A stretch of DNA of 64,000 bases, from NCBI GenBank assembly GCA_946965045.2, contig OX337237.1:682001-746000 (forward strand), given 5' to 3'. The stretch is from Epithemia pelagica (lineage: Eukaryota > Protista > Bacillariophyta). Position numbers and translations under genes: made by a program. Positions 1-64,000 of the stretch are shown here, in pieces (position 1 is the first letter of the stretch; each line of letters opens with the position of its first letter). A model generated the notes under the pieces. It ran no database searches. It saw only the letters and a list, made by a program, of their open reading frames with translations, and was not told where the DNA came from.

Positions 1-314
1 CCAAAATACACATACATGCCACTTCCCACCAACCCAAAGTACGGCCACAGAGTTTGGTGTCGACTCGGCAGCAACAACAACAAGAGACCGGCGACCCCCA
101 AGGTCCACACGACGAGAAGCGTATCCGTCACTGCTTCGCCTTGTAAATCGGCCCACAAGGTGGGATTCACCGAATCGGCCGGTTCCGACAAGCCGAATTG
201 CATCGCCACGTTGGGTGCCACAAAGACGAGAACTTGTCCCATCCAACACACAATCAAACACCAGAGAATCAAGAGCATGGCCCATATACGTTCGAATTGG
301 GAATAGGCAGTCAT
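1..314 (-). CDS. Partial multi-pass membrane protein of unknown function (runs off left edge)
   Basis: ATG at 314 is the first after an in-frame TAA at 408-410 and opens a stop-free frame to base 1: MTAYSQFERIWAMLLILWCLIVCWIGQVLVFVAP...LLVVWTLGVAGLLLLLLP...WPYFGLVGSGMYVYL, with three hydrophobic segments. Absent from the ORF track because it has no stop in the window. Confidence 0.6.
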   Translation of the reverse strand, partial: MTAYSQFERIWAMLLILWCLIVCWMGQVLVFVAPNVAMQFGLSEPADSVNPTLWADLQGEAVTDTLLVVWTLGVAGLLLLLLPSRHQTLWPYFGLVGSGMYVYF

Positions 315-1312
315 GATGGAGGACGAGGACGAGGAGTACGACGACGAAGATGACTTTGATAAAGAGGATACTGCTGTCTGCGTGTTTCTTTTGGACAAGG
401 TGATTTCTTAACGTTGCGAACGGTAAGGATCCTTTTTGAATCTCAATTTACATGGATTCATTGACAACGATGGAAGGAGTGTCCCCAGCTTCGCATTGCT
501 CTCCCAAAACGCGAACCATGCTGCAATTGGATTTTCGTGGATCTTACGAATCGGTTCGGTTCTCCCCTTCAAACCTAGGCTTTGCGACCTTCCATCCAAG
601 ACCATGGTTCGAAAAAGAAGAAAGCATATTGGAGAGCCGTTTGCTGGTTGTCTCCATGATTTCATAGAGTTTGTGGCCTGGTCGTAAATGGGGATGGGGG
701 ATGGGATTGGGATGGGGGCCCATGTTTCTCGCTTGTCTCGCAAGTCCCGCAAACGGTTCGTTCTTGAATTCCCTACTTAATGGAGTCTGTCTGTAGTACG
801 GATTTCGGAGAGCTGACCATTCGCCAATTGGGACGCGAGGCCTATGTCGTGCACGTGTTCTTCATTCTTCATTTAAGACCTATGCAAGCCGGGGGAGAGA
901 ATGCCATGTTCCATGAATCTCCACAATTTCACCAAACAGCGATGGGGGAGCGACACGGACAGCCAGAAATCAAGAGAGTTCACGACGAGAGGGCAAAATA
1001 TCCCCTCTATTTTGAATCGTATCCATTCAATTATTGCAAAGCAACGGTCGGTCACCACCCGCAGCAGCAACAGCAGCCAGTGGCACGAGGAATGGCTAAG
1101 GGACGAACAATAACCGCAGCAACAACAACCAGAACCAGAACAGCAACAAGAGTAGCGATTCCGTGGTGTTTACTTGTGTGTTGAAAAACGAGAAAGACTT
1201 GACGACTATTTCACAGCAAGTAGTTTATATCATTCATAAAAGCTCCAATTAAAGACAACAACAACAAAACACACAACAACAACAGACCGGTCACAACAAG
1301 CCATTCAGTGTC

Positions 1313-2575
1313 ATGGGAAATGCGCCATCGATCGATTTGTCGCAGGGACTTCCCAATACGGAAAAATTGACGGAGCGGGGATGTTCGACGGAACAAAAGA
1401 TTGAATATGCCGTTTCGGGGATGCGAGGCTTTCGACAAAATATGGAAGACCAACACTTGTTTTGCAACAGTTTACCCGTGGAAGGACAACCCCTCGATTG
1501 TTTGAGTGACCATTCCCTCTTTGCCGTCTTTGATGGTCACGGTGGCCAATATGCGGCCAAGTATTGCAGTTGTCACTTTTTGCGGGTCTTGTCGCAACGG
1601 CCGGAAATGACGCAATACGTGCAATTGCCCAAAATTGGGGCCAAGAGTCGCTGCGATACCAATGGCATTTCCCTCATCAAGTTTGCCCTCAACAATAGCT
1701 TTTTGCAACTAGATCAAGAATTGACCAAGGAACAAATTAGTATCAACGACAAGGCTCGATCCGAACGAGAACAAAAGGCCCAAGCCAAGGCCGATGCAAC
1801 GGGTATACCGCAACCGGTCTTGCTCGCCGAACGATCGGGATCGACCTCGGTCATTGTCTTGATTACACCATCGCATATTATTTGTGCCAATGCGGGAGAT
1901 TCACGAGCCATTTTACGACGAAGCGGCAAAGTGTTGCCCCTCAGTTTTGATCACAAACCTTCCGACATTCCCGAACGCATGCGGATTGTCAAGGCGGGTG
2001 GAGAAGTCAAATCCAAACGGATTGATGGCGATTTGGCCGTCAGTCGAGCCTTGGGCGATCACATTTACAAGACAGAAGACAGTCTCAAAAATTTGCAACA
2101 AAAAGTGATTGCCGCACCCGATTTGACTGTCTACCCTCGCAATCATTTGGGGGACGAATTCATTGTGCTGGCCTGTGACGGTGTGTGGGATGTGGCCAGT
2201 AACAAGGAATGTTCGGAATTTATACAATCCATGTTGTCTCACGGAGAAACCGATTTGGCGGTGGTGTGTGAAGAAGCCATTGACACGTGTTTGGAACGCA
2301 ATTCACGAGACAATATTACCCTCCTCATGGTGGGTTTGCCCGGGATGAAGGCCGATCGGACCAAGGGCGCCTTGATGACCAATGCCTTGTGGGGTCAACG
2401 TCGAGCCCGACGAGCGCGTCGATTCTTTACCTCGGCTGCCTGTGCCGCTGGCTTGCACAGCATTGTCGGTGCCACACCCACTTCCACCCATCCCTTGAAC
2501 AAAAACTTGTGTGTCGTTCCCTCGGCTGCCACAGCACCCGCGGCCGCGGCGGCCGCGACGGCGGCAGCCATTTAA
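1313..2575 (+). CDS. Protein phosphatase 2C (PPM family), possible N-myristoylation (MGNAPS)
   Basis: 420-aa ORF with PP2C motifs RQNMED, FAVFDGHGG, ANAGDSRA, DHKP, LAVSRALGD, LACDGVWD and DNIT. Confidence 0.93.
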   Translation: MGNAPSIDLSQGLPNTEKLTERGCSTEQKIEYAVSGMRGFRQNMEDQHLFCNSLPVEGQPLDCLSDHSLFAVFDGHGGQYAAKYCSCHFLRVLSQRPEMTQYVQLPKIGAKSRCDTNGISLIKFALNNSFLQLDQELTKEQISINDKARSEREQKAQAKADATGIPQPVLLAERSGSTSVIVLITPSHIICANAGDSRAILRRSGKVLPLSFDHKPSDIPERMRIVKAGGEVKSKRIDGDLAVSRALGDHIYKTEDSLKNLQQKVIAAPDLTVYPRNHLGDEFIVLACDGVWDVASNKECSEFIQSMLSHGETDLAVVCEEAIDTCLERNSRDNITLLMVGLPGMKADRTKGALMTNALWGQRRARRARRFFTSAACAAGLHSIVGATPTSTHPLNKNLCVVPSAATAPAAAAAATAAAI

Positions 2576-3196
2576 CAAGAACAACAACAGGAAGGACAAT
2601 CCTCCATACACCCTCCAAGAAGAAAGGACAACAACAACAACAACAACAACACATACCAACAACAACACCAAACATGCGTTGCCATGAACAAGGCGAGCAA
2701 TCTCGACAACCAATACAAGTCAGTGTAGTTCGGAAGTGTAGAAATAACAAATTGTAGACCAGCTTTTCGTACGATCATTCATCCGATGTTCTGCACCCCG
2801 CAAGGGAATGCAACAACAGGGATTTATAATCTTGTGATTCAATGCAGACTTGCGACAAACACGAAAAACAAAAAACACGGTTTGGAGCTTCCCACAAACG
2901 ATCCGTAAATCAAGGAAACGACACGCAGTTGTCGACAGTCCGCTTTAAGTCCTATAAAGGCCCGACACTTACATGCCGGTGTTTTCACCATGGGTGAGAG
3001 TGTTGAAGAAAACAAAGAGCCGGATCTTGCCTGTACATATCTCCTATCGATAGGTTGCAGTGCAATGTTTGTCGGAGTGGTTTGGTCCGCTAAAAACTAC
3101 GAATGAAAGTGCTACCTGTTCCACGCAAATGTTGCTACAGCGGTACAAAGAGTAGGATTCGTTTTGGATTGTCTCTAGTTCAGGTCCGCAGTAGGT

Positions 3197-5137
3197 TTAG
3201 TGTTCGCACAAGGAAAAGGTTCGGACGACACCACCAGTAACGTGCCCTTCTTGTACGTCGCCATTGCCCGTCTGGTCATGACCTCGTTCTTCCATGAGAC
3301 GCAACCGTCGTTCACAGGCCTGCTCATAGGTCAGTAAACTATTCTTTGGAGTGGCTCCGGACGAGGCAGAAACAGCGGAAGCCGCCAGGGTGGCAATCTG
3401 TTGTCGCAAGGCTGGTTCCGATTCCAACTCGGTCAGGGCTGGATTGTAGACCCCCTCCTGTACCCAGACCAATTGTTGGGGAGGAACCGTCGCCGTCGAT
3501 CGAATACGAAGGGTAGGATCGACCAAAAAGAAACAGAGAATGGTCCGTTTTCCGGGTTTGGTGGGATCCACCAAGGAAACAGGTTGGACACAGTGTTGCT
3601 TGGTATTGGGCCAGGCCAAGATGCGACCCTCCTTGGTTACACAGGGCAAACCCAAAGGTTGAAGTAACGGGCCTTCATCGACCAAATTGTACATGAGCTT
3701 CACGCCAGTGTTATCGCCTTGCTCATAGTCGGGTTCATGGACACTGGTTCGAAAGGCCAGTTCGCCTCCCTGAACATTTGTAGATTCCAAATAGCAACAA
3801 GCAGTCGCCACAATGCGTTCGGCCACAGTCCCTTCCACATGCCAAACACCACCCTTGTAAGAGGACAGATTCTCATCCTCGTTTTCTGCCCCTCTGTTTG
3901 GTTTGAGTTCCATGGAGGCAATTTTGACAATGACTTGGAGAGGTCGGTCGCGCAGCGAGATTGTGTCATCGCGGTTCTGGGTAAAGGGGGGAGGTGACGC
4001 AAATTTGGGAATGGTGGGAGGAATGAACCGTGATAAATCATCATACCAGTTTTCACAATATTCTTCATAGTCGCTATCCTCTTGATCACTCCCTTGTTCG
4101 TCTGGTTCGCCATCCCACCAATGATCCGGTTGGATTCGAAGTTGACGTTCTCGAGGCGGTTTTTGCAGGCCTGTAGAAAGTGGAGCCTTTCCCAATTCGG
4201 CCAAGACTTGTTCCAACAAGGGTACGCACTGACAAAATAGCTTGCCAATCAAGGGATACAACTTGGCATGTTGAATGGGATGCAAACAGTTGATATAACT
4301 GGTAATATCACAGTCTTGGCCATTGGCCGACACTCGAAATTCAGCCGGCAACCATTGCAAGTCGGAATACACGCCACCATGATGATTCGCAAGAGGATGA
4401 CTGGGGTTGTTCTCGTTTGGTTTTTCTTGTTCGACAACTCCCTGTTTGCCCAAAAAGGAGGACCATTCGGGCATTTGTGTGGCATGAGCTCCTCCAGCCG
4501 CTCCCTCCAATACCATGGTTTGTCCTTGCTCATAAGCATACAAGGAAGGATGTACCAAATCAACAATTTGCGGAGATCCGGGATGACGGTCAATTTCGGT
4601 TGATCCAATGGCCGGTTGGTTTCGCAACACGGCAATCTCACGCAACAAGTCGCCATGCAAGTCACTGGTGTTTGCTTTAAGATCGTCTCGGACAAAGACA
4701 CCTTCGGCGGCTGCAGGCCGTACGGGTCCTTCTTGATAGTGCAATGCCCAATACTGACATTCGGCAATGGCATAGTCCACCATTTGGACATGATAGTCAT
4801 GTGTGCGAGGAAAGGAGGACAGCGTCAACGTGCTGAGAGGGGTCGGTGTGGTTGTGGTGGATGGCGGCGAACCGCTGCAATAAACGTCATCCAATTGTTG
4901 TACCAATTCCTTATTCCACTTGGATGCAATGGTAGGATTGTGAATCTTGGTCCACCATTCATCCTTTTCCTTGATGATTCCTTGCAATTCCAAAATTTGC
5001 AATTCGGGGACACATCGTGGCAAGAGTCCACTTCCATAATCATCCATCAAATAGGTGAGCGCCGTCGAAAAGCCCCACCGCGTACGGCGAGTGGCAAAAG
5101 AGGACGAGGATGATGAAGCATCAAAGGCTGGAATCAT
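3197..5137 (-). CDS. DUF4246-family protein, copy D1 (intact); putative non-haem Fe dioxygenase fold
   Basis: Likely start ATG at 5137 (MIPAF...), 646 aa. Motifs DLVHPSLY, QWLPAEF, SYINCLHP, LQVIVK, WHVEG, IVATACCY, GRILAWPNTKQH and FFLVDP are recalled as typical of DUF4246. Confidence 0.82.
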   Translation of the reverse strand: MIPAFDASSSSSSFATRRTRWGFSTALTYLMDDYGSGLLPRCVPELQILELQGIIKEKDEWWTKIHNPTIASKWNKELVQQLDDVYCSGSPPSTTTTPTPLSTLTLSSFPRTHDYHVQMVDYAIAECQYWALHYQEGPVRPAAAEGVFVRDDLKANTSDLHGDLLREIAVLRNQPAIGSTEIDRHPGSPQIVDLVHPSLYAYEQGQTMVLEGAAGGAHATQMPEWSSFLGKQGVVEQEKPNENNPSHPLANHHGGVYSDLQWLPAEFRVSANGQDCDITSYINCLHPIQHAKLYPLIGKLFCQCVPLLEQVLAELGKAPLSTGLQKPPRERQLRIQPDHWWDGEPDEQGSDQEDSDYEEYCENWYDDLSRFIPPTIPKFASPPPFTQNRDDTISLRDRPLQVIVKIASMELKPNRGAENEDENLSSYKGGVWHVEGTVAERIVATACCYLESTNVQGGELAFRTSVHEPDYEQGDNTGVKLMYNLVDEGPLLQPLGLPCVTKEGRILAWPNTKQHCVQPVSLVDPTKPGKRTILCFFLVDPTLRIRSTATVPPQQLVWVQEGVYNPALTELESEPALRQQIATLAASAVSASSGATPKNSLLTYEQACERRLRLMEERGHDQTGNGDVQEGHVTGGVVRTFSLCEH

Positions 5138-5853
5138 GGTCGAATCTCGAATAGGGTCTTTGAGGCTGTGTCGAATGTCTCGAATACATCCAAAAACAAA
5201 AAACGAAAACAAAGATCTCTCGAGACAAAAAGATCGCACCATCTAAAAAAGTCGCAGATTGAGTCGTGGTACACCCAGCGATGCTCCAGCAAAGCGGCCG
5301 GATCTTGAAAACCCAGTGATGCTCCAACAAGCTGGCCACAAACGGATTCTTCATCGCCCTCTATCGCGCACCGACACGACAAACGTCAGTCCATCGCTGG
5401 GATGTTGGGTGATGTTGTCGCCATGGTGGAATCGATTGCTTCGACTGTCCACTCCTCTCCTCCTCTCGATGAACCGTCCTGCTTCATGGCATTCTCCCTT
5501 TTGGATCCGAACAACAAGATGGACGACCGTCTCTGGCGCAATCTTCTATTTTGCTCAATCCGGCCAATCCGCAATTGTCGGGCGTGTCGCAATTTCCCTA
5601 TTTTCCGCGAGGAGGTCCCGTTCCAGATTTTGGTAGTATCAATACTATGCACAAGGATTGGCGACCCTTGGGCCATGTTAGTTCGTGGAAGTGGGATGGC
5701 ATGATGTATGCCATGTCACTCTGCACCAAAACCTGAGGAACAACAGTTTTGTGGGTCGTGGAACGACCCAAAACCCAACCAACAGTTGTGCCAGAAACAA
5801 CCACGATTCTCTCCATTGTTTCCTCCATAGTCGTTGGGTGACACAGTTTTAGG

Positions 5854-6984
5854 ATGGAGGATGTACAAGAGCAAGCACGGTTGTCTGGACTCGTTTTAGG
5901 GACCAATCAAGATGAATCACGATGGAACTTCAATGAAGCCGGAATTCGTGAGCGATGGATGAACGCATCGGTTGTGGTACATGCTCCTTACAATGAAAAG
6001 GAAGAAATTATTGTCGTATTGGGCGGGGGCTTCATAAACACGATTTTGGATCCGGATCCTCCCAAAACAGTTTTGCTTCTAAATAGTGATGGAAGCGAAC
6101 ACAAGCAAGGTCCCAAGATGAATGAAGGGCGAGCAGCACTTGCAGCGGTTGTTTGTAACGGCTGTGTTTACGCCATTGGAGGATGGGGTCGGGATTCTAT
6201 TGAGCGGATTGACGTCTCAGATTTACTGTCAAGTGCTTATTTGAACAAGACTGAGAAGAAAACACCATGGAAAACATTGAAGTGTCGTTTGTCTACTGAT
6301 GGCTCGTGCTTAGCTGCTGTTGTCCAAAAAAGGTTCATTGTAATTGGTAGAACAAATTGTAATGGAAATGTGGATATTCTTGACACAGCTCAAGCAAGTC
6401 AACCTTTCATTTTCCAAGGACCATCCATGAATGTTCCTCGTATCTACTTCGGAATGGCGGCCATTGGTTCACGTGTCTACGTCATTGGTGGAGAGAAGAT
6501 TATTGGACCAGAGGAGCTTGATTCTGTCGAATATTTGGACTTGTTGACTGATTCCGGTAACGATGAACGTGATTTTGAAGAATCAACCTTTGCACCTTCT
6601 TTGTCATGGAAAATGTACAAGGATCTGGTTCTTCCCATTCCTCGTTTCAGACATTCTGTTGTCCGCGTTGGTTCTTGCCTGCTTGTGGTCGGAGGTCGTA
6701 GTGGCGATCGATTTTCTGTTGAAAATGAAGGTGACAAAAAAGAGCATTCCGTGGAGGTTTTTGACACGAAACGCAATAAAGTCTGGAGGCTTCCTGGAAT
6801 GACAACAGGACTAGGCCAGCATATCACAGCAGTTGCTTATTCCAATGGGATTGTTAACAATGAAGTTGCTATTGGAGATGAGTTGAAACCCTGCCAGACC
6901 TTTGAAAGGCTTCCATTGATGGATAAGAACTCTGTCGTGTACAAGCAGTTGTTGGATGGTCCTTCATTGAGACAATTCGGTTGA
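5854..6984 (+). CDS. Kelch-repeat beta-propeller protein K1 (376 aa, intact)
   Basis: Repeated Kelch units (VYAIGG, VYVIGG...VEYLD, LLVVGG...VEVFD...W); N-terminal MEDxxEQARLSGLVLG and C-terminal LPLMDKNS shared with seven paralogs. Confidence 0.88.
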   Translation: MEDVQEQARLSGLVLGTNQDESRWNFNEAGIRERWMNASVVVHAPYNEKEEIIVVLGGGFINTILDPDPPKTVLLLNSDGSEHKQGPKMNEGRAALAAVVCNGCVYAIGGWGRDSIERIDVSDLLSSAYLNKTEKKTPWKTLKCRLSTDGSCLAAVVQKRFIVIGRTNCNGNVDILDTAQASQPFIFQGPSMNVPRIYFGMAAIGSRVYVIGGEKIIGPEELDSVEYLDLLTDSGNDERDFEESTFAPSLSWKMYKDLVLPIPRFRHSVVRVGSCLLVVGGRSGDRFSVENEGDKKEHSVEVFDTKRNKVWRLPGMTTGLGQHITAVAYSNGIVNNEVAIGDELKPCQTFERLPLMDKNSVVYKQLLDGPSLRQFG

Positions 6985-7360
6985 CTGTCAGCAGTATATG
7001 ATACTTGTGACCCATTATAGTACTGACTGAAATTAATGAATGAAGTTGTTCTCCTCCCTCTTTGTGCCGCTGCAAGAGGTCGTAAGACCCAATGATACCA
7101 GCAGTCTAGAGACATTTTCCATCCGAGTTACGATGGCAACCATCATCGTTTCGTTTGAAACACGCCTCGTCGTGTGGAGGCGTGGTCTTGACCACGACCG
7201 ATGCAGTCTCCCCGGAGGAAGAGGCGGCGGCGGCGGCCACCACAACAACCACGAACATTCTTCACAGTATCCCAGTCGCTTGACGACATCCTTTCACTAC
7301 AGTGGGGATCCCATATCCGATCATACCTTGTTGCAAGTCTTATAGAAAGCTCTTTTCCGG

Positions 7361-8204
7361 TTATTTTTTTGTTCCATACCCCAAATTGGGAATCGAAAAA
7401 TGAAACAGTGGATTCTCGTAGTCCTCTCGATAATACTCGAGCAATTTGGGATAGAGGGTCGGTGTAATGTGTTGTTTCAGTTTGGTGGAGGCAAAGGTGG
7501 CATGATGTTGTCCCAAAAAGGCAGCCTTTTTTTGTTCTTCCGTCATGGTTGTCGTGTCATTGGGTGAGATTCGAATGGCAAAAATGGCGTCCGTCTGATT
7601 TGGACCCCATCCCGATTGTCCAAAGTCTTCCCAGGCACCAATGCGACGCAACAATCGTTCGGCATCGTCTTGGACCGTTTCCAATCGTCCGACAAAATTA
7701 ATCTGTTGCATATACTTGCGACGAATGCGTTTGCTTTGCGGTTCCCAATGACCATTGGGACAGTCCTTCATGATTTCAAAAGCTTGTTCGGCCGAAGTCT
7801 TGACGGCACGACGACAGGCCGCGAATGAATGATTGTGGTACACGCGACAACACTTTTGGACAATCATGTTCTTGTCCAGTCCCTTGTTAATGTAGGCCGA
7901 TACAAAGCGTTCGAGGGGATCGCGCAAAAAAATGGCCCGCGTCCACGAGGCATCCGTCAACATCCTGGTGGCCTCGTGGACGGAATAATTGTTCAAATGG
8001 GGCACCAGTGTGACGGATGCCGCACGCACGTTGCGGACATTGTAGCCCATGATTTTCAAAAACAAGTGGCGCCACGTGGTACAACCCACCTTGAGGGTGG
8101 AAAAAAAGACGAGTTTGTATTGCTCCAAGACAAAGGGTGGCGTATTTTCTGGTCCGGAATACTCCAAATCCGTCGGCAGTACCTGAAACAAAGGCTTGGT
8201 CGAG

Positions 8205-8275
<71 letters not shown>

Positions 8276-8529
8276 GGTTGGCTCGGAGGATGTGTTGTTG
8301 GGACGAACTCGAACGGTCTTGTTGTCCCGGGTGGTACGGAACCGAGTCTACCCACACACACAAGGTTCGTGAGTTCGTTCGTCCCGTCAATGTCCAACGA
8401 GTTGGGAGAACGGAATCGTACCTCTGGGCGAGTGGGGGTGTTGGTGTGAAGGTTGTACCACAAAACCACCAACAGCACCAAACTCGCCACATACAGGCAT
8501 TGTCGACGCGAGAGGACGACAAATTCCAT
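7361..8529 (-). CDS. Type II membrane carbohydrate sulfotransferase (Sulfotransfer_2/CHST-like), probably two exons
   Basis: N-terminal TM (LYVASLVLLVVLWY) in ORF 8529; catalytic part in another frame with 5'-PSB-like STLKVGCTTWR, 3'-PB-like RDPLERFVSAY, HWEPQ and FVGRLE. Candidate acceptor tttcag|GTA puts exon 2 start at 8182; donor not fixed. Confidence 0.8.
8204..8276. repeat. (GTT/CAA)n microsatellite, about 24 units
   Basis: Perfect trinucleotide run read directly. Confidence 0.95.
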
Positions 8530-9306
8530 TGTTACTAGTTGTCACGGTTTAGCAGCAGCTTCCACAGGTTTCGAAAGAACGCAAAATACTGAGGATTCTT
8601 CCGCCAAGACCATGCAATCGCCTCTTTTATGTTGTCTTGTCTTGTGTATGGCGTCCTTGCTGTCTTGGAAAGAATCGTGAAACTCGATTTTTGAGGAGAC
8701 CCCCCCCGGCGTGGATGTCACAGACAGGGACGAACCATCTTTTATTGTAGATGCCGCGAGCCCGCCACTGGTTGGGCTCTCTTCGTGTCCCACTGGAAAG
8801 CGCGCCTTGCGCACTCGGGACAGACGGCGCCTGAGGAACAGGAAACTTCCAGCGCTCTTGAATGAAATATGTCTTTCGAGATCTAAAGTCAAATTAAGAA
8901 TCGGTCGCGGGGTTGTTCACGAGCCTGACACACGCTACCAGAGCCCTGCTCGATACGTGACTGATGGGCCATAGGTCATTCCATGGTCAGTACTTAGGAA
9001 ATTCTCTTGGGGTTAGGAGGGGCAATAGTAACAGGGAACCAGGGGCACTGAATCCCAAAGGGATTTTAACGCTCTACACACACGACTCGATAAGTACGAG
9101 TACGACAATGTGGAATCTCCCCAACCACAACCAGTCCCCAGTCGATTCTCTCGAGAGAAAACTGACTGCGTTTGCTGCATGCAACACACACAGAAGAGAG
9201 GGAGAACCCAAAAACAAAAAAAAACAGGCTTCTCACAAAAACAGATAATTCATCTTTCATCTCATATCTAGTCCTCTCTCTCTCTCTCACTGCAACGTGA
9301 TTCAAT

Positions 9307-9783
9307 ATGGTTGGAGGTGTGCCGATTCGCCGCCACTGGCGTCTTCTCGTCGTCCTACTCCTGGTACTACTCCTGAGAGTCGTCCCTACGACAAGTACTA
9401 GTAGGAGCGACGATGGTGACGGTCCTGTGGACCACATGGCTTACGATACGAACAATGGCCACGATATGGAGAGCGAAGATGCCGCCGTCTGGCAAGCTCT
9501 CATGGCCAAGGAACAAGCCTGGGCCAAACAAGCCTTGGAACGACACGGTCATGTCTTGGCTGGATCCGACTATTTGCAAGACCTGCTCAATCTCGATCAT
9601 CATTATCAGCCGCAACCACAAGCAACAATAGCAGAACCAGTACAACCAAAACAACCACCACAAGTCAAAGCACAAGCATTGCGACACGAGTATCATCGGG
9701 TCGTGACACTGTCGAATCCAGGGTCCGCCGTTGCTTCTTCGTTGAGAGGCTCTTTTGCTTCTTCTTCTTCCTTGTCTTTTTGA
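9307..9783 (+). CDS. Hypothetical secreted or membrane-anchored protein (158 aa)
   Basis: ATG ORF with hydrophobic LLVVLLLVLLL segment after basic residues; divergent from the sulfotransferase; no recognisable domain. Confidence 0.45.
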   Translation: MVGGVPIRRHWRLLVVLLLVLLLRVVPTTSTSRSDDGDGPVDHMAYDTNNGHDMESEDAAVWQALMAKEQAWAKQALERHGHVLAGSDYLQDLLNLDHHYQPQPQATIAEPVQPKQPPQVKAQALRHEYHRVVTLSNPGSAVASSLRGSFASSSSLSF

Positions 9784-11145
9784 AGAGAGCCACAACAAGC
9801 CTCGTGAGAGGTGGGATCTACACCACGACAAACCATTCGGCAAACAATCGAGCTCTCCTTCCGGTGGATGCATGTTTCTCGTGATACTATGTTCAGAGAC
9901 GAGCCGCACACAGCTACGAACGACACAGCGAGACCTTTTTGTGGGGGAGGCGATGCGCGCCAAACAAGGTGGAATATGGTGTGAGACACGGTGTTGTGTT
10001 GATCCGAGTCGCGCGCAACTCCAAACTCGACACTACCAACAATCATGATGTGAGACTAGAGTCCTGTTGTTTGTGGCTGGGCGTGTGCCATCGACCAGAC
10101 TCGAGATGGAGAGTTGAAACCAAGAACCAACTCCTCGTAAAGATCCGTATTCATGTTAAGCTACAACGTAGACTACCTTCCCGATATAGAGGGCTTAGAC
10201 GTTGCTTTGTCACACACACACACATTGCGACAGAGCAGAACGGAACTGAGTCGGCGGTGCTTGTATTCGTACATTATACTGTCCCTAACCCTTTGGGGGG
10301 TATAGTATCGGGCTTGCGGAGCATGATAGGATTGGAGAGGAACCAGCAGAAAACATCAACAAACGGCTATTGAATCGACAAGATACGGCACGAGCGGCTG
10401 TCGATTCACTCACCGATCACGATTTGGTGGTTGAAATGGTGCCCACCTGGACGACGGAAGTGAGCCCCACGCTTTGTCGATCATATCTATAGAGACTTTC
10501 ACAAATCATTACTCCGTTTCATGACAATCGAGAAATTCGCCCTAGAGCGGAGATTGTGGTGCAGGTGGTGTCTCTCCTTGGTTCCTTCCGATTCTGAAAC
10601 GGACATGCATCAATCACACGGAGAAATGTTGTCAAGGTTGTTTACCCAATGTTCGAACATGGTCGACCCAGATGGAGTCACATACTTTTCATGGTGGAGT
10701 GTTAGGACTTACTCCTACTCCATTGGCTTGAGAGATGGCTAGCTAGCTAGAGAGTAGAGCTAATAATACGACTATCAGATTCGAATTTTAGATTCGATCG
10801 CACATACTCCTAAATCACGAATCAATGCGCAGAAATATCGCAAAATCGCGCGTCGAGATAGAATAAGCGCGAGGCGATATGGAAGATAAATTTTTGTGAG
10901 CATTTGAACATGTGATGCGAGAACAGGAAAACCGCAAATCGCGCTTTTGCGCGTCGATAGAAATCCTGTCGAAGTTCGTTTTGTTTTCGTCCGGTTCAAA
11001 CCTCTGAGAAAACAATGCACACTCTCGGATTGTGCACTATAGTCCAAAACCCAAGCAACAGTTGTCTGCCAGAACCAACCACGATCTTCCTTCTTCACCA
11101 TCGCCCGTTCGTTTCCATTGTGTGGTTGGATAACACAGTTTTAGG

Positions 11146-12249
11146 ATGGAGGATATGAAAGAGCAAGTACGTTGGTCTGGACTCGTACTGGGGAACAACA
11201 ATCAAGATGAACCGCAATGGAATATCAAATACGGACTGCGTCAGCAATGGAAGCACGCATCGGTTGTGATACAGGCTCCCCACAATGAAAAGGAAGAAAT
11301 TATTGTCGTCTTGGGGGGCAAAATAGAAGGGAGTTCTTATTCGAAGTCCACTAACACAGTTTCTCTTCTAAATAGTGATGGAAGCAAATACGAGCAATGT
11401 CCAAGAGGTCCCAGTATGAATGAAAGGCGAGTAGGACTAGCAGGGGTTTTCTGCAATGGCTGTGTCTACGCCATTGGAGGATTGAAGCGGGATTCCATGG
11501 AGCGGATTCAAGTCTCAGATTTACTATCAAGTGCTTATTGGAACAAGAGTCAGAAGGAAACGCCATGGGAAAAATTAAAGTGCCGTTTGTCTACGACGCA
11601 GCGAGGCTCGTGCTCAGCTACCGTTGTTCAAAACAGGTACATTGTAATTGGAAGAGGACATGTTAATGGAAGTGTCGATATTGTTGATACAGCTCAAGCA
11701 AGTCAACCTTTCATTTTCCAGGGACCAGCCCTGAATGTTCCTCGTAGCAAGTACGGGATGGCCGCCGTTGGTTCGCGTGTCTACGTCATTGGTGGAAGGA
11801 AGATTATTGGAAGACAAGAAAAGCTAACCTCGGTCGAATATTTGGACTTATTGCCTGTTTTGGGCAGTGATGGACGTGATTCCGATGAATCGGACCTTGC
11901 ACCTTCCTTGTCATGGAAAATGCACCAGGATCTGGTTCTTCCCATTCCTCAAGTGTGTTATTCTGTTGTTCGCGTTGGATCTTGCCTGGTTGTGCTCGGA
12001 GGTCGTAATGACACTAGAGTGCGATCCGTGGAGGTTCTTGACACGAAACGTAATAAAGTCTGGGGCCTTCCTGACTTGAGGGATGAAGGAGGCGAGCTTA
12101 GCGCAGCAGTTGCTGTTTTCAATGGAATTGTTGTTCTTGGAGGTGACATGGCTTCCTGGAAGACCTTTGCAATACTTCCATTGATGGATAAGAACTCTGC
12201 CGTGTACAAGTGTTTGTTGGATAGTCCTTCATTGAACGAAATTGATTGA
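11146..12249 (+). CDS. Kelch-repeat protein K2 (367 aa, intact)
   Basis: Same Kelch architecture and terminal motifs as K1. Confidence 0.88.
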   Translation: MEDMKEQVRWSGLVLGNNNQDEPQWNIKYGLRQQWKHASVVIQAPHNEKEEIIVVLGGKIEGSSYSKSTNTVSLLNSDGSKYEQCPRGPSMNERRVGLAGVFCNGCVYAIGGLKRDSMERIQVSDLLSSAYWNKSQKETPWEKLKCRLSTTQRGSCSATVVQNRYIVIGRGHVNGSVDIVDTAQASQPFIFQGPALNVPRSKYGMAAVGSRVYVIGGRKIIGRQEKLTSVEYLDLLPVLGSDGRDSDESDLAPSLSWKMHQDLVLPIPQVCYSVVRVGSCLVVLGGRNDTRVRSVEVLDTKRNKVWGLPDLRDEGGELSAAVAVFNGIVVLGGDMASWKTFAILPLMDKNSAVYKCLLDSPSLNEID

Positions 12250-12783
12250 ATGTTGGCCGTAGATGATTCTTGTGACCCATAATAGTACTGAAAGGAAACT
12301 CACCTTCGTTTTGCCGCGGCGAGAAGGAGAAATACCCAATTATGCCAGCAGTCTAGAGACATTTTCCATCCGAGTTACGATTGAAAACATCATCGTTTTG
12401 TTTGTATTGTAAGTTTCTCTTTCCGTCTATCTCTTCTATTGTTTGGTTCTGTGGTTTGTTCCTTCCCTAATAGGTCATTCTTGGTGGAGTGATGGCCCTG
12501 AACTGGTTCGGTGGTGCTTGTTTTCATACTTATCCCTTACTCAATCCCACGAACGTTTGGGAGATCGAAGTCATGTGGAACTCAAAATCTCTACACCAAA
12601 ATCTTAGAAGCTACGGTTTTTTATCGTGGCCATGTGGAACTGAAAGTCTATATACTTCAAAACCGGAGCAACCGTTGTTACTCCAAAACCCAACAACAGT
12701 TGTGCCAGAAACCACCACGATCTTCTATAAGCCATTTCAACAGTGTTTCTTCCATTGTGCCGGTTGGATGGCACAATCTTAGG

Positions 12784-13890
12784 ATGGAGGATATGAAAGA
12801 GCAAGCACGTTTGTCTGGACTTGTATTGGGGAACAACAATCAAGATGAAGTACAATGGAATATCAAAGAATACGAATTGGGTCCGCGATTGGACTACGAA
12901 TCGGTTGTGGTACATGCTCCCTATGATAAAAAGGAAGATGTTATTGTCGTATTGGGGGGCCTGATACCAATGCGACTTTATTCCGAGGTTACGAAAACAG
13001 TTTCTCTTCTAAATAGTGATGGAAGCAAATACGAGCAATGTCCAAGAGGTCCCAGTATGAATGAAAGGCGAGTAGGACTAGCAGGGGTTTTCTGCAATGG
13101 CTGTGTCTACGCCATTGGAGGATTGAAGCGGGATTCCATGGAGCGGATTCAAGTCTCAGATTTACTATCAAGTGCTTATTGGAACAAGAGTCAGAAGGAA
13201 ACGCCATGGGAAAAATTAAAGTGCCGTTTGTCTACGACGCAGCGAGGCTCGTGCTCAGCTACCGTTGTTCAAAACAGGTACATTGTAATTGGAAGAGGAC
13301 ATGTTAATGGAAGTGTCGATATTGTTGATACAGTTCGAGCAAGTCAACCTTTCATTTTCCAGGGACCAGCCCTGAATGTTCCTCGTAGCAAGTACGGGAT
13401 GGCCGCCGTTGGTTCGCGTGTCTACGTCATTGGTGGAAGGAAGATTATTGGAAGACAAGAAAAGCTAACCTCGGTCGAATATTTGGACTTGTAGACTGAT
13501 TCAGGCAAAGATGGACGTGATTCTGAAGAATCGGACCCTGCGCCTTCTTTGTCATGGAAAATGCACAAGGATCTGGTTCTTCCCATCCCACGTGTGGGGC
13601 ATTCTGTTGTCCGCGTTGGATCTTGCCTCGTTGTGCTCGGAGGTCGTAATGACACTAGAGTGCGTTCCGTGGAGGTTCTTGACACGAAACGCAATAAAGT
13701 CTGGAGCCTTCCTGAATTGAGGGAAGCACGAGGCCCTGAGCTTAAAGCAGTTGCTGTTTTCAATGGAATTGTTGTTCATGGAGAAGACATGGCTACCTGG
13801 AAGACCTTTGAAATGCTTCCATTGATGGATAAGAACTCTGCCGTGTTCAAGTGTTTGTTGGATGGTCCTTCATTGAAAGAATTTGATTGA
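12784..13890 (+). pseudogene. Kelch-repeat gene K3 with one premature stop
   Basis: ATG at 12784 (MEDMKEQ); in-frame TAG at 13492-13494 where paralogs have TTG; the same frame continues to 13890. Confidence 0.82.
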
Positions 13891-14213
13891 ATGTTGGCAG
13901 TAGATGATACTTGTGACCCATTCTAGTACTGAAAGGAATGGAGTTGTACTCCTCTCTCGTTTTGCCGCTGTGAGAAGGAGAAATACCCAAGGACGCCAGC
14001 AGTCTAGAGACATTTTCCATCCGAGTTACGATTGAAAGCATCATCGTGTTGTTCGTATTGTTAGTTTTGCTTTCCGTCTATCTCTTCTACAGTTTAGTCC
14101 TGTGGTTTGTTCCTTCCCCATTGGGTCATTCTTGATGGAGTTATGGCCGTCAGGGCGTTACAAAGCCCTATTCGGTCGTATTCAAGGGTTTTGGCAAGAC
14201 ATGTTCTTGCGCT

Positions 14214-15710
14214 CTAGGACGACGAGGCTTTTGGTGACTTCCAATCCGCCTTGGTCAATTCGTGACAGGCTTGCCACAGAGCTGCCACTGCTTGGTCGGA
14301 ACGGTCCGGATTGGGCAATCGCGGGGTCGTACGACGAGCTCCTCCCACAAAGGGTCCCAACATTTCCAAGGGTGGAAACGCGGGTCGATTGGTGGACATG
14401 GTATCCCATGGTCCAATGTGCAATGGATAGGGCTGCAAATAGATTGAATCGCTGATGTCACGGGAGCGACACGTGGCGGCCGCCACTGTTGTTTCGCATC
14501 CTTGTGCATTGGTCAAATAAATAGCGGATTGAATCCATTGAATCAGTTTGGGAAAACTTCTCCAAATATCCGAATTGCTGTTTTTTGTAATACCACAACC
14601 AAACAAACAAGAAGAAGAACAACAAACATAATAAGAATAAGCACGACAGCCCTAAGGGACAAACAGAAAAACCGAAAACATCCACATCCACACACACACA
14701 CACGAGTGGTTCCACGGTTCGCAGTCCTTTCGGCACACTTACACGCCTCCGGGATTGACGGCCACCGACCGGACGCGATTCGTCTTGGGATTTTGGTCGG
14801 TATCAAAATACCGTCGATTCAATTCCACAGTAAACAAGAGGGCGGCCAATTTGGACAGGGCATAGGTATTGGTAGGACGCGTGGCAAACCAAGCGACTCG
14901 GTGCCAAAAGTCCACCTGATGCAGTTCGTGGGTATGGTCACCACAATAATGATGCATGACGGACGATAAATTGACAATGCGAGCCACTTCATTGTCGTCA
15001 TTACTCTTGTTGTTGGTGTTGTTGTTGTTGAGGGGTTGTTGCAAGAGTGGGAGTAGTTCAGCGGTCAAGAGATAATGTCCGACAAAATTGGCTTGAAACA
15101 AGAGATCCAAGGATTTGTTCTTGGAGTTTCCAGCTCTGCCGTGTTGGGGAGATTCTCCCGAGGTATTGCGTCCAGCATTGTTGACCAAGACATGAATTTT
15201 GCGATAGTCTTGCTTGACATGCTGGACAAATTCGTGAATGGACTCGAAACTGCACAAATCCAAGGGATGAACAAAAATGGCCTTGCCTTGTTGACGTCGT
15301 TGTTGACTACTGGAATCCTTTTGTTGTTGTTGTTGTTGTTGCTGTTGAATGTGTCGATTGATTTCCTGTACAGCCCGTTTGGCCTTGTCACGAGATCGAC
15401 AGGCCAAAATGACTGTCATGCCATAGACGACCGCCAATCGTTTTGCCGTTTCAAAGCCAATGCCTGTATTGGATCCTGTCACAATGGCCACAATTGGATG
15501 TGTCGTCGTGGATGATGAAAATTGTTGCTGGTCTGGAGATGGCAAGGGCATCCAATCACTGCCAGCAGCCGTCACTGGATGATGACGAGCAGGAAGGAAT
15601 GGTTGCGACAATAAGGAGACCCACGCCCGTTGGAAAAAGGTATAGGTTACGGCAACTATGGCAAAGGGAGCAAAGGTCCATGTTGGATAATAGGGTGCGG
15701 AACTCAGCAT
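14214..15710 (-). CDS. Short-chain dehydrogenase/reductase (retinol dehydrogenase/WWOX-like), two exons
   Basis: TGSNTGIG, NNAG, NLSS and YALSK motifs. Intron GTAAGT at 14742 to CAG ending 14578 gives VNPGGV-NSDIWR; exons 15710-14743 and 14577-14214 total 1332 nt (443 aa). Confidence 0.9.
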
Positions 15711-15999
15711 TTTTTGATTGTGTGCGGATCTAATGTGGTTCTTTTACGTTTACGGATCTTATCTATTGAGATCCCTCCCATTGCATCATCACAGTGATCA
15801 ATGATGTTCCGATGTTGATGCACGTATTCAACCGCGACCCAGAGGCGTCTGGGGAGTGATGAGTCACAGATGGCAATGGATCTGGAGCTTCGATGGGTTC
15901 TTCACGACTCATTCCTTGGGCGCGATCTTTTGTTCAGCCGTTTTTGGGTCTTTTCAAAAAGCATGCCGAATCTGCACAAACCCAATTAAAAGAGAGACC

Positions 16000-18021
16000 A
16001 TGAAAGCACCCACCGAATCCGACCCATCCTCATCTTCTTCTACTTCTTCGTTTGCCACGGTGGATACACCGTGGGGATATCCCTCTGCCTTGACGTTTTT
16101 GCTAGAAACCAAGAATTACAATCCAGGCCTTTTGCCACGATGTGTCCCCGAATTGCAAATTTTGGAACTGCAAGGAATCATCAAAGAAAAGGACGAATGG
16201 CGGACCAAGATTCACAATCCTACCATTGCTACAACAATTAGATGACGTCTATTGCAGCGGTTCGCCACCATTAACCACACCAACGAGCCCTCTCAGCACG
16301 TTGACGCTTTCCTCCTTTCCTCGCACTCATGACTATCATGTCCAAATGGTCGACTTTGCCATTGCTGAATGTCAGTATTGGGCATCGCACTATCAAGAAG
16401 GACCCGTACGGCCTGCAGCCGTCGATGGCGTTAAGGTAAGAGACGATCTCAATACAGACTTGCTCGCCGACTTGTTGCGTGAGATTGCCGTGTTGCGAAA
16501 CCAACCGGCCATTGGATCGACCGAAATTGACCGCCATCCTGGATCTCTGCAAATTGTCGATTTGGTACATCCTTCCATGTATGCCTATGAGAAAGGACAA
16601 ACCATGGTATTGGAGGGAGCTGCTGGAGGAGCTCAGGTGACGCAAATGCCCGAATGGTCGTCCTATTTGAGCAAACAACAACAAGACGTCATGGTAGAAG
16701 AACCAGGAGAAAATCAAGTAGGATCATCCTACAGACCACTTCCTTTCGGCCTGCAGTCGGAGTGTGGTTTGCAATGGTTGCCGGCCGAATTTCGAGTGTC
16801 GGCCGACGGTCAAGACTGTGAGATTTCCAGCTATATCAATTCCTTGCATCCCATTCAACATGCTGCATTGTATCCACTGATTGGCAAACTCTTTTGTCAC
16901 TGCGTACCCTTGTTGGAACAAGTCTTGGCCGAATTGGGAGACTGGCACCCATTCCAAAATTCTCGACATGTACGGTATACGCCGCCCTCGGCTCGAGACC
17001 GTCACCGTCGTATCGATCCGGGTTTCGATTGGTGGAATGGACGACCCCTGAAACGAGACGACTACGAACAACAACAACAACAACAATAACAGAGTCGTGA
17101 AAAAGACGAAACAGAGGAGCCAGCGACAAGACGACCCTATGACGAGTATTACTTGCATTGGTATGAAGACGCGGCCAATTTTCGTCCTCCCACAATTCCA
17201 AAATTTCAATCACATCCTGCTCCACAGTTTACGCAAGAACGAGCCTCAGTATCACTCCGCAACCGACCTCTTCAAGTGATTGTCAAGATTGCATCCATGG
17301 AACTTGACCCCGAACAAGACCAAAAAACACTGGACAAGGATACTTCTTCCTTATCGTCCTATGATGGTGGCGTATGGCACGTCGAAGGTAGTTTGGGAGA
17401 ACGAATTGTGGCAACGGCTTGTTGTTATTTGGAATGTACCAATGTTCAGGGAGGTGCATTGGCCTTTCGGACCAGTGTTCAAGAACCAGAAGATTACCGA
17501 CAATTTGATCATACCGGTGTCCAACTCATGTATAACTTGGTCACGGAAGGCACATTGTTGCAACCATCCGGATCGCCCTGTGTCACCAAGCAAGGTCGTA
17601 TTTTGGCCTGGCCCAATACCAAACAACATTGTGTCCAACCGGTCCAGTTGGTGGACTCCACGAAACCGGGAAAACGTACTATTTGTTGCTTCTTTTTGGT
17701 CGATCCGACAGTCCGCATTCGATCGACTGCGACAGTTCCTCCACAACAAGAGGCTTGGGTCGTCCAAGCACAAGAGCAAGAAGCAGTCTTGGACTCATCC
17801 TCCTCCCTCGGACCAGCTTTGACAAGTACGGACCCAGAATCAGACTCTACAAGTGCTAAAGTGACCAGTAGTGGCCACAAGGATCGCAGAACCAGTCTCC
17901 TAACATACAAACAGGCCTGTGAACGGCGCCAACGACTCATGACAGAACGGTCTGCATGTAAGAACCACAAGAAGAAGGCGATCCTGGTATTGTTCGCACT
18001 TTTTCCTTATGTGAACACTAA
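16000..18021 (+). pseudogene. DUF4246 copy D2, full length but disrupted
   Basis: ATG at 16000; 23-nt deletion versus D1 near 16229 (frameshift); CAA-to-TAA stop at 17087-17089; a further frameshift near 17960 before VRTFSLCEH* (stop 18019-18021). Confidence 0.85.
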
Positions 18022-18679
18022 AGGTGATAGAATCCGGAGAGAGAGTACTGAAAAAAGCGCGATATTACATCAACGTCTATGAGGAACTAAAAAGTGTGCT
18101 GAAACAAAGGAACTTTGCAGGCGGTTTGGTGGTGTAGATACTCTGGGTCTGACAGGCAAACCAGGAGCCTCAACGGCTTTCCCACGGAAGCCTATACTCG
18201 GGCTAGGGCTTAGTATCCAACAAAGCCGATGAAACACTGGAAGGCCACGACAGGACAAGGACTACAGCCGTGGTAATGTCTTTGAAGTCATGGAAAGATG
18301 AAATGCTCGAGGAGGAATCAAAGGATGTATAGCTTCGAACCGGAGAACATGTGAGAAGTGATTTTGCTTACGCGCCAAAATTTTGGATGGACTTTTCCCG
18401 TGAACTCGATTGTGGACACAACCCCGGACCATGGAAGACAATGAAAGAAAATGTGAGACGTGATAGCCCTTTGGGTTTTGAATATGCTGAAACTTGACTC
18501 TTTTCTGGATTGTGAACACGACAAACTTTCCATAATGTGTGGTGTGGGCCACCAAAGTTTTGGACTTTCCCGTGAACGGCAACTCTTTTGTGGATTTTGC
18601 ACACAAAGTCTCGGATCATGGAACTCAGAAACCCATCCGTTCCATCCAGACATTATTTTCCCCATTAAACAGCTTTACG

Positions 18680-19840
18680 ATGCAGGATATGAAAGAGCAG
18701 ATACGCTTGTCCGGACTCGTTTTGGGGAACAATCAAGAAGAACCACAATGGATTACAAAGCCATTTGGACTGTGTAAACGTTGGTTGCATGCATTGGTTG
18801 TGATACATGCTCCTTATAATGAAAAAGAAGAAATTATCGTCGTTTTGGGAGGCTTTGATCCCTCTTCCGATGCCACTCGTACTAGATCGGTATTTCTTTT
18901 CAATGGTGATGGAAGCAGACGCAAGCAACAACCAAGAGGTCCCCGGATGAATGAACGGCGAGTCGGACATGCTGGTGTTGTCTGTAACGGTCGTGTCTAC
19001 GCCATTGGAGGAGGAAATAACAGCAATCCCCTGGATACAATTGAGTGCATTGATGTCATTGATTTACTACATCCAAGTGCTCATTTGAACAAGACTGAGA
19101 AGAAAACACCATGGAAAACATTGAAGTGCCGTTTGTCTACGACGCAGCGAGGCTCGTGCTCAGCTGCCGTTGTCCAAAACAGGTACATTGTAATTGCCGG
19201 AGCAGCTCGAGGAGGGAATGTGGATATTGTTGACGTATCTCAAGCAAGTCAACCTTTCATTTTCCAGGGACCATCCATGACTGTTCCTCGTTGCAAGTTC
19301 GGGATGGCGGCCATTGGTTCACGTGTCTTCGTCATTGGTGGATACAATAAGATGACTGGAGGAGAGGAGCAGTCACCTTCAGTTGAATACTTGGACTTGT
19401 CGACTGATTCAGGCAACTATGGAAGTGGTTTTCAAGAATCGACCCTTGCATCTTCTTTGTCATGGAAAATGCACAAGGATCTAGTTCTTTCTGTCCCTCG
19501 AGTGGGACATTCTGTTGTCCGTGTTGGATCATGCCTGGTTGTGGTCGGAGGTCGATTTCCGATTAAAAATGAAGCGGGTGATAGACTTGTGATCGAAGAG
19601 ATTGATGCGAATCTTCCCGTCGAAGTTCTTGACACGAAACGCAATAAAGTCTGGAGCCTTCCTGATCTGAGGCATGAACGAGGCGAGCTTGGCGCAGCAG
19701 TTGCCATGTCCAATGAAATTGTTGTTGTTGGAGGTGACATGAGATTTTGCAAGACCTCTGAAAGGATTCCGTTGATGGACAAGAACTCGGCTGTGTACAA
19801 GCGTTTGCTGGATCGTCCGGTAGTGCGAGAATTCGAATGA
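18680..19840 (+). CDS. Kelch-repeat protein K4 (386 aa, intact)
   Basis: ATG at 18680 (MQDMKEQIRLSGLVLG); Kelch GG motifs; ends IPLMDKNSAVYKRLLD... Confidence 0.88.
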   Translation: MQDMKEQIRLSGLVLGNNQEEPQWITKPFGLCKRWLHALVVIHAPYNEKEEIIVVLGGFDPSSDATRTRSVFLFNGDGSRRKQQPRGPRMNERRVGHAGVVCNGRVYAIGGGNNSNPLDTIECIDVIDLLHPSAHLNKTEKKTPWKTLKCRLSTTQRGSCSAAVVQNRYIVIAGAARGGNVDIVDVSQASQPFIFQGPSMTVPRCKFGMAAIGSRVFVIGGYNKMTGGEEQSPSVEYLDLSTDSGNYGSGFQESTLASSLSWKMHKDLVLSVPRVGHSVVRVGSCLVVVGGRFPIKNEAGDRLVIEEIDANLPVEVLDTKRNKVWSLPDLRHERGELGAAVAMSNEIVVVGGDMRFCKTSERIPLMDKNSAVYKRLLDRPVVREFE

Positions 19841-21407
19841 ATGTTCCCATTGAACGATACTTGTGTAGAATGACCCATTATAGTACTGAAATGAATGGAG
19901 TTGTATTCCTCCCTCTTTTCGCCGCTGCGAGAAATAGAAAGATCCAATGATGACAGCAGTGCAGAGTTTAGCACTCCATCGGAGTGAGAAGGACCTGCAT
20001 GCGGTCCACTCTCTCTCTCCTTTTCTGCTCTGCGGTTTGTCCGTTATCCATTGGGTCGTTCTTGCTGGAGTTTTTGGCCCACTTGGTGTGACGAAAGGCA
20101 TTTAAAGTAAGGGATGTCTTGGTCCTGGATGGAAGCCAACTTCTCGATCTAATACATCACAACCTTGGTACACAGTTGTTTTTGGAGACTCTACGTCATC
20201 TTTTTCTGTTCAATAGAGCAAACGAGATTCTTTTGTCTCCTTGTGGTGCATACAGCCCAAGGGTCGCATCAAACCAAAATTTAATACCGTACACCGGCCG
20301 AGGCCATATAGTGGTTCGACATCAACTGTTCTGGAGCTCTCATTCTCTCTCACTCATGTTCAATCTCAAGATGAGAGCTAGAGATTCACATTGCCCCCCA
20401 GCGTTGTCAGAAGTGTGAAGCCGCTGAGGTATTTACACTTTCTTCTCCTACCTAATACGTACAAATTACACATGCGATCGAACCGCGACCGATTGTTGCT
20501 TTGGTTTTCTTATTGCGTGAAAAGGATTTCATCTCGGCATCATGTCAACTGCCCGTGCGAAATATATAATACACTACAACATGTTTCATTCTCTTGTAAG
20601 CAACAGTGATGGTTCGTTTCAGTTCAGGTGTGTTTCAACCGTGTTTCATGACGTGCTGACCATGTTCACCGCCTCCGCGTGTATCTTGTGTCAAACAAGA
20701 ACCTTTGTGCGGTTTCTTGCACCTGCCGTCTCATCCATGTCTTGGATCAGATACTTTCATATACAGGTTGGAAGGTCGTCGACGCATACAACAAGGGCGC
20801 AAAACCTCAAACAATCATCTCATATTTATCTTCATTGATTTCCTTTGGCCAAAACGGTTGCGATTGCCGCGTATCAAGGCGTCCTGGAACCGCTTTGCAA
20901 GCGGAAGGATGGCAGTACTTCGGCTGTTGAAGGATTGCAGCCATCCCTGCAAGCCATCATTTGATGTCACGAAAGTGGAGCACCCCCAGCACTTTGGACC
21001 ACACTAAAACGCATATAGAACCATTCGGAGACGAGGACACCAACTTTCCATTTTCGAAACCTTTCACAAGGACTGTTGATCCGAGATTATGGCGATGTTA
21101 TCACTTTCTCTGGCATGGCAAACCTTTCTCGCCTTGTCTCTATTCTCAGATCACGAAACTCTTAACAACAACGCCACATGGATGATTGAATGCTGGACCA
21201 CAGCATGGGAATCTTGCCTCATCTAGGCGCATAAATACGACAATTAGATAAAATGAAATATGCGATATCGCCATGGCTTGGGGCGTCAAAATTTTCGATC
21301 TTTCCCGTGAACGGTGGAACATACTCGGTCTTGGGCTTTGGGTGGCAGAGTATCCAGCAACAAAGCCGTAGCGCCACGACAGGACGACGACTACACCAGT
21401 CGCAATG

Positions 21408-21569
21408 TCTACGTCATGGAATGATGAAATGCTGGAGGCTCGAACGATTCAACAGAAGGTAACCGAATCTCTTGGTTCATGTATTCGTTCTACGTCATGG
21501 GATGATGAAATAATGGAGGCTCGAACGATTCAACAGAAGGTAACCGAATCTCTTGGTTCATGTATTTGT
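21408..21569. repeat. 81-bp tandem duplication in the conserved spacer upstream of K5
   Basis: Two near-identical copies of tctacgtcatgg...ttggttcatgtatt starting at 21408 and 21489. Confidence 0.9.
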
Positions 21570-21858
21570 ACATCATACTACACCTACCCCGTACTCAATC
21601 CCACAAACATGTGTTAGATCGGTGTTCGAGTTTTCTCGTCAACGATCTACCAGCTGTGGAACTCACAGACTCTACGCCTACGCCAAAACCTGAGAAACAA
21701 CGGTTTTGTCGATCGTGGACACAGTCCGTCTCCGAGTCAGTCTATACTTCAAAACCAGCGCAACAGTTTTGCAACACACAACCACGATCTTCTTACTTCA
21801 CCATCACCCATCCCAACTTATTTCTTAAGTTGTGGTGGTTGGATGAGACTGTTTTGCG

Positions 21859-22975
21859 ATGGAGGACATGAAAGAGCAAGCACGTTTGTCTGGACTCGTT
21901 TTGGGGGAAAACCAATATGAACCTCAATGGAATATCAAATACGAACTTCAATCACGCATTGGTTGTGGTAAATGCTCCCCACAATGAAAAGGAAGAAATT
22001 ATTGATGTATTGGGGGGCAACATAAAACAGCGTTTTGAAAAGCACACTACGAGATCAGTTTCCCTTTTAAATAGTGATGGAAGCGAATACAAGCGACAAC
22101 CAAGAGGTCCCAGGATGAATCAATGGCGAGTAGGACTTGCAGGGGTTTTCTGTAATGGCTATGTCTACGCTATTGGAGGATGGGACCGGGATTCCATGGA
22201 GCGGATTCGAGTCTCAGATTTACTGTCAAGTGATCATTTGAGCAAGACTGAGAAGAAAACACCATGGAAAACATTGAAGTGCCGATTGTCAACGACGCAG
22301 CGAGGCTCGTGCTCAGCTACTGCTGTCCAAAACAGGTACATTGTAATTGGTGGAGCAGATCAGAGGGGAAACGTGGATATTCTTGACATATCTCAAGCAA
22401 GACAACCTTTCATTTTCCACGGACCACCCCTGACTTTTCCTCGTACCCAGTTCGGGTTGGCGGCTATTGGTTCTCGTGTCTACGTCATTGGTGGATACAA
22501 GATGACTGGAGGAGAGGAGCAGTCAACTCCAGTCGAATACTTGGATTTGTTGACTGATTCAGGCAACGATAGACGTGAGTTTCAAGAATCGACCCGTGCA
22601 TCTAATTTGTCATGGAAAATGCACAAGGATCTGGTTCTTTCTGTTCCTCGAGTGGGACATTCTGTTGTCCGTGTTGGGTCATGTCTGGGTATCATCGGTG
22701 GTCATCGTAACCATGGATTTTCTGTTGAAAATGGAGCTGACGATAGCGTGCATTCAGTGGAGGTTTTTGACACGAAACACAATAAAGTCTGGAGCCTTCC
22801 GGACCTTTGGGAAGCACGAGGCAGCGAGCTTTCAGCAGTTTCTGTTTTAAATGGAATTGTGATACTTGGATGTGACATGAGATGCAAGATCATTGCAAGG
22901 CTTCCATTGATGGATAAGAACTTGGCTGTGTACAAGCGTTTGTTGGATGGTCCTTTATTGAGCGCTTTCGATTGA
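21859..22975 (+). pseudogene. Kelch-repeat gene K5, frameshifted near the 5' end (alternative ATG at 21917 gives 352 aa)
   Basis: Conserved ATG at 21859 reads MEDMKEQARLSGLVLGENQYEPQWNIKYELQ, then loses frame (net 11-nt deletion versus K2 near 21950); the rest is open from ATG 21917. Confidence 0.75.
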
Positions 22976-23335
22976 ATGTGTGCATTAAATGATCGTACGT
23001 GTGCCCCATTATAACACTGAAATAAATGGAGTTATACTCTTTCCTCCGTATGCATGGAGTAGATAGACCAAATGATGCCAGCAGTCTAGACAATTTCCAT
23101 CCGAGATATGATGGCAACATCATTGTTTTGTTTGAAATACGAACAAAGTGTAGTGCTAGTCGAGAAATTGCAGTAGAGCGAGGAGGGTCTACATTCGGTC
23201 TACTCTGCTTGGCTCTCTCTCTCTCTCTCTTTGGCTCTGTGGTTTGTTTCTTCACTATTGGGTCATTCTTGTTGGTGTAATGACCTTCGGGGCCTCGTAA
23301 GCCGTATTTGGTACAGAGGTTCTGGAAAGACATGT

Positions 23336-24318
23336 TTAATAAAAGAGATTTGTTCCTGGATGCAGGCAACAAACGTATAAAGAGTCAACAACCATATGAT
23401 AATTGCAATTCAAATTCCTGGATCCATGAAGGATGGAACGCACAATTGTGGTCGTCGTCGCAATGATGATGATGATGATCTCCCAGTTGTGCTGGTTGGG
23501 ATGGACGTGTACGTTTGCAACAAGACCACGGGTTCCGAAACGACAACCCAAATGGTAGTTACAATTGGGGGGGGGTGGGGGTGGGGGTTGGTGTCGTCGG
23601 CTCCATTCGACTTGGACACGTTCGAAATATTGGCACGAAGGCTGCCACTGCAAGTGCCGGTAAGCAGGTGAACCGGGTTTGGACCGTGCCATGACGAAAT
23701 GTCGTTGTCGTGGTGGTGGTGATTATTGTGCCCCCGTGGTCAGGTTCGCGTGAACCCAGACGACGAATGTGAACCTTGCTGGGCGATGTATTGGAAATGT
23801 ACAAGACGATCTCATGATCATCGTCAACACATCCTGGGTCTGGGTCCTTGTCCTGGTCCATGGAAATGACTTTCTGGTTCAACACACGTGTGTTGTGGTT
23901 CTTGTTTGTGTGCTTCCGGATGGCTCTTCTTTGTACAAGTTGGTAGTAGCTTTCGAGAATGAGAATGGCAGCAGTCCCCGGTAGGGCAGTAGTAGTAGCC
24001 GTAGGAGTCGTATCTGGTGTTTGTTGTTGTTGTTGTCATTCTGGCTGTAGCTGGTTGGTGTTGTTCTTCTTTGGATGGAGCACAAGACCCATGCAAAGAA
24101 AGAAGAAAAGGTGTTTGTAGTTGCGACGACTCCATGGCGATCCAACCTCTTTTTTCGGTGCTGCCTTTGTTCTTGTTGTTGCTCCCTGTTGCTACGTTGC
24201 TCTCAACCATTGCCGACCAGTCTAGTGGTGTTGTTGTCACCATTCCTGTTTGTGGTTCTGTGAAGCAACAGTCAGTTGCAACATCCTGTTCCAACGGGGT
24301 GTTTTTCCTCCGTTCCAT
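23336..24318 (-). pseudogene. Degraded N-terminal part of a GT10-like gene (second copy)
   Basis: Broken frames include LQWQPSCQYF and NVHVHPNQHNWEIIII, the latter matching NAHIQPNQHNRAIIII at the start of the GT10 fragment at 25187; DNA at 23460-23520 matches 25130-25185. Confidence 0.5.
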
Positions 24319-24335
24319 CCGTCTTGTTTTCCAGT

Positions 24336-25187
24336 TTAGGATTGCTCCAAATCGTGTACTTGCGCACAGACCATGTCACGAATCTTTTGCTTCAACCAAG
24401 CACCACGACCCATGCCATCTTGGAGTGAAAAATACCGGTCGACCGTGGCAGTGCCCTGCGCCAAAATGGGTTCCTTCATCATTGCATCATAGGCGGTTTG
24501 GTTCGTTTCCAAGTGCACAATTTGGGCCAGGGCTGGTTGGGGACGAGCCGGATCGTAGTAGACAAAGGCTCGACGATTAAACATGTCAAATACTGCTTCA
24601 GTACCGTAGTAAATGGGAATGCATCCCGCCCAAAAGGCCATGACAATCTTTTCCCTAGTGTATCCCGGTTGGTATTTGTTTTCCAACACGAGACAAAACC
24701 GATAATGACGATAGGATTGGGTATTGCTTGGCCAATTTCAATTCCTCCTTGGAGGTTTCCACGGCGACACGAGTGTCTCCACCAGTCCGCCCCCACACTT
24801 GGCTCCCTTGTGGAGGACCGTCGATTGATTGTGGTGGTGGTCGGCCAGCACCCGTGGTTGTGGTATCTGGGAAACGGCCGTGGCAATGTCCCGAACGGCC
24901 TGTTCGCGAAAGGGGACACAATTGCTCGCCGTTTACAGCAAAAAGGCCTCGCCCGTGTTGCGTGGCTTTTGCAACGGATCCAACAACCATTGTTGCATCT
25001 CGTGGGAGGCTTCGGCGACAATCTGACTCGCAAACAAGACTCGCACACTCCAATTACTTGTCGTTGGAAACTGTGGCGTCTTTTGAAACGACGTCAATCC
25101 TTGGGGGATAATAAAATGGGCAATCGTCGTTGTGATGATGATGATCGCCCGGTTGTGCTGGTTCGGTTGGATGTGTGCGTTTTCCAA
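24336..25187 (-). pseudogene. Alpha-1,3-fucosyltransferase (GT10) C-terminal half, disrupted
   Basis: FLL*TASNCVPFREQA (TAA at 24933-24935), VLHKGAKCG, then a frameshift into YRHYRFCLVLENKYQPGYTREKIVMAFWAGCIPIYYG, the GT10 signature. Confidence 0.8.
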
Positions 25188-25463
25188 TATCCCTTTATAT
25201 AAGGGGACTCAGAGAAATTCGGAACCTACCCGCTGCGAAGAGATTCGGGACTAAAAGGGGGGCATTACGTTTTGGTCCTAAAATCCTCTACTTTATTCGA
25301 GGTTTTGAGCGTTTACAATATAGGGGCATGAACCGTCTCCTTTTGATGAACTACAGCCGGCAATGGACCTGGAGTTTTGATGGGTTCCCCCCGACTCGAT
25401 CTTTGTTTTCACCGCTTGGTTTTTGGATCTTCTTGATCTTTCCACGAGCCACAAACAGAGACC

Positions 25464-26985
25464 ATGTGATACCACCTCCAGAATTCCGACCCTTCCTCCT
25501 CCTCCTCCTCATCTTCTTCGTTTGCCTTGATCTTTTTTTTGCAAGAAACGAAGAATTACAAGCAAGGCCTCTTGCGTCAATGTGTCCAAGGAATCGTCCA
25601 AGAAAATGACGAGTGGTGGACCAAGAGTCACAATCCTACCATCTCCACAAAATGGCACGACGAAGTGGTACAACAATCGGATGATGTGTAGTCCAAAACA
25701 ATGTATCAAGAAGGACCAGTACGGCCTGCAGCCGTCGCATGTGTCTCTGTAAGGGACGATCTCAAAGCAAAAACAGGTGACTTGCTTGTGGATCTGTTGC
25801 GCGAGATTGCCTTCTTATGGCAACAAACCGCAATTGGACCGACCAATGTAGACCGTCATCCTGCAACGCCGCAAATTATTGATTGGATACATCCTTCCTT
25901 GTATGCCTATGAAAAAGGACTAACCATGGCATTATTGGAGGCGACTTCTGGAGGAGCTCATCTAACGCAAATGCACGGATGGTCCTCCTTTACATTGAGG
26001 AAACAACCAAACCAACAACAAGGCGTCATGATCGAAGAAAGAGGAAACGACCAAGGAGGATCATCATCCAAACCACTTCCTGCAGGCCTGGAGTCGTGCA
26101 ATGTGGTTGCCGGCGGAATTTCGAGTATCGGTCGATGGTCAAGACTGTGCGATTTCCAGTTTTATCAATTCCTTGCATCCCATTGAACTGTCGGAATATG
26201 CCATATTGTGTTCACTGATTGGCAAACTCTTTTGTCGCTGCGTGCCCTTGATGGAAGAAGTGTTGGTTGAATGGCACACATTGCATCATAACGAGGGAAT
26301 GAAATCGGCTATCACGAAAGCAGCCATACTGTTGTGTATGTCACGCATTGTGGGGCAAGCTTCGGACTCCAGTGGGTCTGGGTCAGCTTATTGAGGCGGA
26401 CTTTTGCGAGTTGTTGGATGCTTTGGGTCCTCCATCGGCACATGGATTGATACGACGTTTCGAGAATGTTGGAAGGGAGGACCCCTGAAACAAAAGAACT
26501 ACGACCAACAGCATGGTTCAGAAAAAGACAGAAAAGAGGCAGCAAAACAAGACAACCGTATGACGAGTATTACTTGCAATGGTATCAAGACGCGTCCAAT
26601 TTTTGGCCTCCCACAATTCCCACATTTTCATCTCCTTGTCCTCTACATCAGTTTCAGCATAAACGAGCATCGGTATCACTCCGCAACCAACCTCTTCAAG
26701 TGATGGACAAGTTGGCATCCATAGAAGTCGAACCTGAACAAGACAAAAAGACTACGGACAAAGATATAATGATGGTGATGTATGACACGTACAAGGGAGT
26801 TTGGGAGAACGAATTGTGACAACAGCTTGAATGACTCAAAAGAATAAGTAGCAAGGACTTTCAGGACGGCAGGTCTCTTAACATATAAGCATGCTTGTGA
26901 GCGACGCCAACGGCTCATGGTAGAACGGTCTGCATTGCACGAAATGTTACTATTGCCCGAATTTTTTCCTTGTATGAACACTCAA
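25464..26985 (+). pseudogene. DUF4246 copy D3, heavily degraded
   Basis: Colinear DNA similarity to D1/D2 (YQEGPVRPAAV, WIHPSLYAYEKG, WLPAEFRVS, YDEYYLQWY, ttttccttgtatgaacac end) with many indels and stops. Confidence 0.8.
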
Positions 26986-27377
26986 GATGAATGAATTCAG
27001 ATAGACTGTACTCAAAAACACACGGCAGAGCGAGGACTACAATACAGCAGTCATAAGTGGTAATGTCTACGACATCATGGAAAGAAAAAATGCTGGTGGC
27101 TCGGACGGTTCAATAATAGAACGGAACTGAATCTGGTTGATGTATTCATACATCATCTACCTTACTCAATCCCACAAACGTGGCTCGGCGCAGGTTTTAC
27201 GAGTTTTCCTGTCAACGATCAAAGCAGAGACTCTACACCAAAACCTGAGAAACAACGCTTTCGTGGGTCGTGGACACACTCTCGTATCGTGGAACCTACC
27301 AAAACCGAAGCAACAGTTGTGCAAGAAAGAACCACGATTCTCTCCTCATTGTGGTTAGATGACACAGCAGTTTTAGG

Positions 27378-28517
27378 ATGGAGGATATGAAAGAGCAAGC
27401 ACGTTTGTCCGGACTCGTTTTGGGGAACAATCAAGAAGAGCCCCAATGGATAACAAAACCAAGTAGAGTGTGTCAGCGATGGGACCACGCATTGGTTGTG
27501 GTAAATCCTCCCAGCAATGAAAAGGAAGAAATTATTGTCGTTTTGGGTGGCAGAAAGCCCTATTCTTCCAGTACCATCCATTCGAACGATACTAGATCTG
27601 TATTTCTTTTCAACGGTGATGGAAGCAGACGCAAGCAACGACGAGGTCCCAGGATGAACGAACGACGAGTTCGATTTGCAGGCGTTGTCTGTAACGGCTT
27701 TGTCTATGCCATTGGAGGATCGATGTTGGATTCCATAGAGCGGATTCAAGTCTCCGATTTACTATCAAGTGTGTGTTTGAAGAAGAGTCAAAAGGAAAGG
27801 CCATGGAAAACATTGAAGTGTCGTTTGTCTACTGCGCTGCGAGGCTGGTGCTCAGCTACCGTTGTCCAAAACAGGTTCATTATAATTGGTGGAGGAGATC
27901 CTAATGGAAATGTGGATATTCTTGATATAGCTCAAGAAAGTCAACCTTTCATTTTTCAAGCGCCATGCCTGAATGTTCCTCGTAACAAGTTCGGAATGGC
28001 GGCTATTGGTTCGCGTGTCTATGTCATTGGCGGATGTAAGATAACTGGAAAAGAGGAGCTAACTTCAGTCGAATACTTGGACTTACTGCCTGGTTCAGGC
28101 AAGGATGGAAGTGATTTTGAAGAATCGATCCTTGCATCTTCTTTGTCATGGAAAATGCATGAAGATCTGGTTCTTCCGATTCCTCGTTGTGAACATTCTG
28201 TTCTCTGTGTTGGATCTTGCCTGGTTGTGATCGGAGGTTGTAGTGACTATCGATTTATTCTTGATCGTGAAGATGGCAAGCAAGTGCGGGGCGTCGAGGT
28301 TTTGGACACGAGACGCAATAAAGTTTGGAGCCTTCCTGACTTGAGGGAAGCAAGAGGCAAGTCGGTTACAACAGTTTTTGTTTGCAATGAAATTCTTGTT
28401 CTGGTAGATGACATGACATTTTGCAAGACCTCGGAAAGGCTTCCATTGATGGATAAGAACTCTGCCGTGTACAAGCGTTTGTTGGATGGTCCTTGTTCAT
28501 TGAGAGAATCAGACTGA
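27378..28517 (+). CDS. Kelch-repeat protein K6 (379 aa, intact)
   Basis: Kelch architecture; 5' third nearly identical to K8. Confidence 0.88.
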   Translation: MEDMKEQARLSGLVLGNNQEEPQWITKPSRVCQRWDHALVVVNPPSNEKEEIIVVLGGRKPYSSSTIHSNDTRSVFLFNGDGSRRKQRRGPRMNERRVRFAGVVCNGFVYAIGGSMLDSIERIQVSDLLSSVCLKKSQKERPWKTLKCRLSTALRGWCSATVVQNRFIIIGGGDPNGNVDILDIAQESQPFIFQAPCLNVPRNKFGMAAIGSRVYVIGGCKITGKEELTSVEYLDLLPGSGKDGSDFEESILASSLSWKMHEDLVLPIPRCEHSVLCVGSCLVVIGGCSDYRFILDREDGKQVRGVEVLDTRRNKVWSLPDLREARGKSVTTVFVCNEILVLVDDMTFCKTSERLPLMDKNSAVYKRLLDGPCSLRESD

Positions 28518-28959
28518 CTGCCTGCTAGCATTTGGCGATATAGATGCAAAATGACCAATTATAGTACTGAAATGAATGGAGTTGTACTCCTCCCTCTTTT
28601 TGCCGCTGCGAGAAGTAGAAAGATCCAATGATGCCAGTATGAGAAGGACCTACATTCCGTCCACTCCCTCTTTTGGTCTCTCTCTCTCTCTCCTTTTTCG
28701 TTCTGTTGTTGATTCCTTCCAATCTAGGGGTTCAGGTTGGGGTTGTGTTACCGCCCGTTGTTCCTAGATGGAAGCCAACTTCTCGATGTCAACAACTACA
28801 TGGGTGAGTTGCTGCTCCGTCTTTCATGGAGACTCGACGTTTACTTGTTCTGTTGGGAATGGCCAAGCATGTTGGAGCAAACGCCATTTTTTGTTTCCTT
28901 GTCCTGTACGGATGGTGTGCATGTACTACCGTGCACATTGTGGTTAGTGTTGCTTTTTG

Positions 28960-29170
28960 ATGACCAGAGGCTGCCACTGCAAGTGTCTTGGTGCCGGCAA
29001 GGAAGAGAAACGGTCTTGGACCGTGGCATGACGAAATGTCGTTATCGTGGGGATGGTGGTGCCCCCGTGGTTCGGCTGGTTCAGGTGCCAGGGCGATCCA
29101 ACCTCTTCGTTCGGTGCTGCCTCTCTTGTTGTTCCTGTTGTTCGTGCTTCTTGTTGCTACGCTTCACTCA
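28960..29170 (-). pseudogene. Third fragment of the GT10-associated N-terminal region
   Basis: 28966-29050 matches 23638-23712 and 29092-29150 matches 24138-24180, joined by an internal deletion. Confidence 0.6.
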
Positions 29171-29677
29171 ACCAAAAAGGAGTACAATAGTGCCGTCATT
29201 CTGATCCATTCGAAACTTGGTGAGTGTGTCTCCTAATTCCCCCACTTCTTTGCTCCTCTAGCGTCCATCCCTTTGGAGTGGCGGTTGCGTGGGGAGTGGC
29301 GGTTTCATCTCTTGCGCGCGTTGACATTGTGATGATTCTTGTGGATTGTTGCAGTGACTCTTGCGACAAGAAAAAGACTAGGTAGATTATCATCGCATTG
29401 CCAAATTATCTCTGCGTATCTCTTGATTGCATTCGGAACCTACGGATGTGCCACTCCTACGAAGGTCAGACAACTCCGATTCGGGACTAAAAGGGGGCAA
29501 TACACAGTCCCGGCGCCCAGCGGGGGGGGGGGTGGTTTCGAGCTCACAACACCTGTAAGCCACCCCCCGCTGGGGGCTGGGCAATGGGCCTGGAGTTTTG
29601 ATGGGTTCCCCCTGACTAATTGCCATTTCACCGTTTTTGAACTTGTCGATCTTTCTTCAAAAGATGCCGATTGCACA

Positions 29678-29830
29678 TGATGCCACCCTCCACACAACCA
29701 CAAGAGCCAGAGGAGTACCGACAATTTGATCATACCGGTGTCCAATTCATGTATAACTTGGTCGATGAAGGAACACTGTTGCAACCAGCAGGACTGCCCT
29801 GTGTCACCAAGCAAGGTCACATTTTGGCCT
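29678..29830 (+). pseudogene. DUF4246 copy D4: start codons fused to a C-terminal fragment, cut at an inversion breakpoint
   Basis: Shared DUF4246 upstream motif at 29581-29610, then QEPEEYRQFDHTGVQFMYNLVDEG...CVTKQGHILA ending at 29830. Confidence 0.78.
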
Positions 29831-30015
29831 AGTGCGTGTTTCACACGAAACCATGATGGTTTCAGTCGTAGCTCGGATGGAAAATTTCTATCGACTGCTG
29901 GTATCATTGAGTCTTTCTACGTTTCGCAGCGGCGAAAAGAGGGAAAAGTACAACTCCATTCATTTCAATACTATAATGGGCCATTCTACACAACAATCAT
30001 CAATACTGCGAACAT

Positions 30016-31134
30016 TCAATCGAATTCTCGCGATAAACGACTATCCAACAAACGCTTGTGTACGGCAGAGTTCTTATCCGTCAATAGAAGCCTTAGAAAG
30101 GTCTTCGGGGGTCTCACATCACCTCCAAGAAGAACAAGCTCATTGGAAACAACAACTGCTGTAAGCTCCTTCTCTCGTCGTTCCCTCAATTGAGGAAGTC
30201 TCCAGACTTTATTGCGTTTCGTGTCCAAAACCTCCACGAAAGGCACTTCATCTTCAAGAACAAAAAACTTTTCACTACGACCTCCGGCCACAACCAGACA
30301 TGTTCCAAGGCGGACAACGGAATGTCCCACACGAGGAACGGGAAGAACCAGATCCTTGTGCATTTTCCATGACAAAGAAGATGCAATGGTTGATTCTTCA
30401 AACTCATTTCCATCGTTGCCTGAATCAGGTAACATATCCAAGTATTCGACTGATCTTAACTTCTTTAATGCTTCTCCGGTCGAATATCCACCAATGACGT
30501 AGACTCGCGAACCAATCGCCGCCATCCCGATCTGGTATCGAGGAACAGTCAGGGAAGGTGCCTGAAAAATGAAAGGCTGACTTGCTTCGGATATGTCAAC
30601 AATATCCACATTTCCATTATTTCCTCCACCAATTACAATGTACCTGTTTTGGACAACAGCAGCTGAGGACGACCATACGTGCGTAGCAGACAAACGGCAC
30701 GTCAACGTTTTCCATGGTGTTTCCTTCTCAGTCTTGTTCAAAGAAGCACTTGATAGTAAATCGGAGACTTGAATCCGCTCCATGGAATCCCGATTCCGTC
30801 CTCCGATGGCGTAGACATAGCCATTATAAACAACCGCTGCAAGTCCTTCTCGCTCTTCATTCATACTGGGACCTCTAGGACATTGGTCGTATAAGCTTCC
30901 ATCACTCTTTCGAAGAGAAACTGTGTTAGTGGCCTTCGGATAAGAACTCCTTTTTATGTTGCCCCCCAATAAGACGACAATTTCGTCTTTTTCATTGTGG
31001 GGAGCATGTACCACAACCGCTGCGTGCTTCCATTGCCCACGCAGTTCGTATTCTTTGGTCTCCCATCGTGGCAAATCTTCCATAAGGAGTCCAGCCAAAC
31101 GTGCCTGCTCATTCATTTCCTCATGCCAAAACAT
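30016..31134 (-). CDS. Kelch-repeat protein K7 (372 aa), inverted relative to the array
   Basis: Kelch motifs; ATG at 31134 is in frame; the conserved ATGGAG start has lost one G, so MNEQARL continues in frame from the upstream or second Met. Confidence 0.85.
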   Translation of the reverse strand: MFWHEEMNEQARLAGLLMEDLPRWETKEYELRGQWKHAAVVVHAPHNEKDEIVVLLGGNIKRSSYPKATNTVSLRKSDGSLYDQCPRGPSMNEEREGLAAVVYNGYVYAIGGRNRDSMERIQVSDLLSSASLNKTEKETPWKTLTCRLSATHVWSSSAAVVQNRYIVIGGGNNGNVDIVDISEASQPFIFQAPSLTVPRYQIGMAAIGSRVYVIGGYSTGEALKKLRSVEYLDMLPDSGNDGNEFEESTIASSLSWKMHKDLVLPVPRVGHSVVRLGTCLVVAGGRSEKFFVLEDEVPFVEVLDTKRNKVWRLPQLRERREKELTAVVVSNELVLLGGDVRPPKTFLRLLLTDKNSAVHKRLLDSRLSREFD

Positions 31135-31599
31135 TTTTCATCCAACCACAATGGAAAAACAATGTTGGAATGGATGACGATGAAGGTGGTTGTTTGTTGC
31201 ACAACTGTTCCTCCAGTTTTGGAGTATAGACTGTCAGTTCCACGATCGGAGACTGCCACAAAACTCAGGTTTTGTGGTGTAGAGTATGATCGTTGACGAG
31301 AAAACTCGAAAATCCAGCACACATGGTTGTGGGATTGAGTACGGGGTAGGGGCGGTATGACACGAACCACCAGTTTGGGCTACGTTCTATTGAATCCTCC
31401 GAGTCCTCATTCCATGACGTAGACATTACGACTGGTGCAGTCGTCGTCCTGTCGTGGCTCTACGGCTTTGTTGGATATTCTGCCACTGAACGTCCCAAGA
31501 CTGAGTATGGGCTTTCGTGGGATAGTCTGTTCCGTTCCTCGTCTGCCGGTCAGACCCAAAGGATCTTCTCCACCAAACGACACGCGTTTTGCAAGTTTG

Positions 31600-31937
31600 A
31601 GTATTGTCTCTCGAGGAGCCGATGAAGCCGCTTACAAGTCTGTTGGTATCCTAGGAGACTTGTCGTCGTCTGCCGTCGTGTTATCCTTGCCTCTTGCTAG
31701 TTTGAGTCGTTTCCCTGCTGTTGGAGAGTCAGATTTTGCATCCGTTCTTGTCCAAGCTGCTTTTTGTTCTGGTGCTGGAATGTCCCACGTCAAAAGCCTT
31801 TTTTTTGTGGCGTGGCGGTGGCAGTCGATCGAATGCGAACCGCGTGACCACAAAGAAGCAAGAAAGAGCACGTTTTCCCGGTTTGGTAGAATCCACAGAC
31901 GGCTCCAGTGGGACAAAGTGCTGCTTGGTATTGGGCA
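31600..31937 (-). pseudogene. DUF4246 C-terminal fragment D5, the continuation of D4 across the inversion
   Basis: Begins PNTKQHFVPLEPSVDSTKPGKRALSCFFVV, exactly the residues that follow GHILA(W) in intact copies. Confidence 0.78.
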
Positions 31938-33295
31938 CAATATCCGGGAGAGAAAAGGACCTTCATTTGGTCTATACTCTCTATTCTCTTGTTTTGTTTG
32001 GCGCTGTGGTTGGTTCTTTCCCCAGCATTGGGTCACTCTTGTTCCAGTTTTGGCCCTCAGGGCCTCGTTTCGCCACACATGTTGGAACGTATCAAAAAGG
32101 GTTCAGGCAAGGCGTGTTGAAACAAACCGCCGTGTTTTTGGATGGCAGCAAAGTTCCATGTATGCCAACAGCCACAGGACAATTGCCATTCCATTTTCTT
32201 GGTACACTGCTGCTGCTTCACCTGGTTTGGAGATTCCACCTCTACTTCTTCTTCTTCTTTTGAAAGTGCCAAACGAAAACGCGTTTCCGGTCTGCACCAA
32301 GATAAAACTTCAACACTGAATACCCGCTGAGGCCCGAGTGGATTCAATGCCCTGGAGAGTGTTCGACAACAACAACAAGTATTTCACAGCTGTTTTTTTT
32401 TCTCTCTCTCTCTGTATGTGTCTCGGCGACTCTCTGGTCGTAGTATTGATGGTATAAAAACACGCGGACCAAACTGTTGGAAATAATATGGAGCTCTCTC
32501 TCTCCCAAGGACAAACTACTAGAACCAATCCATAAGGTCCCAACGACTGTGGGATACAAGGTGATTTCCCCAAGACGATGCTCTTTCATCGTCTCTTGGA
32601 AGCTCCTTGGGACACTGGAGATTCCAAAAAAGAGACTCTTGGATCGACGAAACATTACAGATCGATATCCTTGAGAGGGAGCCACCCTCTTGGCAACTCC
32701 TTCCAGTGTTTTTTTTTCGCATTGGAGGAACCCGCCGCGGTTGGTTTCTGAAACCTGTTATATGGTGGCACACATGCGTTTTTTTGTCCAATATGGATTC
32801 ACAGCACAACACAACACGCTGTTAATAATGGACCACAGCAGCGGCTCTTTTCGTTGGGTGTGTGGATTGACACACTGTGCTCTTACACTGTGCTGCCCTC
32901 ATGCTCCAATTCGCTTGACGTGTGTGTCAGCAGACAGACGAGAGATTTGGTTGCTTTCACCAAGGGTGTCCATGTTCAGTTCAGCAACGACGAGGACAAT
33001 GACCCACAACGTGCGGAACTCTGGATTCCAATGGATGCCAAGAACGTCAGATGTTCTGAGCACGTAATGTTTCCGCGACACAAAACAGACGGTAGCGGGG
33101 CTGGAGCTTCGATGGGTTCTTTGCACTCTCTCTCTGTAAAACGGCACTAGTTCCTAGCGGGAGTTTGAGTCTTGTGTTCTTGTGAATGCGGTCAGGTTGA
33201 TGCTCCTTAAATGAAATTACGCGGGACCGAAGACTTGGGAGTAAACACCAAACGATGGCACCACAACTCGTGTGCCCAATAAAGGAAAAGATACC

Positions 33296-34180
33296 ATGAT
33301 ACTAGATAGTCCCTGGGAATATCCATCGCGTTGACGCTTTTGCTGGAAAAGAAGAACTACAATCCAGACCTCTTGCCTTGATTTGCAAATGTTGGAACTA
33401 CAAGGAATCATCAAAGAAAAGAACGAGTGGTGGACCAAAACACAATAGTACGATTGCATCCAAGTGGAATGCGACATTGGTACAACAACGGGATGATTCA
33501 CAATCCGACCGACAAGAGGCAGAAAAAGCACGTTGACGCTTTCCTGACTGTCATGTTCAAATGGTCCACTTTGCCACTGACGACTTTAAGTAGTGGGCAT
33601 CGTAGTATTCAGAAGGGCCAGTGCGACCTGCAGCCGCCGAAAGTGCTTTTGTAAGGGACAATCTCAAAACAAGAACAGGGGACTTGCAGTCCGACTTGTT
33701 GCGCCAAATTGCTTTGCTACGGCAACAACCAGCGACCAGCGATGGGATCGACCAATGTGGACCGTCATCCTGAAACGCCTCAAATTATTGATTTGGCACA
33801 TCCTTCCATGTATTCCTATGAAAAATGCCAAACCCATGGTATTGGGGGGAGCTGATGGAGGAGCTCATGTGACGCAAACGCCCATATGGTCCTCCTGTAC
33901 ATTGAGGAAACAACAAGAACCATACAACAAGGACTCATGATTGAAGAAGTAGGAAACGACCAAGGAGGATCATCCTCCACATTACCACTTCCCTTAGGCC
34001 TTTCAGTCGGAGTGTGGTTTGCAATGGTTGCCAGCCGAAATTCGAGTATCGGCCGACGGTCACGACTTCTGAGATTTCCAGTTCTATCAGTTCCTTGCAT
34101 CCCATTCACCATGCTGCATTGTAGAACTCTTTGTCACTGCGTGCCCTTGTTGGAAGAAGTCATGGCCGAATTAGGAGAGT
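33296..34180 (+). pseudogene. DUF4246 copy D6, degraded N-terminal half
   Basis: Similarity to D1/D2 (LQMLELQGIIKEKNEWWTK, gatttggcacatccttccatgtat, cccttgttggaagaagtc) with multiple frameshifts; directly upstream of K8. Confidence 0.78.
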
Positions 34181-34615
34181 TTAAGAGACTTTCAAACCCT
34201 GTGTAATGTTGCGAATACGAATGCAAGGCGGCAAGAGGGCTTTCGGTGGCCGAGTATCCAACAAAGCCCATGAAACACTGTATACCCACGACTGGAGCAG
34301 TCGCAATGCTTCCGTCATGGAAAGCTATTAGAGGTTTGGACGATGGATGTATTCCTACATCATACTGTCCTCCCTATTGTTCCCCCTTATGCAATGCCAC
34401 AAGATTTAGATCGACTCGCAGCTAGTTTTTCGAGTTTTCTCAAGCGACAAACTCTACACCAAAACCTCAGAAACAGCGCTTTTGTGGATCTCTCGCCTCG
34501 TGGCTCGTGGTACTGACAGACTTCACTCCAAAACCCTGTGCACCCAAAGCCCTCCTATCATCAGCAATTCCAACATTGTTTCTTCCATTGTGGTTGTGGA
34601 TGACACAGTTATAGG

Positions 34616-35764
34616 ATGGAGGATATGAAAGAGCAAGCACGTTTGTCCGGACTCGTTTTGGGGAACAATCAAGAAGCGCCCCAATGGATAACAAAACCAA
34701 GTAGAGTGTGTCAGCGATGGGACCACGCATTGGTTGTGGTAAATCCTCCCAGCAATGAAAAGGAAGAAATTATTGTCGTTTTGGGTGGCAGAAACCCCTT
34801 TTCTTCCAATAGCATCCATTCGAACGATACTAGATCTGTATTTCTCTTCAACGGTGATGGAAGCAGACGCAAGCAACGACGAGGTCCTAGGATGAACGAA
34901 CGGCGAGTTCGATTTGCAGCCGTTGTCTGTAACGGCTTTGTCTATGCCATTGGAGGATCGATGTTGGATTCCATAGAGCGGATTCAACTCTCAGATTTAC
35001 TATCAAGTGTGTGTTTGAAGAAGAGCCAACAGGAAAGGCCATGGAAAACATTGAAGTGCCGTTTGTCTACTACGGAGCGAGACTCGTGCTCAGCTACCGT
35101 TGTCCAAAACAGGTACATTGTAATTGGTGGAGGAAATAATGGAAATGTGGATATTGTTGACGTTTTTCAAGCAAGTCAACCTTTCATTTTTCAAGCGCCA
35201 TGCCTGAATGTTCCTCGTAACAAGTTCGGAATGGCGGCCGTTGGTTCGCGTGTCTATGTTATTGGTGGATGCACGATTAGTAGAGGAGAGGGGCAGTTAA
35301 GTTCAGTCGAATATTTGGATTTGTTGCCTGATTCAGGCAATGATGGAAATGATTTTGAAGAATCCACCCTTGCATCTTCTTTGTCATGGAAATTACACAA
35401 GGATCTGGTTCTTCCGATTCCTCGTTGTGAACATTCTGTTCTCTGTGTTGGATTTTGCCTGGTTGTGGTCGGAGGTTGTAGTGACTTTCGAACTAGTTAT
35501 GGACGTGAAGATGACAAGAAAGTGCGGGGCGTCGAGGTTTTCGACACGAGACGCAATAAAGTTTGGAGCCTTCCTGGCCTTCCGGACTTGAGGAAAGCAC
35601 GAGGCCCTGATCTTCAAGCGGTTTTTGTTTGCAATGAAATTCTTGTTCTTGTAGATGACATGACATTTTGCAAGACCTCGGAAAGGCTTCCATTGATGGA
35701 TAAGAATTCTGTCTTGTTCAAACGTTTGTTGGATGGTCCTTGTTTATTGAGAGAATTCAACTGA
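34616..35764 (+). CDS. Kelch-repeat protein K8 (382 aa, intact)
   Basis: Kelch architecture, close paralog of K6. Confidence 0.88.
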   Translation: MEDMKEQARLSGLVLGNNQEAPQWITKPSRVCQRWDHALVVVNPPSNEKEEIIVVLGGRNPFSSNSIHSNDTRSVFLFNGDGSRRKQRRGPRMNERRVRFAAVVCNGFVYAIGGSMLDSIERIQLSDLLSSVCLKKSQQERPWKTLKCRLSTTERDSCSATVVQNRYIVIGGGNNGNVDIVDVFQASQPFIFQAPCLNVPRNKFGMAAVGSRVYVIGGCTISRGEGQLSSVEYLDLLPDSGNDGNDFEESTLASSLSWKLHKDLVLPIPRCEHSVLCVGFCLVVVGGCSDFRTSYGREDDKKVRGVEVFDTRRNKVWSLPGLPDLRKARGPDLQAVFVCNEILVLVDDMTFCKTSERLPLMDKNSVLFKRLLDGPCLLREFN

Positions 35765-35999
35765 CTGTTAGCATTGGGCGATACATGTGTAAAATGACCC
35801 ATTATAGTACTGAAATGAATAGAGTTGTAGTATTCCCTCTTTTCAGTAGAAACATTCAATGATGCCAGAAATCTAGACTTTACCACTACAATGGAGTGAG
35901 CAGGATCTACATTCGGTCCACTCTCTTTCCGTCTCTCTCTCTCTCTCTCTCTCGTTTTTCGTTCTGTTGTTTGTTCCTTCCCCACTGGGTCATTCTTGT

Positions 36000-36090
36000 T
36001 GGCCCTCAGGGCCTTGTATAGCCATATTCGGTATTATCAAAGGGTTCAGGTTCGGCTTGTTTCAAAAGCCTTGGAAGCAAACTTCTCAAT
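36000..36090 (-). pseudogene. Relic of the cysteine synthase last exon downstream of K8 (similar relics near 14150-14200, 20080-20150, 23290-23330, 28720-28790 and 32050-32125)
   Basis: Minus strand reads LLKQAEPEPFDNTEYGYTRP versus LVKQPLPEPYDNTEYGFATP in cysK at 44972-45073; a 16-nt stretch agccatattcggtatt is identical. Confidence 0.75.
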
Positions 36091-37025
36091 TTCAAGAACT
36101 ACATCACAACCTTTGTATTACACAGTTGCTTTCCCGTCTTTCTCTTGGTCCTGTTATTAGTATTGCGCGCATGTATGACACCCAATGCCCAACAGCCGTT
36201 GTTCCCCACCTTTCAGTCACGCCAAGACAAGAACTCCTACACAGTATATACCGGTCGAGTCCAGACTGTGGATTCGATGCACTTGATACGGTTCGACAAG
36301 AATGAGTGTTGACACTCTTTTCTCTCTCTCTGTCTCGGCGACGCGACAATTTGGTCACTCTTGGACTGGGCCAGATAGACCGTACTTGTGGTCTCTGAGT
36401 GCCATTCTCAGACTGCTTCGTTGAGATTTCAGAACCCAAAGTAACAAGCGGACCAAGCTGTTAACTGTTGGACATATGGAGCTTTTCCAAGGATATAATA
36501 GAACCGAGGTCGCAAAGCCTTGGAGCTGATGCGCTGTTTCTTAGACGCTGCTCGGGCATCCTCTTTTGGAAGCGCTCCTTGGAACACTAGAGATTCGAAA
36601 CAAAGAGACTCTTGGATCGACGAAACAGTATAGATCGATATCCTCGAGAGGGAGCCACCCTCTTGGCAGTGTTTTTTTGGCATTGGAGGAACCCCCCGCG
36701 GTCGGTTTCTGAAACCTGCCATATGGTGGCACACACACATGTGTGTGTTTTTTTTTCTGTCGAATGGATTCACACAGTACCACGCCCTCTGTTGTCATGA
36801 CACAAAACAGAGAATGAACCCTTGGATTGCCACACGCTGCGCTTCCACATCCACTATACTGCCTCTCTCTCATTCTCTCCAATTCGTCCGGCAAAACGAA
36901 AAAAGGCCTCTTGATGTGAGTCAGACAGACGAGAGACTTGGGTGCGTCCATCTCTTTAGAGAGACTGCTTTCACCAAGAGTGTTCATCAATTCAGCGAAA
37001 GCAGGAAGACGACGACGGGTATGTA

Positions 37026-37619
37026 AGGGCTGGGTAAGCCGATCCATGTTCGGCTAAGTAGGTTCAGTACAAAAGCTACGTAGCGTACATAAAATCCTAT
37101 AGTACACGTCATACCTGAAATGGTGGGAAGTCCGAAAAAATGCAAAAACACTCCACGATGACGGCGAGATCCGTTGATGCCGCATGCATTTACCGATGCA
37201 TCGCATCAACATCCTACTACTGTAAGTTGTTTGAGTTTGCTAGTATTACTGTGTTCTGCAGCTACAGAAGATTTGTCGCGTTGGATCAAAAGGTATACTG
37301 GTGATGTAATCCAAAAACCTTCCTAACTCATTCATTTCTCAACGGTGACTCGACCGAATTGAAAGGATAGTCACTCTAGTAGTAAATAATCTTATTGTCA
37401 AAGCGGTCGAGTCAAGCTCTATTATTGAGGAAGTTATGGCCATGGGGGTGATTTCTTCGACCATTGTCGAGTGATGGTTTCCGGATTGCATTGTTTCTCG
37501 TGGCAGCAAGTTTTCGATTTGTGACCATTCCCCCCACTTGTTACAGTGATGAAAATAGTACTACGTAGCTTAATGTACTGAGCCTACTTAGCCGAACATG
37601 GATCGGCTTATCCAGCCCT
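37026..37619. mobile_element. Non-autonomous TIR element (MITE-1, ~594 bp), TA target duplication
   Basis: Termini AGGGCTGGGTAAGCCGATCCATGTTCGGCTAAGTAGG... and ...CCTACTTAGCCGAACATGGATCGGCTTATCCAGCCCT (about 44 bp with 2 mismatches, extendable); TA on both sides; empty paralogous sites near 46625 and 59395. Confidence 0.88.
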
Positions 37620-37935
37620 TATATCATCGTGAGAATGGGGGGTGTCAAAAGATTTCTCGGGGAATCTTTTCGCATTATATGCGACCTATGAGCCACTGCG
37701 CGCCACTCGTTCTCATGTCTGTACGTCGTCAGTCGTTACGGCTCGAGGCAGATAGCTTAGACAATAGTCGACTGCCCAGAGGATAGCAGGACAAGGCGGA
37801 GGAGAAGAAAACCATCGCCACTGCATAGAACACTGCAAAAGCGACGTTTATAATACTCGTAGCAGTTTGAGTAAGTCAAGCTTGACTCATCGTTCGGAAA
37901 AACTATCCTTTCCCCATACACACTTTTGCTGGCCA

Positions 37936-38207
37936 AATCTTCAATTGAGTCGCTCTTCATGTCGTGGTCCCGAATCAAGACAGTCGCACATATGACCTTT
38001 GGGATAGAAACCGCATGGGAGGCGGTCATAGCTCACATAGGTCTTGGACCATCTCGATCGCATCTGGCACAACAACATTCTCTCAATCCTAGTCGTAATG
38101 CTCACTCTTTCTAAATCACTCTGTTTTGAAACCCTTTTGCTTGCATCTACGATTACGTTACTTCTGTGCACAGGAGACACCATCAGGGCCAATCTAGTGA
38201 TCCAACA
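37936..38207 (+). repeat. 5' LTR lacking its first 6 bp (TGTTGG)
   Basis: Matches 43870-44141; one substitution noticed (gatcgcatc vs gatctcatc). Confidence 0.9.
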
Positions 38208-38427
38208 TACTAGCTAGTATCGGTGATTGCTTCATTGGTCCCCATATCGATCGAAAGAGCGAAACTCGTGAGCACGGGATCAAGAAATCTGACGCTGTTG
38301 AATTGCTGAATCGCAAAATCGGGACAGGAGTCGTTCGAATCCACAAAGCTTTGAATACTCTGATCGTATATTGTTGTGTTGTTACCATCTTGACTGACTT
38401 CATATCTATCATATCAATCAAATCATA

Positions 38428-41400
38428 ATGGATCTCTCAAGTAGTGACAAGACCTCAACGACGATCAAGGTACCAAGCTTTTCGGGCAAGAAAGCCGACT
38501 ATCCCATTTGGTGGATGCGCTTCCGTTCTCATGCAAGAGTCCACAACTTCATTGGCGCCTTATCCGATACTCCCGAGAAAGAACTTCCAAGCACTGAACA
38601 TGAACCAATCGATGAATCAACAGAGAGTGGGAAAGCCGCCAAGAAAGCTTTGAACCGAAATGCCATGGCAGTTGCTTGCCTTAGTATGGCTCTTCAAGCC
38701 GACGATGACTTGAAACTGGTGATGAAATCGATCACATCTGACTGGCCAGGTGGTCGTGCCCACATCATTGTGAAAGGACTGTTTCGAAACTACAAGAGCG
38801 AGAACGTTGCTGCTAAGATGCGAATCCGACAAGACGTGAACAAGATATCCATGACCAACACAATGAACCCGAAGATTCTTCGAAAGCGGATATCGCAGAT
38901 TGAAAACCGTCACAATCATGAACTAGCCGATGATGATTTGGTGGCCATCGTGATCGAGAAGGCCGCACCGATTTACAGCACCATTGTCGCCACGGAACAA
39001 CGCGCAAAAGGAACAGCCCTCACAGCTGATGACCTTATTGACGCCATGATGACCCAGTGGAATCTTCATCACGACGAAGATGATGACGGAGAAGATGGCA
39101 CTGAATCCAGCCTCGATCAGTCAGCCAGTGGTGGATTGTCACTTCAGGCAACGCAAACATATCCTATCTGTCAAGCAGTCGGAGATCCCTCCAGTACTCC
39201 TCCCAAGCCATATGTTGTGTGTAATTTCTGCCAAGAACCTGGACACGGATATTACCAATGCCCTCTTCGATCACAGGCGTCACAACAAGGAAGCGGAACT
39301 GCCTTGGCCGTTGGACCTGGTCAACTGCAGCCACAGCAACAGCCCCAACAAGGATATCGACCATACAACGGACAACAGCAAGGACAATGGCGACAACCGT
39401 ATCACCAAGGCGATCGTCCTCGACCTTATTGCGAAGATTGCAAGATGTATGGCCACTCAACACAGCGCTGTTGGGAGAATCCAGCCAATGCGCATTTCCG
39501 TCCACCCAATTGGACAAGTCGCCGAAACCGCCAACAACAAGCTCCATCTCCAATTCCCCCTGCAAATGCTCCTCCTACACAAGAAGTACCCCCAGTTCAA
39601 GACATTGCGACAGTTGTTGCATCTAACACCACAGCACGTCCGACAACTCCAGCTCCCAATGGACAGTCGACAACCTTATCCGAACCACGTGTTGAGATGC
39701 TCATGAGCTGCATTGAATTCCCTCATGACTTACAACTCCTTCGTGACCCCAACATCTGGATTGCAGACACTGGAGCCACTCAGCATATGACATCACACTC
39801 TCGTGGATTTGTCAACATGTCGCGTCCAGAAGATCCGATTAGTCTCGTTATGGCAAACGATACGACAGAAAGCGCAACAATAATTGGAGACTTACCTGGT
39901 ATCTGTTGCAACAAATATGGATGCGAATTGGGTCCTGCTCGACTGACCGGTGTCAACCTTCTGCCAAGTGCCGCATTCAACCTGTTCAGTGTCTCGAAGA
40001 TGCTCAAACAAGGCTGGTCGTTGAGTGGATCATCTGAAGCAATCGTCATCACCAAGAATAACATGAGTGTAATTTTTGACATCGTCATCCCAACTCCAGA
40101 GGGAATGATCTTCTGCATGTACTTCAAGCGCAAACAAGATCTTACCGGACATGAAATCATTGGCGCTCTCCCTGATATCAATCCCAAGAAACGCAAGACC
40201 ATAACCATGCAACAGGCTCATGACAAGCTCGGTCACATTGACATCCGGAAACTCAAACCCATGGTCGAGCATCTTGGATTTCAGCTGGACGGCGGAGAAA
40301 TGGCCAAGTGTGCAGCTTGTGCTGCAGGCAAGGCTCGTCGCAAGAATCTTCCTCGGTCTGACACTCCAACGAGTTCCGAACCCGCAGATCCATCCGTCAA
40401 TCGCATTTACTTGGATATGAGCTCAGTCCGTCCTAATGCTTCACATCCTAAACCCCGCAAGAATCAATGGCGAATGATTGTCCATGGCAAGACTCAGCTC
40501 AAATTCTCAGCCTTCTACGAGTCCAAGAATGCAATGGTTGAACCCACATGCAAATTTCTTCATCGCTGGGAAGCTAATGGTCTTGGGGCGACTCATGTGC
40601 GTCTCGATAATGCCGGTGAAAATATCCTTCTTCAGTCGCGTAGTCAGTCCGCCGATTGGAAGCTGAACCTCAACTTTGAATTCACTGCGCGCAATACTCC
40701 GCAACAGAACTCGCTTGCGGAAGTTGCAATATCTACCATTGCTATGCGAGGTCGAGCCATGATGCATCGTGCTAATATCCCTATGGAGTATCGGAGTCTA
40801 TTATGGACTACTGCCTTTGATACGGCAACATTATTGGATGGCTTAATAGTCATAGAGATCGATGGAGTTTCTAAAACACGGTACGAACACTGGAGTGGGC
40901 AATTGCCCCGATTTGCACATCATTTACGAACATGGGGGGAGGCTGGAACGGTCAAAACAGCCACCGATACGACCAAGAAGTTGGAAGACAAGGGCACCCA
41001 TTGTATTTTCGTCGGATATTGCCGCGATCATGCTGGGGATGTTTATCGAATGTTTAACCCCCAAACTAAGAAACTTCATGTGACTCGCGATATCACATGG
41101 TTGCATCGGATGTATTTTCTTCCCCCAAATGATTCACCGCATCTCATGATCACTCCAATATTGGCACCCGAGAACGACTGTGACTCGGAGGTGCACCTCG
41201 AAGACGAAGGCAACGCGTCAGATCGATCTAAGCCCTTCATTGAAGAACTTGAAGATGATTGTCCCAACCAACCTGTAGTGGACACTCCCATGGTCGAGAC
41301 AGTTGATCGAACAACGGACGCTGACGAAAATGTGAGCGCAATCACCTCTGCAACACCACGCCAACATCAAGTAACACGAACTGGCCGTCATGTTCGTCCT

Positions 41401-43570
41401 CCACAGCGTCTTATCGAAGAATACCAATGTGCCGGAATTGATTATCGTGAGCTGTCTCTCACTCAGTCTGAGATCAACTACTTCTCTTCAATGGCCGCAC
41501 TAGGACACGAAGATGCAGATTTCAGTGAGCAAACTGGATCTAGTTATGCACTTGATGATGACGATTCGTCTAGCTATGAAGAAATCGATGATGAACCACC
41601 GGATGACATGCAATTAAACCATCACTCCGACATCAGCGATGCATTTGTCCAGGCAGATTTGGTCACCGATATCAGCAACGCGTACCAACATGCCGACATT
41701 GATCCCAAATACCTAGTACCCACATTTCCGGTTGATTGTGAAGCTTCTGGTTATAGTTCCAACTCATCGCCATTTGCTCGAGAGTGCGCCTTAGTGGGAG
41801 CCGGTCTGGGCGGTGGCATCCAAAACACCAAAGAGTTGCACGTCCTTACATACAACGAAGCGATCAATGGACCAGAACGCGAACAATGGCTCGAATCCAT
41901 CGAAAAAGAGTATCAGCGCATGATCAACAACGGCGTCTTCATTCCATGCGCACCCGAAGAAGTACCAGCTGACGCCAAGATTCTTAGCAACGTGTGGGCA
42001 ATGAAGAAGAAAGCAAGTGGAGCGTTCCGTGCACGCTTGATTGCCCGAGGGTACAAACAAGTCGACGGGGAGCACTATGACAGTCATGCCACGTTTGCTC
42101 CAGTGGCCTCTGAGATGACCATTATGATCATATTCGTCTTGATCATCTTAGCGAATTGGGTCGTGCATGTGATGGATGTCAAGGGAGCCTTTCTGCTCGG
42201 AGACTTCGAAAAAGATCGGAAGATGTGGATGACCATTCCGAAAGGAATGGAGTCCAAATATCCTCCTGGTTGGTTAATCTTCCTTGGCAAGACTCTTTAT
42301 GGCACAAAGCAAGCCGCTCGTGCCTTTTGGAATAAGGTTCAGGAAGTTATGATTCTTGCGCAACCGTGCTGATCCATGCCTCTACTTCGCATGGACCGCA
42401 TATGGACTTGTCATTTGGCTCTCATGGGTAGATGATTTCTTGGTTTGTGGCTCCGAAGCAGGAGTCCTTCACTCCAAAGAAGCCATGAAGGAGCACTTTG
42501 ACTGCGAGGACTGCGGTGAATTGACGGAATATATTGGTTGCAAGGTCGACATTGACCGTGAGCAGCGTCTTTGCAAGTTCTCGCAGCCTGTCTTGCTGCG
42601 GAGCTTTACCGATGAGTTTGATGTTCCGACGGCGACACAGCCGTATGCCACTCCTGCAGCACCAGGGGAAGTACTCAAGAAAGACGACGGAACAGACGAC
42701 TTGGATTCGAAGCAGCAGTCTATGTATCGCAGCGGCATGGGCAAATTGTTACATCTCATGAAATGGTCCCGTCCAGACATCTTGAACTCCGTCCGCGAAC
42801 TCTCCAAGTTTATGAAGCAAGGAACACAACACCATCTTAAAGCCATGTTCCGTGTCATGCGCTATTGCATGGACACATCGAAATACAGCAAGATCTTGCG
42901 ACCGGTTGGTTGTTGGAACGGTGACAAGGACAGTTTTGAATTCGTCATTAGTGGTCGCAGTGACTCGGATTTCGCGAAAGACCCCGAAAAACGTCATAGT
43001 GTTTCTGGAATTTCGGTTTTCCTCCAAGACGCGCCGATTTCTGAATCCAGCCGAATGCAGGATTGTGTTACCCTCTCTGTGAGCGAAGCGGAAATTGTTG
43101 CGGCTGTGGAAACGGGTCAACGTATGCTCTTTGGAATGCGAGTCCTTGAACAAATGGGTCTGACTGTCCAGAAACCCATGATTTTGCAGATGGATTGCAA
43201 GGGCGCCATTGCTCTCACCCATTCGTGGAGCGTTGGAGGCCGAACTCGTCACATCGATGTCAAGTGGCACTTTCTTCGTGAGATGAAAGAGGAAGGCATC
43301 ATTCACACCGTTTGGTTGCACTCACCTGAAAACTCTGCAGACCTTTTCACCAAGAACTTAACTGGCCCAGAATTCCGAAAGCATGCATCCGTCTACTGCT
43401 CCGACCTTGACCCTGATAGCAATGCTGACGATGATCCTGACGCAACGGCCACAGACATTCCTGGTGCTCACGTCGAACCTCTCAATGGATCCGAAACCGC
43501 CATGCTTGTTTACCAAGGCCCTCTTCCATATTGGCTCGCCCATTATCTTCGCACACGATCTTCCAAGTGA
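38428..43570 (+). pseudogene. Copia gag-pol polyprotein with one frameshift in RT (ORFs 38428-42372 and 42356-43570)
   Basis: Two CX2CX4HX4C knuckles (CNFCQEPGHGYYQC, CEDCKMYGHSTQRC); protease WIADTGATQHM; HDKLGH...CAAC; integrase YLDM/RLDNAGE/QQNSLAE; RT MDVKGAFL and WVDDFL; RNase H SDSDFA, EAE and RTRHID. Frame changes at ~42356 (IL/RNRADPCLY). Confidence 0.92.
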
Positions 43571-43863
43571 CTCAGCCCCATCAGTATCTCATACCATCAT
43601 AGTGAAAAGCCCATTGTCAACCGTATCCATCGAAACAAAACAACAACATCAGTCAGAAATCCGAACCATGAAAACCCAAATCATTAAAACAAAACCTTCA
43701 ACACAACGACTCTTACCATCAGCATCATCAACACTCCATCTAAATCAGGCAGGGCATTATTTTCATTTCCGCACACATTCGAAACACACAAGACGATCAC
43801 CACCCATTATGACATCAAGGATTATGGTATCTATGGACATTCGAGCGACACAATTAGGCAGGG

Positions 43864-44141
43864 TGTTGGAATCTTCAATTGAGTCGCTCTTCATGTCGTG
43901 GTCCCGAATCAAGACAGTCGCACATATGACCTTTGGGATAGAAACCGCATGGGAGGCGGTCATAGCTCACATAGGTCTTGGACCATCTCGATCTCATCTG
44001 GCACAACAACATTCTCTCAATCCTAGTCGTAATGCTCACTCTTTCTAAATCACTCTGTTTTGAAACCCTTTTGCTTGCATCTACGATTACGTTACTTCTG
44101 TGCACAGGAGACACCATCAGGGCCAATCTAGTGATCCAACA
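43864..44141 (+). repeat. 3' LTR (278 bp)
   Basis: TG...CA with 7-bp terminal inverted repeat; short purine run aggcaggg immediately upstream. Confidence 0.93.
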
Positions 44142-44971
44142 GTCCCTACCTACAAGGAGCGATGGATCATACCAGTTCCATTGGCCACGCCAATGGCATT
44201 CACTTCAAGGAAAGCGTCCCAGGTCGTTTCCAATTTGTTTTTGTTTTTCGTCCACAGTTTTGGATTCTCCACCCTGGCGGACAAGAGTGTCACGTGTGGC
44301 ATCACGTGATGGCACCCTGATTTCCTCCATTTCAGTTGTGGCCCGCAAAAGTCCTTGTTGCAGTTTTTGGAATCTGTTTTTGTGGATCGACTCTCTTGCT
44401 TGTGGATTGTTAATGAGAGCATGAAATTTCTTGACCCTGAAACAGAATGTTCCGAGGTTCACGTGGGATATTTGGTACGATATATTATTATATCAAGTCC
44501 AATACACTGATGTAGATGCGACCATTCAGGAATGCCTGTGCAACTCTTCCATTCGTGGACATGCAGCGAACTCGGCCGTTTCCAACCGTAACTGTTGTTG
44601 GATGCGGTGGTTCTCTCTTATGAAGAATCATTCGACGGAACTCTATGCATGGGGTACAAGACTAGTGTGTATCGAAGGATCCATTCATTCGTACACAAGG
44701 AAACAGATCCAATAATGCCATTCGTCGGGAGAATCTTTTTGTGGGACCCCTTTCCGCTGCCAACAAAAGACTACGGTCCATCGAAACCCTCCCATTGCCT
44801 ATAGTAGTAAGTATGACACGCACACCGTATTACTCTAATAAAACTACCTACCTATAGTCGTTTGACCCTCTTGTTTTCGTTTCAGTTGTCGTTGTCGTTT
44901 TTGGCGGGGGTGCCCTGGTTGTGTGTTTCTTGTTGTTGCTGTTGTCGTTCTTGTGGCAGTGGTTCTTATTC

Positions 44972-46276
44972 TTATCCCCGGGGCGTGGCAAAGCCATATT
45001 CGGTATTGTCATAGGGTTCCGGCAAGGGTTGTTTGACCAAGCCTTCGGCCTGTTCCTTGATGGACGCAAACATCTGAAAGTGTTGCACACGAGTAAAAAA
45101 TAGAAAGTCAATACCCACCAAAAATAATGTGAGTTCAGTGCCGCGTACACTGCAAAACCTCAAGCCAAACACGACATACAAACAGCCACAAAAACGAGCA
45201 ATCACAATCCATAGACGTACCGGATGGGTAAAGTATCGTTCTCCAAAACTGGGAATGATACAGACGGCCGTTTTCTGGGCCGATTCCGGTCGTTGACAGA
45301 CTTGGAGGGCGGCCGCGACAATGGCACCGGAACTCACACCCACGGGCAAGCCCGTCATCCACAATTCATTGGTCATGGCCATGGCCGTGTCGGACGAAAT
45401 GGGCACGACTTCGTCCAACACGTCCAAGTCCAAGACGGGCGGCACCAAGCCGGCCCCCATGCCTTGAATCTTGTGCGGACCTTGGGGACCAATCTTGTCA
45501 CCGCCCTTGGCGGCGGTAATCAACATTTGTTCTTGCGGTTCGACGGCGACGGTAACCAAGTTGGGATTGAGGGGCGGACAATTGTGATTGGCGGAACCTT
45601 TAATGTATTGCGAGACACCCGTCACGGTGCCACCCGTCCCCACACCCGACACCAACAAGTCAATCGTCCCATCGGTATCACGCCAAATTTCGGGTCCCGT
45701 CGTTTCGCGATGAATTTTGGGATTGGCGGGATTTTCAAATTGTTGCAACATGAATCCGTGCTTGCCGTCACGGTCCAAGTCGGCCAAAATTTCATGCGCC
45801 TTGGCCAAGGCACCGGGGACGGCCGTTTCCTTGGGCGTCAAGACCACTTGACAGCCCAACGCCAAGAGCATCATGCGTCGTTCGACCGACATGGTTTCCG
45901 GCATGGTCAAGATGCAGTCGTAGCCCCGTTCGCGGGCAATAAAGGCCAAGGCAATCCCGGTATTGCCCGAGGTGGGTTCCACCAAGGTTGTTTGACCGGG
46001 CGTAATCAAGCCATCGGCTTCGGCTTGATCAATCATGCTGCGACCCAACCGATCCTTGACGGAACTACAGGGACCCAAGGATTCCATCTTGCCATAGAGT
46101 TTGCAACCCTCGGCCAAGGGATGAGAAGCTTGCAACATGGTACCCAAATCCAACAAGGGAGTATTGCCCACGAGATCCGAGGGACGCGATGCCACATGCA
46201 GCAACCGTTGGCAGCTCGTCGTGGTCGTGGCGGCGGAAGCGGGGGTAGATGCTGGTTTGGACTGTCGACACCCCAT
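44972..46276 (-). CDS. cysK: Cysteine synthase (O-acetylserine thiol-lyase) A1, two exons, 385 aa, leader MGCRQSK
   Basis: SSVKDR (PLP Lys), PTSGNTG, QQFENPAN, TTGPEIW, GTGGT, IQGMGAG, ERY; intron 45074-45220 (CCG|GTACGT...CAG|ATG). Confidence 0.92.
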   Translation of the reverse strand: MGCRQSKPASTPASAATTTTSCQRLLHVASRPSDLVGNTPLLDLGTMLQASHPLAEGCKLYGKMESLGPCSSVKDRLGRSMIDQAEADGLITPGQTTLVEPTSGNTGIALAFIARERGYDCILTMPETMSVERRMMLLALGCQVVLTPKETAVPGALAKAHEILADLDRDGKHGFMLQQFENPANPKIHRETTGPEIWRDTDGTIDLLVSGVGTGGTVTGVSQYIKGSANHNCPPLNPNLVTVAVEPQEQMLITAAKGGDKIGPQGPHKIQGMGAGLVPPVLDLDVLDEVVPISSDTAMAMTNELWMTGLPVGVSSGAIVAAALQVCQRPESAQKTAVCIIPSFGERYFTHPVRLWIVIARFCGCLYVVFGLRFCSVRGTELTLFLVGIDFLFFTRVQHFQMFASIKEQAEGLVKQPLPEPYDNTEYGFATPRG

Positions 46277-47080
46277 GATGCTCCTCTTTTTCCCTCTCCC
46301 ACAATTATGGAATGCAGCAATACGTCACTCGGGTCCGTCTCTCTCTCTCTCTCTCTCTCGCTTGTTTCCGGCCGAGGGAGAGTTTCTCGAATGGGTTGCG
46401 AAAGCAGGCGGGTGCAACTCTCTAAAAGGATTCGAAACCCAAGATCCAATCTTTCTTACAGTAACGACAGAGTGGTGTGGATCGAACTAACTGTCGTTGT
46501 CGTCGTTGTCGTCTCGTGTCAAAACAGCGTGGGCAACCTTATTTTTCTTCAAGACCCAAGATACACCCAAAAAGATACGTATGCCTGTTCATCAATTCAC
46601 CGAAAGGAGGAAGACGACGACGGGTGTGTATCATCGTCGTCAGAAAAGATATCTCGCGGGGAATCTTTTCGCATTATATGCGACCTATGAGCCACTGCGC
46701 GTCATGCGTTCTCTTCTTGTCTAGCCGTTACGGTTACGGCTCGAGGTAGCTTAGCAACCACGACACTTGACAGGATATAGCAACCGGAGGAGAAGAATCA
46801 TCGCCACAGACAGTGCGAATGAACCCCATTGGAAACACATTGATAAGACAGTTTCGGGCAGATCATCATTTCTCGTCCCATTAAAAAAATGGCACCACCA
46901 AATCCACGGAGAATGGTCAAGTCCAAACGGAAACATATAAAGAGAATCCAAAGCATAGCTAGCAGCTATATCAATGGACCATTTACCACAGTCCTAGGAG
47001 TACTCTATATTGTATGATTTTTGTGCTGGTGGTGGTTCGTCATGGAATACACACACATATCGTCTCGCGCAGAAAGACTG

Positions 47081-47681
47081 CAACTTCCGGTAACTACACG
47101 TGAGTCGCATATTCTCTCCCAAAACCCAACGGACGAAACCAAAACAAAAGATCGATATTCATACAAAGTACGTATTATGATACCGTAGAATATGATTTAC
47201 CATTCTCTAGTATGGAACAAACGGGAATGTCGAAAGGTATGTCGTTTGTATGTCGTTTGTATGTCGTTTGATGTTGTTTGATGTCGTTTGATGTCGTTTG
47301 ATGTCGTTTCGGGCTCGCGCGCAAACATGGTTTGCCTCAAAATCCAGCGGTGCTCCTTCAGTTGATGGGCTTTCCGTCAATCAGTGACTTGAAACCTTGT
47401 GATTTCTCGTGAAGAATCCCATTCGCTGGAGAGTACATATTCTTTTGGCGATAAAAACATCCGACATCATCCGACATCATCCGACATCCTCCGACATCAT
47501 CCGACATCTACCAAATCCTCCGACATCCGTGACTCTGGATGTTTTCCTCATATTAAAATAATCTGTACCTAGTATGATCATATAAGAGGTATTACTGTGT
47601 GAAAATTAAAAATGTTATATCGTGACGATACTCTGAGTAGTAGAAGGATTACCTATGTTTTGAGTCCATAACCGGAAGTTG
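47081..47681. mobile_element. MITE-2 (601 bp): 13-bp TIR, 3-bp TSD, inverted subterminal 10-bp repeats (CACTA/CMC-like layout)
   Basis: CTG|CAACTTCCGGTAA ... TAACCGGAAGTTG|CTG; (ATGTCGTTTG)n at ~47238-47310 and (CATCCGACAT)n at ~47457-47525 share an inverted ATGTCG core. Confidence 0.75.
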
Positions 47682-47706
47682 CTGAATCTACTCCAAATCT
47701 TTGTTA

Positions 47707-49741
47707 TTAGTACCCTCGGGCCGTATGAAATCCATACTCCCGATTGTCGTAGGGTTCCGGCAAGGGTTCCTTGCTCAGGGCTCAGGGCCTGTGTCCAGGG
47801 AATGTGTTTTTGAGTTCTGAAATCGAGTCAATAGGTTATGGTCCCCTTGAAAACTCGAAAACACAACCTCGAATCCCCCAAATCTTGGCAATCCCCCAAC
47901 GACCTTGCCAAGATTCTGAAATCGAGTTTCGAGTTTCGAGGTTTGCAAAGAGCCCCACGCGCTCCTACAAAACCCACCTTTCAGCCGCCGGGCTCTCTGT
48001 CTCTCATTTCGATCTCTCCGACAACAACAACGAGGCAATCTCTCTTGTCCATCATAGACAATAGTAGCACAATGATTGATGTGATATAAGTAGGAGCTTC
48101 TCTAGAAAATAAGCAAGTATTATTAACCTGTCGCTGCCATGGAAGTAATGGTCACAACCACTGTCAATGGTCAAAAGCAAATAATTCTCATCTCTCCATA
48201 GATGACATGGTTACGGAACAAAGCCCGCATCCTGCTCCATGGACGGGCTCTACAAATATTCTACCTTCTCCCGTTATGCAATGTGATATTAGGAATTAGG
48301 AGTACTCAAGCGACATTTGTTTGTTGTCATTGTCAATTGCCGTTGTGCTCGTTCATGCGCCGGTAGGGGGGAAGCATGGGAGTGCACGAGTATTGAAAAA
48401 TAAAACTCGAAACTCGAAACTCGAAACTCGAAAATACAGTTTTTACCTGGACACGTACATCCAGATCGTTGTTTCAAGGGAGGGACAGAGCCCCACCTCA
48501 AAACTCGGAACTCGATTTCAGACCTCGAAAACACATTCCCTGGACACAGGGCCTCAATTCTTCCGCTTGTGCCTTGACATGAGAAAACATCTGGAATAGT
48601 CACAAAACACAAACACACAACAACAAAGAAAAAGAGAACGTGGCATGTGTCAGAGTGACTTTCTCGTGTGCGCTGTCCGCAACCAACCAACCACAGCGAC
48701 CACCAAGTGCACACAGATAGGCACAGGATCGTGCGGACGTACCGGATGACTAAAGTATCGTTCTCCAAAACTGGGCAAGACACAGACGACGGTTTTATTT
48801 GCCGATTCCGGTCGTTGGCAGACTTGCAAGGCGGCCGCGACATTCGCACCCGAACTCACGCCCACGGGCAAGCCTTTGAGCCAGAGCTGTTTGGTCATGT
48901 TCATGGCGAGCATGGAATGAATGGGTACCACCTCATCAATCAAGTCCAAATCCAATACTTTGGGAATCACACCGGCCCCCATGCCTTGAATGAAATGAGG
49001 ACCAATCTCTTGCAAGGGTTCTCCTCCCTTGGCTTGGGTAATCAACATTTGTTCCCGGGGTTCCACGGCAATGGCTTGCAACTCCGGATTCTTGGGAGGA
49101 CAGTCGTGTTCGGCCGAGCCCTTAATGTATTGCGTGACACCGGTCAGTGTGCCACCCGTCCCAACGCCAGCCACAAAAATATCAATGGTTCCCGCCGTAT
49201 CTCTCCAAATTTCGGGATCCGTCGACTCTCGATGGGCTTTGGTATTGGCTGGATTGTCAAATTGTCGCAACAAGTAGCCGGTGCCCTTACAATCGGCCAC
49301 GACTTGTTCGGCCTTGGCCAGGGCTTCGACCATGCCAGCCTTTTTGGGCAGAAGGACGACATTGGCACCCAGTGCCAAGAGCATGAGGCGACGTTCCATG
49401 GTCACTGATTCCGGCATGACAATGGTACATTTATAGTCACGTTCGCGTGCCAACATGGCAATGGAGATGCCCGTATTACCCGACGTGGCTTCCACCAAAG
49501 TCGTTTCACCTCGTATAATCAATCCCTTGGCTTCGGCATCGTCCAACATAGTACGAGCAATCCGATCCTTGACCGAATTGCAGGCATTGAAGGCCTCCAA
49601 TTTGCCATAGAATTTGCACCCATCGGCGAGTTTTTCGTCGGAAAAGACGTGATTGCCCAAATCCAACAAGGGCGTTTTGCCAATCAAGTCGGAGGGACAA
49701 GAGGCCACATTCAAGGATGTACCGGATTCTCCATTCATCAT
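47707..49741 (-). pseudogene. cysK: Cysteine synthase B1, last exon interrupted by MITE-3
   Basis: NSVKDR, ATSGNTG, GVGTGGT, ERY. Exon 1 49741-48743, intron to 48591, exon 2 MFSHVKAQAEEL split from SKEPLPEPYDNREYGFHTARGY* (stop 47707-47709). Also has STDPEIW instead of TGPEIW. Confidence 0.85.
47785..48553. mobile_element. MITE-3 (769 bp), PIF/Harbinger-like termini, TCA target duplication
   Basis: TCA|GGGCCTGTGTCCAGGGAATGTGTTTT...CTGAAATCGAGT and ACTCGATTTCAG...AAAACACATTCCCTGGACACAGGGCC|TCA; internal (AACTCGA)n and (GAGTTTC)n repeats; an extra gggctca at the left flank. Confidence 0.85.
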
Positions 49742-49809
49742 TTTAATAGCTGCTGTGTCGGTGGTCGTAGATTTGGTTTCGAATTTCTGATCGGATCAGA
49801 TTATGAGAG

Positions 49810-49850
49810 GAGCACCCCTAGCATAAAAAATTCTGCCTAAAAGTGTCTCA
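49810..49850 (+). mobile_element. Truncated left arm of a putative DNA transposon (GAGCACCCCTAGCATA...)
   Basis: 15/16 inverted match to 56173-56188; the same arm continues further at 62580. Confidence 0.55.
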
Positions 49851-50058
49851 TTCGGGTCGCTACGGATTGGGTACGTCATCATGACGTGTAAGGGACTAAT
49901 GACCAAAGGGAATGGAACGGTCATTATCGGTTACCTACTTACTGGTTTTATGCGTTGGATGTTATGGTTAATCCTACTTAGTCTTTCTTTGGAACGGATT
50001 CTATCAAGTAGAATAAGACAGTTTATCAGACCCACCGTCTGGTAAAGGAGAACGAAGA

Positions 50059-51276
50059 ATGGCTACATCGACACGATCGAATACGAAAACTGCAACTGCA
50101 AGTGGAAGGAGCGGAAGCGGAAGCGGAAGCGGAAGTGGAGGCGGAAGCGGAAATGGGAACCCCGGGGCCACGGGGAATGGGGAAGGAGATCGTACTTCAC
50201 GCCATGGCGCGAGTATGGGAACGGGAGCGGGAGGGAGTGACCCGCCAGGAGGTGTACCTGGAACGAGAGGAGGAACCGCAGCAGGGACAGCTGCAGGAGC
50301 GGCCCCGGGAGTGGCGGCACCAGGTGGTGCGCCTGGGACTGGCGCAGGAAGCGCCGGAACGGGAGGTGCCGGCGGTGGCGCCGGTGCAGGAGGTGGTGCG
50401 CCGGGAGCAGGAGGAGGCGGACATGGTGGCGGTGCCGCAGGAGGCGGAGGCGGCGGCGGTGCTGCAGGAGGAGGTGCAGGAGGAGGTGCAGGCGGCGGCG
50501 CTGGAGGCGGAGGAGGAGGAGCAGGCGGTGGTGGCGCTGGAGGAGGAGGAGGAGGTGGAATACCTCCAGGCGTTCCAGCACCACCACCACCCCTCTCTGC
50601 TGTGGGAATGGCACTTAGTGTATGTGGCGCGAATCCTTTCGAAATATACGCCCTAGAACATACCGAACGCCTTAACACCCTAGAGTCATATGGAAGAATG
50701 ACATCGGATGACGTGACCCAACTGGTGTCGAGGCTGGAAAAGCGCCCGTACCCGCACAACGTGGCAATTCCTTCAAGCGTCGTAAAGAACATTCAAGGAA
50801 TGTGCTTCTGGTCAGCCAGAGCGCGTCGTCAAGGCCGTCCGCTTAACTACGGAGACTTCATAACCGCTGTCCTAGCTGAATCCCTGGACGCGATGGAGAT
50901 CCAGTCGGAGAAATCCTCTGCACCTGATATTAAGCCCTCTGCCCTCAAGGAAGAAGAATGGGAGGACTGGAGTCAAGAGTTCCCAACGTACCTGTCGCAT
51001 ATCTATGGAAAACAGAAGGCACCATTGGACTACGCGATTCGTCCCGATTTAGCGCCTACCCATGTCTTTGCAAGCACTAGGGAACAAGAGCTCTATAGCT
51101 ACCCTCTAGGTGGGCCGTACTTCAAAGAGGACAACAAGGAAGTATTTCGGCTATTGAGTGACCTTGTCAAGGATCAGCCTGCAACGTGGATTCAGCCTTT
51201 CCAGGCTTCACAAGATGGTCGACGCGCATGGATGGCATTGGTCGATCATTTTGATTGGGGGGGGGGGGGGGGGGGG
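50059..51276 (+). mobile_element. Truncated gag-like ORF of a second, diatom CoDi-type copia family, with Gly-rich N-terminus
   Basis: WEDWSQEFPTYLSHIYG..APLDYAIR, LGGPYFKEDNKEVFRLL and DGRRAWMALVDHF are recalled as typical of diatom copia gag; similarity stops at a 20-G run (51257-51276); no pol or second LTR. Confidence 0.7.
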
Positions 51277-51381
51277 ACAGAGTGTTTGTCGAGTCATTGG
51301 TGGCGAACTGTACAAACCCACAGTCGACAAAGAGAACCAGGAAATCTTGGAACGTGATGACATGGCGGATCTACTCCATGA

Positions 51382-51441
51382 CATCCACGAATTTGCCTAA
51401 GCATCCATGAATTTGCCATAGCATCCATGAATTTGCCAAAG
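51382..51441. repeat. 20-bp tandem repeat x3 (CATCCAyGAATTTGCCnnAG)
   Basis: Read directly; no spacers. Confidence 0.9.
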
Positions 51442-51528
51442 AACTACATACGAGAACAAGAAATCACAAAGCACCACATTCCATATTAGTAATCTTTCAA
51501 TTTGCCACTACTCTTGACTCCGTCAGTA

Positions 51529-54500
51529 CTACTGCTTTGTTCCTGTAGAATTCCCCCCCTCTGTCGGTGCATCCAAGACAATAGGCTGTCCTTTCGCATC
51601 AGTGACCGGACCATGTACGATATCACATTCTTCTTCCTCCTCCTCATACCATTGACGAGGTTCCAAGAATTCCCACTTATCCAATTCCTCTAAATCACGG
51701 GTGTCTTGTTCCGACCAACCTGGTCGTTTCATGGCCAGTTGTTTGGCTTCCTCGGTTAGAAACTTACAATACTAAACACTCCCACCTGAATCTCGTACCC
51801 AGTTTGTCCATTCCACTAGTTTGTCATCTTCCACAGTATTCAAGTCGTTCATGATCTCGTCGTATTCGTATCCACACATAAACACCATCCTTCTCTGAAG
51901 CCAGCGAGCCATTGGCTCGAGACGACTCCTTTTCCCCTGCCCTTGATTAGTAGCACCGCCGCGTTGGGTTCTGGAAAAGTAAAAGCGCTTGAATAAGCTA
52001 TTGAAAGCTACCGTCATTGTAAATGGTTAGACACCAAAGAGACATGGGCGATCACGGTCGATCCACTCACCTTCCCATCCTTGTTGGGCATGTGAACTGA
52101 GATTCCGCCAATGCAGAAGATACTCAGTCACATGCCCACTGCCTATCATATGCGCATAGTTTGTGATTCCTCGTTCACCATGCAAGTCAACCCATCTCGA
52201 AAAAAACTCGTCCGCAACACGTTGATATTCGTAGATTTCCTCATCTGTCATTTCGTTCTTATTGTTCACAAGCTTCATAGACTTGGCATAATATTCAACA
52301 CTTTCGATCCATGTCTTTCGTCTGCTCTCATCTGGGCAACACAGATCAATCAGAATCTTGAATCCATTCACTATCCTTCGGATTCGGACATTATCCATGC
52401 AGATCGTTGTTATTGCCTTTGCTTTCTCGTCGTACGGCATTTTCCATTGCGTCGGGAATTCCTCAGATCCAAGAACAAGAGTATTAAGATTCCTGTTGAC
52501 TGTATCTTGAAACTCTTGTATCCTCGCGTCCATGCCCCCCTCAGCTTCTTTATTGATCCAACTAAGCTCATCGCTCTTCGTATACTCCAGGCCTTCTCGG
52601 AGAATCATTGTTAGTAGCTTCAAGCCCATTCGGTTCTCCATATGAAGGATGCAAGGAATTGCATCCATCATATAAACCAAGGCCGTTGTCTTTTTTGAGT
52701 CCTTGAATTGATCCTTGACTCTCTGTGCTTGATGATACCACCACTCCTTGACGTGTGATGATTTTAGCCCTTTCTGTCGATCCTCCAAAGAACCGGAGAT
52801 ATCGAGGCCTCTAGCAGTCAAGTCATTCGTCAAAATCTTTGCGTATTCTCTCCGTTGCTCTAAAGAGGCCACACTCAAGTCGAAATGAACACTTTGCAAA
52901 CTCCCTTTCTCCATTCCCGACGCAACACATCTAGGATCTTGCTGTATAATGACTTGCAACACATCTAGGATCTTGCTGTATAATGACTTGCGATTTAGCC
53001 CAGATCGATTTCATCGTCTTTGCTATGATAGGTATCTCCTTGATGAATTCAGTTATATCCTCCTCAACTTGTTGGATGTGTTCTTTAGAACAGATCTTGT
53101 GGTGTTGACAGATCCAGTTCTTTCTCTCGTCGTTGCCTAGCTTAACACAGATCTTGCATTCGGAAGCCGGTTGTGTCTCAGCATGTAACTCACCACTTTG
53201 AACGACACATTTAGAACAAGGGTAGGTAACTTGTTGAGCTGCCCCACCTCGGCCGAACAGTTTCCATTCACAGCTCATGTTGCAGTTTGTGGAAATCGTG
53301 AGTTGTAAAATCCCAAATTTCGTGGGAAGTACAATCTTCGCCCCTTCCTTGATCTCTACCATCATCATCCGGAACAGAGACCTGACCAATGACTCGGACT
53401 CTTTCTGACACACGCATAAGATCGGGAACACGCTGTGCCGTGATTGGCCCAGTAGATTGCAGATGTCGTTGAATTTCAGTCCACCCAGAACATGTCCGAG
53501 GTTCTTTGTAAACAAAGCCCCGTCCAAGCTCTGTGATAGGTAAATTGATCGTTCCTTGGCTTCTCCGCCAATCAAATTACCTGCCACCAGGATTGCTGCC
53601 ATCACATCCGCCGCACGAAACGTGAAGCCTTCTGCTCCTGTTTCTTTGTTCCGTAGCATTCTGTAAGGGCATAGTAGGGCCTCAAATCTGTTCACTTCTG
53701 CCGCGCAGTTCTGCATGCAAGAGGTGCTTGGCAGTAGAGTTTGTTGATACAGCACTCCGTCAGTTTCTACGGATCGTAGATACTCCAACCCGCGGAAGTT
53801 TAGTGGTCCTCCCGCCAAGTCCATCGCGCGTAGGATCTTGTACGGCGTTAAAACATTTTCTCTAACGTACTTGCGGAACACATTGTAGGTGGCTTTGAAC
53901 AATTGCCCGCCGTGTATTGTCTTGTCGAGTAGCAAAGACCCGATGTCCGTTAAAAAAGATGCTGCTTGATGACTTGTTGTGTCCATCTTTGATACCTTGG
54001 AAGTGATGAACTTGTGTAGGTAAGTCAGCAGAGTCGTCTTATCTTCTGGGTCGTAACATGACTTTGGTAGTTTGTCCGTTTCATTCTTCTCCTGTTGTGC
54101 TAGCTTTGCTTCGCGGAGCTCCTCTCGAGTTTCCTTGACGATCTTTTCCCAATACCGAAGCCTCTCACTTTTCTTCTTGGACTGCAGACGACAGTCCTTC
54201 AGCTTCGAAAGCATCGAGGTGAGTTTTTCTTTGAGGTGAACAACTTGTTTAATTAACTTCTCACGCTCTCTATCCTCTATTGTGTTGTCCTCGTGTGGAC
54301 AATCTTCCTCTTGCAGGTTCATTTCAGTTGCCCTCAGCCATTCGTCAAGGTCGGTTTCGTCATCGTCCTCTTCTTCGTCATCTACCACTGTCTCTACGAT
54401 TGGGCTACTGTGAACGGATTCTCTTGATTCCGGTGTCATTCCAATGCCTGTATTGGGTTCGGCATTGGGTTCTGTCCTTGAAGACTTGGTGTCGTTCTTC

Positions 54501-55651
54501 TTCGTGTCGTCGGAGGCAACCGTCGTTTCGTCCATGTTGACTGGATTACTTGGCGGATTTGTTGACTTAGGAGGATCATCCTCTACTGTGGTGTTGGTGG
54601 ATGAAGGGAAGGGGGGTACTAGATCGACTGAAGCTGGTTCTGGAGCTTGTTCAGCAATCTCGGGAAGAGTTTTGTCCTTGTCCAAGTCTCTGACATTCTC
54701 AGTTGGGGCAGGTAATTGCTTGTCACGCTTGGCTCGTCGGATTTTGGTCCGTTTGATAGGCTCGGGTTCTTCAATAGGCTGGCAAAATAATTCAGCCGGA
54801 GGCGGTTCGGGTATGTATTGAGAATTCTTGTGTCGGAAGGTTGGGCTCCACATGTTGGTGTGTTCTGCTGTGCATTTATAGCGGCCGCCGACGATGGTCC
54901 GATTAATATAATGGCCAGGCCGTGAACCCTGTTCTCGATCAGCCTTGTCGCAGTTGTTACAAAAGAAGTAACCCCTGTGTGCCTGTTCTCGGTCGCGACC
55001 GTAAACCGAGCACGGTACAAATTCTGATTTAAGGAACGTCTTACAGATTTCTGCAATTCTTTTTCGCTCTACAGAGTTGGATTCGCATGGAACTTCAGAT
55101 GCACGTCTTCGTGCTCGAGTTTGCATGTTCGGCGACGCTTGAAGTTTTAAATCTCTCTCGATCTGTTGGATTTCTTCGGGAGATGGTTGGCGACAACCGT
55201 CGGGTTCGTCACTGGTTGAAGTGGAGCTGGTAGTCTGGCAAAGCTGACAGGGTGCTTCGTCAGTCAACTGTTCTGCAGGACTGGTTACTGGATGATGGTC
55301 TTCATTATTGGGCGACTCTTGGAGATCGACAACGCCATCAATCTGCGAATTTTCTTCTTGAGATGATGGACGAAGTCCATTTGGTTCAACACTTGTTGGG
55401 GCCAATCCGGCAATTCGGCAAGATTTGCGAGATGGTTCTGCAATCGGAGGGTTAAGCGATGCTTCGGGAACAATGTCTCTCCCAATCTGCTGACGGTTTT
55501 CTTGAGGTAATGGGCAAGGTCCATCGAATTCGACACTTGTTGCTGCCAGTCCGGCAATCCGGCGAGATTTTCGAGATGGTTCTGCAACCGGAGGGACTTC
55601 TGAAGTGTGATGGGCCTAGTTTGGGCGCTTCTTCGATGCACGGGTAGGCAT
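51529..55651 (-). pseudogene. RAG1-core/Transib/Chapaev-like DDE transposase, decayed (~1340 codons)
   Basis: ATG 55651 (MPTRASKKRPN*); TAG at 55616-55618; SLDGA; TNCNMSCEWKLFGRGGAA...YPCSKC; DAIPCILHMENR; ITNYAHMIGSGHV; QQGWE|AFNSLFKRF across intron 52008-52070 (GTGAGT...CTAAC...TAG); 34-bp tandem duplication 52922-52989 causing a frameshift; TAG at 51772-51774. Removing intron and duplication gives 4026 nt, a whole number of codons. Confidence 0.72.
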
Positions 55652-56172
55652 AGTGTATGTAAGATGAGATAAAGCCGCTGTTATTGTGAAATACAAGTCG
55701 TTATCTCATGGTCATACCTCCAGGGTCCATGTTGGAGGGAGGTTGGTCGGCAGGTGGTAGATGAGATCAAAGCACGATTAATAGGCGACTACTATGTTAT
55801 ATATCATACAACGCTGGATATATTTTATACTCAAGACTGGGGTGGCGCGCATTGGGCTAGGGGAGGGGCCTGGAAAACCAATGAATGAACAAGGCCGCTG
55901 TATTGTCGTCCGTATAACTTTACGAATATTTGCTACTTTTGTCAAGTAAGTATACCGTTGGATTCTTGAGACAAAAAGGAATCAGATGCAAGTGTTACCT
56001 GACAATTGTAGCCATTAATGGGTGAGTGGTAGTGCGTTGAAAATGGGTCAGTCTTTTGAGGCCAAAAATTGGGTCTTATATTTAACAAAAATTCATCCAT
56101 ACAATACTCCAGAGTGACAGAAGCGTTTCTGGTGTGTCTGTTGTACGTAGTTTCGTCATCCCGCGCGCACTA

Positions 56173-56188
56173 TATACTAGGGGTGCTC
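56173..56188 (-). mobile_element. Putative right terminal inverted repeat (TATACTAGGGGTGCTC)
   Basis: Reverse complement GAGCACCCCTAGTATA versus GAGCACCCCTAGCATA at 49810 and 62580; lies ~540 bp upstream of the transposase ATG. Confidence 0.55.
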
Positions 56189-57643
56189 GTATTGTATTGA
56201 ATCTCTGTCTGTGAATGTTGGTGTCAACGTCCAGTGATCTTCCGTGTAGTTGAGGGAAGGAGCCATTTTTCATTTTTCAGAGCTACCTAAACTACCTAAA
56301 CTTCAAAACCTAAGTTTCACCTAAACTTCTTTAGAAACTACGCTAAAAATCTGAGTACCTAAGTTTGATAGCCCTATTTGAGACGCCAATACGCGAACAG
56401 GCCTTTCGACGGGTCATTTCCATTCGTTCCATTCCATTCCTTGGCACCAAACGTGTGAAGGCATCACTGTAGATCAATCAGTACGATTGGGTGGCGATTG
56501 TGCGTTCTGATTCGTTACCATGTGTGTTTCACTGTTCGCGCGCCATCCGGTCGCCACTGGGCCATGTTTTTGCGTTATTTGTTATGACGATGCCAAACCC
56601 ACATTGGCCGGACGACGCCACCATGTTGCTCTGCTTGTTTCGTTCTCTTCTTTCCCACACCATCACAACACACAACAATAACGCATAGCACACTACAAAA
56701 GCAACGTTTAGAATACTCGTAGCAATTTGAGTGAGTCAAGCTTGACTCATCGTTCTGAAACGTTTGCTGCATGCAAAAGTAGGCACTAAAACTATCTTTC
56801 CCAAACACACTGACCGGCCATGTCTCTACCTACAAACACGGAGCGATGGATCCTACCAGTTCCATTCTAGTCACGACAATGGCATTCACCTCACCCATCA
56901 GGCAAGGAATCGAGTAAGTGTCCCAGGTCGTTTCCAATGCTTGTTCCGCCCAGCACTGTATTTTGGAGTGGCGGACGAGTCTATCACGTTTGGCATGACG
57001 GTTCAACCTGTGTTCCTCTGTCATTTTGCGTCCCTCTTGCATTCTTTGTGGGGTCTTATCGACTCCTTTTTTCATGTGCATGCCTTTCCTTGACACTGCA
57101 ACAGAACTCTCTCTATAGATCAAGTCCAATACACTGCAAATGTGACCATTCTTAAGGAATGCCTGTGCAACCCTTCCAATATACTCGTATTGGTGGACAT
57201 AGTACGTTTCCAAGCGTAGCTGCTGTTGGATGCTGTGCTCCTCTCTAGTAGTCCTTGGACTGTATTTTTGCATGGAATGAGAATATACAAGGATCCATTC
57301 GTACTGCCTACTATAGAATGAAGTGAGGTTCATCTCCCTGTGTTTGCCGCTTCATGCGAGAGAGAGACCCTAGAGAATGTCATTGGTCGGGGAAAAGTTC
57401 ATTCGGGGCAACCCCCTTTCCGCCGCCATCAAAAGACTATGGTCCATCGAAACCCTCTCATTGCTTATATAGTAGTATGACACGCACACCGTATTACTCT
57501 AAAACTAGTCGTATGGCCCTCTTGTTTTCGTTTGATTCGTCCTCCGTTTCTTGTGGGAGTACAGTGGTAGTGTGTGTTTCTTGTTGTTGTTGTTGTTGCG
57601 GCTGCTGTTGTTGTCGTTCTTGCTGTTGTGGTAGTTCTTATTC

Positions 57644-59096
57644 TTATCCCCGGGGCGTGGCAAAGCCATACTCGGTATTGTCAAAGGGTTCCGGCAAGGG
57701 TTGTTTGACCAAGCCTTCGGCCTGTTCCTTGATGGACACAAACATCTGTGGTTCGTCATTCGTGACCAAACCATAAAGACAGCGACACCCAAAACACCAC
57801 ATTCCGATCCATGCACACACACATGTTTGAGCAAGGTTGTTCCAAATACTATACTAGATCCAGAGCATCGATCAATTCCAACACGAGCCAGTAGACTCCA
57901 AACGCACACAAACACAAACCCCTGCTGGCACACTCTATAGAGCCACACAGACATACACACATACATACACACACAGACATAACAAGACTGATTCGACGTA
58001 CCGGATGGGTAAAGTATCGTTCTCCAAAACTGGGAATGATACAGACGGCCGTTTTCTGAGCCGATTCCGGTCGTTGACAGACTTGGAGGGCGGCCGCGAC
58101 AATGGCACCGGAACTCACACCCACGGGCAAGCCCGTCATCCACAATTCATTGGTCATGGCCATGGCCGTGTCGGACGAAATGGGCACGACTTCGTCCAAC
58201 ACGTCCAAGTCCAAGACGGGCGGCACCAAGCCGGCCCCCATGCCTTGAATCTTGTGCGGACCTTGGGGACCAATCTTGTCACCGCCCTTGGCGGCGGTAA
58301 TCAACATTTGTTCTTGCGGTTCGACGGCGACCGTGTATAAGTTGGGATTGAGGGGCGGACAATTGTGTTGTGTGGAACCTTTAATGTATTGGGACACGCC
58401 CGTGACGGTGCCACCCGTCCCCACACCCGACACCAACAAGTCAATGGTGCCATCCGTATCCCGCCAAATTTCGGGACCCGTCGTTTCGCGATGAATTTTG
58501 GGATTGGCGGGATTTTCAAATTGTTGCAACATGAATCCGTGCTTGCCGTCACGGTCCAAGTCGGCCAAAATTTCATGCGCCTTGGCCAAGGCACCGGGGA
58601 CGGCCGTTTCCTTGGGCGTCAAGACCACTTGACAGCCCAACGCCAACAACATCATGCGTCGTTCGACCGACATGGTTTCGGGCATGGTCAAGATGCAGTC
58701 GTAGCCCCGTTCGCGGGCAATAAAGGCCAAGGCAATACCGGTATTGCCCGACGTGGGTTCCACCAAGGTTGTTTGGCCCGGTGTAATCAAGCCATCGGCT
58801 TCGGCCTGGTCAATCATGCTGCGACCCAACCGATCCTTGACGGAGCTACAGGGACCCAAGGATTCCATCTTGCCATAGAGTTTGCATCCCTCGGCCAAGG
58901 GATGAGAAGCTTGCAACATGGTGCCCAAATCCAACAAGGGTGTATTGCCCACGAGATCTGAGGGACGCGATGCCACATGCAGCAACCGTTGGCAGCTCGT
59001 CGTGGTCGTGGCGGCGGCGGCGGCGGCCAAGGATGTACCACGCCATACGGACGTTTTGGCGGAGGAGGACACTGCGGAAACCACCAATCGGTTCAT
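57644..59096 (-). CDS. cysK: Cysteine synthase A2, two exons, 398 aa, mitochondrial-like leader
   Basis: Core nearly identical to A1; intron 57746-58001; leader MNRLVVSAVSSSAKTSVWRGTSLAAAAA. Confidence 0.92.
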
Positions 59097-59849
59097 TCTT
59101 GTTGTGTGCGGCAGAGAGACTTTTGCTTTTGTGAGTGTCTGCTCAAGAGAGTGGAGAGACTAGAAGCTGCTGTTTTCAAGGAAGCAACCAAAAAAAGGAT
59201 TCGAAACCCAAGATCCAATCTTTCTTACAGTAACGACAGAGTGGTGTGGATCGAACTAACTGTCGTTGTCGTCGTTGTCGTCTCGTGTCAAAACAGCGTG
59301 GGCAACCTTATTTTTCTTCAAGACCCAAGATACACCCAAAAAGATACGTATGCCTGTTCATCAATTCACCGAAAGGAGGAAGACGACGACGGGTGTGTAT
59401 CATCGTCGTCAGAAAAGATATCTCGCGGGGAATCTTTTCGCATTATATGCGACCTATGAGCCACTGCGCGTCATGCGTTCTCTTCTTGTCTAGCCGTTAC
59501 GGTTACGGCTCGAGGTAGCTTAGCAACCACGACACTTGACAGGATATAGCAACCGGAGGAGAAGAATCATCGCCACAGACAGTGCGAATGAACCCCATTG
59601 GAAACACATTGATAAGACAGTTTCGGGCAGATCATCATTTCTCGTCCCATTAAAAAAATGGCACCACCAAATCCACGGAGAATGGTCAAGTCCAAACGGA
59701 AACATATAAAGAGAATCCAAAGCATAGCTAGCAGCTATATCAATGGACCATTTACCACAGTCCTAGGAGTACTCTATATTGTATGATTTTTGTGCTGGTG
59801 GTGGTTCGTCATGGAATACACACACATATCGTCTCGCGCAGAAAGACTG

Positions 59850-60460
59850 CAACTTCCGGTAACTACACGTGAGTCGCATATTCTCTCCCAAAACCCAACG
59901 GACGAAACCAAAACAAAAGATCGATATTCATACAAAGTACGTATTATGATACCGTAGAATATGATTTACCATTCTCTAGTATGGAACAAACGGGAATGTC
60001 GAAAGGTATGTCGTTGGTATGTTGTTTGTATGTCGTTTGATGTTGTTTGATGTCGTTTGATGTCGTTTGATGTCGTTTTGGGCTCGCGCGCAAACATGGT
60101 TTGCCTCAAAATCCAGCGGTGCTCCTTCAGTTGATGGGCCTACCGTCAATCAGTGACTTGAAACCTTGTGATTTCTCGTGAAGAATCCCATTCGCTGGAG
60201 AGTACATATTCTTTTGGCGATAAAAACATCCGACATCATCCGACATCATCCGACATCCTCCGACATCATCCGACATCATCCGACATCTACCAAATCCTCC
60301 GACATCCGTGACTCTGGATGTTTTCCTCATATTAAAATAATCTGTACCTAGTATGATCATATAAGAGGTATTACTGTGTGAAAATTAAAAATGTTATATC
60401 GTGACGATACTCTGAGTAGTAGAAGGATTACCTATGTTTTGAGTCCATTACCGGAAGTTG
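59850..60460. mobile_element. MITE-2 second copy (611 bp; one extra 10-bp repeat unit)
   Basis: CTG|CAACTTCCGGTAA...TTACCGGAAGTTG|CTG, a perfect 13-bp TIR in this copy. Confidence 0.77.
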
Positions 60461-60485
60461 CTGAATCTACTCCAAATCTTTGTTA

Positions 60486-62511
60486 TTAGTACCCTCGGGC
60501 CGTATGAAATCCATACTCCCGATTGTCGTAGGGTTCCGGCAAGGGTTCCTTGCTCAGGGCTCAGGGCCTGTGTCCAGGGAATGTGTTTTTGAGTTCTGAA
60601 ATCGAGTCAATAGGTTATGGTCCCCTTGAAAACTCGAAAACACAACCTCGAATCCCCCAAATCTTGGCAATCCCCCAACGACCTTGCCAAGATTCTGAAA
60701 TCGAGTTTCGAGTTTCGAGGTTTGCAAAGAGCCCCACGCGCTCCTACAAAACCCACCTTTCAGCCGCCGGGCTCTCTGTCTCTCATTTCGATCTCTCCGA
60801 CAACAACAACGAGGCAATCTCTCTTGTCCATCATAGACAATAGTAGCACAATGATTGATGTGATATAAGTAGGAGCTTCTCTAGAAAATAAGCAAGTATT
60901 ATTAACCTGTCGCTGCCATGGAAGTAATGGTCACAACCACTGTCAATGGTCAAAAGCAAATAATTCTCATCTCTCCATAGATGACATGGTTACAGAACAA
61001 AGCCCGCATCCTGCTCCATGGACGGGCTCTACAAATATTCTACCTTCTCCCGTTATGCAATGTGATATTAGGAATTAGGAGTACTCAAGCGACATTTGTT
61101 TGTCGTCATTGTCAATTGCCGTTGTGCGTTCATGCGCCGGTAGGGGGGAAGCATGGGAGTGCACGAGTATTGAAAAATAAAACTCAAAACTCGAAACTCG
61201 AAAATACAGTTTTTACCTGGACACGTACATCCAGATCGTTGTTTCAAGGTAGGGACAGAGCCCCACCTCAAAACTCGAAACTCGATTTCAGACCTCGAAA
61301 ACACATTCCCTGGACACAGGGCCTCAATTCTTCCGCTTGTGCCTTGACATGAGAAAACATCTGGAATAGTCACAAAACACAAACACACAACAACAAAGAA
61401 AAAGAGAACGTGGCATGTGTCAGAGTGACTTTCTCGTGTGCGCTGTCCGCAACCAACCAACCACAGCGACCACCAAGTGCACACAGATAGGCACAGGATC
61501 GTGCGGACGTACCGGATGACTAAAGTATCGTTCTCCAAAACTGGGCAAGACACAGACGACGGTTTTATTTGCCGATTCCGGTCGTTGGCAGACTTGCAAG
61601 GCGGCCGCAACATTCGCACCCGAACTCACGCCCACGGGCAAGCCTTTGAGCCAGAGTTGTTTGGTCATGTTCATGGCGAGCATGGAATGAATGGGTACCG
61701 CCTCATCAATCAAGTCCAAATCCAATACTTTGGGAATCACACCGGCCCCCATGCCTTGAATGAAATGAGGACCAATCTCTTGCAAGGGTTCTCCTCTCTT
61801 GGCTTGGGTAATCAACATTTGTTCCCGAGGTTCCACGGCAATGGCTTGCAACTTCGGATTCTTGGGAGGACAGTCGTGTTCGGCCGAGCCCTTAATGTAT
61901 TGCGTGACACCGGTCAGTGTGCCACCCGTCCCAACGCCAGCCACAAAAATATCAATGGTTCCCGCCGTATCTCTCCAAATTTCGGGACCCGTCGACTCTC
62001 GATGGGCTTTGGTATTGGCTGGATTGTCAAATTGTCGCAACAAGTAGCCGGTGCCCTTACAATCGGCCACGACTTGTTCGGCCTTGGCCAGGGCTTCGAC
62101 CATGCCAGCCTTTTTGGGCAGAAGGACAACATTGGCACCCAGTGCCAAGAGCATGAGGCGACGTTCCATGGTCACTGATTCCGGCATGACAATGGTACAT
62201 TTATAGTCACGTTCGCGTGCCAACATGGCAATGGAGATGCCCGTATTACCCGACGTGGCTTCCACCAAAGTCGTTTCACCTCGTATAATCAATCCCTTGG
62301 CTTCGGCATCGTCCAACATGGTACGAGCAATCCGATCCTTGACCGAATTACAGGCATTGAAGGCCTCCAATTTGCCCTAGAATTTGCACCCATCGGCGAG
62401 TTTTTCGTCGGAAAAGACGCGATTGCCCAAATCCAACAAGGGCGTTTTGCCAATCAAGTCGGAGGGACAAGAGGCCACATTCAAGGATGTACCGGATTCT
62501 CCATTCATCAT
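60486..62511 (-). pseudogene. cysK: Cysteine synthase B2: premature stop plus MITE-3 in the last exon
   Basis: ATG 62511; TAT-to-TAG at 62377-62379 (codon 45); same MITE insertion as B1. Confidence 0.87.
60564..61323. mobile_element. MITE-3 second copy (760 bp)
   Basis: Same TIRs and TCA flanks as 47785-48553. Confidence 0.85.
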
Positions 62512-62579
62512 TTTAATAGCTGCTGTGTCGGTGGTCGTAGATTTGGTTTCGAATTTCTGATCGGATCAGATTATGAGAG

Positions 62580-62760
62580 GAGCACCCCTAGCATAAAAAA
62601 TTCTGCCTAAAAGTGTCTCAATACCAACACCCCTGGCCTCAAAATTTCTTCCATATCGCCAGCCCGCACACCAAAAGACTGGCCGACTACTAATTTGCTC
62701 GCCCGGCGTCCTTAAATAGAACATTTTTGGTTCCCACTACCACAACTCATTTCATTAGTA
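62580..62760 (+). mobile_element. Left arm of the putative DNA transposon (uninterrupted copy)
   Basis: TIR GAGCACCCCTAGCATA plus subterminal TGGCCTCAAAA (62634) and CAAAAGACTG (62672), both present inverted at 56049-56064. Confidence 0.55.
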
Positions 62761-62952
62761 AAATGTCGTACCGGTATCATCATTTTCTCATGCGGTTATC
62801 GTATCATCTTACGTATCATTGAGCTCCATCCAAGATGGCTCGGCATCGCATTGCAATCAACAATCAACAACAAGACACCCCATGTTCATTCCATCCCAGC
62901 ACCATCGTTGTCTCACAACTAGGAACAAAGCAGTCTCTCCTTCTCCTACATC

Positions 62953-64000
62953 ATGTCGTCGGATTATGAGAATTCCGTTTCAGTGAATCAAATTCCTTTC
63001 TTTGATTGGACGTCACAAGATACCCTACGAATGGGCTCGTTTATTGCGATCCAATTGAAAAACCAGGATCCAAAGACGGTGACCATCGCTCGACTCGAAC
63101 AGCGACAACGCGAAGAAGATTCTCTCGATCCGGATGAACCTGTTGTCACCCACATCCGTCTACGCCTCTTCCCTCCGCTGTTTCCCACCAAGCCTATCGA
63201 TTGTCACCCGCGTATTCCATCTCATTCTATTCCCAAGATCCTCCATGGCTGCGGTTCCCAAAACGTCGAGCTTTACGAATCAAGGGAATGTGTTTGGATC
63301 AATGGCGAGATCCCCGATGACGAAGTCAAAATTCTCTTCCCCGCTTTTGTGTTTTCATTTGAGGAACTTGAGAAATCCGAAAACGGATGGGCCCACGGCA
63401 TCCATAATGTTTACTTTGCCCATTTCTGGCACAACAAGATCTACTCCTACACGGTGCGCGCAGAGAATCGTCTTGACCCTATCCCCAAAGGCACTGTTCT
63501 TGGGTTCATGAACAAGCACCCACTGTACAAACAGCCATCCAACCTAATCATTGCCCGCCGTTGTCAACACCATGCCATATGGGTTGGACTGTTTAGTATC
63601 CAGAAAGCAATCATCAAGATGTTGAATAAACGTGGCATGTCCAGTTCGAGCCGAGAAATTATTTCTCTTAATGTTGGATGCATCCCCTTGGAATGCATCC
63701 AATACATTTACTCCCTATCGAAGTTTGTGTCTCCCATCGACTGCCACCCAGTGACCCTTCGCGACTCCTTTCTTCATGTTGACTCGTCTCTCACTCGTCG
63801 CAAGCTTTCCATGTCCTTTGATGCCGGTGTTCTCCGTTTCAAGTCTATTTCAGACCTCAAGTTACTCCGGTCCATATTTGGACCAAGCTCGACGTATGGC
63901 TCTTCAGAGAAACGTCCTAATCTTTCGGACGGTAGCACTGGGACGACTCTTAAGCGAGGACATCATCTGTCTGTGATCTCCGGCCATGTCAACGACGATG
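62953..64000 (+). CDS. Partial ORF of unknown function (at least 349 aa, runs off right edge), probably carried inside the DNA transposon
   Basis: ATG at 62953 and no stop to 64000: MSSDYENSVSVNQIPFFDW...LFPAFVFSFEELEKSENGWAHGIHNVYFAHFW...LRSIFGPSSTYGSSEKRP...; absent from the ORF track. Confidence 0.75.
   Translation, partial: MSSDYENSVSVNQIPFFDWTSQDTLRMGSFIAIQLKNQDPKTVTIARLEQRQREEDSLDPDEPVVTHIRLRLFPPLFPTKPIDCHPRIPSHSIPKILHGCGSQNVELYESRECVWINGEIPDDEVKILFPAFVFSFEELEKSENGWAHGIHNVYFAHFWHNKIYSYTVRAENRLDPIPKGTVLGFMNKHPLYKQPSNLIIARRCQHHAIWVGLFSIQKAIIKMLNKRGMSSSSREIISLNVGCIPLECIQYIYSLSKFVSPIDCHPVTLRDSFLHVDSSLTRRKLSMSFDAGVLRFKSISDLKLLRSIFGPSSTYGSSEKRPNLSDGSTGTTLKRGHHLSVISGHVNDD

Follow-up and report, generated by a model that had tools for sequence, protein, structure and literature searches.

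The 64,000-nucleotide stretch of DNA that we analyzed (the window) contains, on the minus strand at 49808-56194, what is very probably a dead copy of a ~6.5-kb cut-and-paste transposon from a raphid pennate diatom, representing a new and very divergent lineage of the CMCT clade. The clade comprises EnSpm/CACTA, Mirage and Chapaev, along with Transib, Plavaka, ESTA and Lanisha (Kojima 2025; PMC12730594). Its members share a C(2)C motif after the second D of the catalytic triad, an H(3-4)H motif before the E, and CA..TG termini, and the stated range of their target site duplications is 2-5 bp (PMC12730594). The diatom family has the C(2)C motif and the CA..TG termini, with five residues between the histidines and an apparent duplication of 1 bp. 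Homology to known transposases is argued from predicted structure together with the order of the motifs. We favor placement in the wider CMCT clade, rather than in Transib, because predicted plant CACTA/EnSpm transposases match the diatom enzyme equally well.

The window copy (A1, ~6.39 kb) aligns with an intact copy of 6556 bp (L005, positions 5458-12013). The transposase side (56210-51282) is 96% identical to L005, and the final 34 bp on the partner side correspond to 49841-49808. Intact elements encode a transposase of ~1350 aa and a convergent partner protein of ~500-580 aa, and are bounded by 18-bp terminal inverted repeats that read 5'-CAATA…TATTG-3'. The ends of the family are CAATAC(C/G)A(A/G)CACCCC and CAATAGCAGCA. 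The repeats are a perfect 18 bp around a sister element, element B, in L001 and also bound the elements in L003 and L005; the ends of L002 are ambiguous. In the window copy, the transposase-side repeat (CAATACGAGCACCCCTAG, 56177-56194, minus strand) is flanked by A, and the same 18-mer ends intact L005. Alignment with L005 shows that the partner-side remnant (49808-49841, minus strand) keeps the core CTAGGGGTGCTCCT and has lost its last 4 nt (ATTG). In two public runs, the terminal tip is joined at 56195 to 30 letters that do not occur in the window.

The partner gene is conserved in L002, L003, L005 (where it encodes 504 aa) and element B of L001, and all that is left of it in the window copy is the last 40 codons (51278-51397, plus strand, ending LLHDIHEFA), which match the end of the L005 partner at 88% identity. 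A foreign segment (49842-51282, plus strand) takes the place of the rest. It holds a Gly-rich open reading frame (50059-51357) that has no known relatives and for which a language-model search returned no usable match. The partners from L002, L003 and L001-B contain no Pfam domain, Kelch models included, and thus show no likeness to RAG2. Similarly, a language-model search with the L002 partner gave no match.

Element B provides the insertion mark of the family. It is nested in a second tandem copy of A, with one end (CAATACCAACACCCCTGG) at 62619-62636 (plus strand) and the terminal remnant of that copy next to it (62578-62611). The paralogous site in the window copy (TGAGA, 49846-49850, minus strand) is unoccupied, so that the filled site TGA[element B]AGA can be compared with the empty TGAGA. 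An A flanks each side of three independent elements (B, L003 and L005). These sequences suggest that the target site duplication is a single A, and they would fit equally well with no duplication and a preference for A, given one empty site and three pairs of flanks. The sequences TGACA/TGAGA at the borders of element B could be taken for a 5-bp duplication that has acquired one mismatch. We rejected this reading because the inverted repeat is two bases longer, and because the flanks of L003 and L005 contain no 5-bp repeat and match in nothing more than the A on each side.

The transposase pseudogene occupies 51529-55651 on the minus strand. An earlier reading made from the sequence alone (the sequence-only reading) held that its split open reading frames form one gene of ~1340 codons once a 63-nt intron and a 34-bp duplication are removed, and the reconstruction reproduced this: 4123 - 34 - 63 = 4026 nt, which makes 1341 codons and a stop. 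The predicted intron (52070-52008, GTGAGT..TAG) has GT..AG borders and is in phase 1, and its removal would join QQGWE to AFNSLFKRF. In most homologues the gene calls run into the 63-nt intron and end there; P0015 and P0017 have no intron and read continuously through the site. The public-run contigs used for comparison are DNA assemblies and carry variants of other copies. The N-terminal region is, as had been proposed, unlike that of RAG1: it has basic repeats as well as a CCCCH cluster and a coiled coil. The region includes a unit, PPxAEPSRKSxRIAGLAxTSVE, present in two copies 48 codons apart (55385-55594). This duplication of 22 residues is a feature of the subfamily and not damage, because the intact copies P0190 and P0192 also have it. 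In the Cys/His cluster (PCSVYG…FFCNNC…KCTAEH, 54860-55015), the four cysteines and the histidine are invariant in 13 family members.

The putative catalytic core was numbered on residues 332-1066 of P0017. The motifs SLDG, YPCSKC, DAIPCILH, TNYAHMIGSGH and QQGWE are all present in the window copy, in an order that the sequence-only reading had matched to RAG1, and they fall on columns that are invariant or nearly so among 54 homologues. The first candidate catalytic Asp (D184, in SLDG, 53522-53524) is invariant and is placed on strand beta1 of a predicted RNase H fold. The second position (D266, 53279-53281), conserved in at least 90% of the sequences, lies just past predicted strand beta4, and in the window copy it is AAC, encoding Asn for Asp. 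The Glu (E666, in QQGWE, 52072-52074), also in at least 90%, begins a predicted helix (663-679). Two pairs of putative zinc ligands, all four invariant, lie in the stretch from D266 to E666: the C(2)C pair after the Asp (C287 and C290, in PCSKC, 53207-53218) and the His pair before the Glu (H640 and H646, in NYAHMIGSGH, 52132-52152), the latter with a spacing of five residues and not four. An extra Cys/His cluster (ECKIC … WICQHHKIC, 53090-53161) has two invariant cysteines (C310 and C329) and two further residues, C307 and H331, shared by at least 90% of the sequences. All of these features are on the minus strand.

Sequence searches did not detect relatives outside the family. Pfam models searched with pieces of the window copy and with the 54 homologues gave no match to RAG1, Transposase_21, DUF4218, Transpos_assoc or any other relevant domain at E<=10. 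HMMER searches of all PDB sequences, with single sequences and with profiles, gave no match to RAG1, Transib or another relevant protein, and a word-indexed search that started from the alignment of the 54 sequences added neither new relatives nor annotated proteins. In contrast to these sequence comparisons, the predicted structure points to the RAG1 fold. The AlphaFold model of the family has a pLDDT of 91 and a pTM of 0.85, and its top 49 Foldseek matches in the PDB are all RAG1, RAGL or Transib (E down to 1.5e-10). The match extends over the whole core (model residues 1-720 against RAG1 390-1008). In VIA-align, HzTransib scores Z 21.1 over 413 of 480 residues (86% of the chain, 4.3 A), RAG1 Z 17-21 and BbRAGL Z 19.4, with 413-534 residues aligned across these best solved matches. 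Other transposases score far lower: the P element Z 11.6, ISCth4 Z 8.8 and the hAT transposase Hermes Z 7.4. Thus, the earlier proposal of a RAG1-related DDE transposase is supported: the model has the RAG1 fold (Z 19-21) and resembles the P element and Hermes far less closely. An assignment to Transib specifically is not established, because the fit to predicted CACTA transposases is equal and the motifs are common to the clade.

One alternative is that the family belongs to the Transib/RAG1-like branch proper, with RAG1 and Transib as nearer kin than the CACTA-type enzymes, as a stramenopile offshoot comparable to the element of Aureococcus. All of the best solved-structure matches, with HzTransib first at Z 21.1, are from this branch, a language-model search returned RAG1 clusters at 0.90-0.92, and a transposon with RAG1L and RAG2L is found in the pelagophyte Aureococcus (PMC9435367). 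However, the PDB contains no CACTA, Mirage or Chapaev structures, so ranking within it cannot separate the branches, and the fit of the predicted CACTA transposases is no worse. A search limited to the PDB overstates likeness to RAG1 because CACTA-type enzymes share the fold. In addition, the family has neither a 5-bp duplication nor CAC-initial, heptamer-like ends, its partner is not RAG2-like, none of its sequences matches the Pfam RAG1 domain models, and its His pair is H(5)H where RAG1 has H(4)H. We therefore consider membership in the Transib branch unlikely.

We also regard as improbable, to about the same degree, that the element is a divergent CACTA/Mirage/Chapaev (CMC) transposon whose resemblance to RAG1 is simply that of the clade. 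In the ESM Atlas, where both sides of the comparison are predicted models, the CACTA-type clusters have a TM of 0.54 over 484-501 residues; all of their members carry Transposase_21 (CACTA), and DUF4218 and Transpos_assoc are also carried. A RAG1_RNase_H cluster has a TM of 0.51. The CA..TG termini would also fit a CMC element, as would C(2)C and H..H, motifs common to the clade (PMC12730594). On the other side, no family member matches Pfam Transposase_21 or DUF4218 at E<=10, the ends are CAATA and not CACTA, the duplication is one base and not 2-4 bp, and the difference in TM from the Transib-like cluster (0.54 against 0.51) is too small to carry weight. CACTA elements encode two proteins, and the diatom elements do likewise, which is in keeping with a CMC element.

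Lastly, the locus lies among host cysteine synthase genes within a segmental duplication, as would suit a host gene in decay, or a transposase that has been domesticated, rather than a transposon remnant, but this explanation is extremely improbable given that the family inverted repeat forms the boundary, that many copies, both diverged and nearly identical, are found on different contigs of the same assembly, that one precise site exists both with and without a sister element, and that stops and frameshifts accumulate in the window copy. The cysteine synthase next to the element shares 86% identity with one of Epithemia clementina, and the next named matches are all from diatoms. The transposon family, which we place in the wider CMCT clade, has 17 close homologues and at least 2301 cluster representatives (E<=1e-3). 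Intact copies with Asp at the NCxMS position, which the sequence-only reading had suggested looking for, do occur in the genome: P0190 and P0192, of the same subfamily, are 97% identical, free of stops and located on other contigs.

Each lesion reported earlier in the window copy was found again, and the transposase should indeed be inactive. Translation begins with MPTRASKKRPN at 55651 and meets a TAG at codon 12 (55618-55616, minus strand), where CAG (Gln) stands in intact copies and in the tandem paralogue; the allele (L007) has the same TAG. A second TAG, in the C-terminal tail (51772-51774), replaces a Glu of intact L005 and is also present in the allele and the paralogue. A perfect tandem duplication of 34 bp (52922-52989; copies at 52922-52955 and 52956-52989) shifts the frame; it is found in the allele and is missing from the paralogue in L001 and from the public-run contigs. 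One surplus G in a G-run near 51553 puts the last ~25 codons out of frame, which means that the ancestral gene did not end at the 51529 stop. At the second catalytic position, the window copy reads TNCNMS (AAC, 53281-53279) where family members read TNCDMS, and the codon is GAC in the allele, the paralogue and the intact copies. This Asp-to-Asn change is private to the window haplotype and arose in an already dead gene, because the allele with GAC, on the other haplotig, shares both stops and the duplication. Because of the stops, the 34-bp and G-run frameshifts, the Asn, the lost tip and the replaced partner, we conclude from the sequence that the window copy can neither move nor make an enzyme.

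Comparison with the tandem paralogue and the allele gives the probable order of decay. Copy A in L001 was initially considered as an allele of the window copy; this was rejected, as L006 and L007 show it to be the tandem paralogue, A2, and the true allele to be L007. Loss of the tip, loss of the partner, the C-terminal stop and the G-run frameshift preceded a tandem duplication, of 12.7 kb, that copied the locus. After it came the stop at the N-terminus and the duplication of 34 bp, and finally the Asp-to-Asn change, in one haplotype only. Functionally, the dead window copy is of no consequence; what makes it useful is the dated succession of lesions that it records and the empty site that it offers for comparison with the nested sister element.

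We postulate that intact members of the family move much as RAG1-type enzymes do. The core would be an RNase H-like DDE enzyme with Asp on beta1, Asp after beta4 and Glu on a helix past a large insertion domain, and a C(2)C pair together with an H(5)H pair would sit where RAG1 has zinc ligands. By analogy, the enzyme might nick at the CA tip, the free 3'-OH could then attack the other strand, so that the flank ends in a hairpin, and the excised ends might attack the two target strands about one base apart, giving the single duplicated A.

RAG1, the enzyme that assembles antibody genes, derives from a transposase, and the breadth and age of the spread of this type of enzyme are debated. Diatoms appear to have an enzyme with the predicted RAG1-type fold that is invisible to sequence searches and has its own ends, insertion mark and partner. 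We speculate, tentatively, that diatoms could harbor a separate, deep lineage of RAG1-fold transposases that integrates with a one-base stagger and relies on a conserved partner unrelated to RAG2. If so, a RAG-type cutting enzyme would have gained a helper subunit independently of the pairing of RAG1 with RAG2. If it were also nearer to RAG1 and Transib than to CACTA, RAG-type machinery would be deep in the stramenopiles.

The diatom family is similar to RAG1 and Transib in several ways. The predicted fold is alike over the whole core (HzTransib of Helicoverpa zea, 6pqx and 6pqn; RAG1 core, 6cg0 and 4wwx; BbRAGL, 6b40; Z 19-21), the model places Asp, Asp and Glu on the canonical RNase H elements, the C(2)C pair is ~21 residues past the second Asp, and the His pair is 20 before the Glu. 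Intact diatom elements also have a convergent second gene, as do RAG-like transposons. In contrast to RAG1 and Transib, the diatom family has no similarity detectable by HMMER or Pfam, spaces the second Asp and the Glu ~146 residues further apart, with the extra Cys/His cluster in the added stretch, begins its ends with CAATA rather than CAC or a sequence like the RSS heptamer, and duplicates one base and not 5 bp. Its His spacing and its N-terminus differ from those of RAG1, and its partner, without a Pfam match, differs from the Kelch-containing RAG2 of RAGL elements. AanRAGL, from Aureococcus anophagefferens, has RAG1L and RAG2L oriented alike, makes 5-bp duplications and has bipartite ends that start with CAC (PMC9435367). 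Like AanRAGL, the diatom element is a two-gene transposon of a stramenopile alga with a RAG1-fold enzyme (predicted in the diatom), but it has no recognizable RAG1L or RAG2L and none of these other features.

Within the CMCT clade, the diatom family shares the 5'-CA..TG-3' termini and, with CACTA, the predicted fold (TM 0.54). Like ESTA, it is recognizable solely by structure-level similarity to RAG1. It has no sequence similarity to any named CMCT lineage, and it differs from the clade in its duplication (1 bp, compared to 2-5 bp) and in having five residues between the histidines rather than three or four (PMC12730594). The diatom host and a conserved, unrelated partner gene further distinguish it from the rest of the clade.

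Copy A1, the decayed transposon copy studied here, is a dead remnant. Its transposase gene lies on the minus strand and is covered by three ORFs of 824 (55405-52931), 311 (52962-52027) and 81 aa (52017-51772). These are split by two features, a perfect 34-bp tandem duplication (52922-52955 and 52956-52989) and a 63-nt intron (52070-52008, GTGAGT…TAG) whose removal joins QQGWE to AFNSLFKRF. Once both are taken out, the gene has 1341 codons. A family-typical start, MPTRASKKRPN (55651), is in frame upstream of the ORFs and is followed by a TAG (55618-55616). A second TAG (51774-51772) lies within the C-terminal tail, the second catalytic position is AAC (Asn; 53281-53279), and an additional G in a run of Gs near 51553 puts the final ~25 codons out of frame. 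The sequence-only reading had described the ORFs, the duplication, the intron, both TAGs and the AAC correctly, and all were reproduced. It had also proposed a search for intact copies with Asp. Such copies, 97% identical, are present on other contigs of the genome; they have Asp at the second catalytic site, and Gln and Glu in place of the stops at codon 12 and in the tail, respectively. Intact copies also carry the duplicated 22-residue unit near the N-terminus, and thus this unit is not damage in A1.

Alignment of L005, a locus with an intact copy of the same subfamily, places the window copy at 49808-56194, with the transposase-side repeat at 56177-56194; at the partner-side end 34 bp are kept and the final four bases are lost. 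The ORF that lies convergent to the transposase in the window copy is distinct from the partner gene carried by the family. In place of the 1.7 kb expected for that second, convergent gene, the copy has 1.4 kb of unrelated DNA that includes a Gly-rich ORF (50059-51357, plus strand, 432 aa), and only the final 40 partner codons remain. The Gly-rich ORF is cut shorter than the 447 aa of the allele by a 2-base G-run difference near 51277; it has no Pfam match, and its language-model matches are only unannotated clusters of ~240 aa. Three 20-nt tandem units (CATCCAYGAATTTGCC…; 51382-51441) overlap the final codons and stop of the partner remnant and then the spacer toward the end of the transposase gene. 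Partner proteins have 504-578 aa and are 33-40% identical between subfamilies. A Pfam scan of three of them (from L002, L003 and element B of L001) gave no match, nor did a language-model search with the L002 partner. RAG2 is a Kelch propeller. L005 has a gene for a 371-aa Kelch beta-propeller (2443-3558, minus strand), ~1.9 kb beyond the intact copy's terminal repeat, and this is probably a host gene.

The copy lies in a 12.7-kb tandem segmental duplication (44142-49850 versus 56822-62620) that holds two host cysteine synthase (PALP) genes and the transposon copy. Its halves are 96-99% identical over most of their length and ~80% at the far end. The cysteine synthase flanking the element is 86% identical to an Epithemia clementina protein, and the next named matches are all from diatoms (Seminavis, Nitzschia and Thalassiosira). 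Elsewhere in the window a ~1.4-kb repeat occurs at least eight times, with copies on either strand (5768-7155, 11040-12497, 12679-14148, 18670-19956, 21745-23132, 27347-28720, 29850-31226 and 34586-35981); the copies are mostly 72-77% identical, with two pairs at 87-89%.

The assembly has a further contig, ctg1308l, which runs collinear with the window (99% identity); the best interpretation is that it represents the other haplotig. Comparisons of A1 with its tandem paralogue A2 and with this allele order the lesions in time. Loss of the tip, replacement of the partner, the G-run frameshift and the TAG at 51772 are common to A2 and predate the tandem duplication, whereas the TAG at 55616 and the 34-bp duplication, found in the allele and not in A2, postdate it. 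After the tandem duplication, A2 acquired a stop of its own, and element B, a sister element, inserted 40 bp from its end. The Asp-to-Asn change, restricted to the window haplotype, is the latest lesion. In three public DNA runs from the same organism, contigs are undamaged at every lesion site; these contigs may come from other copies, and the damaged variants are not thereby excluded.

Element B directly adjoins an A-type copy in L001 and is 61% identical to it. B is a 6.2-kb element (L001 15248-21457; window counterpart from 62619 on) bounded by perfect 18-bp inverted repeats, CAATACCAACACCCCTGG, and its transposase and partner genes are each broken by frameshifts. B is missing from the window at the corresponding site, and comparison of the filled site (…cccgaaTGA[B]AGAcactt…) with the unfilled one (…cccgaaTGAGAcactt…) indicates that one A was duplicated. 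Elements in L003 (7445-13556) and L005 (5458-12013, the intact copy, 6556 bp) likewise have A on either flank. The flanks at these three sites exclude a 5-bp duplication. Duplication of a single A has formally the same appearance as no duplication with a preference for A. The 15 bases beyond the terminal repeat are partly similar in two independent insertions (gacagGTttCAcgA at L005 5443-5457 and gacagAGattCAatA at window 56195-56210), a hint of target preference. Two public runs each have a contig that agrees with the flank beginning at 56195 and, exactly at the transposon tip, runs into 30 letters absent from the window; this could represent either an empty site in a haplotype with a different arrangement or a further copy of this flank.

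A query with the transposase core matched 17 proteins (42-98% identity), none with a Pfam domain, and an exhaustive profile search gave 2301 cluster representatives with E<=1e-3, of which 287 had E<=1e-30. According to its annotation, one relative comes from a Bacillariaceae metagenome-assembled genome. Conservation was scored on a 54-sequence core alignment (numbering of P0017:332-1066). Invariant residues include D184 (SLDG), C287 and C290 (PCxKC), C310, C329, H476, H640 and H646, and near-invariant ones (>=90%) include D266 (TNCDMS) and E666 (QQGWE). The motifs chosen from sequence are therefore conserved family columns and not chance matches.

Pfam gave zero matches for the window pieces or any of the 54 homologues, even at E<=10, and HMMER profiles matched nothing among all PDB sequences. 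The family's link to known enzymes comes from structure prediction. A 12-sequence model was mediocre (pLDDT 70), and its matches were already only RAG1, RAGL and Transib. With 54 sequences (pLDDT 91, pTM 0.85), the top 49 Foldseek matches in the PDB were all RAG1, BbRAGL or HzTransib (E down to 1.5e-10). VIA-align gave Z 21.1 for HzTransib (6pqx_A; 413/480 residues, 4.3 A), 17-21 for RAG1 (as many as 534 residues, with the longer alignments extending into the region of the nonamer-binding domain) and 19.4 for BbRAGL, versus 11.6 for the P element, 8.8 for ISCth4 and 7.4 for Hermes. RAG1 clusters stood at 0.90-0.92 in a separate language-model search. The model places D184 on beta1, D266 immediately after beta4 and E666 at the start of a helix beyond a long insertion domain; this predicted arrangement matches the canonical layout of RNase H-like DDE enzymes.

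To our knowledge, the PDB contains no CACTA, Mirage or Chapaev structure, and predicted structures in the ESM Atlas were therefore searched too. The best matches were unannotated clusters from rotifers and Mucoromycota. Plant clusters whose members all have Transposase_21 (CACTA/EnSpm) reached TM 0.54 over 484-501 aligned residues, and a Transib-like cluster with RAG1_RNase_H reached 0.51. CACTA-type enzymes thus appear to match the predicted fold as well as Transib-like ones. Kojima (2025) named a group, the CMCT clade, with termini that are mostly CA..TG and duplications mostly of 2-5 bp (PMC12730594). All of this clade has the C(2)C pair that follows the second Asp and the His pair that precedes the Glu, and the motif argument made from sequence therefore points to the CMCT clade and not to Transib. 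Of the proposed inactive RAG1/Transib-like DDE transposase, we retain the predicted RAG1 fold, the DDE type and the inactivity; the defining features of Transib and RAGL give no support for membership in either. A new diatom family within the CMCT clade is the best-supported placement of the modeled enzyme. Our literature search found no paper on a diatom RAG1-like or Transib element, and the closest published parallel comes from the pelagophyte Aureococcus, which has a RAG-like transposon (PMC9435367). In that element, by comparison, RAG1L and RAG2L genes are recognisable, the duplications are 5 bp long and the ends are of the CAC type (PMC9435367).
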